A DNA stretch of 64,000 nt, taken from the NCBI GenBank assembly GCA_965203055.1, contig OZ241863.1, forward strand, positions 3,168,001 to 3,232,000, read 5' to 3'. The position numbers were made by a program, and so were the translations under genes. Positions 1-64,000 of the stretch are shown here, piece after piece. The notes beneath the pieces were generated by a model, which made no database searches, was not told the DNA's origin, and saw only the letters and a program-made list of their open reading frames with translations. The stretch comes from Spirochaetia bacterium (lineage in GTDB: Bacteria; Spirochaetota; Spirochaetia; SZUA-6; Bin103). Numbering within the stretch: position 1 is the stretch's first letter; every line of letters starts with the position of its first letter.

Positions 1-1
1 C

Positions 2-496
2 CTTGTCCACAGGCGGGAAGTCGAGTCCACCGAGTCCCTGAAGAAGAAATTGAACGGGATCATACCTTCAGATGAAGAATTCCGAGCGGCCTTCGAGATT
101 GCCCGGGTGCCGAGGGCGAGCCTGGCGCGGTACTGCCTCCGGTCGTTGGAGCGGGTGGCGAGCGATGAATCCGAGCCGTGGTACTTGCCCAACGAAGACT
201 CGTCGATCATCAACCTGGAGCACATTCTCCCCAAGAAACAGGAGGGCAACTGGCCGCAGTTCAGCGACGACCACGCGGCGACGTACGTCAATCGCCTCGG
301 CAATCAGGTGTTGCTGCGCGCCAGCGAAAACTCGGCGGTGGGAAACGCCGGATTCGCGGACAAGCGGGTCCTCTATAAGGAGTCGCCATACCGGTTGACG
401 AAGATGATCGCGGAGGAAGCGGACTGGACACCGGAGCAGGTCGTCGCGCGGCAGAAGCGGCTTGCCGGCCTGGCGCTCGCCGCGTGGCCGATCTAG
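2..496 (+). CDS. GmrSD/DUF1524-type HNH nuclease domain protein, C-terminal part (5'-partial)
   Basis: The frame is open from position 2. Motifs LEHILP...NRLGNQVLL...NS..GN..F.DK...Y.ES match the DUF1524 (GmrSD C-terminal) HNH domain. Confidence 0.75.
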   Translation, partial: LVHRREVESTESLKKKLNGIIPSDEEFRAAFEIARVPRASLARYCLRSLERVASDESEPWYLPNEDSSIINLEHILPKKQEGNWPQFSDDHAATYVNRLGNQVLLRASENSAVGNAGFADKRVLYKESPYRLTKMIAEEADWTPEQVVARQKRLAGLALAAWPI

Positions 497-498
497 CC

Positions 499-777
499 TT
501 ACCGCGTGAGCAGTTCTACTTGCGTCAGAAATTCGTCGGCGGCGCGGCATTGCACCAGCCGGTCACCGATATCGGCCAGTTGATCCGGGTCCGCGATGGG
601 GGCAAGCAGAGCAGCCAAACGCTCCCTAGTCTCCGCCCCGAACCGCAACGCGGCCATACGGCAGAGCAGCGCTCGTTCGTGTTCGAGGCCCCGCTCGAGG
701 CCTTGCTCAAGGCCCTGCTCGCGACCTTCCCGCATCCACTGCTCGGGCCACTCCTTCAAGCGTTCTTGCAGCGTCAT
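499..777 (-). CDS. Rpn-family C-terminal domain only (RpnS-like small protein); ORF is open up to ATG 891
   Basis: MTLQERLKEW..EGREQGLEQGLERG..ALL.RMAALRFG..LADIGDRLVQC resembles Rpn/YhgA (DUF4351-like) C-termini. A strong SD (GGAGGAGG, 790-783) precedes ATG 777. No nuclease domain is present. Confidence 0.6.
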   Translation of the reverse strand: MTLQERLKEWPEQWMREGREQGLEQGLERGLEHERALLCRMAALRFGAETRERLAALLAPIADPDQLADIGDRLVQCRAADEFLTQVELLTR

Positions 778-908
778 CCGTACCTCCTCCAGGCTGTTCA
801 TCGCCGGCAGCTCCTCACCGGCCGGCTTGACCTGCTCCATCGAACTCGTCAGCCAGTCGACGTTCTCCGGCCCCGGCGGGCAGTATGGCATTATGTTGGT
901 GCTGACGC

Positions 909-3900
909 ATGAGCACGATAGCTGACATCTTCGATCTACCGGAACGGGTCCACCAGGGGGACTTCGTGCTGCGGCTGGCCGAGGGAGTGGAGCGCGCCGA
1001 GCAGACGCTGCGCGATTACGTGGCGACCCCGCAGCTCGCGCAGTGCTTCGACGCCGCGCTGACGCTGATCGGCAGCGCGGTGGAGCAGGGCACCAGCAAG
1101 GGCGCCTACCTGCACGGCAGCTTCGGCAGCGGCAAGAGCCACTTCATGGCGGTGCTGACGCTGCTGCTGCAGGGCAATCCGCGGGCGCGCTCCATTCCCG
1201 AGCTGGCCGGCGCCGTGACCCGCGCCAACGCCTGGGCCGCGGACCGCCGGTTCCTGGTGGTGCCGTACCACCTGATCGGTGCGGCCAGCATGGAGGCCGC
1301 GCTGCTCGGCCACTATGCCGAACACGTGCGCGCGCTGCACCCGGACGCGCCCACCCCCGGCTTCTACCAGGCCGAACGCGTGTTCGCGGACGCCCGCCGC
1401 CTGCGCGCGAACATGGGCGATGCGGCGTTCTTCAAGGCGTTGAATGACGCGGTGCGGAGCGGTGCGGCGGACGCCGGCGGCGGCTGGGGCGCGCTGGGCA
1501 GCGGCTGGGACACGACCGGCTTCGATACCGCGCTGGCGGCGGCGCCGGGCGACCCCGAACGGGTGCGGCTGACCGGCGACCTGATCGACGCCTTCTTCGG
1601 GGCGATGCGGGCGTCCGGCGGCAGCGGCGGCGAGCGCTTCGCCGACCTGGACGAAGGCTTGGCGGTGATGGCGCAGCACGCGCAGGCGCTCGGCTACGAC
1701 GCCCTGATCCTGTTCCTGGACGAACTGATCCTGTGGCTGGCCAGCCACGCCGCGGACCCGGCCTTCGTCAGCCGCGAAGGGCAGAAGGTCGCCAAGCTGG
1801 TCGAGTCGGGGCGCGCCGACCGGCCGATCCCGATCGTCAGCTTCATCGCCCGGCAGCGCGACCTGCGCGAGCTGGTGGGCGAGCACCTGCCGGGCGCCGA
1901 GCAGCTCGGCTTCGCCGACGTGCTCAACTGGTGGGAAGCGCGGTTCGACCGGATCACCCTGGAAGACCGCAACCTGCCGGCCATCGCCGAGCGCCGCGTG
2001 CTGCGTCCGAAGAACGCCGCGGCGCGCGCCCAGCTCGAAGCGGCCTTCGAGCGGACCGCCCGCGTGCGCGAGGAAGTCCTCAACGTGCTGCTCACCCGCG
2101 CCGGCGACCGCCCCATGTTCCGGCAGCTCTATCCCTTCAGCCCCGCGCTGGTGCAGGCGTTGATCGCCGTGTCGTCGCTGCTGCAGCGCGAGCGCACCGC
2201 GCTCAAGATCATGCTGCAGCTCCTGGTGGAGCAGGGCGGCCGGCTGCAACTCGGCGACGTCATCCCGGTGGGCGACCTGTTCGACGTCGTGGCGCGCGGC
2301 GACGAGCCGTTCACGCAGGCGATGCGGGTGCGCTTCGACGACGCCCTGAACTTGTACCGCACCAAGCTCCGGCCGCTGCTGGAGTCCGAGCAGGGCGTTG
2401 TCGCCGCCGAGGTGGAGGCGGGGACCGCCCCGACGGCCGCCGCGGCGCGGTTCCGTTCCGACGACCGGTTGCTGAAGACGCTGCTGCTGGCGGCCATTGC
2501 CGAAGGGGTGGAAGCGTTGCGGGCGCTCACGCCGGCGCGCCTGGCGGCGCTCAACCACGGCACGGTGCGCTCGCCGATTTCGGGCATGGAGAGTCATGTC
2601 GTGCTGCGCAAGTGCCGGCGGTGGGCGGCGCAGGTGGGCGAGATCAAGGTCGCCGAGGACAGCGCCAATCCGGTCATCTCCTTGCAGATCGTCGGCGTGG
2701 ATACCGAAAGCATCCTGCAGAACGCGGCCGCGCTCGACAACGCCGGCAACCGCATCCGCACGGTGCGCCGGATCATCTGCGAAGCCCTCGGCACCGCGGC
2801 GGGTGAGCTGCACGACCGCCATGAGCTGACGTGGCGCGGCACGCGGCGTACCTGCGAAGTACTGTTCCGCAACGTCCGGGTGATGAAGGCCCCGGATTTG
2901 CGCAACGACCCCGGCTCGTGGCAGGTCGTGATCGACTGGCCGTTCGACGAACCGCAGTACACGCCGCTCGACGACCGCGCGCAGCTCCAGAACTTCCGCC
3001 GAACCGAAGAGCCGGCGGATACTCTGGTCTGGCTGCCGTCGTTCTTCTCCTCCGTTGGGCAGCGCGATCTGGGCCGGCTGGTGCTGCTCGAGGAGGTGCT
3101 CACCGGCAACCGCCTCAACGAATACGGCGCGCACCTGTCGCAGACCGACCGCGAGCAGGCGCGCGCGCTGCTCGCCAATCAACGCAATCAGATGCTGGTG
3201 CGCATCAACGATCACCTGCTCGCCGCCTATGGCATCGGCGACGTCGATAGCGGCGCCATCGATCACAGCCATGAGCTCAGCGAGCATTTCGAGTCCCTGA
3301 ATCCTCGGTGTCAGTTGCGCCCGCCGGTGGCCGGGGCGTTCCGCGGCGCGCTGGAGGAGCTCGTGGGCCAGGCGCTCGCGGCGCAGTATCCCGACCATCC
3401 CAAGTTCGGCGTCGAGGTCAAGCGGCCGGCCTTGCGGCGGGTGCTGGATGTGGTGGAGCGGGCCGTGGCCCACCCGGAGGAGCGGGTCGAGGTGCCGCCC
3501 CCGGTCCGCGAGGAGATGCACGGTATCGCCGTACCGTTGAAGCTTGGCGACATGGGCGAAACGCACTTCAAGCTCAGGCGGCACTGGTTCGACGAGCTGG
3601 ATCTCAAGCGCGCCCGGCACGGCCGCGGACCCATGACCGTTGGTATGGTGCGCGGCTGGATCGAGGCGCCCGAGCGGCGCGGGTTTCCGCGCGACGTCCA
3701 GAACCTGGTGATCGCGGTGTTCGCAGCGCTGGGCGGCTTCGACTTTGTCTACCGCGGCCGGCCGTTGTCCGGGGCCATCGACAAGCTCGACGACGCCTGC
3801 GAGCTGCGGGCGCACGAGCTGCCGTCCGCCGAGGAGTACCAGCGGGCCGTGCAGCGCGCCGGGGAGGTGTTCGACTACGCGACGGTGTCGCGGCTGTCCG

Positions 3901-4577
3901 CCCGTAGCGTGAACGAGTTGGCGCAGGCGGTGCGCGCCGCCGCCGACCGGTGCCGGGCGCCGGTGGACGAGCTGGCGGCGGCTCTCCGGCAGCGGCTGCG
4001 GAGGCGGTCGCTGGCAGTGGCCGACAGCGAGCGCCTGCGCACGGTGGACGCCGCGCTGGCGCTGCTCTCGGCCCTGGAGGGCGCCGGCGACAACGCGGTG
4101 GTGGCGGCGCTGGCGCAGGCCGAGGTGCCCACCAGCGCCGTCGCCATGGGGGCGGTGGTCGCGGGCGCCGGCGGGCTGGTCTCCGCGCTGGCGCCGCACC
4201 GCTGGAAGGTGCTCACCCAGTTGGCGGTCCTGGCCGGGCCGTACCGGGAGCAGGCTGCGGAGATCGATGCGGAACTGAACGACGCCCTGCGCCGCGACGA
4301 GCACGTCACGCCGCTGGCGGCCACCGTGGAGCGGTGCCATGACCGGGCGCTGGGACTCCTCGCCGACGCTGCCGGGGCCGCAACGACTCCCCCGCCGGTG
4401 CCGCCGGTGCCGCCGGTGCCGCCCGTGGCGGCCGCGCGGCGCGGCACCAGCGACGTGGCGGCCGGCGACGTTACCAACGTGCTCGCCGAGATCGAGGCCG
4501 CGATACGGGCGACCGGCGCGACCCGGGTGACGGTCGACTGGAAGGTCTACTCCGACGCGAACGGCGGCGCGGGGTGA
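909..4577 (+). CDS. pglY: BREX type 2 (Pgl) ATPase PglY
   Basis: 1222 aa. N-terminal DFVLRL, Walker A HGSFGSGKSHF, Walker B LILFLDE, YPFSPALV. Overlaps the pglZ start (GTGA). Confidence 0.9.
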   Translation: MSTIADIFDLPERVHQGDFVLRLAEGVERAEQTLRDYVATPQLAQCFDAALTLIGSAVEQGTSKGAYLHGSFGSGKSHFMAVLTLLLQGNPRARSIPELAGAVTRANAWAADRRFLVVPYHLIGAASMEAALLGHYAEHVRALHPDAPTPGFYQAERVFADARRLRANMGDAAFFKALNDAVRSGAADAGGGWGALGSGWDTTGFDTALAAAPGDPERVRLTGDLIDAFFGAMRASGGSGGERFADLDEGLAVMAQHAQALGYDALILFLDELILWLASHAADPAFVSREGQKVAKLVESGRADRPIPIVSFIARQRDLRELVGEHLPGAEQLGFADVLNWWEARFDRITLEDRNLPAIAERRVLRPKNAAARAQLEAAFERTARVREEVLNVLLTRAGDRPMFRQLYPFSPALVQALIAVSSLLQRERTALKIMLQLLVEQGGRLQLGDVIPVGDLFDVVARGDEPFTQAMRVRFDDALNLYRTKLRPLLESEQGVVAAEVEAGTAPTAAAARFRSDDRLLKTLLLAAIAEGVEALRALTPARLAALNHGTVRSPISGMESHVVLRKCRRWAAQVGEIKVAEDSANPVISLQIVGVDTESILQNAAALDNAGNRIRTVRRIICEALGTAAGELHDRHELTWRGTRRTCEVLFRNVRVMKAPDLRNDPGSWQVVIDWPFDEPQYTPLDDRAQLQNFRRTEEPADTLVWLPSFFSSVGQRDLGRLVLLEEVLTGNRLNEYGAHLSQTDREQARALLANQRNQMLVRINDHLLAAYGIGDVDSGAIDHSHELSEHFESLNPRCQLRPPVAGAFRGALEELVGQALAAQYPDHPKFGVEVKRPALRRVLDVVERAVAHPEERVEVPPPVREEMHGIAVPLKLGDMGETHFKLRRHWFDELDLKRARHGRGPMTVGMVRGWIEAPERRGFPRDVQNLVIAVFAALGGFDFVYRGRPLSGAIDKLDDACELRAHELPSAEEYQRAVQRAGEVFDYATVSRLSARSVNELAQAVRAAADRCRAPVDELAAALRQRLRRRSLAVADSERLRTVDAALALLSALEGAGDNAVVAALAQAEVPTSAVAMGAVVAGAGGLVSALAPHRWKVLTQLAVLAGPYREQAAEIDAELNDALRRDEHVTPLAATVERCHDRALGLLADAAGAATTPPPVPPVPPVPPVAAARRGTSDVAAGDVTNVLAEIEAAIRATGATRVTVDWKVYSDANGGAG

Positions 4578-6874
4578 GCCTCACGCCCGAACAACTGATC
4601 CTGCAGGTCAGGCAGCTCTGCGAACGGCGGCCCGACACGCGGGTGATCGGCATCCACGCGCCGCAGTGGCGCGGCGGCGCTTCGATCTCCACCGGCCAGG
4701 CCGCGTTCCGCGTCTCCTGGTGCGAATCGGCGCTGGCGGTGAGCGAGCAGCTTGCCGCGCTGGGCGACGGAGAACGGCTGGTGGTGCTGACGCCGCTCGA
4801 TGAGACCGAGCTGGGCGCCGACGTGCTGGCGCGCCTGGCGCGGCGGCGGTTGATCCACCCCGACCGGTGGCAGATGGTGGCCGACGCCTACGGCGTGGTC
4901 GAGGTCGATCCGCGGCTGCCGATGGAGTCGTGGATGGCCGAGGCGCTGCTCGCGGCGACGCCGTTCCGGCGCACCCTGCCGGCGAAGGTGCTGGATGCCG
5001 GCGCGGCGTGGCGGCAGGTGCTGGGACACGCGCTGGGTCTCGACGACGGCAGTCCCGATGCGGATGCCGTGGTCCGGTGGAGTGCGCGTGAGCAGCCGGA
5101 CGCCGCGGAGCGGTTCGCGGCGCTGCCGGCGCCGCTGGCGGAAGCGGTAGGGCAGCGGCTGGAACAGAGCGCCGGCGGCCTGGGCGCGCCGCTGGCCGCC
5201 GCCATCGCCGCCGGCAATGCCGGGGAGCTGCTGCCGATCGGCCTGGCTTGCGACCTGCTGTTCGGCGGGCCGGCGGAACCGGAGCTCACGCGGGCCGCGG
5301 TGCGACTGGAACCGCTGCTCGCCGGAGCGGGCGTCGAGCCGGCGCGCGGCCGCGAGTGGGCCGCGTGCGCCCGGCGCGCGCTGCGGTCGCTGCCGCCGCC
5401 GCAGCGCCGCGCATGGCTGGAACGCGGCGAACGGTTGCTGGCGCAGCTCAAGGTGGAGGCCTGGGCAGAACGCAGCGCGGTGCTGCCGGCCGGCCTGGCG
5501 GCGCGCCTCGACCGCTTCACCGGCGCCGCCGAGGCGGCGCTGGCCGACGCGGCGGCACTTGGCGCGGCCGAGCGCGCCTTCGACCGCGTGCGCGAGCACG
5601 ACGCCTGGGCCGAGCAGCCGGAGCGCGCCGACCGGCTGGAGATGGCGATGCGGCTGCTGCGCAGCCTCCACCGCCGGGACCGCGCCGCGGAGGCCGGCCC
5701 ATCCACTATCGCCGCCATGATGGAGGATCACGCCGCCGAGGGCGCGTTCGAGGATTGGGCCAGACGCCGGCTCCTGGGCGCGGATGAGCACGCCGGCATC
5801 GCGGCGCTGTATCGGGCGCTCTACCTCGCGGTGCGCGCCCGCCGGGAGCGGCGCAATCGGTCGTTCGCCGCCGGCGTGAGCGCCTGGGCGGCGGAGGAGG
5901 GCGCCGGCGCCGCGGGCGCTGATGTTCTTGCCATCGAGCACTGCCTGGCCCGGACCGTTGCGCCGCTGGCGCAGTCGCGTCCCGTGCTGGTGCTGGTGGT
6001 GGACGCGATGGACGGCGGCATCTTCGAGGAGCTGGGGGAGAGTCTGCGCGCGCTGGGCTGGCGCCGGCAGAGCGGCGCGCCGCGCACGGCGCTGGCGGTG
6101 TTGCCGGCCGTCACGCAGGCGTCGCGCATGACGCTGTTCGCCGGCGCGGTGCGGCAGGGCGGCGGCGCTCAGGAAAAGGCCGCGTTCGCCCGCCATCCCG
6201 AGCTGCTCGCCGCCTCGCAACGCGGCCGCCCGCCGCTGTTGTTCCACAAGGCCGACCTGCTCGACCACGCCGCGATGGGACTGGCGGCGGCGGTGCGCGA
6301 GGCGCTCGGCGACGGGCGCCGGAAGGTAGTCGGAGTAGTCCTCAACGCGGTGGATGACCACTTGGCCAAGTCCGAGCAACTGCAACTGGTCTGGCGCCCG
6401 GACCGCGTGCGGCTCCTGCCCGAGCTGCTGCACGAAGCGCACGCCGCCGGCAGAATAGTGGTGCTGACCTCCGACCACGGCCACGTGCTGGAGGAGGACG
6501 GCGTCAAGCTGCCCGGCGACCTCGAGGGCCGCTGGCGCGCTGCCGGCCGTCCGCCCGCCGACCTCGAAATCGAGCTCGCCGGCGAGCGCGTGCGCGCCGC
6601 CACCGGCCGCGCCGGGATCGTCGTCCCCTGGAGCGAAACCGTGCGCTACACCCAGCGCAAGAACGGCTATCACGGCGGCCTGACCCTGCAGGAAGCGGTC
6701 GTCCCGATCGGCATCTTCACCCCGCCGGGCGAGAACCTCAAAGCCCTGAAGCCGGCGGAATCGCCGTATCCTCCGTGGTGGCGCAGCGCGGCCTCCGAGT
6801 CGGAACCGCCCGCCCAACCGCCGCCCCCCGCCCCGCAACTCGACCTCTTCAATGCCGATGACCCCTCGCGCTGA
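4574..6874 (+). CDS. pglZ: BREX type 2 alkaline-phosphatase-fold protein PglZ (possibly C-terminally shortened)
   Basis: Motifs VLVVDAM, LPAVTQASR, LNAVDD, TSDHGH and GYHGG. Translationally coupled to pglY. Confidence 0.9.
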   Translation: MSLTPEQLILQVRQLCERRPDTRVIGIHAPQWRGGASISTGQAAFRVSWCESALAVSEQLAALGDGERLVVLTPLDETELGADVLARLARRRLIHPDRWQMVADAYGVVEVDPRLPMESWMAEALLAATPFRRTLPAKVLDAGAAWRQVLGHALGLDDGSPDADAVVRWSAREQPDAAERFAALPAPLAEAVGQRLEQSAGGLGAPLAAAIAAGNAGELLPIGLACDLLFGGPAEPELTRAAVRLEPLLAGAGVEPARGREWAACARRALRSLPPPQRRAWLERGERLLAQLKVEAWAERSAVLPAGLAARLDRFTGAAEAALADAAALGAAERAFDRVREHDAWAEQPERADRLEMAMRLLRSLHRRDRAAEAGPSTIAAMMEDHAAEGAFEDWARRRLLGADEHAGIAALYRALYLAVRARRERRNRSFAAGVSAWAAEEGAGAAGADVLAIEHCLARTVAPLAQSRPVLVLVVDAMDGGIFEELGESLRALGWRRQSGAPRTALAVLPAVTQASRMTLFAGAVRQGGGAQEKAAFARHPELLAASQRGRPPLLFHKADLLDHAAMGLAAAVREALGDGRRKVVGVVLNAVDDHLAKSEQLQLVWRPDRVRLLPELLHEAHAAGRIVVLTSDHGHVLEEDGVKLPGDLEGRWRAAGRPPADLEIELAGERVRAATGRAGIVVPWSETVRYTQRKNGYHGGLTLQEAVVPIGIFTPPGENLKALKPAESPYPPWWRSAASESEPPAQPPPPAPQLDLFNADDPSR

Positions 6875-6970
6875 CCCGGCCTCGCGCCGGCTCCACACGA
6901 AGCGCCACCGCCGCCGCCAAGTGCCGTACTGGCCAGACGCCCCCACGCCGCGGTATGATCGCGCAGCATC

Positions 6971-7570
6971 ATGGACGCCGAGCGGTCTGACATTCAGATT
7001 ATCACCATACCGGATTGGGACTTGCACGGCGTCGTGCCGCCGATCCGTCTAGCTGCACCTACGTCGCGCGACCGTTCTCCGTATTCAGTTTCGCTCATCG
7101 ATTTCATACTACGTTTCGGAACGACCGCGGCTCGTCGCGAAATCATATCAGGATTTCTCAACTACCGCGATGCGTTGCGAGGGGTCCGCATTGTCAGAGG
7201 CTATCAATGGATCGACGGCAGCTTCATCGAGGATATTGAGACGATCGAGTACCGCGCTCCACGCGATATTGACATCGTTACTCTTTTTCATCTTCCTGAA
7301 GGGGATACTCAGGAGACTCTATTGGAACGTATGCCTCGGCTATTCCGAGCGGAAGATACGAAGATAGATTATCGTGTAGACGCCCATTACGTACAATTGG
7401 ACACTGACACCCCGGAGTCTCTCGTCGATCAAATTACCTACTGGTATAGCTTATGGTCACATCGAAGGAGTGGCCGATGGAAAGGATACCTGAAGATAGG
7501 TCTCTCTACTGTCGAAGATCATGCTGCCAGAGCTAGTCTTGATGTGATGACACAGGGAGGTGATACTTGA
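6971..7570 (+). CDS. Putative Pol-beta superfamily nucleotidyltransferase (DUF6932-like)
   Basis: WIDGSF...PRDIDIV (GS + DxD) and a later VDA acidic strand. Visibly lower GC than the flanks. Confidence 0.65.
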   Translation: MDAERSDIQIITIPDWDLHGVVPPIRLAAPTSRDRSPYSVSLIDFILRFGTTAARREIISGFLNYRDALRGVRIVRGYQWIDGSFIEDIETIEYRAPRDIDIVTLFHLPEGDTQETLLERMPRLFRAEDTKIDYRVDAHYVQLDTDTPESLVDQITYWYSLWSHRRSGRWKGYLKIGLSTVEDHAARASLDVMTQGGDT

Positions 7571-8490
7571 ACGCGCGCGAATACCATCAGCTTCAGGCGG
7601 AGGTCAGTACACTGCAAAGCATGATTGAGCGACTTCCGTCCCATCACGCAATCGAGCGGCTTAGTCTGGAATCTCGCAAGAGAGAAGTGGAGGGTGAGCT
7701 TTCATCAATGCCGGCACCCGGGCGAACCCCTGCCCGGGTACGCTTGACGTTCCGTGGAAAACCTGTCGCGGTGTCTCACGGGGTTCGTGCTGACTTCGGT
7801 GCGGCGGCCGTCAAGGCATTTTCCCACGTGGTAGCCACCGTCGGGGCCAGTCAACGTACATTACTCCGATCTCGCGGCGTGGTTCCTAATCGAGAAGACT
7901 ATGATCTGCTGATTACCGATACCGCTCTGGGGTCTTTTGGTTTCGAGTTGGAGGAGCACCACAGGGACGAACTCCTTCCGAGTCAGTATTCCGTCGAGGC
8001 CGCTATCGACCAAACTAAGTCGATCCTTGAAGCCACAGTTGGAACTGACGAAGTATTGGCGAACGCTATTTCGGGAACCGATCCTCGAGCGCTTAGCGCC
8101 GTGCGGGCCTTTCTGAAACTGATGGCGGACCAGGAGGCGGTGTGTGCAATCGAATTCAAGGATGATGTTTTCAGGTTCTTGGACGTGGGGCAGATCAGGC
8201 AGAGTGAAAGCCGCCTGAGAGAGGAAAACATCCGCGAAGAGGAGCGGACAATATCAGGGACATTCGCGGGAGTGTTGCCGGTTGCTCGTACGTTTGAGTT
8301 TCGAGACGGTGATACGGGAGAAGTGATTTCGGGCCGCGTGGGCCCTTCCATCGGGGATGCGTCGGCGATAAACGAGCATATCAACAGACCATTGATGATC
8401 CGCGTTCATTCGACGCGAATAGGAGCATCGAAACCCCGTTACGTGCTTGTGGAATACGATCCACCACGGAAAGATGAATCAGCTCACTAA
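7567..8490 (+). CDS. Hypothetical protein, N-terminal helical hairpin and beta-rich (possibly OB-like) C-terminus
   Basis: 307 aa. TTG start with SD AGGGAGGT, 4-bp overlap with the upstream stop, same low-GC composition. Confidence 0.7.
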   Translation: MNAREYHQLQAEVSTLQSMIERLPSHHAIERLSLESRKREVEGELSSMPAPGRTPARVRLTFRGKPVAVSHGVRADFGAAAVKAFSHVVATVGASQRTLLRSRGVVPNREDYDLLITDTALGSFGFELEEHHRDELLPSQYSVEAAIDQTKSILEATVGTDEVLANAISGTDPRALSAVRAFLKLMADQEAVCAIEFKDDVFRFLDVGQIRQSESRLREENIREEERTISGTFAGVLPVARTFEFRDGDTGEVISGRVGPSIGDASAINEHINRPLMIRVHSTRIGASKPRYVLVEYDPPRKDESAH

Positions 8491-8578
8491 TTCACTCGGC
8501 AGATTGACCGGTTTACGAACGAACCCAAGATGGTAAAATGCGTTTTCAGAAGACCGAGAAATGCTTCGGAGGTCCTCG

Positions 8579-9748
8579 GTGCTCGCTCGGATTGACCTTT
8601 GCTACTTCAAGTGCTTCACGATGTTGAAGCTGCCGCTGCGGCCGCTGACGCTGCTTTCCGGCACCAACGCTTCCGGCAAGTCGTCGGTGATCCAGGCGCT
8701 GGCGCTCCTGCATCAGACGATGCGCGAACACGAATGGACTTCGCATTTCATGCTGAACGGGAGCGCTGTTCATCTGGGTACAACCGCAGATGTAGTCGAC
8801 CAGGTTCAAGGGCACCGGGCGTTTGGAATCTCGCTTCAGGAAGCTGATGGGTCGTACGTTGAGTGGGAAGCCGAGGGCGAGCGTACCGACATGGCCATGG
8901 CCGTGAAGCGCGTCCGCGCCGAATTCGCCTCCGGCTACGACTGCGATGCCGATGAATCGGAGCCGCTTCGCTTTCTGCTGCCTCGCAACGCGCTTGAGTC
9001 CAGGAAGGCGATGTTGTTGGCGCACCGCCTGCGTCAACTCACCTACCTTGCCGCCGACAGGATGGGGCCGCGCGAGACCTATCCGTTGGAGGATCCGCGG
9101 CACGAGCCGGTCGTCGGTCCACAGGGACTACACACCGCCAGCGTTCTCCTTAACGGAAGCGAAACGCAGGTGCTGAAGAAGCTGGCCACCGAGAGGGTGG
9201 CGCCAACCTTGCGACGTCAGGTTGAAGCGCGCATGCGGGGGTTCTTTCCCGGCTGCGAATTCGTCGTCGAGAAGGTGCCCAAGACGAACGCCGTGACGTT
9301 GCGATTCCGCACGTCCGGGAGCGTGGAGTTCCATCGTCCCGTCCATGCCGGCTTCGGGTTGATGAGGGTCCTTCCGGTCGTCGTGGCGGCGTTGTCGGCT
9401 GAGGAGGACCACCTGCTGGTGATCGAGACCCCCGAGGTCCATCTCCACCCGGCCGGTCAGGCGCACATGGGAGAATTTCTGGCGGAAGTCGCCGCCGCCG
9501 GCGTGCAGGTCATTCTCGAGACGCATAGCGACCACGTGTTGAACGGCATCCGACGCGCGGTCAAACGGAATGCGCTGTCTCCCGACGCCGCGGCCCTTCA
9601 TTTCTTCCGGCCGCGCGATGAGAAGGATGAGAACGCGGCACAGGTGCAGAGTCCGGTTCTGGACCGCGACGGCAACATCGATAGTTGGCCGGATGGGTTC
9701 TTCGATCAGTTCGACAAGGATATGAACCACTTCGCCGGCTGGAGTTGA
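8579..9748 (+). CDS. ABC-type (AAA_21) ATPase with C-terminal DUF3696
   Basis: GTG 8579 follows GGAGG. Walker A GTNASGKS, Walker B LLVIETPEVHLHP, H-loop ETHSDH, C-terminal DGNIDSWPDGFFDQ. Confidence 0.85.
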   Translation: MLARIDLCYFKCFTMLKLPLRPLTLLSGTNASGKSSVIQALALLHQTMREHEWTSHFMLNGSAVHLGTTADVVDQVQGHRAFGISLQEADGSYVEWEAEGERTDMAMAVKRVRAEFASGYDCDADESEPLRFLLPRNALESRKAMLLAHRLRQLTYLAADRMGPRETYPLEDPRHEPVVGPQGLHTASVLLNGSETQVLKKLATERVAPTLRRQVEARMRGFFPGCEFVVEKVPKTNAVTLRFRTSGSVEFHRPVHAGFGLMRVLPVVVAALSAEEDHLLVIETPEVHLHPAGQAHMGEFLAEVAAAGVQVILETHSDHVLNGIRRAVKRNALSPDAAALHFFRPRDEKDENAAQVQSPVLDRDGNIDSWPDGFFDQFDKDMNHFAGWS

Positions 9749-9749
9749 A

Positions 9750-9884
9750 GTGGACATCCTCGCCAACGATCTGTCGATTCACGGACAGCTCCACGACATA
9801 CGGTCATTTCGACGATGCTTCGGCGCCGGTTGCTCGCGGGCGGGCGGTGAGCGACAGCCAGCGACAGGCGGCAGGGCGGATTGA
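9750..9884 (+). pseudogene. Probable truncated 5' remnant of the gene normally following the DUF3696 ATPase
   Basis: GTG lies 1 nt after the ATPase stop and reads MDILANDLSIHGQLHDIRSFR, then degenerates into GC-rich low-complexity sequence (44 aa). Confidence 0.4.
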
Positions 9885-9919
9885 CGGCGCGGCGCCTGAG
9901 CCGGTAGGGTGGGCGCGGC

Positions 9920-10714
9920 ATGGGGACGTTCGAGGAGGGGTTCGGCGCCGTGGAGGCGGCTGCCGGGCGCACGGCCGCGGAGGCGGCGGCATTGGCGAAG
10001 GCGGCGAAGCAACTCCTCAAGGCCGCTCAGGACGGTAATATCGGCCAGCTCCGGCGCCAGAGCATCCGCCTCACCGAGCTGCTCTCCTCGGTCACCGGCC
10101 ACGTCGAACGGGCCTCCGCCAGTTGGCCGTTCGACGTCGAGGATGAACGCGCCTATCTGGAGCAGCGCTTCGGCGCCGAGCTGCGCGCCGAAGCGGACCG
10201 CATCGGCCTGAACGTCACGCCCCGTGACGAGCGGCTGGTCTGCTCGCCGTCGATCATCCGGGTCAGCCCTGCCGACCGCGCCGTGACGATTGACGGCCGC
10301 AAGCGGAGCGCGATCCGCCCGTCAAAGCTCGCCGCCGACCTGCATGCGATCCAGCAGGCCGGTCCGCGCGGCAATCCGCAGCGCTTCCTGGAGGCGCTGC
10401 ACAAGGCCTACCGCATCCTGGCCCCGGCGCCGGCGGACTCCTTGATCCAAGGCGGGCAGGTGGTCGCCCTGGCCAAGGTCTACGCCCTGCTCACCACCTT
10501 GCCGGGGAGCGGCCGGCAGTACTCCAGGACCGACTTCGCGCGCGACCTCTACGTGCTCGACAGCTCGGCCGTGGACACCACCCGCTCCGGCGGCGCCCGG
10601 GTGAGCTTCCTCCACTCCACCGCCGCGCGCTCCGGCAAGGGAGCGTTTTCGTTCGCCGATCGGGCCGGCAACCTGATCACCTACTCCAGCATCCGGTTTA
10701 CGGAGGTCGGTTGA
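9920..10714 (+). CDS. Hypothetical protein (helical N-terminus, possible winged-helix C-terminus)
   Basis: 264 aa with host-like codon bias. Its stop overlaps the next ATG (TGATG). Confidence 0.75.
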   Translation: MGTFEEGFGAVEAAAGRTAAEAAALAKAAKQLLKAAQDGNIGQLRRQSIRLTELLSSVTGHVERASASWPFDVEDERAYLEQRFGAELRAEADRIGLNVTPRDERLVCSPSIIRVSPADRAVTIDGRKRSAIRPSKLAADLHAIQQAGPRGNPQRFLEALHKAYRILAPAPADSLIQGGQVVALAKVYALLTTLPGSGRQYSRTDFARDLYVLDSSAVDTTRSGGARVSFLHSTAARSGKGAFSFADRAGNLITYSSIRFTEVG

Positions 10715-11670
10715 TGCACGCCGCCGAGTGGCTCGATCACCTCGACCGGGAGTACCTGGCCACGTTCATCGCCGACGGCGGAGCCGCCGTCAAGTTCGTC
10801 GTGACCGGCGCCCAGGGCCGCGCGGACCTGATCCGGCGCCTGGCTCACACCGGTGAGGAGCGCGGCTATCTGGTCCTGACCGCCGACGCCGCCGAACAGC
10901 GGTTCCACATGCCGCAGGACCTGTTCTTCGCCATGGCCGCCCAGGTCGACTGGCGCCGCGCCGCGCGCCGCTTCATCATCCGGCTGGCGCAGGACGAAGG
11001 ATTTTCTGTCGACGGCGTAGACGCCGCTCAGGAAGGGGTGATCCGGTCCATCGCCGACCGCGCCGGGACCGGGATCGACGCCGGGTTTCTGTTCACCAGC
11101 CTGGCGCCGGCGCTGCAGCGCCGCCTGTACTTCGACCGGAACATGTCCAAGGACTTCCGCGTCGCCATGACCCATCTCTGTCTGCATGAGCGCTCCCTCG
11201 ACCAGCCGTATCAGGGGCAGGCGATCATCGACTGGCTGACCGGCAGGAACACCCGCATGTCCAACGTCAAGCAGTATTCCATCTTCACTCCCGTCAACCG
11301 CACCACGGCGCGCCACCTGCTGCGCTCGGCCTTCTACTGGTTCCGCAGCGCCGGCTATACCGGGACGATAGTGCTGCTGGACAACGAACGGGTGACCAGA
11401 CGCCTGCGGCCTGAGGATGGGTCGCGGTACTATACGCGAGCAATGACGATCGACCACTACGAATTGCTCCGCGAGTTCGTCGACGGCGCCGACCGCCTGC
11501 CGGCGACGTTGCTGGTCGTCTGTTCCGGCAGCGACTTCCTGGACCAGGAGGCGGACCGGCAGTCGCGCGGCGTCGGCATCTATCCCGCCTTGCAGACCAG
11601 GATCATCGATGACGTCCGCGACCGCACGCGGCAGAACCCGGCCGCCGCGCTGTGCCGGCTGGCCGGCTGA
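10714..11670 (+). CDS. BrxD/DUF2791-like P-loop protein with degenerate Walker A
   Basis: GGAAVKFVVTG without GKS/T, IDWLTG, Walker B-like GTIVLLDN, YELLREFVD and GVGIYPALQTRI. These resemble BrxD-family motifs. Confidence 0.7.
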   Translation: MHAAEWLDHLDREYLATFIADGGAAVKFVVTGAQGRADLIRRLAHTGEERGYLVLTADAAEQRFHMPQDLFFAMAAQVDWRRAARRFIIRLAQDEGFSVDGVDAAQEGVIRSIADRAGTGIDAGFLFTSLAPALQRRLYFDRNMSKDFRVAMTHLCLHERSLDQPYQGQAIIDWLTGRNTRMSNVKQYSIFTPVNRTTARHLLRSAFYWFRSAGYTGTIVLLDNERVTRRLRPEDGSRYYTRAMTIDHYELLREFVDGADRLPATLLVVCSGSDFLDQEADRQSRGVGIYPALQTRIIDDVRDRTRQNPAAALCRLAG

Positions 11671-11677
11671 GGCCGCG

Positions 11678-12964
11678 ATGCCGGAGAACCTGGACCGACT
11701 GGCCTGCCGCAGGGCGATAGAGGCGCTGCGCAACGGCGTGCCCAACCGGGAGGCGGTGCGCATTCTGGGCAGCACGCAGCCGCACGCCGAACGGCGCTTC
11801 CAGAAGCTCCTGCGGCGGGTGGAGGAGGGGAATGGCGCGGCGGCCGGCCGCGGGCTGCTGATCTCGGGCGACTTCGGCACCGGCAAGTCGCACCTGCTGG
11901 AGCATTTCGAGCACTTGGCCCTGGAGCGAAACTTCGTCTGCAGCCGGGTGGCGGTCAGCAAGGAGACGCCGTTCCATGACTTGGCCAGGATGTTCCGGTC
12001 GGCGGTCGATCACGGCACGGTCCCCGGCGGAAAGGTCGGTCTGATGGTGGACGAAATCGGCCACGGGTTGGACCCGGACTCCGACCGCTACGCGCGCTTC
12101 TTCCGCTGGGCGAACGACGACGACAACGGCCTGCACCGTATCTTTCCGGCCACGCTGATGGTGCACGAACGGTTGGGGGAACAGGACACGCTCAGCGCCA
12201 TCCGCTGGTTCTGGTCGGGCGACAAGATCGCGGTTGGCGAGGTCAAGAAGGGGCTGCGCCAGATCGGGCAACAGCGGTCGTATACCTTCCGCGCGCCGAA
12301 GCTGAAGGAGCTGCCGCCGCAGCGCCTGCGCTTCGTCCTGGAGATGGTCAAGGCGGCCGGTTATCACGGATGGGTCGTGCTGATCGACGAGCTGGAGCTG
12401 GTCGGGAGTTACAGCGTGCTGCAGCGCGCCCGCTCCTACGCCGAACTGACCCGCTGGATGGGCGAGAAGCGCGGCGATTATCCCGGACTGGTGGTCGTGG
12501 CGGCGATCACGGAAGACTTTGCCCAGGCGATCCTGGAGCAGAAGAAGGACCGCGTGAAGGTGCCGGAACGGCTGCGCGCGCGCGGTGACCTCGACACCTT
12601 GCGGTGGGCGGAGGCGGGCATGAAGTGGCTCGACTCGCGCCGCACGGCGCTCCACGAAGTGAAGCCGCAGGAGGTGGAGGCCGCGGTGGAGACGATCCGG
12701 CGCATCTACGGTACGGCGTACGACTGGCCGGCCCCACCGGCCGCCCCAACCCCGCCGGACGCCGCCGGCTATCAGAAGCGGATGCGCTACAAGGTCCGCG
12801 CGGCGATCACCACCTGGGACCTGCAGCGCCTGCATCCCGAGGCCCAGCCCGAGCTGGAGAGCGAGGAATACCATTCCTCCTACGCCGAAGATCCCGACGT
12901 GGCGGCCGAAACCAAAGACAACGACGACGCACCTCCCGCCCCGGCGGACCCTGCCGACTCCTGA
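11678..12964 (+). CDS. BrxD/DUF2791-like P-loop ATPase (intact motifs)
   Basis: N-terminal IEALRNGVP, Walker A GDFGTGKSH, Walker B GWVVLIDELE, acidic tail. Confidence 0.8.
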   Translation: MPENLDRLACRRAIEALRNGVPNREAVRILGSTQPHAERRFQKLLRRVEEGNGAAAGRGLLISGDFGTGKSHLLEHFEHLALERNFVCSRVAVSKETPFHDLARMFRSAVDHGTVPGGKVGLMVDEIGHGLDPDSDRYARFFRWANDDDNGLHRIFPATLMVHERLGEQDTLSAIRWFWSGDKIAVGEVKKGLRQIGQQRSYTFRAPKLKELPPQRLRFVLEMVKAAGYHGWVVLIDELELVGSYSVLQRARSYAELTRWMGEKRGDYPGLVVVAAITEDFAQAILEQKKDRVKVPERLRARGDLDTLRWAEAGMKWLDSRRTALHEVKPQEVEAAVETIRRIYGTAYDWPAPPAAPTPPDAAGYQKRMRYKVRAAITTWDLQRLHPEAQPELESEEYHSSYAEDPDVAAETKDNDDAPPAPADPADS

Positions 12965-12992
12965 CGCCCCCCTGATCGGCTGACCCGCCCGC

Positions 12993-13013
12993 ACCGGCCG
13001 CGGGCCGGCCGGT
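12993..13013. terminator. GC-rich hairpin between convergent genes
   Basis: ACCGGCCG-cgggc-CGGCCGGT perfect 8-bp stem; no U-tract. Confidence 0.25.
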
Positions 13014-13039
13014 CACGCGCGCGGCGGCCGCCGCGGTGG

Positions 13040-14242
13040 TCAGCGGGTATCGGCGAGCGCGGCGGTGGCGCCGCTGACGTCGAGCAGATAGAGCTGCCGC
13101 CCGCCGGCGTGGGCGGAATCGATGGTTACCAGCCGGGCGCCGGGATCGGAGCGCGGGTGCAGGTCGCAACGCAAGTCGTCCCGGTAGGCCGGCGGGGCGT
13201 GAAACCGGCCCAGTTCGACCCGCGCGCCGCTCGGCGCGTGGTACAGATATAGCTCCTGCATGCGGCTCCCTTCCCGCGGATAGCAGTCGTTGAGGATCCA
13301 GTCGCGGTCGCCCAGATAGGTGCAGTGGCCGTTCAGCGCCATCGCCTGCTTGCCGATCACCTCCACGTGATCGCTCCGGTCGCGGTACAGGTAGAACGCA
13401 TCCCGGTGGGAGGGCTGCCACGACCAGGCCAGGATCGTCTCGGGATCACGCCAGATGAAATGCGACATGTGGCCGTAGTCGTCCACCACGTGCAGGTCGG
13501 AGCCGTCCGCGGCCGCGGTGAACATGCGCGTGCGCATGCCGCGGCCGCCGGCGCGCCAGCGGTGCAGGAAGATGAAGCGCGTTCCGTCCGGGCTGAACAG
13601 CAGGTGGTTGAAGTAGTGCTTTGCCTGCGAGAAGTCACCGTGCGGCCAGGGCACCGCCGCGGCCTGGGCCACGGAGACGAGCTGGCGGACGGCGCCGGTG
13701 CGCAGGTCCACGCGGTAGATGCCCGACTCCTCGGGGGCCAACTGGTCGCGGCAGGGGTCGGGAATGCCCTCGTAGCCGTAGCCGGGGCGCATTTCCCCGA
13801 GGCGGCGGAAATCGGTGCCGATGGCCGAGCGGCCGTCCGGCGCCAGGGCGTAGACCGGCGCGGGCAGGGTGCGGCTGGCGCCGGTCGCAGTATCGGTGAT
13901 GCGCGCGGCGTAGCGGTCGCCGGCGCGTTCGTTCCAGATTACCTCGCTGGCCGATCCGGGGATCCACTGCAGCATGCACCCTTGCTGCCAGCACCAGGCG
14001 CTGGTCGCGCCGATGGTGCGCCACGCGTCGCCCCCTTCCAGATCGATCATGCCGATACGTATTTCGTCGTCCGGGCGCGGCGCGCGCTGCTCGAAGTCGA
14101 CGCCCATGGCCAGCGCGTAGCGCGAAGTGGGATCGAACTGCAGCTTGTCGTAGTAGCCGAACCAGTGGTAGCCGGGACCCTTGGTGATGGCCCGGATCGG
14201 AACCGGTGCGCCTTCCGGTCGGCGAAGGTCCTCCGCATTCAT
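13040..14242 (-). CDS. Beta-propeller protein (oligogalacturonate lyase/TolB-like)
   Basis: HWFGYYD, AWCWQQG, HYFNHLLFSPDG and RCDLHPR. Start placed at MNAED. Confidence 0.7.
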   Translation of the reverse strand: MNAEDLRRPEGAPVPIRAITKGPGYHWFGYYDKLQFDPTSRYALAMGVDFEQRAPRPDDEIRIGMIDLEGGDAWRTIGATSAWCWQQGCMLQWIPGSASEVIWNERAGDRYAARITDTATGASRTLPAPVYALAPDGRSAIGTDFRRLGEMRPGYGYEGIPDPCRDQLAPEESGIYRVDLRTGAVRQLVSVAQAAAVPWPHGDFSQAKHYFNHLLFSPDGTRFIFLHRWRAGGRGMRTRMFTAAADGSDLHVVDDYGHMSHFIWRDPETILAWSWQPSHRDAFYLYRDRSDHVEVIGKQAMALNGHCTYLGDRDWILNDCYPREGSRMQELYLYHAPSGARVELGRFHAPPAYRDDLRCDLHPRSDPGARLVTIDSAHAGGRQLYLLDVSGATAALADTR

Positions 14243-14374
14243 GCCGATCAGCCTGATGGCCGGCGCACCCCGCGTCAAGCGGCGGCCCTGCGGCCAGGTT
14301 GTTCGGGGCTGCCCGCCGTGCCCGCCCGCCGCCCGCCGTTTGACCGCGCGCCGTGCCGCAGGTAGCATGCCGCG

Positions 14375-14812
14375 GTGGCAGTGGCCGGTCGCCAGTTCGA
14401 CGTTGCGGGCAGCGACGTTCGCGGCAAGATTCGCTCCGCGAGCTGCCGGCCGCAGCCCTATCTGGAGTGCGTCCGCCGGTACAACGCCGGCGAGCACTGG
14501 CAGGCCCACGAGGTGCTGGAAGATCTGTGGCGCGCCACCGGCGAACCGGAGCGGCGGCGCTTCTATCAGGGAATCATTCAGTTGGCCGCGGCCTTCGTGC
14601 ACGCCGAGCGCGGCAACCTGCGCGGGGTGCAGCGCCTGTTGGCCAAGGCGGACGCCAAGTTGGAAGGCGTATCGTCCCCCTGCCTGGGTCTCGACGTCGC
14701 GGCCTTGCGGCGCGCCATGGCCGCGGCCGGACGCGAGGCGCGGGCCGCGGCGGCAGACCCGCGGCGCGCGTTCGACTGGCGCTGCAAGCCGCGGCTGCTC
14801 CTGCGCCCCTGA
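14375..14812 (+). CDS. DUF309 domain protein
   Basis: WQAHEVLEDLW...FYQGIIQLAA..H.ERGN.RG signature. Confidence 0.85.
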   Translation: MAVAGRQFDVAGSDVRGKIRSASCRPQPYLECVRRYNAGEHWQAHEVLEDLWRATGEPERRRFYQGIIQLAAAFVHAERGNLRGVQRLLAKADAKLEGVSSPCLGLDVAALRRAMAAAGREARAAAADPRRAFDWRCKPRLLLRP

Positions 14813-14829
14813 AGGCCGCGCGGACGTCA

Positions 14830-15786
14830 GTGATCGAACCGACGCTGGATGAGGTGCGCGCCGCAGCGCTGCGCATCGCGCCCTACGTGCACCGCACGCC
14901 GGTGTTTACCAGCTCCTTTCTGGATGCGGCGAGCGGCGCCCGGCTGTTCTTCAAGTGCGAGAACCTGCAGAAGGTTGGCGCATTCAAGATGCGCGGCGCG
15001 GCCAACTTCGTGCTGCGGCTCTCCCCGGCCGAGGCCGCGCGCGGCGTCGTGACGCACTCCTCCGGCAACCACGGCCAGGCGGTGGCGGCGGCGGCGCGGG
15101 CGCGCGGTGTGGCTGCGACCGTGGTCATGCCGCGCAGCTCGGCGGCGGTCAAACGGGCGGCCGTGGCCGGCTATGGGGCGCGGGTAGTGCTCTGCGCCGA
15201 CGGCGACCGGGCGCGCGCCGCGGCCGCGCAACGGATCGTGGAACGGGAGGGCGCCATCCTCATCCATCCCTACGGCCATCCCGACATCGTCGCGGGTCAG
15301 GGCACCCTGGCGCTGGAGCTCCTGGAGCAGGCCGCGCACCTGGACGCGGTGGTGGCGCCGGTCGGCGGCGGCGGCTGCCTGAGCGGGATCGGGCTGGCGG
15401 TACGCGGATTGCGCCCGCAGGCAGCGCTGTTCGGGGCCGAGCCGGAGCGCGCTGACGACGCCGCGCGCTCCCTGGCCGCCGGCCGCATCCTGCCGAGCGT
15501 GCAGCCGGACACGGTAGCCGACGGACTGCGCACCGCGCTGGCGCCGCTCACCTTCGCGCTCCTGCGCGCGCACGGCGTCCGGATTCTGACCGTCTCGGAG
15601 GAGCAGATCGTCGCCGCCATGCGCACCATCTGGATGCGCCTGAAGCTGGTGGTCGAGCCGTCCGCGGCGGCCGCCCTGGCGGCGGTGCTGGCCCACGGCG
15701 CGCTGTTCCGCGGCCGGCGCGTCGGGGTGGTGCTGACCGGCGGCAACGTCGACCTGGAGCGCCTGCCGTGGACCGCGCCCGCCTAG
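14830..15786 (+). CDS. PLP-dependent serine/threonine dehydratase / serine racemase family
   Basis: KCENLQKVGAFKMRGA, SSGNHGQ, PVGGGG, EPS, TGGN. Confidence 0.9.
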   Translation: MIEPTLDEVRAAALRIAPYVHRTPVFTSSFLDAASGARLFFKCENLQKVGAFKMRGAANFVLRLSPAEAARGVVTHSSGNHGQAVAAAARARGVAATVVMPRSSAAVKRAAVAGYGARVVLCADGDRARAAAAQRIVEREGAILIHPYGHPDIVAGQGTLALELLEQAAHLDAVVAPVGGGGCLSGIGLAVRGLRPQAALFGAEPERADDAARSLAAGRILPSVQPDTVADGLRTALAPLTFALLRAHGVRILTVSEEQIVAAMRTIWMRLKLVVEPSAAAALAAVLAHGALFRGRRVGVVLTGGNVDLERLPWTAPA

Positions 15787-15802
15787 GTGGTCCGGCAAGC
15801 GG

Positions 15803-16825
15803 TCAGCGCAGTACCTCGGTCGCCGCCTCCACGGGCGCGAAGTTGCTGCCCCGCACCTGCACGTAGACCTGAAACGGATTGCCGCCCGGCGCCTGCAGGT
15901 CGGATACCTCGTAGGTGAAGTTCTTTTCCGGGTCGAGGCGGAAGCGGCCGCTCCGGATCTGATCCCAGACCAGATCCGTGTCCGGCTTGCGCAGCGCCAC
16001 GTAGACGATGCCATTGCGCGCCGGCTGCGAGCCCAGGTTCTTGACCAGCACCGTCACGTTGGCGGTGACCTCGTCGGCGCCGTCCGGTTGCCCGTACTTG
16101 GCGGTGAATTCCAGGGTCATTACGGGCCGCTCGACGATCGGCCTGATCTCCGCGGGGATGCCCTGGTAGCTCGGCGGTACCACTCCCGGGTCCCAGTTCT
16201 CGCCGGTGGTCTCCAGGTAGCAGTAGCGCGTCAGATGATGCCGGTAGTAGGGTTGCCCGCGGGCGGGGCGGCACCGGAAGCCGACCGCGATGTGTCCGGG
16301 AAAGAGCAGCAGCGCGACGTCGTAGCCAAGCTCGTGGAGCATGGCGGAAGCGAGTATCGAAGTATCCTCGCAGTCGCCGCCGTTGTCGTAGAAGGTTTCA
16401 TAGGGGAACCTCGGATACTCGTCGAAGCCGGTCGTTACCTCGTCCGAGGTATAGGGCAGGTTCTGCACGAAGGAAACGATGAAATAGGGGAGCTCCTCGC
16501 GGCTCAATCCCTGCGCCGTGCCGTGGTCGGCCAGCTTCCTGGTGATTTCCTCGATGAACGGCTTGCTGTAGCGGTCGGAAGCGAATACGTCGTAGTCGCG
16601 CTGCCGCTCACGCTGCCGGAACACTTCGTAGGTGTCGGGATGCAGCTCGAACGCCAGATGGTAGGTGCTGCCGCGGTGCTGCCATTCGAAGTCGCGCGTC
16701 ACGCCGCGCTCGCCGCCCGCGCTCGGCGGAGCCGACGAGCAGCTTGCCAGGATGATCGACAATACCGCCGCCAGCGCGCCGGCCCGGCGCGCGCGCAGGC
16801 CCGCGGGAGCAGGTGCTGCTGCCAC
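15803..16825 (-). CDS. Transglutaminase-like cysteine protease lipoprotein
   Basis: Lipobox ILASC; GDCEDT...GHIAVG...YLETT catalytic motifs. Confidence 0.75.
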   Translation of the reverse strand: MAAAPAPAGLRARRAGALAAVLSIILASCSSAPPSAGGERGVTRDFEWQHRGSTYHLAFELHPDTYEVFRQRERQRDYDVFASDRYSKPFIEEITRKLADHGTAQGLSREELPYFIVSFVQNLPYTSDEVTTGFDEYPRFPYETFYDNGGDCEDTSILASAMLHELGYDVALLLFPGHIAVGFRCRPARGQPYYRHHLTRYCYLETTGENWDPGVVPPSYQGIPAEIRPIVERPVMTLEFTAKYGQPDGADEVTANVTVLVKNLGSQPARNGIVYVALRKPDTDLVWDQIRSGRFRLDPEKNFTYEVSDLQAPGGNPFQVYVQVRGSNFAPVEAATEVLR

Positions 16826-16915
16826 GCCGCAACCCTATCATGAGGCCGCGCGCCGGCGTCAGCGGCCTCGGCGCCGGTTGCTCAGGAGGGCGCCGCGCGT
16901 TAGCCTGAGCGGGCC

Positions 16916-19900
16916 GTGAGTACCATCATACGACCTTCGCCCGAACCGCCGGCGGCCGCCGCTTCCGGCTCCCGCGAGGCGGTCCAGAACGTGGCCGACT
17001 TCCTCGCGGACCTGGCGCCGCGGGTGACCGGAGACCTGCGCACCGACACCTACAGCCGGCTCCTGTACAGCACCGACGCCAGCATCTACCAGGTGATGCC
17101 GCACGCCGTCTTCATTCCGCGCCACGCGGAGGACGTGCAGGCCGCGGTCACCCTGGCGGCCGAGCGCGCCATCCCGATCGTGCCGCGCACCGCCGGCTCC
17201 AGCCTGGCGGGGCAGGCGATCGGCGAAGCGCTGATCATCGACTTTTCGCGCCATCTCGACGCGGTCCTGGAATTGAATGCCGAGGAGCGCTGGATACGGG
17301 TCCAGCCCGGCATCGTGCTGGACGAGCTCAACCTCTACCTGCAGCCCCACGGCCTGCAGTTCGGACCCGACCCGGCGAGCAGCAATCGCGCCGCCATGGG
17401 CGGCATCGTGGCCAACAACTCGACCGGCTCGCACTCCATCCTCTACGGCATGACCGCCGACCACGTACTGGAGTTGGAGACCTTCCTCAGCGACGGCAGC
17501 CCCGCCCATCTGGGGCCGGTGGCGGACGCTGCCCTGGACCAGTACCGCCGGCGCGCCGGGCTGGAGGGCCGCCTCTACCGCGGCGTCGACGAGCTGGCCC
17601 GCGCCAACGCCGACGCCATTCTCGCCGGCACTCCCCGGCATTGGCGGCGCTGCGGCGGCTACAACCTGGACCGCTTCGTGGACGGCGCCTCGTTTCGCCA
17701 CCCGCGCGATCCCCGCTTCAACCTGGCCAAGCTGGTGTGCGGCTCGGAGGGCACCCTGGCGGTGATGACCGAGTTGAAGCTGGGCGTGGTGGACCTGCCG
17801 GTGCGCACCGGGCTTGCGGTGGTGCACTTCAGCAGCCTGTACGAGGCGCTGTCTTCGGTGCCGGCGATGCTGGAGACCGGGCCGAGCGCCATCGAGCTGC
17901 TCGACAACCTCGGCCTGACCCTGTGCCGCGCGGTGCCGCAGTACGCGCGCCTGCTGTCCACCTTCATCGACGGCGAGCCCGACTGCGTGCTGATCACCGA
18001 GTTTCGCGGCGACACCGACGCCGAGCTGCGCGCGCGGGTGGACGATCTGCAGCGCCATCTGGCCCGGCAGGGCGTGAAGACGCGAACCGTGGCCGCCATC
18101 GAGCCGGCGTTGCAAAGCAACGTCTGGACCGTACGCAAGGTCGGGCTGGGGCTGATGATGAGCATCAAGGGCGACTACAAGCCGATCCCGTTCATCGAGG
18201 ACGCCGCGGTGCCGCCGCAGCACCTGGCCGATTACGTCACCGAGATCCAGCGCTTCTGCGGCGATATCGGCGTGGAGCGGGTGGCGATGTATGCCCATGC
18301 CAGCGCCGGTTGTCTGCACATCCGCCCGCTGATCAACGCCAAGCTGGCCGCCGACGTCGAGAAGCTGCCGCAGATCTCTTCGTTCGCGGTGGAGCTGCTC
18401 GGCCGTTACGGCGGCGCCTGGTCCAGCGAGCACGGCGACGGCCGCGCCCGCAGTTGGCTCAACGAGCAGTTCTTCGGGCGCGAGCTGTATCAGCTCTACC
18501 GGCAGGTGAAGGGTCTGTTCGATCCCGCCGGGATCCTCAATCCGGGGCAGGTGGTGGACGCCCCGCCCATGACCGAGGACTTGCGCTACGGCGCCGACTA
18601 CCGCGCTTCGCAGCGGCCCGAGCACGTCGACTTCAGCGCCGACCAGGGGTTCGACCGCGCGGTGGAGATGTGCAACGGCGCCGGAATCTGCCGCAAGAAG
18701 ACCGAGGGCACCATGTGCCCCAGCTTCATGGTGACCCGCGAGGAGGAGCACAGCACCCGCGGCCGGGCCAACCTGCTGCGCGCCGCCATGAGCGGGCAAC
18801 TGCCGGAGGAGGAGCTTACCGGCGAGCGGCTGTACGCGGCGATGGACTTGTGCATCGAGTGCAAGGCATGCAAGGCCGAGTGCCCGTCGTCGGTGGACAT
18901 GGCCAAGATCAAGTTCGAGTACTTGGCGCGCTACTACGAGGCCAACCCCGTACCGCGGCGGGTGCGCTTCTTCGCCGACATCGCCCGCGCCAGCCGGGCC
19001 GCCAGCGGCTGGCGCGCGCCGCTGTTCAACTCGCTGCTGGGAGCGGCGCCGGTGCGCTGGCTGCTGGAGCGGGCGCTGGGGATCAGCCGGCAGCGCACGC
19101 TGCCCCGCTTCGCGGCGCTCCCCTTCACCCGCTGGTTCGCCGCCCGCGCGCCGGCGGCGCCCGCCGCCGCGGCCAACGGCCACGCGCCGCCGCCGGCCGC
19201 CCGCGCCGCCGCCAACGGCAGTCCGGGCGTGGCCGCGCCGGGCAGCGGTCGGCGCAGCGTGGTGCTGTTCAACGACACCTTCAACACCTATAACGACCCT
19301 GAAGTGGCGATCGCCGCCACCGAAGTGCTGGAGGCGGCCGGCTATCGGGTGGTGTTGCCCGGCCACTGGTGTTGCGGGCGCCCGATGGTGTCCAAGGGCT
19401 TGGTGGAGCAAGCCCGCGCCGCGGCCCGCGACACCGTGGACAAGCTGCATCCGCTGGTCGCGCAGGGGATGCCGGTGGTGGGGCTGGAGCCGAGCTGCAT
19501 TCTCACCCTGAAGGATGAGTACCTGTCGCTGCTGCCCGACGATCCCCGGGCGCGGGCGGTCGCCGGCGCGGTCGTGACCTTCGAGGAGTTCGTTGCCGCG
19601 GAGGCCGAAGCGGGCCGCTTCGCGTTGCAGTTCCGCCCGCAGACCGGGCGCGTGTTGCTGCACGGTCACTGCCATCAGAAGGCGCTGGTCGGCACCGGCC
19701 CGAGCCGCCGGACGCTGGAACTGGCCGGCTTCGCCGTGGAGGAGGTCGACTCCGGCTGCTGCGGCATGGCGGGGTCCTTCGGCTACGAGGCCGAGCATCT
19801 CGAAGTGTCGCTGGCGATGGCCGAGCGCCGCCTGCTGCCCGCGGTCCGCGAGGCCGGCGCCGGCACCGAAATCGCCGCCGCCGGCACCAGTTGCCGCGCC

Positions 19901-19978
19901 CAGATCGCCCACGGCTGCGCCCGCAAGGCCCTGCATCCGGCGCAGCTCCTCCGCGCCGCCCTGCAGTCAGCCCAATGA
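16916..19978 (+). CDS. FAD-binding / Fe-S oxidoreductase (GlcD-GlcF fusion, YdiJ-like 2-hydroxyacid dehydrogenase)
   Basis: YSTDASIY, GSEGTL, SEHGDG, CNGAGIC, CIECKACKAECP and CCG domains. Confidence 0.9.
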   Translation: MSTIIRPSPEPPAAAASGSREAVQNVADFLADLAPRVTGDLRTDTYSRLLYSTDASIYQVMPHAVFIPRHAEDVQAAVTLAAERAIPIVPRTAGSSLAGQAIGEALIIDFSRHLDAVLELNAEERWIRVQPGIVLDELNLYLQPHGLQFGPDPASSNRAAMGGIVANNSTGSHSILYGMTADHVLELETFLSDGSPAHLGPVADAALDQYRRRAGLEGRLYRGVDELARANADAILAGTPRHWRRCGGYNLDRFVDGASFRHPRDPRFNLAKLVCGSEGTLAVMTELKLGVVDLPVRTGLAVVHFSSLYEALSSVPAMLETGPSAIELLDNLGLTLCRAVPQYARLLSTFIDGEPDCVLITEFRGDTDAELRARVDDLQRHLARQGVKTRTVAAIEPALQSNVWTVRKVGLGLMMSIKGDYKPIPFIEDAAVPPQHLADYVTEIQRFCGDIGVERVAMYAHASAGCLHIRPLINAKLAADVEKLPQISSFAVELLGRYGGAWSSEHGDGRARSWLNEQFFGRELYQLYRQVKGLFDPAGILNPGQVVDAPPMTEDLRYGADYRASQRPEHVDFSADQGFDRAVEMCNGAGICRKKTEGTMCPSFMVTREEEHSTRGRANLLRAAMSGQLPEEELTGERLYAAMDLCIECKACKAECPSSVDMAKIKFEYLARYYEANPVPRRVRFFADIARASRAASGWRAPLFNSLLGAAPVRWLLERALGISRQRTLPRFAALPFTRWFAARAPAAPAAAANGHAPPPAARAAANGSPGVAAPGSGRRSVVLFNDTFNTYNDPEVAIAATEVLEAAGYRVVLPGHWCCGRPMVSKGLVEQARAAARDTVDKLHPLVAQGMPVVGLEPSCILTLKDEYLSLLPDDPRARAVAGAVVTFEEFVAAEAEAGRFALQFRPQTGRVLLHGHCHQKALVGTGPSRRTLELAGFAVEEVDSGCCGMAGSFGYEAEHLEVSLAMAERRLLPAVREAGAGTEIAAAGTSCRAQIAHGCARKALHPAQLLRAALQSAQ

Positions 19979-19991
19979 GTCCCGCTCCGGT

Positions 19992-22025
19992 ATGATCGAT
20001 AAGCGGCCGGCAACAATCGGGCAGCGCACGCGCTTTCGCGCCGACGACTTCACGTTGTTGCTGGCCGCCCTTTCGGCGCTGGGCGTCGTCCTGGTGCTGG
20101 CGCGGCAGATCGTCTACGGCGCAGGATTGGCCGGGGACTCATTGGAGTACCTGGCTATCGCCGGAAACGTGCTGGCCGGCGAAGGCTTGACCTACCTGAC
20201 CGGTGCGCCTGCGACGTTGTGGCCCCCGCTCTATCCGCTGCTGTTGGCCGGCGCCACGCTGGGCATCGTCGCCCCGCTCGACGTCGCCGGTCCCCTCAAC
20301 GCCGTCATCTTCGGGCTCACCATATTCGCCGTGGGCCACTACCTGCGCAAACGCCTAGCGGCCCGCTTCCCGGTGGTATGGGTCTGCATAGCGATAGCCC
20401 TGTCGATTCCCTTGGCCGATCTGGCGTCCTGGGCGATGGCCGGCCCTGCCTTCATGCTGTTGGCAACCGCCGCGCTCATCCGCGCCGACACGTTCCTGGT
20501 CGAGGGCAGGACGTCGTCTCTGGTCTGGGCGGGCGTGTTCAGCGCCCTGGCATGGCAGACCCGATACCTAGGCATAGCCGTGCCGGTGGTCGTGGGGCTG
20601 ACGCTCTGCTTCCAATCGGGCGCATCGCTGCGGCAGCGGGTACGACGTTGCGCCGGCTTCTCGCTGCTCGCCGGTGCGCCCATGGCGCTCTGGCTGGTGC
20701 GCAATTACCTGATCGCCGGGGTTATGACCGGACACGATTGGCCGATCGAATACCGTTTGCCGGCGATTCTGGGCGACATTGGCGAGGGTCTGTGGAGCTG
20801 GTTGGCATTCGACCTGCCGTTGTTCTACCGGCTGTCGAGCGAAGCCCCGGCGCTCTCGACCGCAGCGGGATTCGGATTGCTGTTGGCTGCGGCGGCGGTG
20901 GCGGCGAGCGTGATCGCGCGGCAGAAACACCTGCCCTGCTGTCTGTTCGGCGGCTTCGCGCTCACGTATCTCCTGTTGCTGGTCGCCGCGCTTGCGCAGG
21001 GGCGTACCCAATATGGATTCGAGGCGAGATACTTGACTCCACTGTATATTCCGCTGCTGGTCGTCGCCGCGGCCGGGCTGGACCGGATTCTCAGCGGCGC
21101 ACGCAAGCGGACGAGTGTCCCGTCCGCCATCCTGATGCTCTGCCTCTCCCTCGGGGGCGTGGGCCAGACTGCGGCCAACGTCTACCATATCAGGCGAGCC
21201 AACGCCGATCACTTCCACATCGGCTTCAACCGGCAACCCTGGTCTGATTCCGAGACGTTGCGCTACCTCCGAGCCAATCCTCTGGTCGGCGAAGTGCACA
21301 GCAACATGCCCCACATGGTGTTTCTCCAGTACTCTTACCCCCCCTCGGGGGACCGGCGGGATCTCGACCTTGGAAGAGTGGAATATCGGGAGTTACCTAG
21401 AAGCAGGACCGGGGGGTACGTCATCGACCGGCCCCCCGAGTCCGGCCGCGGGCGGGAGCAGTTGGCAGGGTGGCTTGCCGGGATTGTGGACGGAACCTGG
21501 GTGGTCTGGTTCGAGGACCAGGCGACCAACGACCTCTTCGACTACGGCGCCGCCCTGTTGCGGACCTCATCCGCCTTGGAGCCGGTGGCGGAGCTGGCCG
21601 ACGGCGCCGTCTTCAAGGTGAACCGGAACTACGCGGTCCGTTCGGACCCGTATCGGTCGACGTATGAATCGATCGCCGGCGGCAGTCACGGCGCGCCGGC
21701 AGCGCGCTCGGTCTTCGACGTCTACTTTGCCGGGAACACGCTGACGTACCTCAAGGAGCCGTGCGCTGCCGGCGACGTACGGCCGCGGTTCTTCCTGCAC
21801 GTCGTCCCGGAAGACTCAGCCGATCTTCTTGCCGGCGGCAATACGGCTGAAAGGCCAACCTTCGACAACCTTGACTTCAGCTTCCCGGACCGCGGCGTCA
21901 TCCTGAACGGGAAATGCTTGGCGGTGGTAACGCTGCCCAACTACCGAATCAGCCACGTCAGGACCGGGCAGTACGTGGCGGGGGAAGGTCATGTCTGGGA
22001 TGAGACCTTCTCCCCGCCCGACTGA
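19992..22025 (+). CDS. GT-C fold membrane glycosyltransferase (ArnT/PMT-like) with extra C-terminal soluble domain
   Basis: GDSLEY, WPPLYPLLL, TRYLGI and RYLTPLY motifs; many hydrophobic segments. Confidence 0.7.
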   Translation: MIDKRPATIGQRTRFRADDFTLLLAALSALGVVLVLARQIVYGAGLAGDSLEYLAIAGNVLAGEGLTYLTGAPATLWPPLYPLLLAGATLGIVAPLDVAGPLNAVIFGLTIFAVGHYLRKRLAARFPVVWVCIAIALSIPLADLASWAMAGPAFMLLATAALIRADTFLVEGRTSSLVWAGVFSALAWQTRYLGIAVPVVVGLTLCFQSGASLRQRVRRCAGFSLLAGAPMALWLVRNYLIAGVMTGHDWPIEYRLPAILGDIGEGLWSWLAFDLPLFYRLSSEAPALSTAAGFGLLLAAAAVAASVIARQKHLPCCLFGGFALTYLLLLVAALAQGRTQYGFEARYLTPLYIPLLVVAAAGLDRILSGARKRTSVPSAILMLCLSLGGVGQTAANVYHIRRANADHFHIGFNRQPWSDSETLRYLRANPLVGEVHSNMPHMVFLQYSYPPSGDRRDLDLGRVEYRELPRSRTGGYVIDRPPESGRGREQLAGWLAGIVDGTWVVWFEDQATNDLFDYGAALLRTSSALEPVAELADGAVFKVNRNYAVRSDPYRSTYESIAGGSHGAPAARSVFDVYFAGNTLTYLKEPCAAGDVRPRFFLHVVPEDSADLLAGGNTAERPTFDNLDFSFPDRGVILNGKCLAVVTLPNYRISHVRTGQYVAGEGHVWDETFSPPD

Positions 22026-22114
22026 GCGCCGGCTCCGGATGGCGGAATCCCCACGTGCGTTCTACGAACCGGCGGCGGCCAGCTCCAGGTATCGTGCCGG
22101 TGTGAGGCTGGTGT

Positions 22115-22804
22115 TCAGGTGGGGAGCAGGAAGGCGCGGCCGAAGCCGCGGACCAAGTGGCTGGCCAGCCAGCGGCCGGTGCCGTCGCGCGGGGCGCCGC
22201 GCTGGCGCATGGCGGCGTTCGGGGGGATTGCGTCGGGATGGAGCAGGTTCATCTGCTCGATCACGACGCCGCGGCGGACGTGGTTGTGGACGTAGCTGAT
22301 AGTGCCGTCGCCGCTGGTCGCGGTGACCATGGCCAAGTGGGTGAGCTCGTCGTTCCAGCGCCGGTCGCCGTTGCGGTCGAAGGTGTTGTCGAAGAACACC
22401 AGGTCGCCGGGGGCCGGGAGCAGGCGCGGGTCGGCGGGGTAGTACAGCCCGTGGGCAACGACCATCTGATAGATGCGCGCCACGCCGCTGCCGGTGTAGT
22501 CGACGAAGCGCCGCCCGAGGTTGACACCCGATGCCGCATAGATCGCCAGGACCGTCCCGGAGCAGTCGAAGTTGTAGCGCGTCCCGCCCACGTACAGTTG
22601 GTCCGCGCCGATGAAGTCGTGCGCCGCCGCTACCAGTTGCCGCTGGCGCTCGTCGCCTCCGGCAACCTCCGGGCCGACCTCGGACGGCGGCAGCAGGGCC
22701 GGTCGCATGGCCGCGGGAGTGGAGCCGCAGGCGCCCAGCGCGCCGGCCGCGGCCACTACCGCCAGGATCAGCTTCCATCGGTGCTTCGCATCCCTACAGA
22801 CCAT
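22115..22804 (-). CDS. NlpC/P60 (CHAP-like) lipoprotein
   Basis: Lipobox LGAC; FDCSG, PGDLVFFDNT, THLAMV. Confidence 0.8.
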   Translation of the reverse strand: MVCRDAKHRWKLILAVVAAAGALGACGSTPAAMRPALLPPSEVGPEVAGGDERQRQLVAAAHDFIGADQLYVGGTRYNFDCSGTVLAIYAASGVNLGRRFVDYTGSGVARIYQMVVAHGLYYPADPRLLPAPGDLVFFDNTFDRNGDRRWNDELTHLAMVTATSGDGTISYVHNHVRRGVVIEQMNLLHPDAIPPNAAMRQRGAPRDGTGRWLASHLVRGFGRAFLLPT

Positions 22805-22947
22805 CGATTACTCCGCCTAATAACCATCGGCAGATCCGCAGCGACGTTGAATCCGCCTGGCCCTCCGGCGGGTCACGTAACGTCGCCCGCTGGACGCTGG
22901 CTGCCGTGGGCGCTTACGCTGGGCGCGGGAGGTAGCCACTGTCTGTC

Positions 22948-25665
<2,718 letters not shown>

Positions 25666-25678
25666 CAGGAGAACACTG

Positions 25679-26437
25679 ATGACCTTCGTTCGTTTTGCCC
25701 GTGAGGATGAGAGCGTTTCCTACGGCCTGCTCGCCGGCGAGGAGATCCAACCGCTCAGCGGCTCCCCCTTCGGGAGCTGGTCGGAGCAGGGGGCGCCGCT
25801 GGCGGTGAGCGCCGTGCGCCTGCTGGCGCCGGTGGAGCCGAGCAAGGGACTGGCGCTGGCAAGCAACTTCCGCGATCACCTGCACGGGACGCCCGAACCG
25901 ACCCAGCCGGAACCGTTCTGGAAGGCGCCCAACGCCTTCATCGGCCCCGGCGAGACCATCCTGCTGCCCCCCGGGGTGGCGCGCGTCGATGCCGAAGGCG
26001 AAGCCGTAGCGGTGATCGGGAGCTGGTGCAGCCGGGTTTCGGAGCAGGAGGCGTTGAGCCACGTCCTGGGCTACACCTGCGGCAACGACGTCAGCGGCCG
26101 CCCCTGGCAGAGCGGCGACAACCAGTGGTGGCGCGCCAAGTCGGCCGACACCTTCGGCCCGATTGGCCCAGCCGTCGTAACCGATCTGGAAGCGGCCGGC
26201 CTGGAGGTGATAACCCGCATCAACGGCGCCGAGGTGCAGCGCTGCAGCCTCGCCGACATGATCTACGACTTCGCCACGACCATCTCCTTCATCAGCCAGG
26301 CCGTCACCCTGCAGCCCGGCGACGTGATTTTTTCCGGCACCTCCGGCTCCCCGGCGCAGCTCCACGACGGCGATACCTGCGAGGTGGAAATTCCCGGCGT
26401 GGGCGTGCTCGGCAACCCGGTAAAGCTGCGTACCTGA
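25679..26437 (+). CDS. Fumarylacetoacetate hydrolase family protein
   Basis: GYTCGNDVS, KSADTFGPIGP, LQPGDVIFSGT; SD AGGAG. Confidence 0.9.
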   Translation: MTFVRFAREDESVSYGLLAGEEIQPLSGSPFGSWSEQGAPLAVSAVRLLAPVEPSKGLALASNFRDHLHGTPEPTQPEPFWKAPNAFIGPGETILLPPGVARVDAEGEAVAVIGSWCSRVSEQEALSHVLGYTCGNDVSGRPWQSGDNQWWRAKSADTFGPIGPAVVTDLEAAGLEVITRINGAEVQRCSLADMIYDFATTISFISQAVTLQPGDVIFSGTSGSPAQLHDGDTCEVEIPGVGVLGNPVKLRT

Positions 26438-26494
26438 AGTAGCTGAGCAACCTGCCGGAGCGCGCCGGCTGCGCCGGTGGTGAACCCGCCCGCT

Positions 26495-26972
26495 TCAGGT
26501 GAGGTCCGGCGGGGCGAGTTGCCGTAGCGCTTCGTACACCACTACCGCGACCGCGTTGGCCAGGTTGAGGCAACGCAGGCCGCGCCGCATCGGAATGCGG
26601 GCCGCGGCCGCGGCGTGGCGGGTGCGCAGCTCCGCGGGGAGGCCGGCGGTCTCGTTGCCGAACAGCAGGTAGGCGCCGCGGCGGTAGTCGACGTCGGTGT
26701 AGCGCCGCCGGCCGCGGGTGGTCAGCAGCACGAGCTGGCCGGCGGCTGCGGCAGCCAGCACCGGCCCCGGGCCGGCGTGGGTATGAACCGTCACGTCGGA
26801 CCAGTAGTCGAGGCCGGCGCGCCGCACTGCGCTTGCCGTGACCGCGAAGCCGAGCGGTTCGATCAGATGCAACTCGGCCCCCACCGCGGCGCAGGTCCGG
26901 GCGATGTTGCCGGTGTTCTGCGGAATCTGCGGCTGGTACAGGACGACGTGCAGGAGCGCCCCGCCGGACTGA

Positions 26973-26989
<17 letters not shown>
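26495..26989 (-). CDS. trmL: tRNA (cytidine/uridine(34)-2'-O)-methyltransferase
   Basis: [38 protein letters not shown]. The start (GTG 26989) is uncertain. Confidence 0.9.
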
Positions 26990-27935
<946 letters not shown>

Positions 27936-28110
27936 GCCGTACCCGTGCTGCGGTGACCCAAGCGCCGTTACGGAGCGGGTACGATTTGGTAACCCGAGTC
28001 AACGAGCCATTGCAAGCGCCGCAGGCGCCCGCGGCCGGCGGCGTTCGGGGGCGCCGCGGCCGGCCGGTTGCCGCGCCCTGCGGAGTAAGGTAATCTTCGC
28101 CATTCCCGTT

Positions 28111-29718
28111 ATGCCTGTGCCATCCAAGACCAAGACCGGAACCAGCGCCCGCGCGGCCAAGTCGACCGCAACCAGGCGCGCCCGCAGCGCAGTGCCGCCG
28201 GGCACGCTCGCCGAGCTGCGCGCCGCCGGCTACCCGGCGGCGCGCACGGTCAAGGACGAGATGCGCGACAACCTGGAGCGCATGCTGCGCGCCGGCGCCG
28301 ACACCGCGGAGCTGTTCCCCGGCATCCTCGGTTACGAGAAGACCGTGCTGCCGGGTCTGGTGAACGCCGTCCTGTCGCGCCACGACTTCATCCTCCTGGG
28401 CCTGCGCGGCCAAGCCAAGACGCGCATCCTGCGCAGTCTGGTGCGGTTCCTCGATGAACGCATCCCCGCCATCGACGGGACCGACCTCAACGAGAACCCG
28501 TTCGCTCCAATCACCGCGCAGGGGCGCCGCCTGCTGGCCAAGCACGGCGCCGCCACCCCGATCCGCTGGATCGAGCGCGGCGAGCGCTACCAGGAAAAGC
28601 TCGCCACCCCGGACGTGACCATCGCCGACCTGATCGGCGACGTCGACCCGATCAAGGCCGCCACCCAGCGGCTCTCCTACGCCGACCAGGGGGTGATCCA
28701 CTACGGCATCGTGCCGCGCACCAACCGCGGCATCTTCGCCATCAACGAGCTCCCCGACCTGCCGCCGCGCATCCAGGTGGGCCTGCTCAACATCCTGGAG
28801 GAGAAGGATTTTCAGATCCGCGGCTTTCCCCTGCGCATCCCGCTGGACATCTGCATGGTGTTCTCCGCCAACCCCGAGGACTACACCAACCGCGGCAATA
28901 TCATCTCGCCGCTCAAGGACCGCATCGACTCGCAGATCATCACCCACTACCCGCAGGACCTGGAGCATGCCCTGGCGATTACCCGCCAGGAGGCATGGAC
29001 CGCGCGCGGCGGCGCCGCTTGCGTGGAGGTGCCGGATTACTATCGCGAGTTGATCGAGGACGTGGCGTTCGAAGCGCGCGCGAGCGAATTCGTGGATCAG
29101 AAGTCGGGCGTGTCGGCGCGCATGACCATCGCCCTGCTGGAGAACGTCATCTCCAACGTGGAGCGGCGCTGCTTTCGCCACGGCGACCGGTTGGCCTATC
29201 CGCGGCTGTCGGATCTGCACCAGGCGCTGCCGGCCATCACCGGCAAGCTGGAGCTGGTGTACGAAGGCGAGCAGGAGGGACCGGCGCTGGTGGCGCGCAA
29301 GATCATCGGTCAGGCGGTGCGGCGCACCTTTCGCCGCTACTTTCCCAAACCTGACGTCAAGGTGCGGGACGGCAAGGAAGGCAGGGAAGGCAAGGAGAGT
29401 AAGGAAGCGGCCGACGCTTCCTCACCCTACGACCCCATAGTCTCCTGGTTCTCGCACGGCCACACGGTGGAGACGGCGGACGATCTGCCCTACGCGGAGT
29501 ACCGGGGGCGTTTCGAGCAGGTGAGCGGGTTGCGCGAGCTGGCTACCGCCGGCCTGAAGATCGCGGCAGAGGAGGAGGAGGGCCTGGGGATGGAGTTGGT
29601 GCTCGAAGGGCTGCACCAGCACTCGATGCTCTCCAAGCGCGATCTCGACAGCGCCAGCTCCTACCGCGACATGCTCAAGGCGATGTTCGATCAGATGGGC
29701 GACGACGAACGCGACTGA
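28111..29718 (+). CDS. AAA+ ATPase (magnesium-chelatase/MoxR-related, vWA-associated)
   Basis: GLRGQAKT, EKLATPD, AINELPDL, ANPEDYTNRG. Confidence 0.85.
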   Translation: MPVPSKTKTGTSARAAKSTATRRARSAVPPGTLAELRAAGYPAARTVKDEMRDNLERMLRAGADTAELFPGILGYEKTVLPGLVNAVLSRHDFILLGLRGQAKTRILRSLVRFLDERIPAIDGTDLNENPFAPITAQGRRLLAKHGAATPIRWIERGERYQEKLATPDVTIADLIGDVDPIKAATQRLSYADQGVIHYGIVPRTNRGIFAINELPDLPPRIQVGLLNILEEKDFQIRGFPLRIPLDICMVFSANPEDYTNRGNIISPLKDRIDSQIITHYPQDLEHALAITRQEAWTARGGAACVEVPDYYRELIEDVAFEARASEFVDQKSGVSARMTIALLENVISNVERRCFRHGDRLAYPRLSDLHQALPAITGKLELVYEGEQEGPALVARKIIGQAVRRTFRRYFPKPDVKVRDGKEGREGKESKEAADASSPYDPIVSWFSHGHTVETADDLPYAEYRGRFEQVSGLRELATAGLKIAAEEEEGLGMELVLEGLHQHSMLSKRDLDSASSYRDMLKAMFDQMGDDERD

Positions 29719-29748
29719 CGACCGGCGGTGCGCGCAGGAGGGTAGAAC

Positions 29749-30837
29749 GTGAATTTCCAGTATCTGAAGTGGGACGAGTCGTTGGCCGCCGCCCTCCAGA
29801 ACTTCACCAACCTGATGAACCTGTTCAACTTCCTGCTGCTGCAGGCCAGCGGCGACGTGGACCGGGTGCTGGAATGGATGAGGTACCTGCAGCGGCGCGG
29901 CTTCATCGACGAGCGGTTCGATCTGGAGGAGTTCCGCGAGCAGTTGGAGCATCAGGCGATCATTCAGCGTGAGGGCGAAGGCCATTCGCTCACCGTGCGC
30001 GGCGAGCAGCAGATCCGCAAGGAATCGCTCAAGCTGATCTTCAACAACCTCAAGCGCGGCGGCTTCGGCCAGCATCGCACGCCGCATACCGGCGACGGCG
30101 GCGAGCGCCTGCCGGAGACGCGCCCCTATCGGTTCGGCGACCCGATCACCCAGATCGACGCCTTCGCTACCGTCAACAACGCGGTGAAGCGGAGCGGAGT
30201 GGACGACATCATGCTCGGCGAGCAGGACTTCGAGGTGTTCGAGACCGAGCACACCTCCTCCTGCGCCACGGTGCTGCTGATCGACCTCAGCCACAGCATG
30301 ATCCTGTACGGCGAAGATCGCATCACGCCCGCCAAGCAGGTGGCGCTGGCGCTGTATGAATTGATCACCACTCAATTCCCGAAGGACAGCCTGCACGTCG
30401 CCTACTTCGGCGACGACGCGCGCATGATCGAGGTGCGCGACATTCCCTACCTCAAGGTGGGTCCGTTCCATACCAACACCAAGGCGGGGCTGCAGCTCGC
30501 GCAGAACGTGCTGCGCAACCAGAAGCATCCCAACAAGCAGGTGTTCATGATCACCGACGGCAAGCCTTCGGCCATCTTCGAGAACGGCCGCCTCTACAAG
30601 AACTCGTTCGGGTTGGATCCCAAGATCGTCAATCAGACGCTGGAGGAGGCCGCCGCCTGCAAGCGCCAGGGCATCGTGATCACCACCTTCATGGTCACCG
30701 AGGATCCCTACCTGGTGAAATTCGTCGAGGAGCTGTCGCGCATCAACAGCGGCCGCGCCTACTACTCCTCCCTCGACAACCTGGGCAACTACATCTTCGC
30801 CGATTACGCCAGGAACCGCCGCCGCAACGTCCGCTGA
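29749..30837 (+). CDS. vWA domain protein, partner of upstream AAA+ ATPase
   Basis: MIDAS motif DLSHSM, TNT and ITDGKP. Confidence 0.85.
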   Translation: MNFQYLKWDESLAAALQNFTNLMNLFNFLLLQASGDVDRVLEWMRYLQRRGFIDERFDLEEFREQLEHQAIIQREGEGHSLTVRGEQQIRKESLKLIFNNLKRGGFGQHRTPHTGDGGERLPETRPYRFGDPITQIDAFATVNNAVKRSGVDDIMLGEQDFEVFETEHTSSCATVLLIDLSHSMILYGEDRITPAKQVALALYELITTQFPKDSLHVAYFGDDARMIEVRDIPYLKVGPFHTNTKAGLQLAQNVLRNQKHPNKQVFMITDGKPSAIFENGRLYKNSFGLDPKIVNQTLEEAAACKRQGIVITTFMVTEDPYLVKFVEELSRINSGRAYYSSLDNLGNYIFADYARNRRRNVR

Positions 30838-30864
30838 CCCGCCGAGTGGTACGAAGGCGTTAGC

Positions 30865-32256
30865 GTGCCGCGCAGCGATCTTCCGTTCGGAAGCGAGTTC
30901 TCTCCTAAGCAAATCACCCTGCCGGTGTTACTGGAACTGGCCCATTCTCATGGGTCTGACTGGAAGGCATTCGAGATCGCGGTCTGCAATCGGTACTTTG
31001 CCGGCCACGACACTTCCCCATATAATCAGCGCAAGCTGGCCAACAATACCAAGCTCTCCATGCGCGCCTATGGCATCATCGGCGCACGGGACGCCACGCT
31101 CACGCCGGTCGGCGAGAGACTGTACGGTTTCCGCACCGACGAACTCGCCCTCCACGAAGAATTCACACGGCACATTCTGAAGAACTGTCACGGTATGAAC
31201 TTCGTGCAGTGCGTCCGGGACATGCAGGCCGCCGGCGAGCGGATCGACCTCACCAGGTTGCGCCGCTGGCTGCAAGAGCGCGGCATCGTCGTTCCTCGCG
31301 GCGGCAAGCACATGAGCACATTGCGCCTGTGGCTCGAACGGGGCGGCATCTTCGTATCCGGTTATCGCGTGGATGAGGGGCGCCTGTCCGAGATCCTGGG
31401 TATCGGGGTAGAGGAGTACGAAGCACTCGCCGGCTTTTCACGGGAGCAACGTGGTTACTTGAAGGCGTTGGCGAACCTCGGCGGCGGTGGTCCGTATGCC
31501 TCGAACGAAATCGAGAAGCTCGCGACTGCCACCTACGGGGTAGCCTTCAACGAGAAGAACCTGCCGAAACAGGTGCTCTACGGGTTGCGGGATGCGGGGT
31601 ACATTCGTCTTGAGCGCGGGACCAAGGCGCCGGGAAGAGGCGCAAAGCCGTTTCTGGTCACCGCCACCAGCAAGCTGACTGCGGAGCTCGTTACCCCGCT
31701 GATCGAGCAGTTGGAGCGGCAGACGCTTCCTGATCTGCGGCCGTTGCTCCGCAAGCCGCTCAGTGAGCTCCGCCGGGAGCTCAAGTCGCGGGACCGGCAT
31801 ATCCGCGGTCTGGCGCTGGAGGCCCTGGCGGTGTGGCTGATGCGCCTGATCGATCTGACCTACGTCGCTACGCGCCTGCGCGGGAGCGTCACCGGCGGGG
31901 CTGAAGTCGATCTGATCTTCGAGAGTGCCCGGCTGGTATTCTCCCGGTGGCAGATCCAATGCAAGAATACCGCCGGCGTCGCGCTTGACGACGTGGCCAA
32001 GGAAGTGGGTCTCAGTCATCTCCTCAAGAGTAACGTGATCGTCATGGTTTCGACCGGAGAGATTGGCAATGAGGCGCGGCGGTACGGCAACAAGATCATG
32101 ACCGAATCCAACCTTTGTATCGCAATGGTGGACGGAGCCGACCTCGATCTCATCGAGGCGCGGCCGGCGGCGATCGTCGATGTACTGTCGCGTGAGGCTC
32201 GTCATGCCATGGACCTCAAGAAACTCGACCAAGGAGCCGACCATGGCGCAACGTGA
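30865..32256 (+). CDS. Restriction endonuclease with C-terminal Mrr-like PD-(D/E)XK domain
   Basis: GLALE...AEVDL...WQIQCKN. Overlaps the downstream methyltransferase start. Confidence 0.8.
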   Translation: MPRSDLPFGSEFSPKQITLPVLLELAHSHGSDWKAFEIAVCNRYFAGHDTSPYNQRKLANNTKLSMRAYGIIGARDATLTPVGERLYGFRTDELALHEEFTRHILKNCHGMNFVQCVRDMQAAGERIDLTRLRRWLQERGIVVPRGGKHMSTLRLWLERGGIFVSGYRVDEGRLSEILGIGVEEYEALAGFSREQRGYLKALANLGGGGPYASNEIEKLATATYGVAFNEKNLPKQVLYGLRDAGYIRLERGTKAPGRGAKPFLVTATSKLTAELVTPLIEQLERQTLPDLRPLLRKPLSELRRELKSRDRHIRGLALEALAVWLMRLIDLTYVATRLRGSVTGGAEVDLIFESARLVFSRWQIQCKNTAGVALDDVAKEVGLSHLLKSNVIVMVSTGEIGNEARRYGNKIMTESNLCIAMVDGADLDLIEARPAAIVDVLSREARHAMDLKKLDQGADHGAT

Positions 32257-33655
32257 GCTGCTGGAAGCTGAGACGATACGGCAGACCGGCATGGGAGAGA
32301 TCGTTCATGGCGACAGTGTCAACGTACTTGCTGCCTACTCGGATGACTCGGTCGACTTGATCATGACCAGCCCGCCGTTCGGGCTGGTGCGTAAGAAGGA
32401 CTATGGCAACGTCGATGCGGACGAATACGTGGACTGGTTCAAGCCGTTCGCCAAGGCGTTCCATCGAGTTCTGAAGAACAGCGGCAGCCTGGTAATCGAC
32501 ATCGGCGGAGCCTGGAACAAGGGCTACCCCACTCGCAGCCTCTATCACTTCAAGCTCCTCATCATGTTGTGCGAGGAGTTCGGGTTTCACTTGGCACAGG
32601 AGTTCTATTGGTGGAACCCATCCCGGCTGCCGACCCCCGCGGAGTGGGTAACCGTGCGCCGGGTGCGCGTGAAGGATGCCGTCAATACCGTGTGGTGGCT
32701 GTCGAAGACGCCGTGGCCGAAAGCCGGCAACCGGCGTGTGCTGCAACCATACAGCGCCAGTATGCAGGAGCTGTTGGCCAAGGGCTATCGCGCCAAGAGG
32801 CGGCCTTCGGGGCACGAAATAAGCGCAAAATTCAACGTGAACAACGGCGCGGCTATTCCACCCAACCTCATCGCGATACCCAACACCGAGAGTAACAGCT
32901 TCTATCTGCGCTACTGTGAGGAGAACGGCTTCAAGCCGCATCCGGCGCGGTACCCGGCCGAGCTGCCGGAGTATTTCATCCGCATGCTGACCGAGCCCGG
33001 CGACTTGGTGGTGGATCCGTTCGCCGGGAGTTGCGTCACGGGAGAGGTCTGCGAACGTACCGAGCGGCGCTGGGTCTGCATCGAGCTGGTGCGGGACTAC
33101 TGCGAGGCGGCGCTTGGCCGTTTCGTCCGCGATCCGCGCGCGTCCGCCAAGGCAGTCGCGGATCCCGACAATCCGTCCAACTACTACCGGCTCGCGCGTC
33201 CGGGTATCTTGTGGCAGGCGCGTGACGGCGCGCCGCTCGCGGCGGACGGCGGCCGGAAGCGCGACCCTGCGCCGCAGAACGCGCCGCCGTCAGTGCCTCC
33301 TGCGAGCGAACGCCAACTCATGCTCCGCGCCGAATCGGGTGAGATGCTGGAACGGGGCCCGGCGCTGGTCCCCGGCTGGTTGGTGGGTCGTTGGCGCAGC
33401 GAGGATGGCCCTAGCTTGTGTGCTGAACAACACCGTATCACGATGCATGCCGCCGAGCCGGTGGCAAGTCAGGCCATCTTCGACTGCCGCCTGGATTATC
33501 GGTCGCCAAGCGTACGTGAGCAGCGCTGGGATTCCAGTTACCGCATCGACAACGGTCGATCCTTGCATGCGACGGTGCTGTCATCAGACCGTATCAGAGT
33601 GATTCTTGACGACCACGAATGGGAGTTGACCCGCCAGCTCTCATTGCCAATGTAG
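32243..33655 (+). CDS. Beta-class N4-cytosine (N6/N4) DNA methyltransferase with C-terminal extension
   Basis: Motif IV TSPPF precedes HPARYP and motif I DPFAGS; SD AAGGAG. Confidence 0.9.
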   Translation: MAQRELLEAETIRQTGMGEIVHGDSVNVLAAYSDDSVDLIMTSPPFGLVRKKDYGNVDADEYVDWFKPFAKAFHRVLKNSGSLVIDIGGAWNKGYPTRSLYHFKLLIMLCEEFGFHLAQEFYWWNPSRLPTPAEWVTVRRVRVKDAVNTVWWLSKTPWPKAGNRRVLQPYSASMQELLAKGYRAKRRPSGHEISAKFNVNNGAAIPPNLIAIPNTESNSFYLRYCEENGFKPHPARYPAELPEYFIRMLTEPGDLVVDPFAGSCVTGEVCERTERRWVCIELVRDYCEAALGRFVRDPRASAKAVADPDNPSNYYRLARPGILWQARDGAPLAADGGRKRDPAPQNAPPSVPPASERQLMLRAESGEMLERGPALVPGWLVGRWRSEDGPSLCAEQHRITMHAAEPVASQAIFDCRLDYRSPSVREQRWDSSYRIDNGRSLHATVLSSDRIRVILDDHEWELTRQLSLPM

Positions 33656-34258
33656 GAAGGCGAAGACGACGACGCCGGTGACGGATACGTAGAGCCAGAT
33701 CGGGAGCGTTACGCGGGCGATCCGCCGGTGGCTGGGATGGCGCGTCCAGCCGCGGCGCAGCGTGACCAACGCCAGCGGCACCATCGGCACCGCCAGGACG
33801 ACGTGGCTGATCAGAATGGCGTAGTAGAGCGCCGGCGCCGGTCCCGCGTAGGTCTGCGGTCCCGTGCCGTAGGCGTGATAGATGAGATACCCGGCGAGAA
33901 ACAGCGTGGAGGCGGCGAACGCGCACAGCACCAGGGCGCGATGAACGGTCACCGCCCGCCGGCGAATGGCGAGGAAGGCGCTCACCAGGAGCACCGCCGC
34001 GGCGCCGTTCCACGCCGTGTTCACCGCCGGCAACCCCGACACGTCGAGGTCGGACTCTTGCCGGGGACCGAGCACCACGAACGCAATCGCGGCAACCGCA
34101 ACGACGCTGAAGATCCCGATCACGGTGAACCAGAACCGATCGCGCGCGCCCGGCGCCGTCACCGGTACCTGGTCCGAGCGCGGTTGGGCGATGGTCTCCG
34201 GGAGATCTTCCTGCGCGGCCATGGTCAACGGCGGCGGTATGGCAGGGCGGCGGGTCAC
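33641..34258 (-). CDS. DUF420 family membrane protein
   Basis: LPAVN, YYAILISH, HRRIAR.TLPIWLYVSVTG. Confidence 0.85.
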   Translation of the reverse strand: MTRRPAIPPPLTMAAQEDLPETIAQPRSDQVPVTAPGARDRFWFTVIGIFSVVAVAAIAFVVLGPRQESDLDVSGLPAVNTAWNGAAAVLLVSAFLAIRRRAVTVHRALVLCAFAASTLFLAGYLIYHAYGTGPQTYAGPAPALYYAILISHVVLAVPMVPLALVTLRRGWTRHPSHRRIARVTLPIWLYVSVTGVVVFAFLHWQ

Positions 34259-36048
34259 GGTTCGGCGGGGGCGCTGACTTGCAGGCGCAGCTCGCGGAGC
34301 TGTTGCTCGTCCAGCGGGGCGGGGGAGGCGTCCATCGGTGACGCGGCCCAGGTGTTCTTGGGGAAGGCCAGCACGTCGCGGATGGTGGACTCGCCGGCCA
34401 TCAGCATCACCGTGCGGTCGAAGCCGATGGCGGCGCCGCCGTGCGGAGGCGCGCCGTAGCGGAACGCGTCCAACATGAATCCGAAGCGCTGCTCGGCCTC
34501 CGCTTCGGAAACTCCCAGAATCGCGAATACCCGCCGCTGCAGCGCCGGGTCGTGGATGCGGATGGAGCCGCTGGCCAGCTCGACGCCGTTGATCACCGCG
34601 TCGTACAGCTCGCCGCGCACCGCCCCCGGATCCGCTTCGAGGCCGTCGCGGAACCGGGCCTGGGGCATGGAGAACATGTGGTGCTCGGCGTCCCAGCGCC
34701 GCTCCTCCTCGTTCCAGGCGAACAGCGGGAAGTCGGTCACGAAACAGGGACGGAAGTCATCCTCCGCGGCCAGTCCTTCGCGCCGCGCCAGTTCGGCGCG
34801 CACCGCCCCCAGCGCCGTGCAGGCGGTGCGCCAGGGGGCGGCCACCAGCAGCAGCAGGTCGCCCGCGGCCGCGCCCAGGCGGCGGCAAATCTCCTCTTGC
34901 TGCGCTTGGTAGAAGCGCGCCACGCCGCCCTCCAAACCGCCGGCCGCGCACTTCATCCACGCCAGCCCGGCGGCGCCGTGGGTCTTGGCATGGCCCTCCA
35001 GCTCCTCGATCCGGCGCCGCGAGTAACCGGCCAGCCCCGGCGCGCGCAACGCCTTGACCGCGGCGCCGCGCTCGACCGCCTGCCGGAACACCCCGAATTG
35101 GCCGCCGCGCGCAAGCTCCGTGAAGTCCTGCAGCTCCAGCGTGTAACGCAGGTCGGGCCGGTCCGACCCGTAGCGGTTCAGCGCGTCATGGAAGGCGATG
35201 CGGGGGAACGGCAGCGGCAGTTGGTAGCCGATCCCCTCCCGGAAGGCCGCGGCGAACGCCGCCTCCAGTACCGCCAGCACCTCCTCCTGGTCCACGAAGC
35301 TCATCTCGAAGTCGAGCTGGGTGAACTCCGGCTGGCGGTCGCCGCGCGCGTCCTCGTCGCGGTAGCAGCGCGCCAACTGGTAGTAGCGGTCGCATCCCGA
35401 CAACATCAGGAGCTGCTTGAGGATCTGGGGCGATTGCGGCAAGGCGTAGAAGCTGCCCGGCTTGAGGCGCGACGGCACCACGAAGTCGCGCGCCCCTTCG
35501 GGCGTGGAGCGCATCAGGGTAGGGGTCTCGATCTCCAGGAAGTCACGCTCGTTGAGAGCCGCGCGCAGCGCCTGGGCGGCGCGGTGGCGCAGCGCCAGGT
35601 TGCGCTGCATGGCGGCGGAGCGCAGGTCGAGGTAACGGTGCTTGAGGCGCAGCTCCTCACGCGCGTCGCTGTGCGCGCCGGGCTGGTCGGCGATCATGAA
35701 CGGCAGGGTGGCGCAGCGGCTCAACACCTGCAGCCGCTCGCCGCTGACCTCGACTTCCCCCGTGGCCAGGTCGCGGTTCACCATCGCCGGCGGCCGGCGG
35801 CGCACGGTGCCGCGTACGGCGATGCAGTATTCCAGCTTCAGGCCGCGCACCGCGGCGGCGAGCGGCGCGGCGGCGGGCGCGCTGACGTCGAACACCACCT
35901 GGGTCACGCCGTAGCGGTCGCGCAGGTCGACGAAGGTAATGCCGCCGTGGTCGCGGAGCCGCGCCACCCAGCCGTTGAGCGTCACCTGTTCTCCCGCCGC
36001 GGCCGCGCCGAGTTGGCCGCAGGTCGCGGTACGCTTCAGCTCGTGCAT
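34255..36048 (-). CDS. aspS: Aspartate--tRNA ligase (probably non-discriminating Asp/Asn)
   Basis: RDHGG..FVDLRD, STPEGARDF, RQPEFTQLD, GSIRIH, GAPPHGG. Confidence 0.97.
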   Translation of the reverse strand: MHELKRTATCGQLGAAAAGEQVTLNGWVARLRDHGGITFVDLRDRYGVTQVVFDVSAPAAAPLAAAVRGLKLEYCIAVRGTVRRRPPAMVNRDLATGEVEVSGERLQVLSRCATLPFMIADQPGAHSDAREELRLKHRYLDLRSAAMQRNLALRHRAAQALRAALNERDFLEIETPTLMRSTPEGARDFVVPSRLKPGSFYALPQSPQILKQLLMLSGCDRYYQLARCYRDEDARGDRQPEFTQLDFEMSFVDQEEVLAVLEAAFAAAFREGIGYQLPLPFPRIAFHDALNRYGSDRPDLRYTLELQDFTELARGGQFGVFRQAVERGAAVKALRAPGLAGYSRRRIEELEGHAKTHGAAGLAWMKCAAGGLEGGVARFYQAQQEEICRRLGAAAGDLLLLVAAPWRTACTALGAVRAELARREGLAAEDDFRPCFVTDFPLFAWNEEERRWDAEHHMFSMPQARFRDGLEADPGAVRGELYDAVINGVELASGSIRIHDPALQRRVFAILGVSEAEAEQRFGFMLDAFRYGAPPHGGAAIGFDRTVMLMAGESTIRDVLAFPKNTWAASPMDASPAPLDEQQLRELRLQVSAPAEP

Positions 36049-36145
36049 GCGCAAACTATAGCCCGGCCCGGAGCGGGTGTCAGGAGCCCGGCGCGGCGCG
36101 GCGCGGCGTTGGGCACCGGCCGGTGATCCTGGTATGGTGCGCGGC

Positions 36146-38302
36146 ATGGCCGACCCCGCCCCCGCCCCGGCCGCCAACCGCGCCGAGGCGTTCATCGCCC
36201 GCCGGCGCGCCGCCGGCCAGCGCCCGAACCGCCTGCTCCGCGAAGGCAGTCCCTACCTGCTGCAGCACGCCTTCAACCCCGTCGACTGGTATCCGTGGGG
36301 CGACGAGGCGTTCGCCGCCGCGGCCGCCGCGGACAAGCCGCTGTTCGTCTCCATCGGCTACTCCACCTGCCACTGGTGCCACGTCATGGAGCACCAGTCG
36401 TTCGAGGACGCGGCCATCGCCGCGGTCATGAACGAGCATTTCGTGAACGTCAAGATCGACCGCGAGGAACGGCCCGACGTGGACCGCATCTACATGAGCG
36501 TCGTGCAGGCGGTGACCGGCTCGGGCGGCTGGCCGATGTCGGTGTTCCTCACGCCGCAGCGGCGTCCGTTCTACGCCGGCACCTACTTTCCGCCGCGCTC
36601 GGCCTACGGGCGGCCTGGATTTCAGGAGTTGCTGTTGTTCCTGGCCCGCCACTGGCGGGAGCGGCGCGCCGAGGTGGAAGCGACCGCCGCCCGCATCACC
36701 GGCGCGGTGCGGCAGGCGGCGGGAGCCGCGGTCGGCGCGCCGGCCGGTCCGCCGGCGGCGCCGGACGGCCCCGATCTCCTGGCCGCGGTGACCGCCGGGC
36801 TGGCGTCCTCCTTCGATGCCGAGTACGGCGGCTTCGGCGCCGCGCCGAAGTTTCCGCGCCCGGCGGCGTTCACCGCGCTGTTCCAACACTACCGGCGCAC
36901 CGGGAGCGAACAGCCGTTGGAGATGGCGCTGGCAACGCTCCGGCAGATGGCGCGCGGCGGCCTGTACGATCATCTGGGCGGCGGGTTCCATCGCTACAGC
37001 GTGGACCGCTACTGGCGCGTCCCCCACTTCGAGAAGATGCTCTACGATCAGGCGCAGCTCGCCGGCGCCTACACCGCCGCCTGCCAGCTCACCGGCGACC
37101 ACCGCCACGGGGAGGTCGCGGCCGCCACCCTCGACTACCTGCTGCGCGATCTGCAGGCGCCGGAGGGCGGTTTCTATTCCGCCGAGGACGCCGATTCGGC
37201 CCGCGACCCGCAGCGCCCGGAGGAGAAGGTCGAGGGGGCGTTCTACCTGTGGACCATCGACCAGGCGCGCGCCGCGTTCCGGGCGGCGGGCGCCGCCGGA
37301 GCGGACGAGTTGATCGCCGCCTATGGTCTGACTGCCGCGGGCAATACCATCTCCGACCCGCACGGCGAGTTCGGCCGCGGCAACGTGTTGTACCGCGCGC
37401 GCGGCGACGGACCGCTGCCGCAGCCCTGGCGGGAGGCCCTGGCCGCGGCCCGCGCCCGGCGCGCGCGGCCGCTGCTGGACGACAAGGTCATCACCGCCTG
37501 GAACGGTCTGGCGATTGCGGCGCTGGCCGCCGCCGGGCGGGTCCTGCAACGGGACGACTTCGTTGCCGCGGCGGCGCGCGCCGCCTCCTTCGCGCGCCGG
37601 GAGCTGCTGCGGGACGGGCGGCTGCTGCGCCGGTACCGCGCCGGGGAGGCGCGCCACGCCGCCGGGCTGGCCGACTACGCCTACCTGATCGACGGTCTGC
37701 AGGAGCTGTACCAGAGCACCGGCCAGGTGTGGCCGCTGGAGCTGGCCGGCCAGCTCGCCGATACCATCCCGGAGCTGTTCACTGCCCCGGACGGGGCGCT
37801 CTACGACACCCCCGGCGGCCAGCCTGACCTGATCGTCCGCACCCGCGAGTTGTACGACTCCGCCGAACCGTCGGGGACCGCGGCCGCGGTGCTCGGCCTG
37901 TTGCGCCTCGGCCGCCTGACGGGGCGCAGCGATTGGGAGACTGCGGCGCGGCGCGCGCTGGCCGCGGTCGCCGGAGCGGCGGCCGCTCAGCCGGCGGCGA
38001 TGCCGCTGCTGGCGGTGGCCGCGGACTTGGCGGCCCGCCCGCCGGTCGAGGTGGTGCTGGCCGGCGACTGGGAGCAGACCGCGCCGCTGCGCCGCGAGCT
38101 GGCCCGCCACTACCTGCCGGAGGCGGTGGTGGTGCATCTGCACCCCGCCGCCGCCCGCTGGTGGCAGCAGCGCCACCCGGCGGTGGCCGCGATGGTGGGG
38201 GACGGTCCCGGCGCGCGCGCCTACGTGTGCCGCAACTTCACCTGCGATCTGCCGGTGAGCACCCCGGCGGCGCTCGCCCGCCAACTCCTGCAGGCCGCGT
38301 AG
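36146..38302 (+). CDS. Thioredoxin-domain protein YyaL/SSP411 (DUF255)
   Basis: [39 protein letters not shown]. Confidence 0.92.
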
Positions 38303-38399
38303 GCCGCCTCATCCGGCGCGCCCGTTGCGCCGGCGCCGGCGGCGGGGCGCGCGGGCGGCTGCGCGGCGCGCCACGCAGGCCGGCGGGCGGAGCCGCGGT

Positions 38400-39110
38400 T
38401 TACAGCAGGTGTCCCAGGCGGGTGCGCTTGGTGGCCAAGTAGCGGCCGTTGACGCGGTTGGCGGGAACCACGACCGGGATGCGGCCGCTGACGACAATGC
38501 CCTCCTGCCGCAGCCCGGCGATCTTGGCCGGGTTGTTGGTCAGCAGGCGCACCGAGGTGATGCCGAGCAATTCGATGATGCGCGCCGCCACCCGGTAGTC
38601 GCGGGCGTCCGCCGGAAAGCCGAGCTGCTCGTTGGCGGCCACGGTGTCCAGCCCCTGATCCTGTAGCTGATAGGCGCGAATCTTGTTCAGCAGGCCGATG
38701 CCGCGGCCTTCCTGCCGCAGGTAGACCACCGCGCCGCGGTCCCGGGCGCCGATGAAGCGCAGCGATTCCTCCAGTTGCTCGCGGCAATCGCAGCGCAGCG
38801 AGCCGAGGATGTCGCCGGTGTGGCACTCGGAGTGCACCCGCACCGGACAGTCGGCGGCGCCGCGCACCTCGCCGCGCACCACCGCGGTAAGCTCGCTGCC
38901 GGTTGCCCGGTCTTCGAAGCCGAGCAAGGTGAACTCCCCGAACAGGGTTGGGAACGCCGCCTGCGCCACTTGCCGCACGCCGCCTCCCGAGGCGGCGGCG
39001 CGGCCCACTTCGCCGTCGCCAGCGCCCGGCCGCGGCACTCCGGCGGCCGCCGGCGCCGCCTGTCCGGCCCCGCCGGCGGAACCGTCTGCCCTGTCGCGCC
39101 TCGCTGTCAT
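38400..39110 (-). CDS. ribA: GTP cyclohydrolase II
   Basis: RVHSECHTGD, RCDC, QEGRGIGL, TNNPAK. Confidence 0.95.
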   Translation of the reverse strand: MTARRDRADGSAGGAGQAAPAAAGVPRPGAGDGEVGRAAASGGGVRQVAQAAFPTLFGEFTLLGFEDRATGSELTAVVRGEVRGAADCPVRVHSECHTGDILGSLRCDCREQLEESLRFIGARDRGAVVYLRQEGRGIGLLNKIRAYQLQDQGLDTVAANEQLGFPADARDYRVAARIIELLGITSVRLLTNNPAKIAGLRQEGIVVSGRIPVVVPANRVNGRYLATKRTRLGHLL

Positions 39111-39129
39111 GCGTCGGGTTGGCGCGGAG

Positions 39130-41319
39130 CTACACCGTGCCGGAATCGGCCGCCGCCGCGGCCGGCGGGGGCGTCGGCCGGCGGGCGCCGAACAGGCGGT
39201 AGCGCAGCAGGCGCCAGTACGCCGCGCGGATGAAGCGCAGGTCGCGCGCGCTGGCCCGGCGCCCGCCGTACACGGCCTGCGCCACCAGGGTGGTGAACCG
39301 CTCCACCAGGCGGCGCGCGCCGGGCGCGCGCCGCGCGCTGCGCGCGCGGTACGCCTCCCGCCAGGCCACCCAGCCGGTACGGCGCGGATCGGGCACCCCC
39401 AGCGTACGCCCCAGCAGCACGTAGCGTTGCGACAGGCGGATCAGCGGGCGCAGTTCACGGGCCACGGCCGGCGCCCGCAGGCGGCGGATCAGCCGCCACC
39501 CGAGCAGCGCCAGTACCAGCGCGCCGGCAACAGCGCCGCCGATCTGCCACGGTGACCAGGCCTGCGCGCCGGCCAGCGCGCCTGCTTCCTCCGGGAGCGG
39601 CAGGTCCAGTTCGCGGTCGCCGAGGATCGACTGCACCTGGCGCAGGGTCTGGTAGTCCATCTCCATGTCGAACCCGTACATCGCCAGCAGCTCCTCCTCG
39701 TCGAAGAAGTTGCTGTAGGCGCTCGGACTCACTGCCGGAGTCGCCTCCCAGCGGGTCCAGCCGGCCTCCTCCAGCCACACTTCCGGCCAGCTATGGGCGG
39801 CGAGTCCGGTGACGTCGGTCTCGTTCTTGCCGGCCGGAAAGTTTACCAGGAAGCCGGTGTTGTAACGCGCCGGATAGCCGTTCAGCCGCGCCATGGTGGT
39901 GAACGCGGTCGCGAAGTGCACGCAGTAACCCTTCTTCTCCTCGAACAGGAACTTGTCCAGAAAGTTTTCCGAGCGGCGCAGGTTGTCCACGTTGAGGGAG
40001 TAGGTGCAGGTGTCGGCCAGATAGTTGGCGATGCCGTCCAGGTGTTCGCGCGGCGCCCCCGCCGGCTGCTCGAAGCTGGCCGCGATCTCCCGCACCTCGC
40101 GGCTGATGAAGCGGGACGGCGGCAACTGCAGGTAGCGCCGCCGCTCATCCTCGGTCAATGCGGTAGCCGCTTCGCCGCCCCGCTCGATGAACAACACGTC
40201 CCCTGCCACCAGCGGCTCGACGAGTTGGAAGCCGCGGTGGAAGTGGCCGTTGTCCAGCGCCGGCACGTTGCGCCCGAAGCGGAACACGCTGGCGTCCAGG
40301 GTGTAGGGCAGCTTGTTGTAGAAGTCGATCAGCAATTCCACACGGACCGCCGGCGTGCGCCGCCGCGGGCGCCCGCGCAGCAGGATCGATTCCGGTTCGG
40401 CGATGCTGTGCTCCGGTTTGAAGGTGGTCTTCCAGTTCCTGCCGTCGTAGTGGTCGAACACGTCGGTCTTCAGGTAGAGGGGGCCGTCCACGTCGGCCGT
40501 GATGCGGAAGATCGGCAGCGGCGAAAGCACCGGCGAGCCGCCGAGGGAGCGTTCCTGGAACGAGTAGCCGTAGCCGGGAATGCCGTACAGCAGCGGGAAC
40601 TGGGGCAGCGTGTTGGATACGTATTGGCGCAGTTGCGGGTGCAGGGTGACGTCGATGAACCGGCTGCCGGTAGCGGCGCGGCTGCCCGACAGCACCGCGG
40701 CGCACAGCAGCACCGCGGCGAACAGCCCGCCCGCGTACAGCGCGCGCCGCAGCCGGTAGGTGCCCTCGCGGCCGCGGAACAGCAGATAGCAGACGCACGC
40801 GAAGCCGGTCGCCAGCGTGAGCAGGTAGAGGGGCGTGACTTGCAGGATCACCGCGGCCAGCGCGGACACGAACGCGGCCGACAGCAGCAGCGGCCAGACG
40901 TGGCCCATGCTGATGAAGGTGGCCCCCAGGGTAGTGGAGAAGAACGCCGCCAGCAGGGTGAACAGATTGGACACCGTGCCGGTGCCGGTGCCCTCGGCCA
41001 TCGCTTCGAACCACAGCTTGTAGGCGGAGAAGGGGGTGATGATGATGCCGATCAACACCGACGTGCCGAACGCCGCGGTCGCCAGCAGGGAAAGCGTGCT
41101 CAGCACCACCCGGGCCGGGCCCCGCGCCAGCGCGCGGCTGACGTGCAGCAGCGTCATCGGGAGCACTACCGCCAGCAGCAGATACTGCGCCAGCGATGAC
41201 CGCGTGTAGGTCCAGAACAGCAGCGGGATTCCCACCCCGTAGACCAGTGCCAGCAGCGCCTTGATCCGCACCGCGGCGGGCAGCCGCGTCGCCTTCGTCC
41301 TCCACTCAACCTTCTTCAT
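39130..41319 (-). CDS. Membrane-anchored transglutaminase-domain protein (TgpA-like)
   Basis: N-terminal TM segments; GYCVHFA, HSWPEVW, WEATP. Third gene of the MoxR-DUF58-TGase operon. Confidence 0.85.
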   Translation of the reverse strand: MKKVEWRTKATRLPAAVRIKALLALVYGVGIPLLFWTYTRSSLAQYLLLAVVLPMTLLHVSRALARGPARVVLSTLSLLATAAFGTSVLIGIIITPFSAYKLWFEAMAEGTGTGTVSNLFTLLAAFFSTTLGATFISMGHVWPLLLSAAFVSALAAVILQVTPLYLLTLATGFACVCYLLFRGREGTYRLRRALYAGGLFAAVLLCAAVLSGSRAATGSRFIDVTLHPQLRQYVSNTLPQFPLLYGIPGYGYSFQERSLGGSPVLSPLPIFRITADVDGPLYLKTDVFDHYDGRNWKTTFKPEHSIAEPESILLRGRPRRRTPAVRVELLIDFYNKLPYTLDASVFRFGRNVPALDNGHFHRGFQLVEPLVAGDVLFIERGGEAATALTEDERRRYLQLPPSRFISREVREIAASFEQPAGAPREHLDGIANYLADTCTYSLNVDNLRRSENFLDKFLFEEKKGYCVHFATAFTTMARLNGYPARYNTGFLVNFPAGKNETDVTGLAAHSWPEVWLEEAGWTRWEATPAVSPSAYSNFFDEEELLAMYGFDMEMDYQTLRQVQSILGDRELDLPLPEEAGALAGAQAWSPWQIGGAVAGALVLALLGWRLIRRLRAPAVARELRPLIRLSQRYVLLGRTLGVPDPRRTGWVAWREAYRARSARRAPGARRLVERFTTLVAQAVYGGRRASARDLRFIRAAYWRLLRYRLFGARRPTPPPAAAAADSGTV

Positions 41320-42610
41320 GGTGCGCCTCCAGATCGGCGACGATCGAGCCTGCGCTGCGCAGCGTGACCACGCGCGTGCCCTGTTCGCGCAGGCGGCTGA
41401 AGTAGGCGGCATGAGCATCGCCGGCCCCGGCAGTCTGGTTGTAGATCAAGGTCACCTGAAAGTTGCTGGCGCGCTGCTCTTCGAGCAGCAGCAGGATCTC
41501 GGGATCGAGCAGGTGAGTGATGAAGAACATCGAGTTCACCTCGGTGTTCATGCCGGTCTCGAGATGGGTCTCGTAGAGGCGCGCGGCCGAGATGTCGCTC
41601 ACGAACAACAGCTCGAAGGTGGACTCGTAGAAGCGGGCGAAGTCGGAGCTGTGATCGCCGATGAACTCGTACGGCGCGCGGCTCGCGGCGCGTACCGTGA
41701 CCGGCAGGTTGCGCTGCAGGAAGTGGTTGACCAGCGCCACCAGGGCTTCCACCGTCACGTCTTCGGTCAGCAGCACGTCAGGGGCGGCGCGCGGCACCGG
41801 GCGCAGATCGACGTAGATGCTCACCGCCGGCTCGCTGGTCGAGTCGTAATCCTTGACCACCGGCACCCCGGTGCTGGCGAACTTCTTCCACGCCAGGTGG
41901 CGCACCGACTCGCCGGGGCGGTACTCGCGCAGCTGGTTGAACAGCGAGTAGTCGGGCAGGGTGCCGAGCGAGCCCACCTCGGAGGTGCCCAGGCGGCGTT
42001 CCGAGCCGGGTTGGAAGCTGCCGATGGGGAGGATGCGCGGGTAGACCCGGAACTCCCGCACCTTGACGCGCGGGCGCACCGTGAAGAGCTGCAAGGTGTC
42101 GCTCAGCTCGATGCGGTCCAGGCCCACGGTGTAGATGCCGCGGTAGGGGAGCTGCACGGTCTGTTCCCGTTCCACGTACTGATGGCCGGGCAGGTAGGTG
42201 AGCAGGCCCTGCGCGGCCCCGGCGCCGGTCCGGCCGCCGGCCCCGTCATCCGCGGTCGGACGAATGGCGCGGAACAGCGCCCGCACCCGCGGCAGCGGCA
42301 GGGCGGAGCCGTTTTCGATGATGCAGCGGTACAGCAGCTCCTGCCCCTTGACCGGCTGCTCGTTGCTGAAGTGCTGGCTGTAGCGCAGCCCGGCGGCGGC
42401 GATCACCAGGAGCAGCAGGGAGACGATGGGCAGCAGAATGAATACGGTGGCGAACACCGCAAAGAAGGTTCCCAGATAGGCCGCCGCCAGATAGGCGACG
42501 ACGATGGCGAACAGGTACACCCCGCAGGCGCGCAGCCGCAACGTGAAGGGAAACTGCGCTGCGAGGCGCGCCCCCCACTGAACCGGCGCCGCGGCCAGGC
42601 GGTTGCTCAC
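41306..42610 (-). CDS. DUF58 domain protein
   Basis: RGIY, VYPR, LREYRPGE..RHLAWK. Overlaps both neighbours. Confidence 0.85.
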   Translation of the reverse strand: MSNRLAAAPVQWGARLAAQFPFTLRLRACGVYLFAIVVAYLAAAYLGTFFAVFATVFILLPIVSLLLLVIAAAGLRYSQHFSNEQPVKGQELLYRCIIENGSALPLPRVRALFRAIRPTADDGAGGRTGAGAAQGLLTYLPGHQYVEREQTVQLPYRGIYTVGLDRIELSDTLQLFTVRPRVKVREFRVYPRILPIGSFQPGSERRLGTSEVGSLGTLPDYSLFNQLREYRPGESVRHLAWKKFASTGVPVVKDYDSTSEPAVSIYVDLRPVPRAAPDVLLTEDVTVEALVALVNHFLQRNLPVTVRAASRAPYEFIGDHSSDFARFYESTFELLFVSDISAARLYETHLETGMNTEVNSMFFITHLLDPEILLLLEEQRASNFQVTLIYNQTAGAGDAHAAYFSRLREQGTRVVTLRSAGSIVADLEAHHEEG

Positions 42611-43563
42611 GACAGACCGGTCGGTATCGGTACCTGCTGCAGGATCCGCTCCACTACCTGCGCCGGGGTCAGGTTCTCCATGCGCGCTTCGGCCGACAGC
42701 ACCACCCGATGCGTCAGCACGATGCCGGCCACTGCCATCACGTCTTCCGGCATCACGTAGTCGCGCCCGATGAGCAACGCCTCCGCCTGCGCCGCCAGCA
42801 TGATGTGCTGGGAGGCGCGCGGGCTGATGCCCAGCCGCAGCAGCGGGCTGCTGCGCGTCTGGTTGGCCAACCCGATGATGAAGCGGCGGACGTCGCGCGA
42901 CACCGTGACCGCGCGCACCACGCCGCGCAGCTCGGTCACGTCCTCCGGCTGCACCACCGGCTGCAGCTCCTGCAGCGGGTCCCAGGCATACTGATCGAGG
43001 ATGCGCACCTCGTCGTCGCTGTGCGGATAGCCGATGGAAAGCGAGATGCCGAAGCGGTCGAGCTCCCCCTCCGGGAGGTGGAACACGCCGATGAAGGTAA
43101 CCGGGTTCTGGGTGGCGATGACGAAGAACGGCTCCGGCAGGCGGTAGGTGGTGCCGTCGACGGTGACCGAGCCCTCCTGCATCGCCTCCAGCAGGCTCGA
43201 CTGGGTGCGCGGCGAGGCGCGGTTGATCTCGTCCGCCAGGATGAACTGGTGCATGATGGCGCCCTGCTTGAACTCGAACCGGCGGCTCTCGTTGTTCCAC
43301 ACCGTCATGCCCACGATGTCGCCGGGCAGCAGATCGGGAGTAAACTGGATGCGCCCGTAGTCGATCCCGGTACTGGCTGCCAGACACCGCGCCAGGGTGG
43401 TCTTGCCGACCCCCGGCACGTCCTCGATCAGCACGTGCAGGCCGGCGATGAACCCGATCAGCATGTGCCTCACCTGGCGCTGCTTGCCGACGAACACCTC
43501 GCAGACGTTGCGTTCGATGGTGCGGACCTGCTCACAGTACGGCGTGATGTCCCGTTGTGCCAT
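42607..43563 (-). CDS. MoxR family AAA+ ATPase
   Basis: EDVPGVGKT, RIQFTPDLLP, LADEINRA, ATQNP. Confidence 0.93.
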   Translation of the reverse strand: MAQRDITPYCEQVRTIERNVCEVFVGKQRQVRHMLIGFIAGLHVLIEDVPGVGKTTLARCLAASTGIDYGRIQFTPDLLPGDIVGMTVWNNESRRFEFKQGAIMHQFILADEINRASPRTQSSLLEAMQEGSVTVDGTTYRLPEPFFVIATQNPVTFIGVFHLPEGELDRFGISLSIGYPHSDDEVRILDQYAWDPLQELQPVVQPEDVTELRGVVRAVTVSRDVRRFIIGLANQTRSSPLLRLGISPRASQHIMLAAQAEALLIGRDYVMPEDVMAVAGIVLTHRVVLSAEARMENLTPAQVVERILQQVPIPTGLS

Positions 43564-43710
43564 GCGTCTACCTAACATGGCGCATCGGCGCCCGTTCGGC
43601 AAGACGCGCCCGGCGCCGGCAAGCGCCGGCAGCGGACCGGCGCGACCGCGCGCGATCAACTTCGTTGACCCGCGCCGGAGCGCGGCAGTAGGCTACGACA
43701 GAGCGCCGCC

Positions 43711-44961
43711 ATGCATTCCGTCGCCCAAGTCGACCAGCTCCTGACCGCCCGCGCCGTGACGCTGCCGGCCGAGCAGTGCGCCCTGCCGGCCGCGGTCGGG
43801 CGGGTGCTGCGCGAGCCGGTGGCGGCGGACCGCGACTTGCCGCCCCACGACCGCGTGACCATGGATGGCATAGCCGTCGCCGCGGCTGCTCTGGAGCGGG
43901 GCGGTCAGGCGCTGCAGGTGGAGGGCGAGGCGCGCGCCGGCGAGCCGCGCAAGCGGTTGCGCGATCCTGCCCGCGGCGCCGTGCGGGTGATGACCGGCGC
44001 CGTGCTCCCGGCCGGCTGCGACACGGTGGTCCGCAGCGAGGACCTGCGGCTGGACGGCTCCCGCGCCTGGCTGCAGCCGCAAGCGCCGATCGTTCCGGGC
44101 CAGAACGTGCACCGCCGGGGCTCCGATACCCGGGCCGGCGCCGCGGTGTTGGCCCCCGGGCGCCGCATCTCCGCCGCCGACGTTGCGGTCCTGGCTTCGG
44201 TGGGCCGCGGCCAGGTGGCGGTGGGCGCGCGCCCGCGGGTGGCGGTCATCTCCACCGGCGACGAACTGGTCGACGTGGGTCAGCCGATCGCCGCCCACCA
44301 GGTGCGCCGCTCCAACGGCTACACCGTGGCCGCGGCGCTGGCCGAGCTCGGCTACGCGGCGGCGCCGCGCCATCTGCCGGATGATCCCGACCGCCTCACC
44401 GCCGGGGTGGGTGACGCCCTGCGCGGCCACGACGTGGTGATTACCACCGGCGCGGTGTCGCAGGGCAGCGCCGACTTTCTGCCGGGAGTGTTCGCGCGCC
44501 TGGGCGTGGAGCGCTACCTGCACGGCGTGCGCCAGCGCCCCGGCAAGCCGCTGTGGATCGGCGGCACGGCGAGCGGCAAGCGGGTGTTCGCGCTGCCCGG
44601 CAATCCGGTATCGGTGATGGCCTGCCTGCGCCGCTACGTCGTGCCCTTCCTGGCGGCCGCCGAAGGGGGGGCAGCGCCGCCGGCGCAGCAGGCGGCGCTG
44701 GCCGAGGCGGTGCGGTTCGCGCCGCCGCTGACGCTGTTTCTGCCCGTGCTCCTGCAGGCGGCCGGCGGCGCGTTGCGGGCGCGCCCGGCGCCGGCGCAGA
44801 ACTCGGGCGACTTCCTGGCCCTGGTCGGCACCGACGGGTTCGTGGAACTGGCCGCCGCGCAGGCGGAGTTCCCAGCCGGCAGCGTGGTGCCGCTGCATCC
44901 CTGGCGGCCGCTGGGGTGGGGAGCGGGCCCTGCGGAGACCGCTGCGGGGACCCCCGCGTGA
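43711..44961 (+). CDS. moeA: Molybdopterin molybdotransferase
   Basis: MDGIAV, MTGAVLP, STGDEL, PGKP, LPGNP. Confidence 0.93.
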   Translation: MHSVAQVDQLLTARAVTLPAEQCALPAAVGRVLREPVAADRDLPPHDRVTMDGIAVAAAALERGGQALQVEGEARAGEPRKRLRDPARGAVRVMTGAVLPAGCDTVVRSEDLRLDGSRAWLQPQAPIVPGQNVHRRGSDTRAGAAVLAPGRRISAADVAVLASVGRGQVAVGARPRVAVISTGDELVDVGQPIAAHQVRRSNGYTVAAALAELGYAAAPRHLPDDPDRLTAGVGDALRGHDVVITTGAVSQGSADFLPGVFARLGVERYLHGVRQRPGKPLWIGGTASGKRVFALPGNPVSVMACLRRYVVPFLAAAEGGAAPPAQQAALAEAVRFAPPLTLFLPVLLQAAGGALRARPAPAQNSGDFLALVGTDGFVELAAAQAEFPAGSVVPLHPWRPLGWGAGPAETAAGTPA

Positions 44962-45980
44962 GCCCGGTGCGTGACCGCTTCGCGCGCCCGTTGCGCGACC
45001 TGCGCATCTCGGTAATCGATCGCTGCAACTTCCGGTGTCCCTACTGCATGCCCAAGGACACCTACGGCGATGACTACCAGTTCCTGCCGCCGGCGGACTA
45101 TCTGAGCTTTGCCGAGGTGGCGCGGCTGGTGCGCGTGTTCGTGGCCCTCGGGGTGACCAAGGTGCGCCTGACCGGCGGCGAGCCGCTGCTGCGGCCCCGG
45201 CTGCCGGACCTGATCGAGGCCCTCGCCGCGATCCCGGGGATCGAAGATCTGGCGCTCACTACCAACGGCTACCTGCTGGCGGAGCAGGCTGCGGCGCTGC
45301 GCGCCGCCGGTTTGCGGCGCGTCACCGTGAGCCTCGACTCCACCGACCCGGAGACCTTCGCGCGGATGAACGGGCTCGGCATTCCCATCGACCGCGTCCT
45401 GGCCGGAATCGCGCGCGCGCAGGAGGCGGGCCTAGCCCCCATCAAGCTCAACGCGGTGGTGCAGCGCGGCGTCAACGACCACACGGTGCTCGACCTGGTC
45501 CGCGCCTTCGCCGGCCAGGAGGTCGCCATCCGCTTCATCGAGTACATGGACGTGGGCAACCGCAACGGCTGGGACGCAGCCGCGGTGGTGCCCAGCGCCA
45601 CGCTCAAGGCCGCCATCGAGGAGGAGTTCCCGCTCGAAGCGGTGGCGGCCGCCTACCGCGGCGAGGTGGCGCGGCGCTACCGGGTGCTCGGTACCAGCAC
45701 CGAGATCGGCTTCGTGTCATCCATCTCGGCGCCGTTCTGTCACGACTGCAGCCGCGCCCGCCTGGCGACCGACGGACGGCTCTATACCTGTCTGTTTGCC
45801 TGGCAGGGTACCGATCTGCGCACCGCGCTGCGCCGCGGCGCCGGCGACGAGGAGCTGGCGGAGCTGATCGGCAACGTATGGCGCCGCCGCACCGACCGCT
45901 ACTCGGAGGAGCGCGCGCAGGTCGCCCGCTTCCGGCGCCGCCGCGCGCGCAAGGTCGAGATGTACCAGATCGGAGGCTAG
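44958..45980 (+). CDS. moaA: GTP 3',8-cyclase
   Basis: CNFRCPYC, FCHDCSRARL, C-terminal IGG. Confidence 0.95.
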   Translation: MSPVRDRFARPLRDLRISVIDRCNFRCPYCMPKDTYGDDYQFLPPADYLSFAEVARLVRVFVALGVTKVRLTGGEPLLRPRLPDLIEALAAIPGIEDLALTTNGYLLAEQAAALRAAGLRRVTVSLDSTDPETFARMNGLGIPIDRVLAGIARAQEAGLAPIKLNAVVQRGVNDHTVLDLVRAFAGQEVAIRFIEYMDVGNRNGWDAAAVVPSATLKAAIEEEFPLEAVAAAYRGEVARRYRVLGTSTEIGFVSSISAPFCHDCSRARLATDGRLYTCLFAWQGTDLRTALRRGAGDEELAELIGNVWRRRTDRYSEERAQVARFRRRRARKVEMYQIGG

Positions 45981-45984
45981 GCGG

Positions 45985-46506
45985 ATGCCCGAAGCAGCCC
46001 CCGAGTCTGACCGCGCGCTGTCCCACGTCTCCGCGGCCGGGCAGCCGGTGATGGTGGACGTCGGGGCGAAGCCGCGCACCGCGCGCCGCGCCCGCGCCCG
46101 CGCGGAAGTGGTGCTGCCGGGCGCGGTGCGGGCGCTGCTGCGCGACGGCGAACTGCACGCTGCCAAGGGGCCGGTGTTCCGCACCGCGGTGACCGCCGGC
46201 ATCATGGCCGCCAAGCGCACCGCGGAGCTGATTCCGCTGTGTCATCCCATCGGCCTCGATAGCTGCGACGTGACGGTACGGCTCAACGCCGCCGGCAACG
46301 CCGAGATCACCTGCGCGGCGGCCGTGGAGCACAAGACCGGCGTCGAGATGGAGGCGCTCACCGGCGCCGCGGTGGCCGCGCTCACCATCTACGACATGTG
46401 CAAGGCGCTGTCCCACGACATCGCCATTCGCGACCTGCGTCTGTTGGAGAAGAGCGGCGGCAAGAGCGATTACCGCGCCGCCGCGGCCGATGCTGCCGAT
46501 GGCTGA
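45985..46506 (+). CDS. moaC: Cyclic pyranopterin monophosphate synthase
   Basis: MVDV, LIPLCHP, TGVEMEAL, KSGGK. Confidence 0.95.
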   Translation: MPEAAPESDRALSHVSAAGQPVMVDVGAKPRTARRARARAEVVLPGAVRALLRDGELHAAKGPVFRTAVTAGIMAAKRTAELIPLCHPIGLDSCDVTVRLNAAGNAEITCAAAVEHKTGVEMEALTGAAVAALTIYDMCKALSHDIAIRDLRLLEKSGGKSDYRAAAADAADG

Positions 46507-46783
46507 GCAAGCGCCGGGGGGCACGCCCCGGCGCCCGTCCCGGCGCGCGCTGCGGGTGCACTACTACGCGCTGCTGCGCGACGAAGCCGGCTGCGCCGAG
46601 GAGCAGGTGGCCACCGCCGCGGCGACCGCCGCGGAACTGTACGCGGAGCTGCGGCAGCGGCACCGGTTCTCGTTGCCGCAGGAGCGGCTCCGGGTGGCGG
46701 TCAACGCCGGCTTTGCCGCCTGGGACACGCGCCTCGCGGCCGGCGATCTGGTAGTCTTCATTCCCCCGGTGGCCGGCGGTTGA
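46499..46783 (+). CDS. moaD: Molybdopterin synthase sulfur carrier
   Basis: YYALLRD...AVN...PPVAGG C-terminus. Confidence 0.9.
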   Translation: MAEQAPGGTPRRPSRRALRVHYYALLRDEAGCAEEQVATAAATAAELYAELRQRHRFSLPQERLRVAVNAGFAAWDTRLAAGDLVVFIPPVAGG

Positions 46784-46805
46784 CGCTTTGTCGAAGGAGC
46801 AGCCC

Positions 46806-47279
46806 ATGAACGACCCACCGCGCGCGGACTTTGCGCTGGCCGCGGCCGCGATTGATCCCGAGGCGTTGCGGGCACGGTTGCAGCACCCCGCGGCCGGCGC
46901 CCTGGCCGCCTTCGAAGGGTGGGTGCGCAACCACGCCGGCGGCCGCGCCGTGCAGCTCCTGGAGTATCAGGCCTACCCCGAGCTGGCGCAGGCCGAGGGT
47001 GAGCGGGTGGTAGCGGAAGCGCTGCGCGCGTTCGACGTGATCGCGGTGCATTGCACGCATCGTTCCGGTATACTGCGGACAGGAGACTTGGCGGTGTGGG
47101 TCGGCGCAGCCGCGGCGCATCGAGCTGCGGCGTTCGACGCCTGCCGCTACGTCATCGACGAAATCAAGCAGCGGCTGCCGATCTGGAAGCGCGAGACCTA
47201 CGCCGGGGGTGACTCCGGCTGGGTCAACTGCCAAGTGATCGCACCGGCGGCAAACGAGGTGACTCATGGCAGCGAGTAA
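46806..47279 (+). CDS. moaE: Molybdopterin synthase catalytic subunit
   Basis: FEGWVRN, LEYQAY, HR, PIWKRE; SD AAGGAG. Confidence 0.93.
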   Translation: MNDPPRADFALAAAAIDPEALRARLQHPAAGALAAFEGWVRNHAGGRAVQLLEYQAYPELAQAEGERVVAEALRAFDVIAVHCTHRSGILRTGDLAVWVGAAAAHRAAAFDACRYVIDEIKQRLPIWKRETYAGGDSGWVNCQVIAPAANEVTHGSE

Positions 47280-48240
47280 GCGCAGGGACTACGAAGCGGG
47301 CATCAAGTGGTGGGATATCACTGACCGCGAACACTTCATCAATCGCCGCGAGTTCATGCGCCGGGCGGGCACGGTGGCCGCCGGCGTCGGGCTCGCTTCC
47401 GCGGCGCCGGGCTTCGTGCAGCGCGCATTTGCCCAGAACGGCGCCTTCGCCGGGGTTCCCGGCAGCCGGTACGACACCGACGAGGCGCAGAACACGCTCA
47501 AGCAGGCCACCACCTACAACAACTTCTGGGAGTTCGGCGCCGGCAAGGGGGATCCGGCGCGGCATGCCCGGAAGTTCGTCACCAGTCCGTGGCAGATTTC
47601 CATTGGCGGTCTGACTCCCAATCCCGCGGTGATCGACGTGGACGACGTAATCAGCCGCTACCGGGACAAGCTGGAGCAGCGCATCTATCGCCTGCGCTGC
47701 GTGGAGGCGTGGTCGATGGTGATCCCCTGGGTGGGGTTCCCGCTGCACGAGTTGATCAAGGACTACCAGCCCGCCTCCGCCGCCCGGTACGTGCGCTTCG
47801 AGACCTTGTGGGACCCCGACCAGATGCGGCGCGCGGCGCGCTCCATCGACTATCCCTACGTCGAGGGACTGCGCATGGACGAAGCGATGAACGACCTCAC
47901 GCTGGTTACGGTCGGCATGTACGGCGATGTCCTGCAGAACCCCAACGGCCCGCCGATTCGTCTCATCATCCCGTGGAAGTACGGCTTCAAGAGCATCAAG
48001 TCGGTGAACAAGATCGAATTCGTCGCCGACGAGCCGCTGAACACCTGGAACAAGGCGCAGCCGCACGAGTACGGGTTCTATTCCAACGTGAATCCGCAGC
48101 GCGCCCATCCGCGCTGGAGCCAGCGCACCGAGCGCCGCATCGGCGAGCGCGGCCGCCGCGAGACTCTGATGTTCAACGGCTACGGGGAGTGGGTCGCCTC
48201 GCTGTACGAGGGCATGGATCTGATCAACACCTACTACTGA
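47266..48240 (+). CDS. msrP: Protein-methionine-sulfoxide reductase catalytic subunit
   Basis: Tat motif RREF, YNNFWEFG, RLRCVEAWS, PWKYGFKSIK, HPRWSQ. Confidence 0.95.
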   Translation: MAASKRRDYEAGIKWWDITDREHFINRREFMRRAGTVAAGVGLASAAPGFVQRAFAQNGAFAGVPGSRYDTDEAQNTLKQATTYNNFWEFGAGKGDPARHARKFVTSPWQISIGGLTPNPAVIDVDDVISRYRDKLEQRIYRLRCVEAWSMVIPWVGFPLHELIKDYQPASAARYVRFETLWDPDQMRRAARSIDYPYVEGLRMDEAMNDLTLVTVGMYGDVLQNPNGPPIRLIIPWKYGFKSIKSVNKIEFVADEPLNTWNKAQPHEYGFYSNVNPQRAHPRWSQRTERRIGERGRRETLMFNGYGEWVASLYEGMDLINTYY

Positions 48241-48247
48241 GGCAGCC

Positions 48248-48892
48248 ATGGCCGCCGCCCAAGCCAAGCGCCGTACTCCCATCCAGGTGGCCAAGCGGGC
48301 CAAGCTGATCGTCCTGCCGCTGTCCATGGTGCCGCTGGTCATTGCCCTGCTGCGCTACCTGGGCGATCAGTGGGGCGGCAACGCCATCGAGGCGTTCACC
48401 CTGGACACCGGCAACTGGGGCATCCGGCTGCTGCTGATCACCCTCGCCATCACGCCGGTGCGGGAGCTCACCGGCTGGAACTGGCTCATCACCTATCGCC
48501 GGCCCATGGGCCTCGCCGCGTTCTACTATCTGTGCGTGCACTTCCTGGTGTACCTGTACCTGGACTTCGCCTTCGACCTGCCGTTCATCGTGAGCGACCT
48601 GTCCACCTCGCTCTACGTGGTGGTCGGATTCGTGGGGTTTCTGCTGCTGGTGCCGTTGGCGATCACCTCGACCAACGGCTGGATCCGGGCGCTGGGCAAA
48701 CGCTGGCGGTTTCTGCACCGGCTGGTATACGCGGCCGTGATCCTGGGCGTGGTGCATTACCTGCTGCAGGTCAAGGAGATCGGCTTTCAGCTCTGGTTCT
48801 ACATCATCGCCGGCGGGCTGTTGCTGGCCTACCGCGTCGCGGCCCCGGCGCTGGCCGCCAAGGCCAAGTCCAACCGCAGCTCCCGGAGGTAG
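48248..48892 (+). CDS. msrQ: Heme-binding membrane subunit MsrQ
   Basis: TG.W, LAITP, RR.MGL, LAITS, LHRLVY. Confidence 0.93.
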   Translation: MAAAQAKRRTPIQVAKRAKLIVLPLSMVPLVIALLRYLGDQWGGNAIEAFTLDTGNWGIRLLLITLAITPVRELTGWNWLITYRRPMGLAAFYYLCVHFLVYLYLDFAFDLPFIVSDLSTSLYVVVGFVGFLLLVPLAITSTNGWIRALGKRWRFLHRLVYAAVILGVVHYLLQVKEIGFQLWFYIIAGGLLLAYRVAAPALAAKAKSNRSSRR

Positions 48893-48936
48893 CGCCGCCT
48901 CTGCCTGCCGGCGTCACCGGCGGCCGGCGACTCAAC

Positions 48937-50133
48937 TTACCCTGGCGGCCGCGGGCGGCGCAGGGTTTCTTCGACGGCGAAGATGAACAAGGCGGCGCCC
49001 GCGCCGCCCAACAGCGCTACGGCGGGTCCGGCGAGGCCCAGCGAAAGGAGGGCGGCCACCGCGCCGATTACGGCTGGACCGGCGGTGGTGCCCAGGTCCC
49101 CGATCAGCCGCCACAGGCCGATGAATTCGCCGGCGCCGCGCCGGGGGGCGAGGTCGGTTCCCATGGTCATCAGGAAGCCGCTCCCCAGGCCGTTGCCGGC
49201 ACCGGCCAGCAGCCCTACCAGCAGCAGACTCAGGAAACTGCCGGTCAGCGGCATCAGCGCCAGGCTGGCGGACATCACCAGGATCGAGGCCGCCGCCGCC
49301 CAGCGCCGGCCGAGGCGGTCCATGATCAGCCCGGTGGGGTAGAACAGCAGCATGTCGGCGATGCCCGAGGCGCTCATGGCCAGACCCACTTGCGCTACCG
49401 ACAGGCCGATCGACTCGCCCCACAGCGGGATGAACAGCGAGCGCGCGGCGCGGACCAGGTTGAGCGCGATGATCGCCGGACCGGCGCGCAGCAGCACCCG
49501 CCAGTGGTCGCGCAGGATGGCCAGCGGATGATACCAGCCGGCGCCCCCGGGCTGGTGCCGCGGCGGAACCGGGCGCGCGGGCGTCCAGCGCAGCGCCGCC
49601 AGCGCGGCCAGGACCATCAGGCAGGCGAGGGCCACGAACGGGGCGCGCAGCCCCAGCACGCCGGCCAAGGCGCCGCCCAGCGCCGGCCCGAGGGCAAAGG
49701 TGCCGATGCGATTCACTCCGCCGAGGGTGGCCAGTGCCCGCCCCCGTTGCGCCGGCGCCACCGCGGCGCGGGCGAAGGCCATGCGCTCCACCATCCACGC
49801 CCCGCGGCAGGCGCCCATCAGCAGGGCGGCGAGGCCGAGCAGCAGCACGCCGCCGGCCGCGGCGGCCGCCAGACCCGCAACGGTGAGGGTGCCGAGCACG
49901 GCGATGACTATGGTGCGCGGCGGCCAGCGCGCGGCGAACACCCCGGCGGGGATGTCGATCACCAGGGTACCGACCGCGATCAGCGCCACCACCCCGGCCG
50001 CGGCGGCCACGCTGCCGCTCAGACTGTTCGCCAGCCGCGGCAGCACCGGCAGGATCAGCCCCCAGCCGATCGTGTAGAACAGTTCCGGGACGTAGAAGGC
50101 AAGAATCAGAGTGCGGATACGGGACGCCGGCAC
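48937..50133 (-). CDS. MFS transporter
   Basis: Multiple TM helices, G.IMDRLGRR motif, QRGRA. GTG start at 50133. Confidence 0.85.
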   Translation of the reverse strand: MPASRIRTLILAFYVPELFYTIGWGLILPVLPRLANSLSGSVAAAAGVVALIAVGTLVIDIPAGVFAARWPPRTIVIAVLGTLTVAGLAAAAAGGVLLLGLAALLMGACRGAWMVERMAFARAAVAPAQRGRALATLGGVNRIGTFALGPALGGALAGVLGLRAPFVALACLMVLAALAALRWTPARPVPPRHQPGGAGWYHPLAILRDHWRVLLRAGPAIIALNLVRAARSLFIPLWGESIGLSVAQVGLAMSASGIADMLLFYPTGLIMDRLGRRWAAAASILVMSASLALMPLTGSFLSLLLVGLLAGAGNGLGSGFLMTMGTDLAPRRGAGEFIGLWRLIGDLGTTAGPAVIGAVAALLSLGLAGPAVALLGGAGAALFIFAVEETLRRPRPPG

Positions 50134-50186
50134 CCGTCCATTATCGCATACCGGCCAAGACGGGGAAGCCTGCGTGGTAGCGACCG

Positions 50187-50203
50187 TGCTATAATTGAAG
50201 GAG
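50187..50203 (+). promoter_or_regulatory. Extended -10 promoter (TGcTATAAT) and SD (AAGGAG)
   Basis: TGCTATAAT at 50187-50195, then AAGGAG, then ATG at 50206. Confidence 0.55.
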
Positions 50204-50205
50204 TT

Positions 50206-50760
50206 ATGGGGTAACTCGGAAATTATACTGGACCGCGCTCCAGGTATCGCCCGCGCGTATCGCGGCTCTGGACCCGACCGACTTGAACAAGTTGATGAGC
50301 CGGTTGTTGCGCGCGCAAGCCTATCGTTGTGGTTCTCCAGCGTTCTGGTCAACACGGAGACCAGTGCGCTGGACGAAGGTTGCGACGGATGGTCCGATCG
50401 GCCGGCAACGCCAGATCCGTGGCTCGGCTCCACTGATACGGGCTGGCAGTTCAAAGCATAGGGTGTCGAGCAGCCGCACCGGTTGAGTGCCGAGGTCGAA
50501 AAGCCGCTTCCCCTGAAACCCCTGCGCGACGGGGTCGGTCCGTGGTGGTCGCCAGTGGTTCGACGAATGGGCAGGCGGGCACCGACCGCCGGCGGGAGCG
50601 ACTGACTACCGTCGCCAGACAGGTTGGACTATCCGCGAAAGTTGAAGAGAGAATAAGAGGTCTATGACAGCGAAGAATATCGCCAAGTGGTGGCAATCAG
50701 CATCCCGTCGTTGCAGACCATTGGCCCGGTCATATGCATTGGCCCGGGTGAAGAAATCTG
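50206..50760 (+). pseudogene. Decayed gene with N-terminal PD-(D/E)XK (Mrr-like) nuclease domain; 3' limit uncertain (may extend to ~51120)
   Basis: Fragments across frames read LDPTDLNKLMSRLLRAQA / VLVNTE..ALDEGCDG..WQFKA* / VVVASGS / EVYDSE..W.NQHP, with several frameshifts and stops. Confidence 0.55.
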
Positions 50761-51179
50761 CACGGTTAGGAGAGTCTATGAGATTCGTAAAGGTTACCCC
50801 AGAGAGCATAGAGACGCTTGATCTAAGGGTCAATTTTCAGAAGGGTTCGGACAAGGAAGCCAAGAAGTATAGAGCAGGCAGTCAAGAATGACAGTGGTAC
50901 TATCAATCCCTGCTGAACCTTGAACAGCTTGAGCAGGAGTATACAGATCACTCTAAAGTGGTTCATACTCTCTTGCGGTGGATGGGCTGAAAGATGGAGA
51001 GAGAACCTCAATGTATCAGACATTATGAATGTGCTGATGCTCCGATCGGAAGCGTGCCAGAAAATCGGAGGGGATATACTATTCTCAACAGGTTAGGGTC
51101 AGGCGTAATTGAATCGTGACCCGGATGCAGGGAATTGGAATCAATAGCGGTCCAAAGGGTACTGGAAGGAGAGTAAGAG

Positions 51180-51512
51180 GTGAAGAAGATCATTGTGGGA
51201 GCCGCGCTGTTGATGGTTGCGGCGTTCGTTGCGTGGGCGCAGGTGTCGGGAGCACTGGCACAACTGAGCGGAGAGTATAGCTCTGGTAGCGGTACAGGGG
51301 TTGAGGCACATGAGAGTAATATCGTGGTCAACATCTATACTGACCGTTACTACTTCAAGCGGGACGGGATCGAGGTCGTCGATGGTTTGTTCTTGATCCC
51401 GGAGTTGAACGACAACGGAAAGCAATTCTTGGTTCTCAGAGTCCTCGATGATGGGGAAATAGAGTATGGTTTTACCAAGATGTTTCCCGCAACGAAGGTT
51501 TCCGATGAGTGA
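51180..51512 (+). CDS. Small secreted hypothetical protein
   Basis: Signal peptide MKKIIVGAALLMVAAFVAWA; purine-rich SD; low GC. Confidence 0.6.
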   Translation: MKKIIVGAALLMVAAFVAWAQVSGALAQLSGEYSSGSGTGVEAHESNIVVNIYTDRYYFKRDGIEVVDGLFLIPELNDNGKQFLVLRVLDDGEIEYGFTKMFPATKVSDE

Positions 51513-51756
51513 CCAGACCGACCCCAAGCCGAGGGCGGACGTTGAAGATCGAAGAAGGATCAGGGACGCAGCAAGAAAGGGAGATCGTCTGGACGCTGGT
51601 ACGTATCGCTTGGCGATCATTGGATTCCATGACGCGGTTTTACGCTTGCGCTGCTGGCCGATGCCGAGAACGAGCCCTGGGGAAATAGTATTCGTCGATG
51701 ATACGCGCCGCAAGAGCATCATCCGTCAACCTACTCATGCTGGTCAGATGCGCTAG
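51505..51756 (+). CDS. Hypothetical protein (83 aa)
   Basis: The ATG overlaps the end of the upstream ORF; no recognisable motif. Confidence 0.3.
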   Translation: MSDQTDPKPRADVEDRRRIRDAARKGDRLDAGTYRLAIIGFHDAVLRLRCWPMPRTSPGEIVFVDDTRRKSIIRQPTHAGQMR

Positions 51757-51949
51757 ACGTTGAAGGACTTGGCAGTCGTACCGAAGCTGTCAGGGCTGTG
51801 TGTCTGGGCTTCAGCCGCGGCGCGTACTGTGAGCAGGATGGCAGAACAAGAACAACAACGAGAGGAGGAGCGAGAGCTTCTGATGCGTTGAGCCGTCGGA
51901 GGCGAACCGGGCGGGCTCGGCGGTCCGTCGTTTCGTGGCATAATGGGCT

Positions 51950-53113
51950 ATGGTGTCATCTGTTGGACCTTCCGCCCCGGCGCCGCCGGCGCCCGGTGGG
52001 GGACCTGACCCGGCTGCCCGGTTGGCGGCCGTGCGCGCGTGGCTGGATGCGCAAGACGAGGTGGACGGTCTGCTGCTGGTGCGCCAGGAGTCGCTGGAAG
52101 ACTACGACCTGCGCTACCTGACCGGGTTCGCCGGGACCTCCGCCTTTGCCATCGTGACCGCGCGGCAGGCGCTGCTGCTGACCGACGTGCGCTACCTGGA
52201 GCGGGCGGCGCAGGAGTGCCGCGGCTGGCGCATCCGGCGTCATGGCCGGCCCGCCGCCCCGGCGCTGGCGAAGGCGCTGCGGAGCGCGGGGGTGCGGCGG
52301 CTGGGGTTCGAGCCGGCGGGGCTCAGCGTCGCGCTGTGGAACGAGTTGCGTGGCGGGCTGCCGGACACCGCCCTGGAGCCGGCCGCCGGCGCGGTTACGG
52401 GGCTGCGGGCGCGCAAGGAGGCGGCCGAGGTGGCCGCCATCGCCCGCGCCTGCGCCATCAGCGACGCCGCCTTCGCGCAACTGCTGCCGGGGCTGCGCCC
52501 CGGCGTCAGCGAGCGCGACGTGGTGCGGCAGTTGGAGGAGCTGCTGTACCGCAACGGAGCCGATGCCGTCGCCTTCGAGACGATCGTCGCCTCCGGCCCC
52601 AACTCGGCGCTGCCGCACGCGCTGCCCGGGTTGCGCGCCGTCGCCGAGGGTGACCTGATCGTCTTCGATCTCGGCGCCCGAGTGGACGGCTACTGCGCGG
52701 ACCTTACCCGCACCGTGGTAATGGGGCCGGCGTCGGCCGCGCAGCGGCGCCTGTACGGCGCGGTGCGCGAAGTACAGGCCGCGGCGGTGGCCGGGGTGCG
52801 GGCGGGGGCAAGCTGCGCGGAACTGGATGCCGCGGCCAAGCAGGCCATGAAGGCCGCGGGCTACGGAAAGTATCCTACCCATAGTCTCGGCCACGGCCTC
52901 GGCTTGGCGATCCACGAGGGGCCGTTCCTGCGCCCGCGCAACGAGGAGGTGCTCATCGCCGGCCACGTGGTGACGGTGGAGCCGGGCATCTACGTGCCCG
53001 GCTTTGGCGGGGTACGGATCGAGGATACCGTGGTGGTCGAGGAGCAAGGCTGCCGGGTGCTGACTTCCAGCCCCAGAGAACTGATCGAGCTGGACGCCGC
53101 GGAGGGCGCATGA
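51950..53113 (+). CDS. Xaa-Pro aminopeptidase (M24 family)
   Basis: [39 protein letters not shown]. Confidence 0.93.
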
Positions 53114-53496
53114 GTCGAGAAGAAAGGATGCGGATCCTCTCCCTGTTGGAGGAGGGGAAGATCTCCGCCGCGGAGGCGGCGCGGCTGCTGGAGGCAATGG
53201 CGCCGGCGCCGGGAACTCCGGTCGCTCCGGCAGCCGGCGGCGGTAAGGTGCACGTGCGGGTGACCGACACGGCTACCGGCGCCACGCGCCTCCGCCTCAC
53301 CCTGCCGGCCGCGTTGGCGCGGATCGGAGCCCGCTTGGCAACGGCGGTGGAGGTGTCCGATGAGTTGACCGCCGCCGGCATCTCGGCCGCGGACCTGAAA
53401 CGGGTGCGGGAGGCGATCGATTCCGGTACCGCCGGCACGATCCTGGAGCTCGACGACGGCAGCGCCGGCTACCGCGTCGAGGTCTGGATCGAGTAG
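53110..53496 (+). CDS. SHOCT-like (DUF2089-type) small protein
   Basis: EERMRILSLLEEGKISAAEAARLLEAM; C-terminal VEVWIE. Confidence 0.75.
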   Translation: MSREERMRILSLLEEGKISAAEAARLLEAMAPAPGTPVAPAAGGGKVHVRVTDTATGATRLRLTLPAALARIGARLATAVEVSDELTAAGISAADLKRVREAIDSGTAGTILELDDGSAGYRVEVWIE

Positions 53497-53528
53497 CAGG
53501 TCGGCGTTCGCACGCCGTACCGACGCCG

Positions 53529-54587
53529 TCAGGTAACCGCGCCCGCCGGGTGGTTCAGGCAGTGCGCGGGCGCCTTGCCGCGCAGGTAGGCGCCGATGCA
53601 GGCTGCGGCCATGCGGATGCCGGTGCGGGCGCTGCCGCGGGATGCTCCGGCGAGGTGCGGGGTGAGGATGACGTTGGGCAGCTCCAACAGCGGATGGCCG
53701 GCGGGCAACGGCTCCTCCGGGAACACGTCGATGGCCGCGCCGGCCAAGTGGCCGTTGGCCAGCGCCTTGGCCAGGGCAGCGTAGTCCAGCAGCGGACCGC
53801 GCGCGGTCTGAATCAGGTAGCAGCCGGGGCGCATCTGCCTCAGCTCCGCGGCGCCGATCAGCGGCGGCGCGCCGGCGCGGTGACGGGCGTGCAGACTGAC
53901 CACGTCGGCCTGCGCCAGCAGGCTCCGCAGATCGCAACGTTCGGCCCCCGCGGCGGCGAACGCCTCCGCTGGGAGATACGGGTCGCAGGCCCGCACCCGG
54001 GCTCCGAAGGCGCCCAGCAACGGCGCCAGCAGGCGGCCGACGTGGCCCAGACCGAGGAGCCCGACCGTGAGGGTCGCCAAGTCGTCGCCCACGGCGTCGT
54101 ACCGGTACAGATCTGCGCGCCAGCGGGCGGCGCCGGCCAAGTCGTGGTGGCCTCGGGAGATGCCCTTGGTAACGTCGATGATCAGCGCCGCGGTGAACTC
54201 CGCGACCGCGCGCGCGTTGCGTCCGGGGGCGTTGCACACCAGGACGCCGCGCCGGCTGGCGGCGTTCAGGTTTACGTTGACCGCGCCGCTGCGGGCGCAG
54301 GCCACCAGCCGCAGCCGCGGGGCCGCCGCCAGCACCTCCGCGCTGAGCGCGGCCATGTGCACCGCGGCCACCTCCGCCTGCCGCAGGACGCGGCTCACGC
54401 GCCGGTAGTCGCCGGTGTACTCGCGGATCTCCGCGTCGTGGCGCATCGGAGCGTCGGGCCACTCGTGCTCGTCGGTGACGAAGCGCAACTCCACGCCGGA
54501 GCCGCGCGCGGCCCGTTCGATGGCGGCGTGGAACTGAGCGGTGCGCACGAAACGGTCGCCGATCACGGCGATGGTGCTGCTTGCCAC
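53529..54587 (-). CDS. D-isomer-specific 2-hydroxyacid dehydrogenase
   Basis: NAPGRNA, GLLGLGHVG, TARG, DVFPEEP, TPHLAG. Confidence 0.9.
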   Translation of the reverse strand: MASSTIAVIGDRFVRTAQFHAAIERAARGSGVELRFVTDEHEWPDAPMRHDAEIREYTGDYRRVSRVLRQAEVAAVHMAALSAEVLAAAPRLRLVACARSGAVNVNLNAASRRGVLVCNAPGRNARAVAEFTAALIIDVTKGISRGHHDLAGAARWRADLYRYDAVGDDLATLTVGLLGLGHVGRLLAPLLGAFGARVRACDPYLPAEAFAAAGAERCDLRSLLAQADVVSLHARHRAGAPPLIGAAELRQMRPGCYLIQTARGPLLDYAALAKALANGHLAGAAIDVFPEEPLPAGHPLLELPNVILTPHLAGASRGSARTGIRMAAACIGAYLRGKAPAHCLNHPAGAVT

Positions 54588-54628
54588 CGGTATTCCGTTA
54601 CCTCAGATCATGCCAAGCCGTATCGCGA

Positions 54629-54880
54629 TCAAGCAACAGTCAAACAAATAATTATTTACCATATAATACGTTAGTGAATAAATGGGCGTGTCGCAAGTGA
54701 ATCAGTCAAGCAACCGTGAAGCAAATCAGCAACCCGGGCCCCAACCGGAGATCAGCACTCCAGTCAAGCAACAGTCAAACAAATAATTATTTACCATACA
54801 ATGCTTTAGCGAATAAAGTGACGTGTCGCAAGTGAATCAGTCAAGCAACCGTGAAGCAAATCAGCAACCCGGCCCAAACC
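54629..54880. repeat. AT-rich tandem direct repeat, 2 copies, period 135 bp
   Basis: Copies at 54629-54746 and 54764-54880. Each has 35 identical nt, a 23-nt block with 7 substitutions, then 51 identical nt. Each contains the palindrome AAATAATTATTT. Confidence 0.95.
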
Positions 54881-54887
54881 AATCAGG

Positions 54888-56390
54888 TCAGTTCCCGTCA
54901 AACATATCGTCATCCAGTTCAGGATTCGCCCAGAAGGGGGCGTAACTGCGGTTTCGCGTCCCTACGGCGGGGTCTGCGATCACGATGAGGCCCGCCGTGA
55001 CCGCCTCATTGAGGAACCGTGACGCCATGGACGCATTGTTCCCGGAAATCCCGAATCGTTCGCGTAGCGAGGCGTTGGTCATACGCTGGCGATTCACGTA
55101 TTGCAGGCAGGCGTGCAGATAGCAGGCCCGCACCCGCTCGGCTCTATCCACGTCGGCCATCGGCTTGCGGGCGAAGAGCACGACGCGGGTAAAGTTCGGC
55201 GGCGACTCGAAGAGCGGAGCCGGCAGTTGGTGACGCTCGATCTCGGCCACGACCTTGTCGATTCCGCTGCCCCGTTCCTCGCAGATCCGAAAGCGGCGCA
55301 TAAGCGAAGCGAGCGCTTCGTTGCGGGAATCGGGCGGACTGTCCAGGAAGCGCTGCGTTTCTACCAGCGGCTCGCCGGGATTCGTGATCTCGATGCGCCC
55401 GTCGAAGATTTCGACCATCGGCCCGGCCCCGGCCACGGAGAAGTCCTGATGGATGAGGGCGTTTCCGACCAACTCGCGCACCGCCGGTGCCGGGAACTCC
55501 GGCACCGCCGCGCGCAACGCCTGGCCCAGTTCCTCTTTCGCCGGCAGTCTGGCGTCAATGTAGTCTACCAGCTCCTCGAAACCGGATGCATAGCCCTTGG
55601 TTCCTTCGTGTTCCTTCAACGTCTCGGTGCGGCCTGCGCCGCGGTATTCGATCACACGCAGGCTCTTACGTTTCAATCGGGAGAAGTCGCCGAGATTCCT
55701 GGCGAGCAGGATGGCGCCCAAATTGGTAATGTCGAAGCCGCCTGCCTTACCAGGCGCGATTATCCGGTCCCTCCGCAGCGCGTCGAGGATGGCGGTACGG
55801 CCATCCGGCAGCGGCGCGGCAAGGAGGTCGAAATAGGCCGGATAGTCGAGCCTGAGCAGAACGTCTTCACCACTTACCCGTTCCGCGGCAACGCCGTCCT
55901 CGAAGGGCACACGGTCGAACATTCGCCAGAGTTCCCGTTCTTTCTCGGGAAATTCCTTGAGCTTTCTGGTGGTACCGCCAACTCGAATGAACTCCACGCC
56001 GCTGAACGCGACCGGTTGCCGAGATGCACGGTCGATCTCCAGGAGCACGACGCGTCCTCCATCATCCACGACTTCGTGAAAGCGGAAGTCGATGCGAGGA
56101 CTCAGGAGCCGCAGCAACCACGTCTCCAGCGGCTCGTTGCCCTTCTTCGCAGTGCCCGGCGAGAAGCCCGTACCCGTGACCGTATGCGTATGGTTCTGGA
56201 TCCCCCAGAGCACGTACGCGTTCACCTTGCCGTGGAGCGCCGCCCCGTTGGCCAGCGCGGAGATGTATCGACCGATACGATCCGGCTGGTCCTGATCGAC
56301 CTTGAACTCGACCCATTCGGTCTCGTGCGGCAGCTTGCACAGCTCACGAACGAGACCGAGAAGGTAGCTATTGTCGCGGCTGGTGATCAT
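54888..56390 (-). CDS. Schlafen/AlbA_2 + HATPase_c_4 + winged-helix protein
   Basis: ETEWVEFK..YISALANG; RELVGNALIHQDF, ITNPG, CEERGSGIDK; MTNASLRERFG...YAPFWA. Confidence 0.88.
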   Translation of the reverse strand: MITSRDNSYLLGLVRELCKLPHETEWVEFKVDQDQPDRIGRYISALANGAALHGKVNAYVLWGIQNHTHTVTGTGFSPGTAKKGNEPLETWLLRLLSPRIDFRFHEVVDDGGRVVLLEIDRASRQPVAFSGVEFIRVGGTTRKLKEFPEKERELWRMFDRVPFEDGVAAERVSGEDVLLRLDYPAYFDLLAAPLPDGRTAILDALRRDRIIAPGKAGGFDITNLGAILLARNLGDFSRLKRKSLRVIEYRGAGRTETLKEHEGTKGYASGFEELVDYIDARLPAKEELGQALRAAVPEFPAPAVRELVGNALIHQDFSVAGAGPMVEIFDGRIEITNPGEPLVETQRFLDSPPDSRNEALASLMRRFRICEERGSGIDKVVAEIERHQLPAPLFESPPNFTRVVLFARKPMADVDRAERVRACYLHACLQYVNRQRMTNASLRERFGISGNNASMASRFLNEAVTAGLIVIADPAVGTRNRSYAPFWANPELDDDMFDGN

Positions 56391-56393
56391 GGC

Positions 56394-56771
56394 TCAGCGT
56401 GGGGGCTGGTGGGCGCCGGCGTCGGTGACGTCGCGTATCCAAGCCAGGGCGGCCATTGCCGCCGACCAGCCGATTGAGGAGATGGCGAGCAACGGCACCT
56501 GCAGCAGCTCCTCTGCCGGGATGCCCTCGCGCAATCCGCGGCGGGCGTGGGAGTGCACCGCGCCCTGGGAGCGGGCGCCGACGGCCAGCGCCAGCTTCAC
56601 CAGGCGCTGAGCGCGCTCGTCCAGCGGCCCGGCTGCCGCGGCCGCCGCCCCGAGCTCCTGGTAGGCGCGCCACACCTCGGGATACTCGGCGATGACGCCG
56701 TCCAGGAATCCCGGCAGCCGCTCCCGGCGCTCCTCTTCGCTGCCGGCCGATTCTGACTTGTCCTGCTTCAC
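56394..56771 (-). CDS. Carboxymuconolactone decarboxylase (CMD/AhpD-like) protein
   Basis: YPEVW.AY, GPLDER..RLVKLALA, GAVHSHARR. Confidence 0.85.
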   Translation of the reverse strand: MKQDKSESAGSEEERRERLPGFLDGVIAEYPEVWRAYQELGAAAAAAGPLDERAQRLVKLALAVGARSQGAVHSHARRGLREGIPAEELLQVPLLAISSIGWSAAMAALAWIRDVTDAGAHQPPR

Positions 56772-56960
56772 CAAGGTCCTGCGACTATGCGGGCGGGCCG
56801 GTCCCCGGTCAAGCAGCGCCGGCGGCGGGCAAGCGGCCCCGGACCACCGTCGGCGCGCGTAACCGCAGCCGCCGGGAGCGGCAGGTGCGGCGAGCCTGCC
56901 CGGCCCGGTCAGCGCCGGCGCGGAGGGTACTCGCCCATGGGTGCGCGCGGCCGGCCGGTC

Positions 56961-56989
56961 TTGACATCCCAATGGCGGCGCTCTAGCTT
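56961..56989 (+). promoter_or_regulatory. Sigma70-type promoter of the ku operon
   Basis: TTGACA-17 nt-TAGCTT upstream of ku. Confidence 0.6.
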
Positions 56990-57025
56990 TGTCAGTGCAG
57001 CGCCGCCGGGGCGCGAGGGGGAGTG

Positions 57026-57907
57026 ATGCCGCTACGTACAAGCTGGAAGGGATTCGTCAAGCTCAGTCTGGTTTCGGTCCCGGTAAAGGCCTACACGGCC
57101 AATGACCCCAGCTCCCAGATTCGCCTCAACCAACTCCACTGCGACTGCAACACGCGCATCGCCTACAAGAAGGTGTGTCCGGTGCACGGCGAGGTGGGCA
57201 GCGATCAGATCACCCGCGGCTACGAGCATGCCAAGGGCCAGTACGTGGTGATCGAAGATGAGGAGCTGGAAAAGCTGCGCACCAAGACCGATCACTCCGT
57301 CAACATCGAAGGATTCGTAGCCCCGGACGATCTGGACCCGGTGTACCACGCCGGCCGTACCTATTACCTGTTGCCCGACGGTCCGGTGGGTCAGAAGCCC
57401 TACCGCCTGCTGTTGCGCGGCATGCAGGAGAACCAGGTGCATGCCCTGGCGCAGGTAGTGATCTCGCAGCGCGAGCAGCTCGTGCTGCTGCGTCCGGTGG
57501 ACGGCATCCTGGCCATGTCCGTACTCAGTCACAAGGCAAAGGTGAAGTCGATCGATCTGTTCCGGGACGAGATCGAGGAGGCGGAGTGCAGCCCCGAGGA
57601 GCTGCAGCTCGCCAGCATGCTGATCGACGCCTCGCGGCTGCAGGACTTCGACTTTGGCAGCTATACCGACCGCTACGTCGAGAAGCTTACCGAGCTGATC
57701 CAACTCAAGGTGCAGGGACAGGACGTGGTGCAGGCGGAGGATGTCGAGGAACCCAAGATCATCAACCTCATGGAGGCGTTGAAGCAGAGCGTTGCCGAGG
57801 CGCAGGGCGCCGCCGAGGCGGCGGGCAAGAAGCAGGCGCCGAGCGCCAAGAGCAAGCGCAGCACTGCGCCGCGCGGCAGCCGGGCGCGCAAGCGGCAGGC
57901 CGGCTAG
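57026..57907 (+). CDS. ku: NHEJ DNA end-binding protein Ku
   Basis: SWKGFVKLSLVSVPVK, RGYE..KGQYVVI, YYLLP, IINLMEALKQS; basic C-terminal tail. Confidence 0.95.
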   Translation: MPLRTSWKGFVKLSLVSVPVKAYTANDPSSQIRLNQLHCDCNTRIAYKKVCPVHGEVGSDQITRGYEHAKGQYVVIEDEELEKLRTKTDHSVNIEGFVAPDDLDPVYHAGRTYYLLPDGPVGQKPYRLLLRGMQENQVHALAQVVISQREQLVLLRPVDGILAMSVLSHKAKVKSIDLFRDEIEEAECSPEELQLASMLIDASRLQDFDFGSYTDRYVEKLTELIQLKVQGQDVVQAEDVEEPKIINLMEALKQSVAEAQGAAEAAGKKQAPSAKSKRSTAPRGSRARKRQAG

Positions 57908-57980
57908 CGGCGCGGCGTCGCCGCCCGCAAGACCTGAGGGCGCCGCGCGTTGCGGACCTGTTGGGCGACCGTCCCCCGGC

Positions 57981-58985
57981 ATGCGGACCGTTCCCCTGCC
58001 GGGGCGCGCCGCTGACGCGGCGCAGGGCGAAGTCGTGGCCGTTGCCGGCGCCCGCCTGCCGCGCAGGTTCGCGCCCATGCTCGCCAAGCCGGGTGAGCCG
58101 TTCGACTCCGAGCGCCACCTGTACGAGGTGAAGTGGGACGGCATTCGCGCGGTGACCCTGGTGGAGGGCGGCGGCTACCGCCTGCTGAGCCGGCGCGGCA
58201 CCGACCTTACCGGCAACTACCCGGAGCTGGCTGTCCTGGCGCGGCTGCCCGCCGGCACGGTGGTGGACGGCGAGATCGTGGCGCTCAACGAGGGCCGCCC
58301 CGACTTCGAGTACATCCTGCGCCGCGACCGGCGCGGCCCCCGCGCCCCGGAGACCGGCAGGATGCCGGCGATCTACCTGGTATTCGACCTGATGTACCGT
58401 GACTTCACCTCGGTCATGGAGCTGCCGTTGCTGGACCGGCGGCGCCCGCTGGCCGACCTGGTAAGCGGCTGCGGATCGCCGCACGTCGCCCTCTCCGACG
58501 GCGTGGTCGGCGCCGGCGTGCAGTTCTATCGCGAGGTCTGCCGGCGCGACCTGGAAGGGGTGGTCGCCAAGCGGGTGGACAGCCGCTACCTGGCGGGGCG
58601 GCGCTCGGACGCGTGGCTCAAGATCAAGCGCCGCAGCCGCTACCACTGCGTCGTGCTGGGCTTTCTCGACAAGGAAGGTTCCGACTTTCAGAGTCTGCTG
58701 GTGGCCACCGAGCGGGAGGCGGGGGCGGGGCTGCGCTACGCCGGCCGGGTCGGCACCGGCTTCGACGAGGAGCAGCGGCGGGAGATCAACGCGTTGTTGC
58801 GCCGCCATCCCCGGGCGGCGCCGCTGCTGCCGCGCCCGGCCGAGCTGTCGGCGCGCCATCAGTGGGATCAGGTGCGCTGGGTCGAGCCGGTCCTGTTCTG
58901 CGTCGTCTCCTGTCTGGAGCTGACCAGCGCCGGGATCATGCGGGCGCCGGTGTTCGAGGGGCTGATCGAGGAGTCCGCGCCGTGA
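57981..58985 (+). CDS. ATP-dependent DNA ligase (LigD/LigC-type adenylation + OB domains)
   Basis: PMLA, YEVKWDG, DGEIV, FDLM, EGVVAKR, WLKIK, GRVGTGF, RAPVF. Confidence 0.92.
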   Translation: MRTVPLPGRAADAAQGEVVAVAGARLPRRFAPMLAKPGEPFDSERHLYEVKWDGIRAVTLVEGGGYRLLSRRGTDLTGNYPELAVLARLPAGTVVDGEIVALNEGRPDFEYILRRDRRGPRAPETGRMPAIYLVFDLMYRDFTSVMELPLLDRRRPLADLVSGCGSPHVALSDGVVGAGVQFYREVCRRDLEGVVAKRVDSRYLAGRRSDAWLKIKRRSRYHCVVLGFLDKEGSDFQSLLVATEREAGAGLRYAGRVGTGFDEEQRREINALLRRHPRAAPLLPRPAELSARHQWDQVRWVEPVLFCVVSCLELTSAGIMRAPVFEGLIEESAP

Positions 58986-60376
58986 CCGCGGCGTCCGCCG
59001 GCGGGGACCGGCTGCGCGACCGGGAGGTGGCGTTCGCCGGCCGGCTGGCGTCCATGACCCGGCGCGAGGCCGGCGCGCGGGTAGCCGCGGCCGGAGGCCG
59101 GGTGGTGCGCGAACCAAGCGCCGACACCGCCTACCTGGTGGTAGGGCAGGGCGGCTGGCCGTTGGGCGCGGATGGCCGGCCGGGCAGCGGCATGGCGCGG
59201 GCGCGCCGGCTCAAGGAGCAGCGCGCGCCGTTGAGCATCGTTTCCGAGACTACCTTCCTGCAGATTCTCGGGCTCACGGAGAAGGTGGAAGATCTGCAGC
59301 GCCTGTTTACCACGGCGCAGCTCAGCCGCATCCTCGAGGTGCCGGCGCGGGAGCTGCGCGCCTGGATGCGGCGCAAGCTGATCCGTCCGGTAAAGGTGGC
59401 GCGGCGCCTGGCCTGGTTCGACTTCCGCGAGGTGGCGATGGCGCGGGCGCTGCACGGCCTGATCAGCGCCGGGGTCAGCCCGGCGCGCATCGGGCGCAGC
59501 ATCCGCGAGCTGGCGCAGTGGCTGCCGGAGACCCAGGGCGTCGACACCCAGGCCATGCTCACCCAATTGGAGACTTCCGCCCACGGCCCGGCGCTGAGCA
59601 TCCGGTTGCAGGATGGACGCCTGGCCGACCCGGGCGGCCAGTTGCTGCTCGACTTCCACCGCGGCGCGGCGCCCGGATCGCACCGTGCCGCGATCCGCGC
59701 CTTCACTCCGCCGCACGCGGCGGACCCGCAGCCGGCGCCCGGCGGCCGCCGGCCCGCGGCGCCGGAACTGGTGCGCGACCTGGCCGCGGTGCTGGGCATG
59801 GCGCCTGACGGTATGCCCGCCTCGGAGGAGCCGCCGGGCGTCGCCGAACCGGACACGCCCGGCGGGGTACTCGACTTCGGGACCGCGGCCGGGGCGTGGC
59901 CCGGCGCCGGCCCCGACCAATTGTTCCGGCACGGCGTGCTGGCCGAGGACGCCGGCCAGTGGCACCTCGCCCGCCACCTCTACGAGCGCGCCCTGGCCGC
60001 CGGCGGCGTCGATCCGGAGACCTGCTTCAACCTCGGCAACGTGCTGTACGAGTTGGATCGCAAGCATGCCGCGGCGCGCCGTTACCTGCAGGCGGTGGCG
60101 CTGGACGCCGAGTACGTGGAGTCGCTCAACAACCTGGGCAACGCCCTGGCCGAGAGCGGCTGGCTGAACGAAGCGGTGCGCGCCTACCGCCGCGCGCTAC
60201 TCCTGGAGCCCGCCTACGCCGATGCCCACAGCAACCTGGCGGAGGCCCTGGTGTACCTCGGCCGCTATGGGGAGGCGCGCTTCCACTGGACCGCCTATCT
60301 CGCCATCGACCCGCGCAGTTCCTGGGCCAACGCCATCCGCGAATTGCTGCGCAATCTCCCCGCCGACCGTAACTGA
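58982..60376 (+). CDS. BRCT + MerR-type HTH + TPR protein
   Basis: BRCT: VAFAGRLASMTR.EA...GG...T.YLVVG...IVSETTFL. HTH: FTTAQLSRILEV..LRAW.RRKLIRP. TPRs: FNLGNVL, NNLGNAL, SNLAEAL. Confidence 0.85.
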   Translation: MTAASAGGDRLRDREVAFAGRLASMTRREAGARVAAAGGRVVREPSADTAYLVVGQGGWPLGADGRPGSGMARARRLKEQRAPLSIVSETTFLQILGLTEKVEDLQRLFTTAQLSRILEVPARELRAWMRRKLIRPVKVARRLAWFDFREVAMARALHGLISAGVSPARIGRSIRELAQWLPETQGVDTQAMLTQLETSAHGPALSIRLQDGRLADPGGQLLLDFHRGAAPGSHRAAIRAFTPPHAADPQPAPGGRRPAAPELVRDLAAVLGMAPDGMPASEEPPGVAEPDTPGGVLDFGTAAGAWPGAGPDQLFRHGVLAEDAGQWHLARHLYERALAAGGVDPETCFNLGNVLYELDRKHAAARRYLQAVALDAEYVESLNNLGNALAESGWLNEAVRAYRRALLLEPAYADAHSNLAEALVYLGRYGEARFHWTAYLAIDPRSSWANAIRELLRNLPADRN

Positions 60377-60390
60377 AGGCGCGCGGCGGT

Positions 60391-61167
60391 TCACACCCGC
60401 ATCCGCAGCAGCGGGCGCGCGAACGAGATTGGCAGGCAGCCGTCGCCGACGCGGGACCTGGTGCCGGGAGTCATGAAGTGAATGGCGAAGGCGCGCCGCT
60501 CATGCGCGGTCTGGTTGGGGCCGGTGTAGTGGAAGGTCTGGCAATGGTGCAGCATGGCGCCGCCCGCCGGCAGTTCGATTGCCACCGCCTGCGCGCTGTC
60601 CACGCGCCCGGCGTTGTCGAGCAGCGCGTCGGTAGAGGCCGCGCGGTCATGTTCCAGCGCCCGCAGGTGGGAGCCGGGAAGCACCTGCATCGCCCCGTTG
60701 GCAACGGTGACGGCGTCCAGCGTCAGCCAGCAGCTCACCAGGTTGGCCGGCACGCATTGCCAGTAGGCGTTGTCCTGATGCCAGAACACCGGGCCGCCGT
60801 GGTGCGCCGGCTTGTACAGCGCCTGATCGTGGAACAACTGGATGTTGGGACCGATCAGATCCTCGATGCAGTCCAGGATCGGCTCGTGGTACAGCAACCG
60901 GCGGAAGCGCAGGTTGCGCTCGCACATCTGCATGATCTGCAGCATCTGCTCGCCGGCCTCGTTCTTGGCCGCCAGGTCGTCGGTGTCGTCGATGGCGAGG
61001 TTGCGGAATGAGCTGCCACCGGCGCGGGCGCGCGCGAACTCGCGGTCGTACTCGCGGCGCAACTGCTCGACCTCGGCGCCGTCGAGCAGCGCGCCCAACT
61101 TCAGGTAGCCGTGGGTGTGGAATGCGTCCACCTGCGCGGCGGTGAGTCTGCGGTAGCCGTCGGTCAT
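60391..61167 (-). CDS. Phytanoyl-CoA dioxygenase family (Fe/2OG) protein
   Basis: WHQDNAYW, NGAMQVLPGSH, TFHYTGPN. Confidence 0.9.
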   Translation of the reverse strand: MTDGYRRLTAAQVDAFHTHGYLKLGALLDGAEVEQLRREYDREFARARAGGSSFRNLAIDDTDDLAAKNEAGEQMLQIMQMCERNLRFRRLLYHEPILDCIEDLIGPNIQLFHDQALYKPAHHGGPVFWHQDNAYWQCVPANLVSCWLTLDAVTVANGAMQVLPGSHLRALEHDRAASTDALLDNAGRVDSAQAVAIELPAGGAMLHHCQTFHYTGPNQTAHERRAFAIHFMTPGTRSRVGDGCLPISFARPLLRMRV

Positions 61168-61240
61168 CCTCTGAGAACCCTATACCGAGATGCGCGGCAG
61201 TGTCAGCCGGGCGTTACCGCGGCGCCGCGGTAACGCGCCG

Positions 61241-63337
61241 TCAGGAGGCTGCAAGATACTCCTGCAGGCGCTCGATTGCGGGGGCGAAGTCCTGGGGATC
61301 GGTCAGCGTGGAGCGAAACCGATCGCCGCGCCGCGCCAGGAGCGCCGGGGTGTTCGCAATGGTGAACATGCCGGGGTGCAGGTCGCCGTCCAGCTCGTCC
61401 CACTCCAGCGGCATCGACACGCGCGCGCCCGGGACCGGGCGCGCCACGTAGGGTGGCACCATGGTGGCGCTCTTGCGATTTTGCAGGAAGTCCACGTACA
61501 CCTTGCCGCCGCGCCCGCGCGGGTGCCGTTCCACGCTGGCGATGTCGGGATGCTCGCGCGCCACCATGCGCCCGACCGCCTCCATGAACAGGCGTACCTG
61601 GTGGTAGCCGTAACCGGGCACCAGCGGCAGATAGACGTGCAGCCCGGAGGCGCCGGAGGTCTTGACGGAGGGGTGCAGGCCGATGCCGCGCAACACCTTG
61701 CCGGCGGTGCGCGCCACCCGCTTGGCGTTGGCGAAGGAAGATTCCTTGGCGTCCAGGTCCAGTACCGCGAAGTCGGGGTGCTCCAGGCTGGCGCGGCGCG
61801 ACAGCCAGGGGTGCAGCTCGATGCTGCCCAGATTGATCAGGTAGAGCAGGGTCCGCACGTCGTTGCAGACGAGTTGGCGGTCGTGCCGCGCGTCGACCTC
61901 CACCAGTTCCACCCAGTCCGGCACCCCGGCCGGAGCCTGGCGCTGGAAGAACGACTTGCCCTCGATGCCGTTGGGGTAGCGGTGCAGGTGCACCGGCCGT
62001 TCGCGCAGGTAGGGGAGGAGAAACTCGGCCACCTGCTCGTAGAACTGCAGCAGGTCGCCCTTGGTGTAACCCTCGCGCGGCCAGAACACCTTGTCCAGGT
62101 TGCTGAACGCGACCGCGGCGTCGCGCGGCCGGCGCTGCCGGGCCTGCGCCAGGGCGGTGCTGACGTCGACCCGGCGCGCCGCCGCGGCCGCCTGCAGCGC
62201 CACCCTGCGCCACGCCGGCCGGGCGCCCGACCGATAGCGGCTGTCGGCCCGCTTGGCGACCAGCGCGTGGAAGCCGGCGGCCTCGGCGACCGCGGCCAGA
62301 CGCTCGCCGCTCGCCGCGACGTGATCGGCGTACAGCAGGCCGGGCGACGGCGGCAGCAGCGAGCGCAGCAGGTGCTTGCGTTCCAGCAGCGGCAGGCCGC
62401 GCAGGTCCCATTCATCGTAGTGCAGCAGGTCGAATGCGTAGTAGACGACGGCTCCCTGGGTCTCCCCGCTGCCGGCCCAGGCGTCGATGGCGCCCCGCGC
62501 AGGGCGGCCGCTCCGGTCCAGCGCCACCCACACCCCGTCCAGCAGCGCCTGTTCGGCGCGGACGCCGGCGAAGCGCGCCTGCGCCGCCGCCGCGGCGCGC
62601 GGATGCAGGGGCAGCCGCCCCCCGCCCGGCGCCGCGAACGCCGCCGCGCCGCCGTTGATCATGGCCAGGGCGCGGAGCCCCTCGAACTCCAGCTCGAAGA
62701 TCCAGTCGGCGCCGGAGAACTGCTCATGGTCGGCGCCCGCGGCCATGGCTCGCGGGCGCTTGGGAAGGGGCGCCGTGCGTACCCGCGCCGGGTCCACCGC
62801 CGGTACCGGGTCGCCGGCGCCGCGGGCGTAGCGGTCGCGCGCCTTGAACAGCAGCCAATCATCCTTGTCGGGGTTGGTCCGCACCAGGTGCCACTCGCCG
62901 CGCAGCCGGCGGCCGCGCAGCATCACCTTCACTTCGCCGGCGGCGAGCGCCTCCGCCAGGCCGGCGGCCTTCACGATCTCGTAGGAACCGGAGTCCCAGA
63001 TCAGCATGGTGCCGGCGCCGTATTCACCCTTCGGAATCACGCCTTCGAAGGTGCGGTAGCGCAGCGGATGATCCTCGGTGCGCACCGCCAGATGCTTCTC
63101 CGCCGGGTCATAGGAGAAACCGCGCGGGACGGCCCAGGATACCAGTACCCCGCCGGCCGCGAGGCGCAGATCGTAGTGCACGCGGCGCGCCTCGTGGCGA
63201 TGGATCACGAAGCTGCCCTCAGCGGCCGGCGGAGCTTCCCCGGATGCCCCCGCCGGGTCGTCGAACGCGGGTTCCGGAGTGCGGTGAAAGTTGCGCTTGG
63301 CCTGATATTCCGCGGCGGACTTCGAGCTGCGCGCCAT
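61241..63337 (-). CDS. ligD: LigD-like protein: phosphoesterase + degenerate ligase domain + primase/polymerase
   Basis: PE: HRHEARRVHYDLRL, EDHP, EYGAG. Ligase-like: FELEFEG, LDG, FDLL, AKR. Pol: DLDA, KTSGASGLHVY, VYVDFLQN. Confidence 0.88.
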   Translation of the reverse strand: MARSSKSAAEYQAKRNFHRTPEPAFDDPAGASGEAPPAAEGSFVIHRHEARRVHYDLRLAAGGVLVSWAVPRGFSYDPAEKHLAVRTEDHPLRYRTFEGVIPKGEYGAGTMLIWDSGSYEIVKAAGLAEALAAGEVKVMLRGRRLRGEWHLVRTNPDKDDWLLFKARDRYARGAGDPVPAVDPARVRTAPLPKRPRAMAAGADHEQFSGADWIFELEFEGLRALAMINGGAAAFAAPGGGRLPLHPRAAAAAQARFAGVRAEQALLDGVWVALDRSGRPARGAIDAWAGSGETQGAVVYYAFDLLHYDEWDLRGLPLLERKHLLRSLLPPSPGLLYADHVAASGERLAAVAEAAGFHALVAKRADSRYRSGARPAWRRVALQAAAAARRVDVSTALAQARQRRPRDAAVAFSNLDKVFWPREGYTKGDLLQFYEQVAEFLLPYLRERPVHLHRYPNGIEGKSFFQRQAPAGVPDWVELVEVDARHDRQLVCNDVRTLLYLINLGSIELHPWLSRRASLEHPDFAVLDLDAKESSFANAKRVARTAGKVLRGIGLHPSVKTSGASGLHVYLPLVPGYGYHQVRLFMEAVGRMVAREHPDIASVERHPRGRGGKVYVDFLQNRKSATMVPPYVARPVPGARVSMPLEWDELDGDLHPGMFTIANTPALLARRGDRFRSTLTDPQDFAPAIERLQEYLAAS

Positions 63338-63374
63338 GGCTGGGTACGCGACTAGCGCCGGGCGGGCGCGGCCA

Positions 63375-63998
63375 TCAGGAGGGCAGCGCTCCAGGCGGCC
63401 GGCGCGCCGGCTGACCGGCCGCGCCCAGCGCCGCTCCGGCGCCCGCGGCAGCGAGGCCGAGCCGGTTGCTGATGAATGCCAGCAGCATCCGGTAGTACTG
63501 CAGCATGGAGGCGATGTCGATCCACTCGTCCGGGCGGTGGACGTTGCCCACCAGCGGCCGGCTGATGATGACCGGGATGCCGCGTTGCGACAGGAACCGC
63601 GCGTCGCTGGTGCCGGCGGTGCGCACTACCCACATGGGCCGTCCCAGCACCCGTTCGCCGATCGCCATGAACTCCGGGTTGGGAGTCATCTCGGTAGGTT
63701 CGTCGCCGACGCGCGGGGTGACCCGGGTACTCCCGCTCAGGCAGGCGCGTACTTCCGCCAGCATGCCGGCCACCGTCCAGGGGGGAGTGAAGCGCACGTC
63801 AATGCCGGCGCGCGCATAGGCGGGAATGCGGTTCAGGGTGTGGCTCTCCGACTCCAGAGTGGTGACGGTGGCGGTAGGATGCCAGTGTTCGCCGGCCGCC
63901 GCCGCGGCCGGCGCCTCGGAATCGCCGCCGGCACGGCCGCTCCCGGCCTGCGCCTCTGCGGCCAGCGCTGCGAACCGCTCCTGCAGGCGCGTCAGATC
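63375..63998 (-). CDS. M20 family metallopeptidase, C-terminal part (5'-partial)
   Basis: NRIP, DVRF, GTSDARF, HRPDEW; the frame is open to the window end. Confidence 0.8.
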   Translation of the reverse strand, partial: DLTRLQERFAALAAEAQAGSGRAGGDSEAPAAAAAGEHWHPTATVTTLESESHTLNRIPAYARAGIDVRFTPPWTVAGMLAEVRACLSGSTRVTPRVGDEPTEMTPNPEFMAIGERVLGRPMWVVRTAGTSDARFLSQRGIPVIISRPLVGNVHRPDEWIDIASMLQYYRMLLAFISNRLGLAAAGAGAALGAAGQPARRPPGALPS

Positions 63999-64000
63999 GC

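Follow-up and report, generated by a model that had tools for sequence, protein, structure and literature searches.

An overlapping gene pair in a spirochaetal BREX island, encoding a predicted minimal nucleotidyltransferase and a predicted OB-barrel partner, as a candidate accessory defence module

Introduction

Enzymes of the Pol-beta nucleotidyltransferase fold are recognised by a G[GS] motif that follows the first strand and by [DE]x[DE] on the strand after it. In MntA-HepT, the enzyme gene comes first and an overlapping partner second, the nucleotidyltransferase being the antitoxin, and in AbiE (AbiEi/AbiEii) and MenA/MenT, which are also two-gene modules, a nucleotidyltransferase effector of this fold acts on nucleotides or tRNA. 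Guards of the PrrC/RloC type are embedded in type I restriction-modification (R-M) operons. HEPN-MNT modules are described as auxiliary effectors in BREX loci in an excerpt of one report (PMC12839542), and Menshen (NsnABC) is presented, in the available portion of its source, as NsnA (ParB-DUF262), NsnB (an ABC ATPase with DUF3696) and NsnC (inactive PIN plus nuclease) (PMC12065111). DUF6575 is given as a new defence-associated domain among 21 validated E. coli PD systems in the accessible text of Vassallo et al. 2022 (PMC9519451). For PDC-M63AB, an unvalidated PADLOC candidate, the excerpted source records that no defence could be detected in E. coli NILS69 (PMC12409345).

Here, we compare with these systems a pair of genes, A and B, found in a window of 64,000 nucleotides (the whole stretch of DNA that was analysed) from a contig of a Spirochaetia bacterium. 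An earlier note on this DNA had proposed that the pair forms an uncharacterised anti-phage or toxin–antitoxin (TA) module.

Results

The two genes had been described as coupled, lower in GC than their host and inserted inside a BREX island, and all three observations hold. Genes A and B (Table 1) overlap by 4 bases, with the TTG start of B at 7567-7569 and the TGA stop of A at 7568-7570. Their GC content is 0.51 (A) and 0.555 (B), compared with 0.72-0.75 for PglY and PglZ, and at the third codon position (GC3) the values are 0.51 and 0.57, compared with 0.89-0.92 in the genes on either side; by composition, the pair is clearly foreign to the host. It lies inside the island with BrxC/PglY and PglZ on one side and the BrxD-like genes on the other, and the flanking genes match the BREX models (PADLOC: PglW, PglX, PglY, PglZ, BrxD, BrxHI), whereas A and B do not. 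Judged by these profile matches, the pair is cargo of the BREX island and not part of the BREX core. The gap between PglZ and A is 96 nt long and holds no gene. The -10 element TATGAT suggested earlier is present in this gap as part of a promoter-like site, 11 nt upstream of the ATG of A; a promoter scan, however, found only 2 such sites in 3.4 kb against 1.2 +/- 1.0 in shuffled sequences, so the site is no more than chance expectation. If used, it would give a near-leaderless transcript for A, upstream of whose ATG a Shine-Dalgarno sequence is absent. As for insertion scars, neither tRNA genes nor Rfam families were matched in any part of the window, and the repeats around 6600-10200 are short ones only, at chance level.

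Table 1. Features of the gene pair and its surroundings (positions in the window).
Feature	Positions	Strand	Description
BrxC/PglY	909-4577		PADLOC, 1472.9 bits
PglZ	4574-6874		match at 8.5e-206
Promoter-like site	6930-6959	+	TGGCCA, 18-nt spacer, TATGAT (6954-6959); 9/12 match to sigma-70-like consensus
Gene A	6971-7570	+	199 aa, ATG start; DUF6932, predicted minimal Pol-beta-type nucleotidyltransferase
Coupling junction	7556-7570	+	GGAGG (7556-7560) within the end of A, then TTGA
Gene B	7567-8490	+	307 aa, TTG start; partner with predicted OB-like barrel
NsnB-like gene	8561-9748		next gene after the pair; 3.2e-100, with DUF3696
BrxD-like genes	10711-11670 and 11609-12964

The product of gene A belongs to Pfam family DUF6932 (PF22014; 2.9e-29, 102.8 bits with the cut-off at 27, aligned over positions 1-141 of the 142 in the profile), which is carried by 101 of its 102 homologues, and to PHROG family phrog_9194 (1.9e-30); NCBIfam gave no match. 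The GS and DxD motifs pointed out previously, G83-S84 (7217-7222) and D99-x-D101 (7265-7273), are invariant in 49 aligned homologues, D137 (7379-7381) is kept in 91% of these 49 sequences, and many other polar residues (e.g., R55, R66, H164 and K171) are also invariant. In the AF2 model (pLDDT 91.4, pTM 0.88), G83-S84 lies at the end of strand 77-82, D99-x-D101 at the start of strand 100-106 and D137 within strand 136-142, which places the acid motifs on the predicted beta1/beta2/beta3 strands. A hence has the G[GS] and [DE]x[DE] motifs and the third carboxylate on the third strand expected of a Pol-beta nucleotidyltransferase, to which alignment and model add a conserved, Pro-rich arm at the N-terminus and additional helices at the C-terminus. 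Its top Foldseek matches in the PDB are minimal nucleotidyltransferases (2rff, MntA 7bxo/5yep/7ae9, HI0073, and also 7aer), at weak scores (E 4e-3 to 5e-2, TM 0.23-0.47, target-normalised 0.31-0.47); none reaches E<=0.001, and sequence comparison with solved nucleotidyltransferases among PDB chains (phmmer and profile) returned no match below E about 1. Among named Atlas clusters, the nearest are NTP_transf_2/Polbeta at 0.80-0.83, a lead only. The Pol-beta identity proposed for this gene is thus upheld by the acid triad and by the nature of its top fold matches, and weakened by their scores: the model is confident, yet it resembles minimal nucleotidyltransferases only weakly. On motifs and model together, A is the putative enzyme of the pair, with a predicted nucleotidyltransferase activity.

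Gene B has no match in Pfam, PADLOC, NCBIfam or PDB sequences. Against PADLOC it hits zero families even at E<=10, against PDB chains nothing falls below E about 1 with either the single sequence or a profile, and 90 members of its family gave only scattered chance matches to Pfam at E<=10. The family itself is large, with 1513 representatives at E<=1e-3 (50% identity level), the longest of the best 150 measuring at most 382 aa, and corresponds to PHROG family phrog_18731 (1.2e-63). The AF2 model (pLDDT 86.3) consists of an N-terminal helical hairpin (residues 3-47), a middle alpha/beta domain that carries the most conserved element of the protein, a GSFGF hairpin (residues 122-126, bases 7930-7944), and a C-terminal, five-strand OB-like barrel (residues 222-298, bases 8230-8460). 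Locally, the barrel matches the OB folds of IF1, the AspRS/LysRS anticodon-binding domains, RPA and CusF (Foldseek prob 0.9-1.0), and over its whole length B shows a weak likeness to class I release factors. At the >=90% level, the conserved columns of 90 diverse members hold chiefly Gly, Phe, Pro and Ala, with R37, S123 (98%) and R174 in addition, and Y292 reaches 85%; among these 90 sequences, there is no conserved catalytic set and no His column reaching 70%. Nuclease, pore, TIR or Sir2 effector domains are not recognisable by Pfam or by fold match. We rejected a HEPN identity for B, which has no Pfam or PADLOC HEPN match and, in the protein from the window, three R..H strings, none of them conserved; the statement that gene 2 bears neither a HEPN RxxxxH motif nor a CBASS signature was correct. 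Our data point to B as a non-catalytic partner with a predicted nucleic-acid-binding barrel. Structure prediction and Foldseek, which the earlier note had proposed for each protein, gave two confident models and an OB-like barrel in B, the fold matches of A being weak.

To follow the pair across genomes, we used a B-anchored census of the best 80 of 188 loci, 78 of them evaluable, which is biased to intact B by that choice, and an A-anchored sample of 6 plasmid records. At 75 of the 78 evaluable loci (best 80 of 188), A immediately precedes B in the same orientation; of these 75, it is in one piece at 60, interrupted at 6 and a remnant at 9. The hosts of these best 80 of 188 loci are spread patchily over many bacterial phyla and the archaea Methanothrix and Methanoculleus, with 50-60% identity across phyla, which is unusually high for a phage-sensing protein. 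Of 73 junctions in which the A terminus as well as the B start is available, 57 retain the 4-base overlap (ATGA in 53, GTGA in 4), and a GGAG-type motif precedes the overlap in those related junctions displayed. Pairwise distances of A and of B correlate over 58 loci (Mantel r 0.73, reached by 0 of 999 permutations), and in the plasmid records B adjoins A in 5 of 6, at only 28-40% identity. Adjacency, kept overlap and correlated divergence establish A and B as a real unit conserved across phyla; the genomic co-occurrence proposed earlier is borne out, and the concern that the two genes might not be conserved together is dispelled by the adjacency in the census of the best 80 of 188 loci and by the distance correlation.

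The unit is not indivisible. B is full-length without an intact A at 12 of 78 loci (A absent at 3, a remnant at 9; from the best 80 of 188), in at least eight separate lineages, with A remnants that lack the catalytic residues and with solo-B dN/dS values of 0.05-0.22 to the nearest paired relative, and these 12 loci argue against B being a toxin neutralised by A. Conversely, at one A-anchored locus (L082) A is apparently intact and an IS-like ORF stands in place of B, indicating that A alone can persist too and fitting poorly with A as an unrestrained toxin. Two apparent A-B fusions were rejected as Rosetta-stone evidence. P0121 matches A to residue 163, continues with ~32 unrelated residues and enters B from its own Met, which from its sequence looks like frameshift read-through of overlapping genes, and P0073 contains only the first half of A.

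Type I R-M genes occur within 8 kb at 30 of the 80 loci (best 80 of 188), usually in the order hsdM-hsdS-A-B-hsdR on one strand, and two loci that are not among these 30, L030 and L061, have the order BrxC-A-B-PglX-PglZ. GmrSD, Hma helicase, HKD+Snf2, Mrr, a type IIG enzyme, Fic, HipA and transposases are found among the other neighbours, and the copy in Pseudomonas has Arc/HTH regulators around it and an integrase at a distance of 1.4 kb. At about half of the loci (best 80 of 188), the genes identified include none for restriction or another form of defence, and many of the nearest neighbours scanned are housekeeping genes (e.g., penicillin amidase, alpha-amylase, adenylosuccinate lyase and glycosyltransferases), which indicates that the module is not dependent on restriction or BREX. 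The expected defence-island association is thus present for type I R-M and BREX, and is tempered by these housekeeping surroundings; by our own estimate, it would be far above random-gene level. Both A and B fall into PHROG families, and a tblastn search with the two proteins against 50,697 phage records gave no match. The NsnB-like gene next to the pair shows no recurrence in the 80 loci (best 80 of 188).

Among described systems, PDC-M63AB resembles the pair in consisting of two genes, the first of which encodes a small DUF6932-type protein. A matches PDC-M63A (PDLC04744; 8.6e-12, 43.3 bits), as do 8 of 8 other A-type or fused members scanned (E 1.3e-14 to 0.056), and the PDC-M63B profile, with 306 positions, is about the size of B. 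In contrast, B has no match to PDC-M63B even at E<=10, and of 7 other stand-alone B-family proteins scanned against it only P0343 gave a marginal one (E 0.036). Because the B family lacks a proper PDC-M63B match, PADLOC would not call the window locus, and the relation between the two systems is distant, running through the A component only.

MntA-HepT shares with the pair a minimal nucleotidyltransferase encoded first and an overlapping partner, and MntA structures are among the top fold matches of A. However, the fold of B is alpha/beta plus OB, not a helical bundle, B lacks the Rx4-6H motif or any conserved His, A is larger (199 aa), with its N-terminal arm and C-terminal helices, and B outlasts the loss of A. 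By analogy, an AbiE/MenAT-style nucleotidyltransferase effector is our favoured working model for A. Membership in those families was rejected, as A matches only DUF6932 and PDC-M63A and has neither a sequence nor a fold match to DUF1814/AbiEii; the pair further differs in its reversed, enzyme-first order and in the absence of an AbiEi-type winged helix from B, and there is no upstream AbiEi/MenA-type antitoxin gene between PglZ and A. With the PrrC/RloC-type guards the pair shares a same-strand position inside hsd operons, typically hsdS-A-B-hsdR, although the proteins are unrelated and those of the pair contain no ATPase or anticodon-nuclease domains.

The model of B also resembles a phage DUF6575 protein (Foldseek E 6.4e-13, prob 1.0, 301 columns), at 16% identity and TM 0.33-0.39; an Atlas DUF6575 cluster near B at 0.88 is a lead only, and PF20215 (DUF6575) has no HMMER match in B or 89 other family members among the families listed at E<=10. 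CBASS membership was rejected, since none of the PADLOC models for cyclases or effectors matches A or B and the CdnC and CdnD fold matches reach only prob 0.2, as was membership of Menshen, there being no DUF262 or Nsn match in A or B and the NsnB-likeness being limited to the gene at 8561-9748. Full-text literature searches returned no description of the A-B pair, and from its sequence no validated named system appears to match it. The suggestion of an uncharacterised nucleotidyltransferase-plus-partner module is accordingly sustained by the conserved unit and its restriction/BREX association, and qualified by the match of A to the candidate PDC-M63A; the same match means that an already named candidate is touched through A, with B and all validated systems standing apart.

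Discussion

The pair is probably an accessory anti-phage module, for which we consider it a candidate. As a tentative account, A and B may represent a mobile, coupled nucleotidyltransferase and nucleic-acid-binding partner that acts as an accessory defence or TA-like module. The two genes would be translationally coupled and horizontally mobile, travelling between genomes as one unit, with preferred sites in restriction-type operons (type I R-M between hsdS and hsdR, and BREX) and in prophage-like elements. A would be an active minimal Pol-beta-type nucleotidyltransferase and the catalytic effector, and the non-catalytic B would contact A and bind nucleic acid (RNA/tRNA or single-stranded DNA) through its OB-like barrel, thereby regulating A or steering it to its target. 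The most likely role would be that of a second-line, abortive-infection or TA-like defence layer, in which breaching of the first line would lead A to nucleotidylate a conserved nucleic-acid target of the host or the phage.

Should the pair prove functional in defence or abortive infection, it would add to nucleotidyltransferase-based immunity a widespread, cross-domain family found in bacteria and methanogenic archaea, whose partner protein, with 1513 representatives at the 50% identity level, belongs to no described family, and DUF6932 and two PHROG families would thereby gain a function. Its position between hsdS and hsdR or within the BREX core would provide a tractable case for the way in which restriction-type first lines are connected to second-line effectors. 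If it is inert, as PDC-M63AB was in one host according to the excerpted source, it would caution against inferring defence from island context alone.

It is unlikely, but still a serious alternative, that the pair is non-immune, serving either as a selfish addiction or stabilisation cassette in mobile DNA or in nucleic-acid processing such as repair or tailing. The housekeeping neighbours at many loci, the high cross-phylum conservation combined with low dN/dS, which would fit a conserved cellular target, the lack of a defence phenotype reported for PDC-M63AB in the part of the source available (PMC12409345) and the empty tblastn search of the phage records are all consistent with this alternative. 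However, 30 of 80 loci (best 80 of 188) lie in or beside type I R-M operons and three, the window included, in BREX, and the foreign GC3, the patchy spread over bacteria and archaea and the presence of both genes in PHROG families are typical of defence or mobile cargo.

A type VII TA system in the style of MntA-HepT appears rather less probable. Here, the antitoxin A would nucleotidylate the toxin B (e.g., at S123 or Y292) and keep it inactive, and upon loss or inhibition of A, B would arrest growth through nucleic-acid binding by its OB barrel. The MNT antitoxins that head the fold matches of A (MntA 7bxo, 5yep, 7ae9, 7aer), the enzyme-first order with overlap, the near-invariant hydroxyl of S123 together with Y292, and the BREX-auxiliary role given to HEPN-MNT modules in the excerpt noted above (PMC12839542) all point in this direction; yet B persists intact at the 12 of 78 loci without a functional A, where an unmodified toxic B should kill, and its lack of a HEPN motif or conserved catalytic residues, and a fold that reveals no toxic activity, weigh against it.

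We give a slightly smaller chance again to a variant of the defence reading in which the pair guards modification-based immunity as a two-subunit tRNA/RNA nucleotidyltransferase, PrrC-like in its action and achieved through different proteins. The OB fold of B would recognise the target, and the helical hairpin at the N-terminus of B would hold A on restriction or BREX complexes, such that a phage disabling restriction would release the holoenzyme and thereby shut down translation. This variant draws on the likeness of B to release factors, IF1 and aminoacyl-tRNA-synthetase anticodon-binding domains, and on the occurrence of the pair in both bacteria and archaea.

More doubtful is a signalling pair, in which A would respond to infection by making a nucleotide or oligonucleotide signal and B would be the receptor-effector, binding the signal with its GSFGF hairpin and acting on nucleic acid with its barrel. 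Pol-beta-fold enzymes include signal makers, CdnC and CdnD appear in the Foldseek list of A, and the glycine-rich hairpin, which is the most conserved element of B, presumably resembles nucleotide-binding glycine loops. Against this, the CdnC/CdnD matches are of low probability, A at 199 aa is far smaller than CD-NTases, PADLOC finds no cyclase or effector, and B has no recognisable effector domain and is present without an intact A in 12 loci.

Finally, the reading of the pair as ORFs that arose by chance, or as pseudogenes that have decayed within a low-GC spacer, is favoured only by the unusual TTG start of B and is ruled out by full-length homologues in the hundreds (823 and 102 matches), the 1513 family representatives, confident models, dN/dS well below 1, and a conserved start position and coupling. 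Near-identical copies of the genes were also recovered (P0125 at 99% and P0005 at 96% identity), the nearest relative in the locus census being at 62%.

The A-B pair in the window

As the earlier note had claimed, gene A and its partner gene B are two coupled, low-GC reading frames placed in a BREX island. A encodes a small DUF6932 protein, predicted to be a nucleotidyltransferase; BrxC/PglY and PglZ lie upstream of the pair and two BrxD-like genes downstream. The TTG of B and the TGA of A share four bases, and a GGAGG lies at 7556-7560, within the end of gene A. GC is 0.51 in A and 0.555 in B, and GC at third codon positions (GC3) is 0.51 and 0.57, respectively, versus 0.89-0.92 for genes on both sides; the pair is recently arrived foreign DNA. 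The proposed own -10, TATGAT (6954-6959), exists as the second hexamer of a promoter-like match (9/12 consensus positions), but such matches, two in 3.4 kb versus 1.2 +/- 1.0 in shuffles, are not above chance. No tRNA genes, Rfam matches or convincing flanking repeats mark the insertion of the pair; tRNA genes, and Rfam families at gathering score, are absent from the whole 64-kb window (1-64000).

Features of the BREX island around the A-B pair
Feature	Position	Strand	Details
GmrSD/Orf5/HEC-06-type type IV restriction protein, C-terminal end	2-496	+	PADLOC Orf5 7.7e-47
BrxC/PglY	909-4577		PADLOC 1472.9 bits
PglZ	4574-6874		PADLOC 8.5e-206
Gene A	6971-7570	+	199 aa, ATG start
Gene B	7567-8490	+	307 aa, TTG start
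ABC ATPase, PADLOC NsnB type (Menshen)	8561-9748	+	NsnB 3.2e-100; Pfam AAA_15, AAA_21, DUF3696; GC3 0.77
264-aa protein	9920-10714	+	GC3 0.90; no family match
BrxD-like gene 1	10711-11670	+	PADLOC 1.4e-10
BrxD-like gene 2	11609-12964	+	PADLOC 2.2e-17

The type IV restriction protein end opens the window shortly before PglY. The NsnB-type ATPase, with a GC3 between those of the pair and the flanking genes, has a promoter-like site of its own (8512-8539: TTTACG, 16-nt spacer, TAAAAT, plus TG); a ParB-DUF262 NsnA does not accompany it, and the 264-aa gene might be its NsnC-like partner. This stretch looks like another insertion in the BREX gap, distinct from that of the pair and older. The tandem BrxD-like genes overlap by 62 bases, each alone matches the BrxC_BrxD profile, and joining them as a single frame meets three stops; they may represent a duplication or a broken gene. 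PglX, PglW and BrxHI had no match among window ORFs scanned up to 22 kb.

Genes A and B are conserved as a unit

Genes A and B form a unit, and their co-occurrence holds well beyond the window. A B-anchored scan of one genome per species gave 188 loci with a relative of B. Of these the best 80, spanning many bacterial phyla as well as Methanothrix and Methanoculleus, were kept; two are cut by contig ends, and 78 were evaluated for the state of A. Upstream of B, A stands in one piece at 60 of the 78, in two pieces (frameshift or stop) at six and as a remnant at nine, and is absent at three. The four-base overlap is retained at 57/73 junctions (ATGA 53, GTGA 4). Across 58 loci, the pairwise distances measured on A correlate with those measured on B (Mantel r 0.73, reached by 0/999 permutations), which shows co-inheritance, not contact. 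On plasmid records, B adjoins A in five of six A matches, at 28-40% identity. Two apparent A-B fusions resemble frameshift read-throughs and were therefore not counted.

Gene A is a predicted minimal nucleotidyltransferase

We read A as a predicted active minimal nucleotidyltransferase because of its motifs and their conservation, more than its fold scores. It matches Pfam DUF6932 (2.9e-29; 102.8 bits against a cut-off of 27) and phrog_9194 (1.9e-30). The Pol-beta motifs GS and DxD noticed earlier are upheld: G83, S84, D99 and D101 are invariant in 49 aligned homologues, D137 is kept in 91%, and the many other invariant polar residues include R55, R66, Q79, W80, E87, E90, R95, H164 and K171. 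In the AlphaFold model (pLDDT 91.4, pTM 0.88), GS comes after strand 1, DxD sits on strand 2 and D137 on strand 3, the arrangement seen in Pol-beta-fold nucleotidyltransferases. The top Foldseek PDB matches of this confident model are minimal nucleotidyltransferases (2rff; MntA 7bxo/5yep/7ae9/7aer; HI0073 1no5), but their scores are weak (E 4e-3 to 5e-2, TM 0.23-0.47; nothing at E<=0.001), and sequence searches of the PDB gave no match. With the own family of A left out, the protein-cluster resource Atlas gives NTP_transf_2/Polbeta clusters at 0.80-0.83, a lead only.

Gene B resembles a binding or regulatory protein

Searches with B found nothing in Pfam, PADLOC (even at E<=10), NCBIfam or PDB sequences. 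Over its entire length it falls in phrog_18731 (1.2e-63). Its relatives are numerous: a word-indexed search gave 823 matches, and an exhaustive one gave 1513 family representatives at E<=1e-3, 482 of these at E<=1e-30. In the model (pLDDT 86.3), a helical hairpin at the N-terminus is followed by an alpha/beta domain and then, at the C-terminus, by a five-strand barrel. The barrel resembles OB folds (IF1, the AspRS and LysRS N-terminal domains, RPA and CusF; Foldseek probability 0.9-1.0), but whole-length B finds no good match among PDB structures, class I release factors reaching E 5e-3 but a TM of just 0.16. A comparison with predicted viral structures pairs whole-length B with a DUF6575 protein (E 6.4e-13, 301 columns) and with two more uncharacterised phage proteins. 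Atlas separately gives a DUF6575 cluster at 0.88, again as a lead, and no HMMER link to DUF6575 appeared across 90 B-family members. DUF6575 is listed as one of the novel domains that occur in the 21 validated E. coli PD systems (PMC9519451); the PD system bearing it was not found in the literature looked at.

Across 90 diverse members, columns conserved at 90% or more are mainly Gly, Phe, Pro and Ala, plus R37, S123 and R174, with the GSFGF hairpin (residues 122-126) as the hallmark, and no His column reaches 70%. Given this conservation pattern, B is not a HEPN protein, and its features point to binding or regulation, not to catalysis; the earlier view that gene 2 lacks a HEPN or CBASS effector signature is sustained. 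In four family members (P0316, P0343, P0345, P0352), 100-145 residues replace the N-terminal hairpin, with weak TPR-like matches in two (P0316, P0343), which suggests an exchangeable module.

Roles of the two partners

Loci without intact A speak against a scheme of the MntA-HepT kind, with A as the enzyme that detoxifies B. B is full-length in 12/12 loci where A is absent or a remnant, in a sample biased towards intact B because it was anchored on B and the best-scoring loci were kept. These loci represent at least eight separate lineages, their B has a dN/dS of 0.05-0.22 to the nearest paired relative, and in 8/9 remnants just the 3' end of A is left, bearing the ribosome-binding site of B. 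Cells thus tolerate unmodified B. The sole A-anchored counter-example (L082) has an apparently intact A followed by an IS-like ORF in place of B. Neither gene alone looks acutely lethal, and such tolerance would fit either an enzyme with a regulator or antitoxin that leaves orphans, or a two-subunit enzyme needing both parts and a trigger.

Our best reading, a tentative one, is that A would act as a catalytic effector and B as a non-catalytic, nucleic-acid-binding subunit that regulates or targets it; the module would be mobile cargo of restriction/BREX operons and prophage-like elements, providing a TA-like layer or a second line of defence. The proposed mode would resemble that of the nucleotidyltransferase toxins of AbiE and MenAT, and the genomic seat is like that of PrrC, but the pair is a member of none of these. 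By tests of membership, the pair is not a HEPN, CBASS, AbiE or Menshen system, and a full-text literature search by family names and keywords found no published description of the pair. To that extent the proposal of a candidate new defence or TA system stands; it is tempered by a distant match of A to PDC-M63A (8.6e-12). PDC-M63AB, an unvalidated two-gene PADLOC candidate, is the only named relative of the pair, via A alone; one study reports no defence by it in E. coli NILS69 (PMC12409345).

Genomic settings

Neighbours were typed by clustering of their genes and Pfam scans of cluster representatives. HsdS, HsdM and HsdR occur near the pair at 22, 16 and 12 loci, respectively (Pfam adds an HsdM at L026), and at least one lies within 8 kb at 30/80 loci, a proximity (38%) that we estimate to be far above expectation for a random gene. 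The commonest order is hsdM-(DUF1016)-hsdS-A-B-hsdR-ygjP on a single strand. Two planctomycete MAGs, Fuerstiella and Gemmata, carry the pair between BrxC and PglX (BrxC-A-B-PglX-PglZ; L030, 3939-14600, and L061, 55-9035), unlike in the window and independently of it, making three independent BREX placements. Other direct neighbours include GmrSD, Hma helicase, HKD+Snf2, Mrr, a type IIG enzyme, Fic, HipA, TacA/GNAT and several transposases, and a Pseudomonas copy lies 1.4 kb from an integrase, amid Arc/HTH regulators. Many of the remaining neighbours are ordinary housekeeping genes. According to a recent survey, BREX loci harbour auxiliary effectors that include HEPN-MNT (PMC12839542), and a survey of Menshen links that system to BREX and R-M (PMC12065111).

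At L001, a PDC-M68A-like gene (5106-5879; 3.6e-85), whose product resembles SAVED-HNH and Shedu-type endonuclease effectors, shares a type I R-M operon with an A-less copy of B. Recurrent neighbours of the pair at five loci (L005, L019, L027, L039, L058) are a PDC-S02-type DUF1016 gene and one whose product has a RecG C-terminal-like HATPase_c_4 domain; these type I R-M operons gather several riders.

Follow-up and report, generated by a model that had tools for sequence, protein, structure and literature searches.

By standard teaching, non-homologous end joining (NHEJ) in bacteria is the work of two proteins, Ku and LigD. The gene described here, psi-LigD, shares its domain order with canonical LigD of the Pseudomonas aeruginosa type, in which a phosphoesterase (PE), a ligase (LIG) and a primase-polymerase (POL) domain follow one another; its PE and POL domains pass the NCBI models for those domains and a Ku gene lies nearby. 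Unlike in the canonical enzyme, however, the middle module lacks the nucleophile, the residues that would bind metal and phosphate, and any OB domain, and the protein falls below both equivalog cut-offs for full-length DNA ligase D (TIGR02776, 338.4 against 373.2; NF004628, 517 against 895). Split systems, namely the archaeal Methanocella type and the mycobacterial LigC/Prim-PolC set, likewise place ligation and end processing on separate polypeptides, but in psi-LigD the PE and POL domains are still fused through a dead nucleotidyltransferase (NTase) domain, and the ligase that would act in trans is of the LigD-ligase type (TIGR02779) and not LigC. There is also a resemblance to the non-canonical prokaryotic PolX, which, in the available text of PMC9226535, is another NHEJ-linked repair enzyme that retains a dead domain beside a working one; the two are unrelated in fold and family, and the dead domain of PolX is a polymerase while that of psi-LigD is a ligase. 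We found no description of a LigD with a dead ligase in the literature covered, the main texts of openly available papers, which included passages of PMC8656161, PMC7719229, PMC10140301 and bioRxiv 10.1101/2023.09.30.560322. Our reading, which we consider likely on the strength of the sequence comparisons below, is that psi-LigD is the end-processing subunit of a split NHEJ system, in which the pseudo-ligase would be a non-catalytic scaffold or docking element and ligation would be performed in trans.

The features of the locus are collected in the table, with coordinates referring to the window, that is, the whole 64-kb stretch of DNA that was analysed. The reading frame of psi-LigD begins with ATG, and Pfam profiles match its two outer domains (LigD_N at residues 46-153, 138 bits; LigD_Prim-Pol at 425-673, 272 bits), as do the more specific models for PE (TIGR02777, 186.2 bits, cut-off 144) and POL (TIGR02778, 237.1, cut-off 214.7). 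In the PE domain, residues H48, H54, D56, R58, H90 and Y94 correspond to H42, H48, D50, R52, H84 and Y88 of the P. aeruginosa structure 2lj6 and are invariant throughout alignment A2, while the catalytic D527, D529 and D616 of POL are present and invariant, or almost so, in the same alignment; the roles of these residues, including Mn binding by the His-His-Asp set of PE and the contribution of its Arg, His and Tyr, are taken from the available part of a review. The sequence-only reading had described an unbroken frame with PE and polymerase motifs intact, and the ORF call, profile scores and residue alignments all agree with it. Among the closest solved chains for both POL and PE are those of a stand-alone 'NHEJ Polymerase' (5dmu, 5dmp), which we take to be from the archaeon Methanocella. 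When the residues of Mycobacterium tuberculosis (Mtb) POL that contact Ku (D162, V194 and R198) were mapped onto the POL domain of psi-LigD, no conservation was seen.

Table. Features of the psi-LigD locus and the neighbouring Ku-ligase-X operon, in window coordinates.
Feature	Coordinates	Strand	Basis
psi-LigD gene (PE + dead NTase + POL, 698 aa)	61241..63337	-	ORF call, domain profiles
PE (3'-phosphoesterase) domain, aa 10-168, catalytic residues present	62834..63310	-	TIGR02777, 2lj6 alignment, alignment A2
Pseudo-nucleotidyltransferase (predicted dead ligase adenylation) domain, aa 201-378	62204..62737	-	PF01068, 1vs0 alignment, hhalign
Motif I remnant WIFELEFEGLRA, aa 212-223, Lys to Glu217, Asp to Glu219	62669..62704	-	alignments
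Short linker, aa 379-408, at the OB position of canonical LigD	62114..62203	-	dN/dS, gap length
POL (primase-polymerase) domain, aa 409-675, catalytic Asp present	61313..62113	-	TIGR02778, PDB alignments
Ku	57023..57907	+	TIGR02772, 247.6 against cut-off 150
Stand-alone LigD-type ATP-dependent DNA ligase (NTase + OB)	57981..58985	+	Pfam, NCBIfam, motifs
Gene X (BRCT, MerR-type HTH, TPR protein)	58982..60376	+	third gene of Ku-ligase-X operon

The module between PE and POL belongs to the NTase fold by three sequence measures: a match to DNA_ligase_A_M (PF01068) at residues 206-376 that barely clears its cut-off (29.7 bits against 26.2), an alignment to the Mtb LigD ligase domain 1vs0 (E 3.5e-11, residues 208-375), and a profile comparison with the stand-alone ligase (hhalign probability 99.67) in which the match ends with the NTase part. 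With 1vs0 as the reference for the motifs, FEGKWDGYR of motif I has become FELEFEGLR, so that E217 stands in the place of the nucleophilic Lys and E219 in that of the Asp; LDGE of motif III reads LDGV, its Glu being V269; and WEGVIAKR of motif IV reads FHALVAKR, its Glu being H357. Motif V, W-x-K-x-K in active enzymes, is W-R-R-V-A from W376, with R378 and A380 replacing the lysines. There is no Pfam match to the OB domain (PF04679) on psi-LigD, and the NHEJ ligase domain model TIGR02779, besides scoring 89.1 against a cut-off of 227.75, is covered only from position 6 to position 182 of 302; the OB half is therefore absent. The distance from the motif V Trp to the start of POL is accordingly short, at 25 residues, which is also the median of 63 proteins of the dead type, against 143 in 105 intact ones. 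Both the profiles and the residue alignment thus bear out the earlier proposal of a defunct ligase domain, and the ligase module is confirmed, at the level of predicted function, as catalytically dead. As a candidate for a full DNA ligase D, psi-LigD was rejected: it fails on the KxDG of motif I, the Glu of motifs III and IV, the Lys-x-Lys of motif V, and OB/motif VI.

These losses are a property of a family. A dead, OB-less domain occurs at 24 of 80 related genomic loci in Spirochaetota, Planctomycetota and Acidobacteriota, all 24 belonging to metagenome-assembled genomes (MAGs), and a homolog search with motif scoring assigned 51 of 113 homologs to the same type. Defining a dead set as the 72 proteins without the motif III Glu (0/72 by definition), and counting only proteins with a residue at the column concerned, the nucleophilic Lys is retained in 3/69, and no protein has the motif IV Glu (0/69) or the first Lys of motif V (0/66); the same four residues are at or near 100% in 176 intact proteins. 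The fate of the nucleotide pocket is different, in that the phosphate, metal and catalytic residues are gone while the adenine and ribose contacts remain. These contacts, given as E479, R486 and K618 of Mtb LigD in the accessible part of the review, are retained in the dead set as E215 (67/68), R222 (66/69) and K362 (64/69), along with the motif IIIa Phe (62/71); K321 is conserved too.

Many pseudokinases bind nucleotides without chemistry and serve in regulatory coupling. By analogy, the pseudo-domain might be a ligand sensor that binds an adenine nucleotide (ATP, AMP, ADP or NAD) without reacting and couples the state of the cell to PE and POL, for which the persistence of the adenine and ribose contacts alongside the loss of every phosphate and metal ligand would speak. 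We regard this as unlikely, because the phosphate-binding residues R501, K635 and K637 are missing and nucleotide affinity should therefore be weaker; moreover, the retained residues are equally invariant in active ligases, where they may serve folding, and their role here could be purely structural. The Arg and Lys residues that contact the ATP phosphates in active LigD (Mtb R501, the R629 region, K635 and K637) went with the OB domain, and since both are gone, the part of the sequence-only reading that saw the pseudo-domain as a DNA-binding module is weakened. Its other suggestion, a docking module, is plausible, as is a scaffolding role. In the available text of a recent study (Sowa 2026, PMC13717202), the Ku C-terminus contacts the NTase domain of LigD, and mutations in the NTase reduce both DNA binding and the activity of POL in cis. 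R260 and an aromatic at position 310, whose conservation is particular to the pseudo-family, fall at or adjoining the columns of the Ku-contacting D522 and R567 of Mtb, while just one of four Mtb Ku-contact residues is matched in psi-LigD (L580), in a column that varies across the family (L in 26, A in 20 and F in 13 of 71). A search of the ESM Atlas returned generic ligase clusters only.

The neighbourhood of psi-LigD encodes a candidate for the ligation step. The stand-alone ligase carries all of its motifs (KWDG, DGE, EGVVAKR and WLKIK), exceeds the TIGR02779 cut-off (233.3 against 227.75) and has an OB domain (PF04679, 58.7 bits), so the intact separate ligase noted earlier from the sequence stands. 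The C-terminus of the Ku encoded before it is conserved in alignment A3, and the GTG start of gene X behind it overlaps the ligase stop codon (GTGA). A PDB search with the X protein gave TPR matches only and we found no description of a comparable BRCT/TPR partner in the openly available main texts covered; as the product of a Ku-linked gene, X is a further candidate end-joining factor. A PhyH gene (60391..61167) lies between the operons in the window and at the loci L001 and L002 only, and for that reason is not counted in the system. Scans of the 64-kb window for tRNA and Rfam families gave no matches.

Across the family, 10 of 24 pseudo loci have an intact TIGR02779-type ligase no more than 10 kb away, compared with 1 of 56 canonical loci (Fisher p 1e-5, for rows that are not independent), mostly as part of a Ku-ligase-X operon convergent with psi-LigD. 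The window and eight loci share this order, in which psi-LigD faces X, ligase and Ku; L015 has it too, with wider spacing. It had been asked whether such homologs always co-occur with a stand-alone ligase; in the immediate neighbourhood they do not, since of the 17 pseudo loci whose flanks reach 6 kb or more on each side, 9 are without a ligase close by, though one may lie elsewhere in those genomes. At eight of these nine (L004-L008, L011, L017 and L022) Ku and X are absent nearby as well. Those eight loci could be taken to mean that psi-LigD is a Ku-independent repair enzyme, filling gaps and cleaning 3' ends by itself, and that the NHEJ operon beside it is coincidental in some lineages; a precedent exists in the mycobacterial LigC/Prim-PolC complex, which acts in excision repair according to the available part of PMC5663958. 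We think this quite improbable, given that the Ku-ligase-X synteny recurs in Spirochaetota, Planctomycetota and one unclassified MAG, and that the stand-alone ligases form one clade whose groupings match those of the pseudo-domains. A common clade of the pseudo-domains and their neighbouring ligases was not rejected by the AU test (p 0.327), and the free tree separates them; the trans ligase may be a duplicate or may have a separate origin.

The history of the dead domain itself argues for its retention. The pseudo-domains (n=25) form a single clade (SH-aLRT 99 and 100) on a stem of length 0.83, and in a tree of 248 rows one clade takes in 66 of the 72 dead ones; the pseudo clade adjoins canonical PE-LIG-POL LigDs of Myxococcota, Acidobacteriota and Gemmatimonadota with support of 94. 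Estimates of dN/dS for the pseudo-domain are 0.22, 0.31 and 0.41, compared with 0.21-0.28 for PE, 0.23-0.28 for POL and 0.36-0.43 for the active ligase, while the linker, measured over residues 377-408, gave 0.68-0.98 and evolves nearly neutrally; all of these are plain NG86 estimates for a genome of high GC content. These values support purifying selection on the pseudo-domain and not decay, and with 24 loci in three phyla and a single clade they show that the substitutions are family-wide, where the sequence-only reading had left room for strain-specific decay. It might still be proposed that the domain is a neutral relic, a leftover awaiting deletion with no function of its own, seeing that its catalytic residues are gone, that the OB domain has already been deleted and that the NTase, with POL as the yardstick, changes a little more quickly than its canonical counterpart (NT/POL identity ratio 0.78-0.84 against 0.82-0.92). 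That is very improbable for a domain that differs so clearly in dN/dS from the linker it adjoins, has kept its length, belongs to a clade spanning three named phyla, and shares 24 conserved fold and pocket residues with the canonical group. Least of all do we credit a cryptic activity, in which some other nucleophile of the domain would serve for ligation or adenylylation: the motif I Lys survives at 3 of the 24 loci and K321 and K362 are conserved, but every other catalytic residue is absent at those three loci, the motif III/IV Glu, motif V lysines and OB domain are all missing, and in the accessible part of the review the Mtb LigD mutants E613A and K637A no longer seal nicks.

The end-processing subunit of a split NHEJ system therefore remains our preferred description of psi-LigD. 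Its PE and POL domains would carry out active end processing, while the module between them would be a pseudoenzyme, an NTase fold stripped of its nucleophile, its metal- and phosphate-binding residues and its OB domain. The sealing of breaks would fall to a separate protein acting in trans, the LigD-type stand-alone ligase encoded in the adjacent Ku-ligase-X operon. The dead domain appears to have arisen once, to have changed rapidly at its origin and to have been under purifying selection since; because it is kept by selection across phyla, often near a working ligase, it probably now has a non-catalytic job. It would keep PE and POL suitably placed for their work, offer a surface to a partner, or both, the best-precedented partner candidate being the C-terminal tail of Ku; an ability to bind an adenine nucleoside or nucleotide may also have survived. 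A bolder version, which we hold to be rather unlikely, is that the dead NTase has been exapted as the organiser of a four-protein machine of Ku, ligase, X and PE-psiNTase-POL, with the Ku tail, the ligase or X as its binding partner and an adenine nucleotide as a possible further ligand, so as to gate POL and PE before sealing in trans. Were this true, bacteria would have an equivalent of the scaffolded NHEJ complex of eukaryotes, and the psi-LigD domain would be the first pseudo-ligase with a defined role.

Genome surveys score bacterial NHEJ by domain matches (for example, in the available text of PMC7719229). Homologs of psi-LigD are named 'LigD' or 'non-homologous end-joining DNA ligase' in their sources, and because the weak PF01068 match persists under such names, genomes are credited with a conventional ligase despite a domain that would be incapable of ligation. 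The family is also a natural separation-of-function variant for the roles of the LigD ligase module other than ligation, through which Ku contact, cross-talk with POL and nucleotide binding could be addressed. Psi-LigD and the Ku-linked X together suggest that in little-studied phyla end joining is carried out by more elaborate machines of several subunits.

The LigD encoded in the window (psi-LigD, P0001) has complete sets of catalytic residues in its 3'-phosphoesterase (PE) and primase-polymerase (POL) domains, and carries between them an NTase domain, the pseudo-domain, from which the ligase site has been lost. In alignment with the solved ligase domain of Mycobacterium tuberculosis (Mtb) LigD (1vs0; E 3.5e-11), the nucleophile Lys481 corresponds to Glu217, the motif I Asp to Glu219, Glu530 to Val269 and Glu613 to His357; the motif V lysines are replaced by Arg378 and Ala380. 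No ligase OB domain was found in psi-LigD by Pfam scan, and the distance from motif V to POL is only 25 residues, against a median of 143 in intact LigDs. The NCBIfam PE and POL models score above cut-off, full-length LigD models fall under theirs, and the NHEJ ligase-domain model reaches 89 against a cut-off of 228, covering the first 182 of its 302 positions. Judged as a LigD, psi-LigD fails in its nucleophile, its OB domain and its equivalog scores, while PE and POL pass the tests that define them. The sequence-only reading, which had described dead motifs, an absent OB domain, intact PE and POL and an intact separate ligase, was right on all points.

Coordinates of features in the window, with dN/dS (NG86) of window genes against three Spirochaetia relatives
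Feature	Position	Strand	Remarks	dN/dS
psi-LigD gene	61241..63337	-	uninterrupted ORF, 698 aa	
PE domain	aa 46-153 of psi-LigD		Pfam	0.21-0.28
Pseudo-domain (ATP-dependent ligase adenylation domain, marginal)	aa 206-376 of psi-LigD		Pfam, 29.7 bits, cut-off 26.2	0.22-0.41
Linker at OB position				0.68-0.98
POL domain	aa 425-673 of psi-LigD		Pfam	0.23-0.28
Ku	57023..57907	opposite to psi-LigD		0.16-0.34
Stand-alone ligase (P0002)	57981..58985	opposite to psi-LigD	all motifs and OB domain; passes TIGR02779	0.36-0.43
X	58982..60376	+	BRCT domain, MerR-type HTH, TPR repeats	
PhyH-family dioxygenase gene	60391..61167	-	between psi-LigD and Ku-ligase-X operon	
CMD-family gene	56394..57038		between Schlafen AlbA_2 protein gene and Ku	
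Schlafen AlbA_2 + HATPase_c_4 (RecG C-terminal-like) protein	54888..56390	-	~630 bp upstream of Ku	
Low-GC stretch	~50450..51950		GC 0.55-0.58 vs ~0.7 elsewhere; no long ORF	
110-aa ORF in low-GC stretch	51180..51512	+	signal-peptide-like N-terminus	
Gene series with methyltransferase	27934..33652			
Defence island	50..12961			

That reading had also asked whether homologs share these substitutions, and a family of them does: among 113 matches to psi-LigD residues 185-400, 51 are proteins of about 700 aa that are without PF04679 and carry the same substitutions, and the other 62, about 830-900 aa long, are canonical LigDs in which every motif is present. A profile of 15 pseudo-domains (alignment A1) was scanned against one genome per species, and among the best 80 loci of 583 relatives, 24 have the PE, dead NTase, POL architecture (pseudo loci), the remaining 56 being canonical. 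The pseudo loci, every one from a MAG assembly, belong to Spirochaetia (5), Acidobacteriota (7; Marinacidobacterales and relatives), Planctomycetota (10) and unclassified MAGs (2). In all 24, Val, Ile or Cys stands in place of the motif III Glu, and the motif IV Glu and motif V lysines are missing; the motif I Lys is gone in 21, while L004, L006 and L017 have the Lys and not the Asp. Against 1.84 billion representatives the same profile gave 25,416 matches at E <= 0.001, and the best 150 of these, pooled with earlier matches, made a set of 261 proteins: Lys and motif III Glu are both present in 176 and both missing in 74, Glu is present with Lys absent or gapped in 8, and Lys is present with Glu missing in 3.

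Phylogenetic analysis of 91 NTase domains, after removal of two partial rows, unites the 25 pseudo-domains in a single clade (SH-aLRT 99; long stem, 0.83), whose neighbours are canonical PE-LIG-POL LigDs of Myxococcota, Acidobacteriota and Gemmatimonadota; a second tree, for which the analyst had hand-picked 30 of the 56 canonical rows, had the same outcome with support 100. The 248-row FastTree, from which 13 short rows were left out, places 66 of the 72 dead rows in one clade and requires at least 6 state changes, so that a few LigDs outside the main clade (e.g., P0147, P0190 and P0260) may have lost the ligase independently, although FastTree placement is weak evidence. These three and P0244, P0124 and P0258, LigD-like proteins placed outside the main clade by FastTree only, show loss of the motif I Lys or of other catalytic residues; in some the OB domain is gone as well, although the motif III Glu is still there. 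Ligase inactivation may have occurred independently in them, or be at an intermediate stage.

Selection on the pseudo-domain is only slightly relaxed, in contrast to the adjoining linker, as judged from dN/dS and from NT/POL identity ratios; with POL identity matched, the latter are 0.78-0.84 in 32 pseudo-type and 0.82-0.92 in 23 canonical proteins, drawn from alignment A2, whose rows were selected by the analyst.

Residues kept and lost were counted, through the 1vs0 alignment, in 72 proteins lacking the motif III Glu (dead-type) and 176 intact ones, with Mtb contacts taken from passages of a review (PMC8656161). Adenine or ribose contacts named there are retained: E479 (E215 in psi-LigD) in 67/68 dead-type proteins, R486 (R222) in 66/69, K618 (K362) in 64/69, and the motif IIIa Phe, listed with them, in 62/71. 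All catalytic, metal or phosphate ligands, as those passages assign them, are lost from the family: K481 is retained in 3/69, R501 in 3/36 aligned proteins, E530 in 0/72, E613 in 0/69 and K635 in 0/66, K637 is outside the four commonest residues at its column, and the conserved Arg preceding motif V is found in 8/67 dead-type against 151/175 intact proteins. Adenine-nucleotide binding by the pseudo-domain is possible on this residue pattern. Other canonical invariants are altered in the pseudo-family (Y221, D241, F281, Q285 and R335), and these changes, together with the missing OB domain, argue against nick binding of the canonical type.

Conservation specific to the pseudo-family is limited to few positions, among them R260 (64 of 70 proteins; most often Pro in intact ones) and an aromatic at position 310 (70 of 71). 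Passages of Sowa et al. 2026 (PMC13717202) describe the Mtb Ku C-terminus touching the LigD NTase at D522, R567, K579 and L580, with K579E and L580E reducing polymerase rate and DNA binding when Ku is absent too. These four residues align in 1vs0 with A261, W310, H322 and L323 of psi-LigD and, since D522 and R567 map to A261 and W310, R260 and position 310 coincide with or adjoin two of the four Ku-contact columns. L580 alone is matched in psi-LigD, and its column is variable. We take the overlap as a lead towards a possible Ku contact, not as evidence of binding.

The suggested association with a stand-alone ligase stands as a tendency and fails as a strict local rule. Of the 24 pseudo loci, 10 have an intact NTase-OB ligase no more than 10 kb away (L001-L003, L010, L013, L015, L016, L023, L026 and L053), and 8 of these also have Ku, against a second ligase-like ORF in one of the 56 canonical loci (L063, a fragment at a contig end); Fisher's p is 1e-5, for rows that are related and not independent. 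Flanks of at least 6 kb are available on each side of 17 pseudo loci; 9 of these have no ligase nearby, and Ku and X are likewise absent from 8 of the 9, namely all long-flank Acidobacteriota loci and Spirochaetia L005 and L022; L014 has Ku only. No neighbour of L004 is related to repair. In the window, Ku and the ligase are upstream of psi-LigD on the other strand, and the order in which psi-LigD converges on X, ligase and Ku is kept there and in 8 loci; L015 has all four genes more widely spaced, and in L023 the ligase is immediately upstream of psi-LigD. Ligases near pseudo loci form one clade (support 100), whose groupings for Spirochaetia and Planctomycetota match those of the pseudo-domains.

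X, third gene of the Ku-ligase-X operon, has a GTG start codon overlapping the stop codon of the ligase gene. Its BRCT region matches the BRCT-bearing ends of the PRK06195 and LigA models (E 2e-8 to 8e-4), and the Pfam BRCT match is weak in the window (0.042) but exceeds the cut-off in the homolog from L018. X is encoded directly after Ku or ligase, both in the window and at 10 of the 24 pseudo loci (L001, L002, L003, L010, L013, L015, L016, L018, L026 and L053); its BRCT part is unmatched in L010, L013, L016 and L026. In five Devosiaceae loci with canonical LigD (L024, L046, L051, L075 and L077), Ku is followed by a full-length homolog (hhalign probability 99.96, E 9e-39), and in Myxococcota locus L037 by an X-like fragment (L037:6-329). 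The only source name of the family is 'tetratricopeptide repeat protein', and our literature search found no paper on an X-type protein in NHEJ; X may act in bacterial NHEJ as a conserved accessory factor or as a regulator. One X homolog, P0295 (620 aa), has a PF01068 ligase adenylation domain (24-194) joined to the MerR HTH of X (426-492); it represents either a genuine fusion of ligase with X or an artefact of frameshift or gene calling where stop and start overlap.

The PhyH gene is probably not part of the psi-LigD system, because besides the window it is present only in the two closest loci, L001 and L002. The Schlafen AlbA_2 protein has no PADLOC match. Within the defence island, BrxC/PglY (1473 bits) and PglZ (684 bits) are accompanied by an NsnB-like AAA ATPase, two BrxD-like ORFs and, at the window edge, a C-terminal fragment resembling GmrSD/HEC-06. 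The island has the look of a BREX-type system, in which the BrxD-like genes may be split. The low-GC stretch may be foreign DNA. A further defence or modification module may be represented by the series at 27934..33652, made up of an AAA_5 ATPase, a VWA-domain protein, one ORF without family match and a DNA methyltransferase that is type II-like.

Members of the psi-LigD family bear the source names 'non-homologous end-joining DNA ligase' (P0040) and 'bifunctional ... LigD' (P0044, P0048 and P0050), and neither our literature searches nor passages of NHEJ reviews and surveys yielded a description of a dead-ligase LigD. The nearest printed analogy, from part of PMC9226535, is a catalytically altered PolX associated with NHEJ genes. 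psi-LigD may be likened to canonical LigD minus its ligase, and the split system resembles sets of separate Lig, Pol and PE proteins. What we observe is anatomy, conservation and synteny, and the rest of the mechanism we infer: Ku would bind DNA ends, psi-LigD would be recruited as canonical LigD is, trimming 3' ends and filling gaps, and the stand-alone ligase would seal. The dead NTase would be kept either because PE and POL need it as a scaffold in cis or because a partner docks on it.
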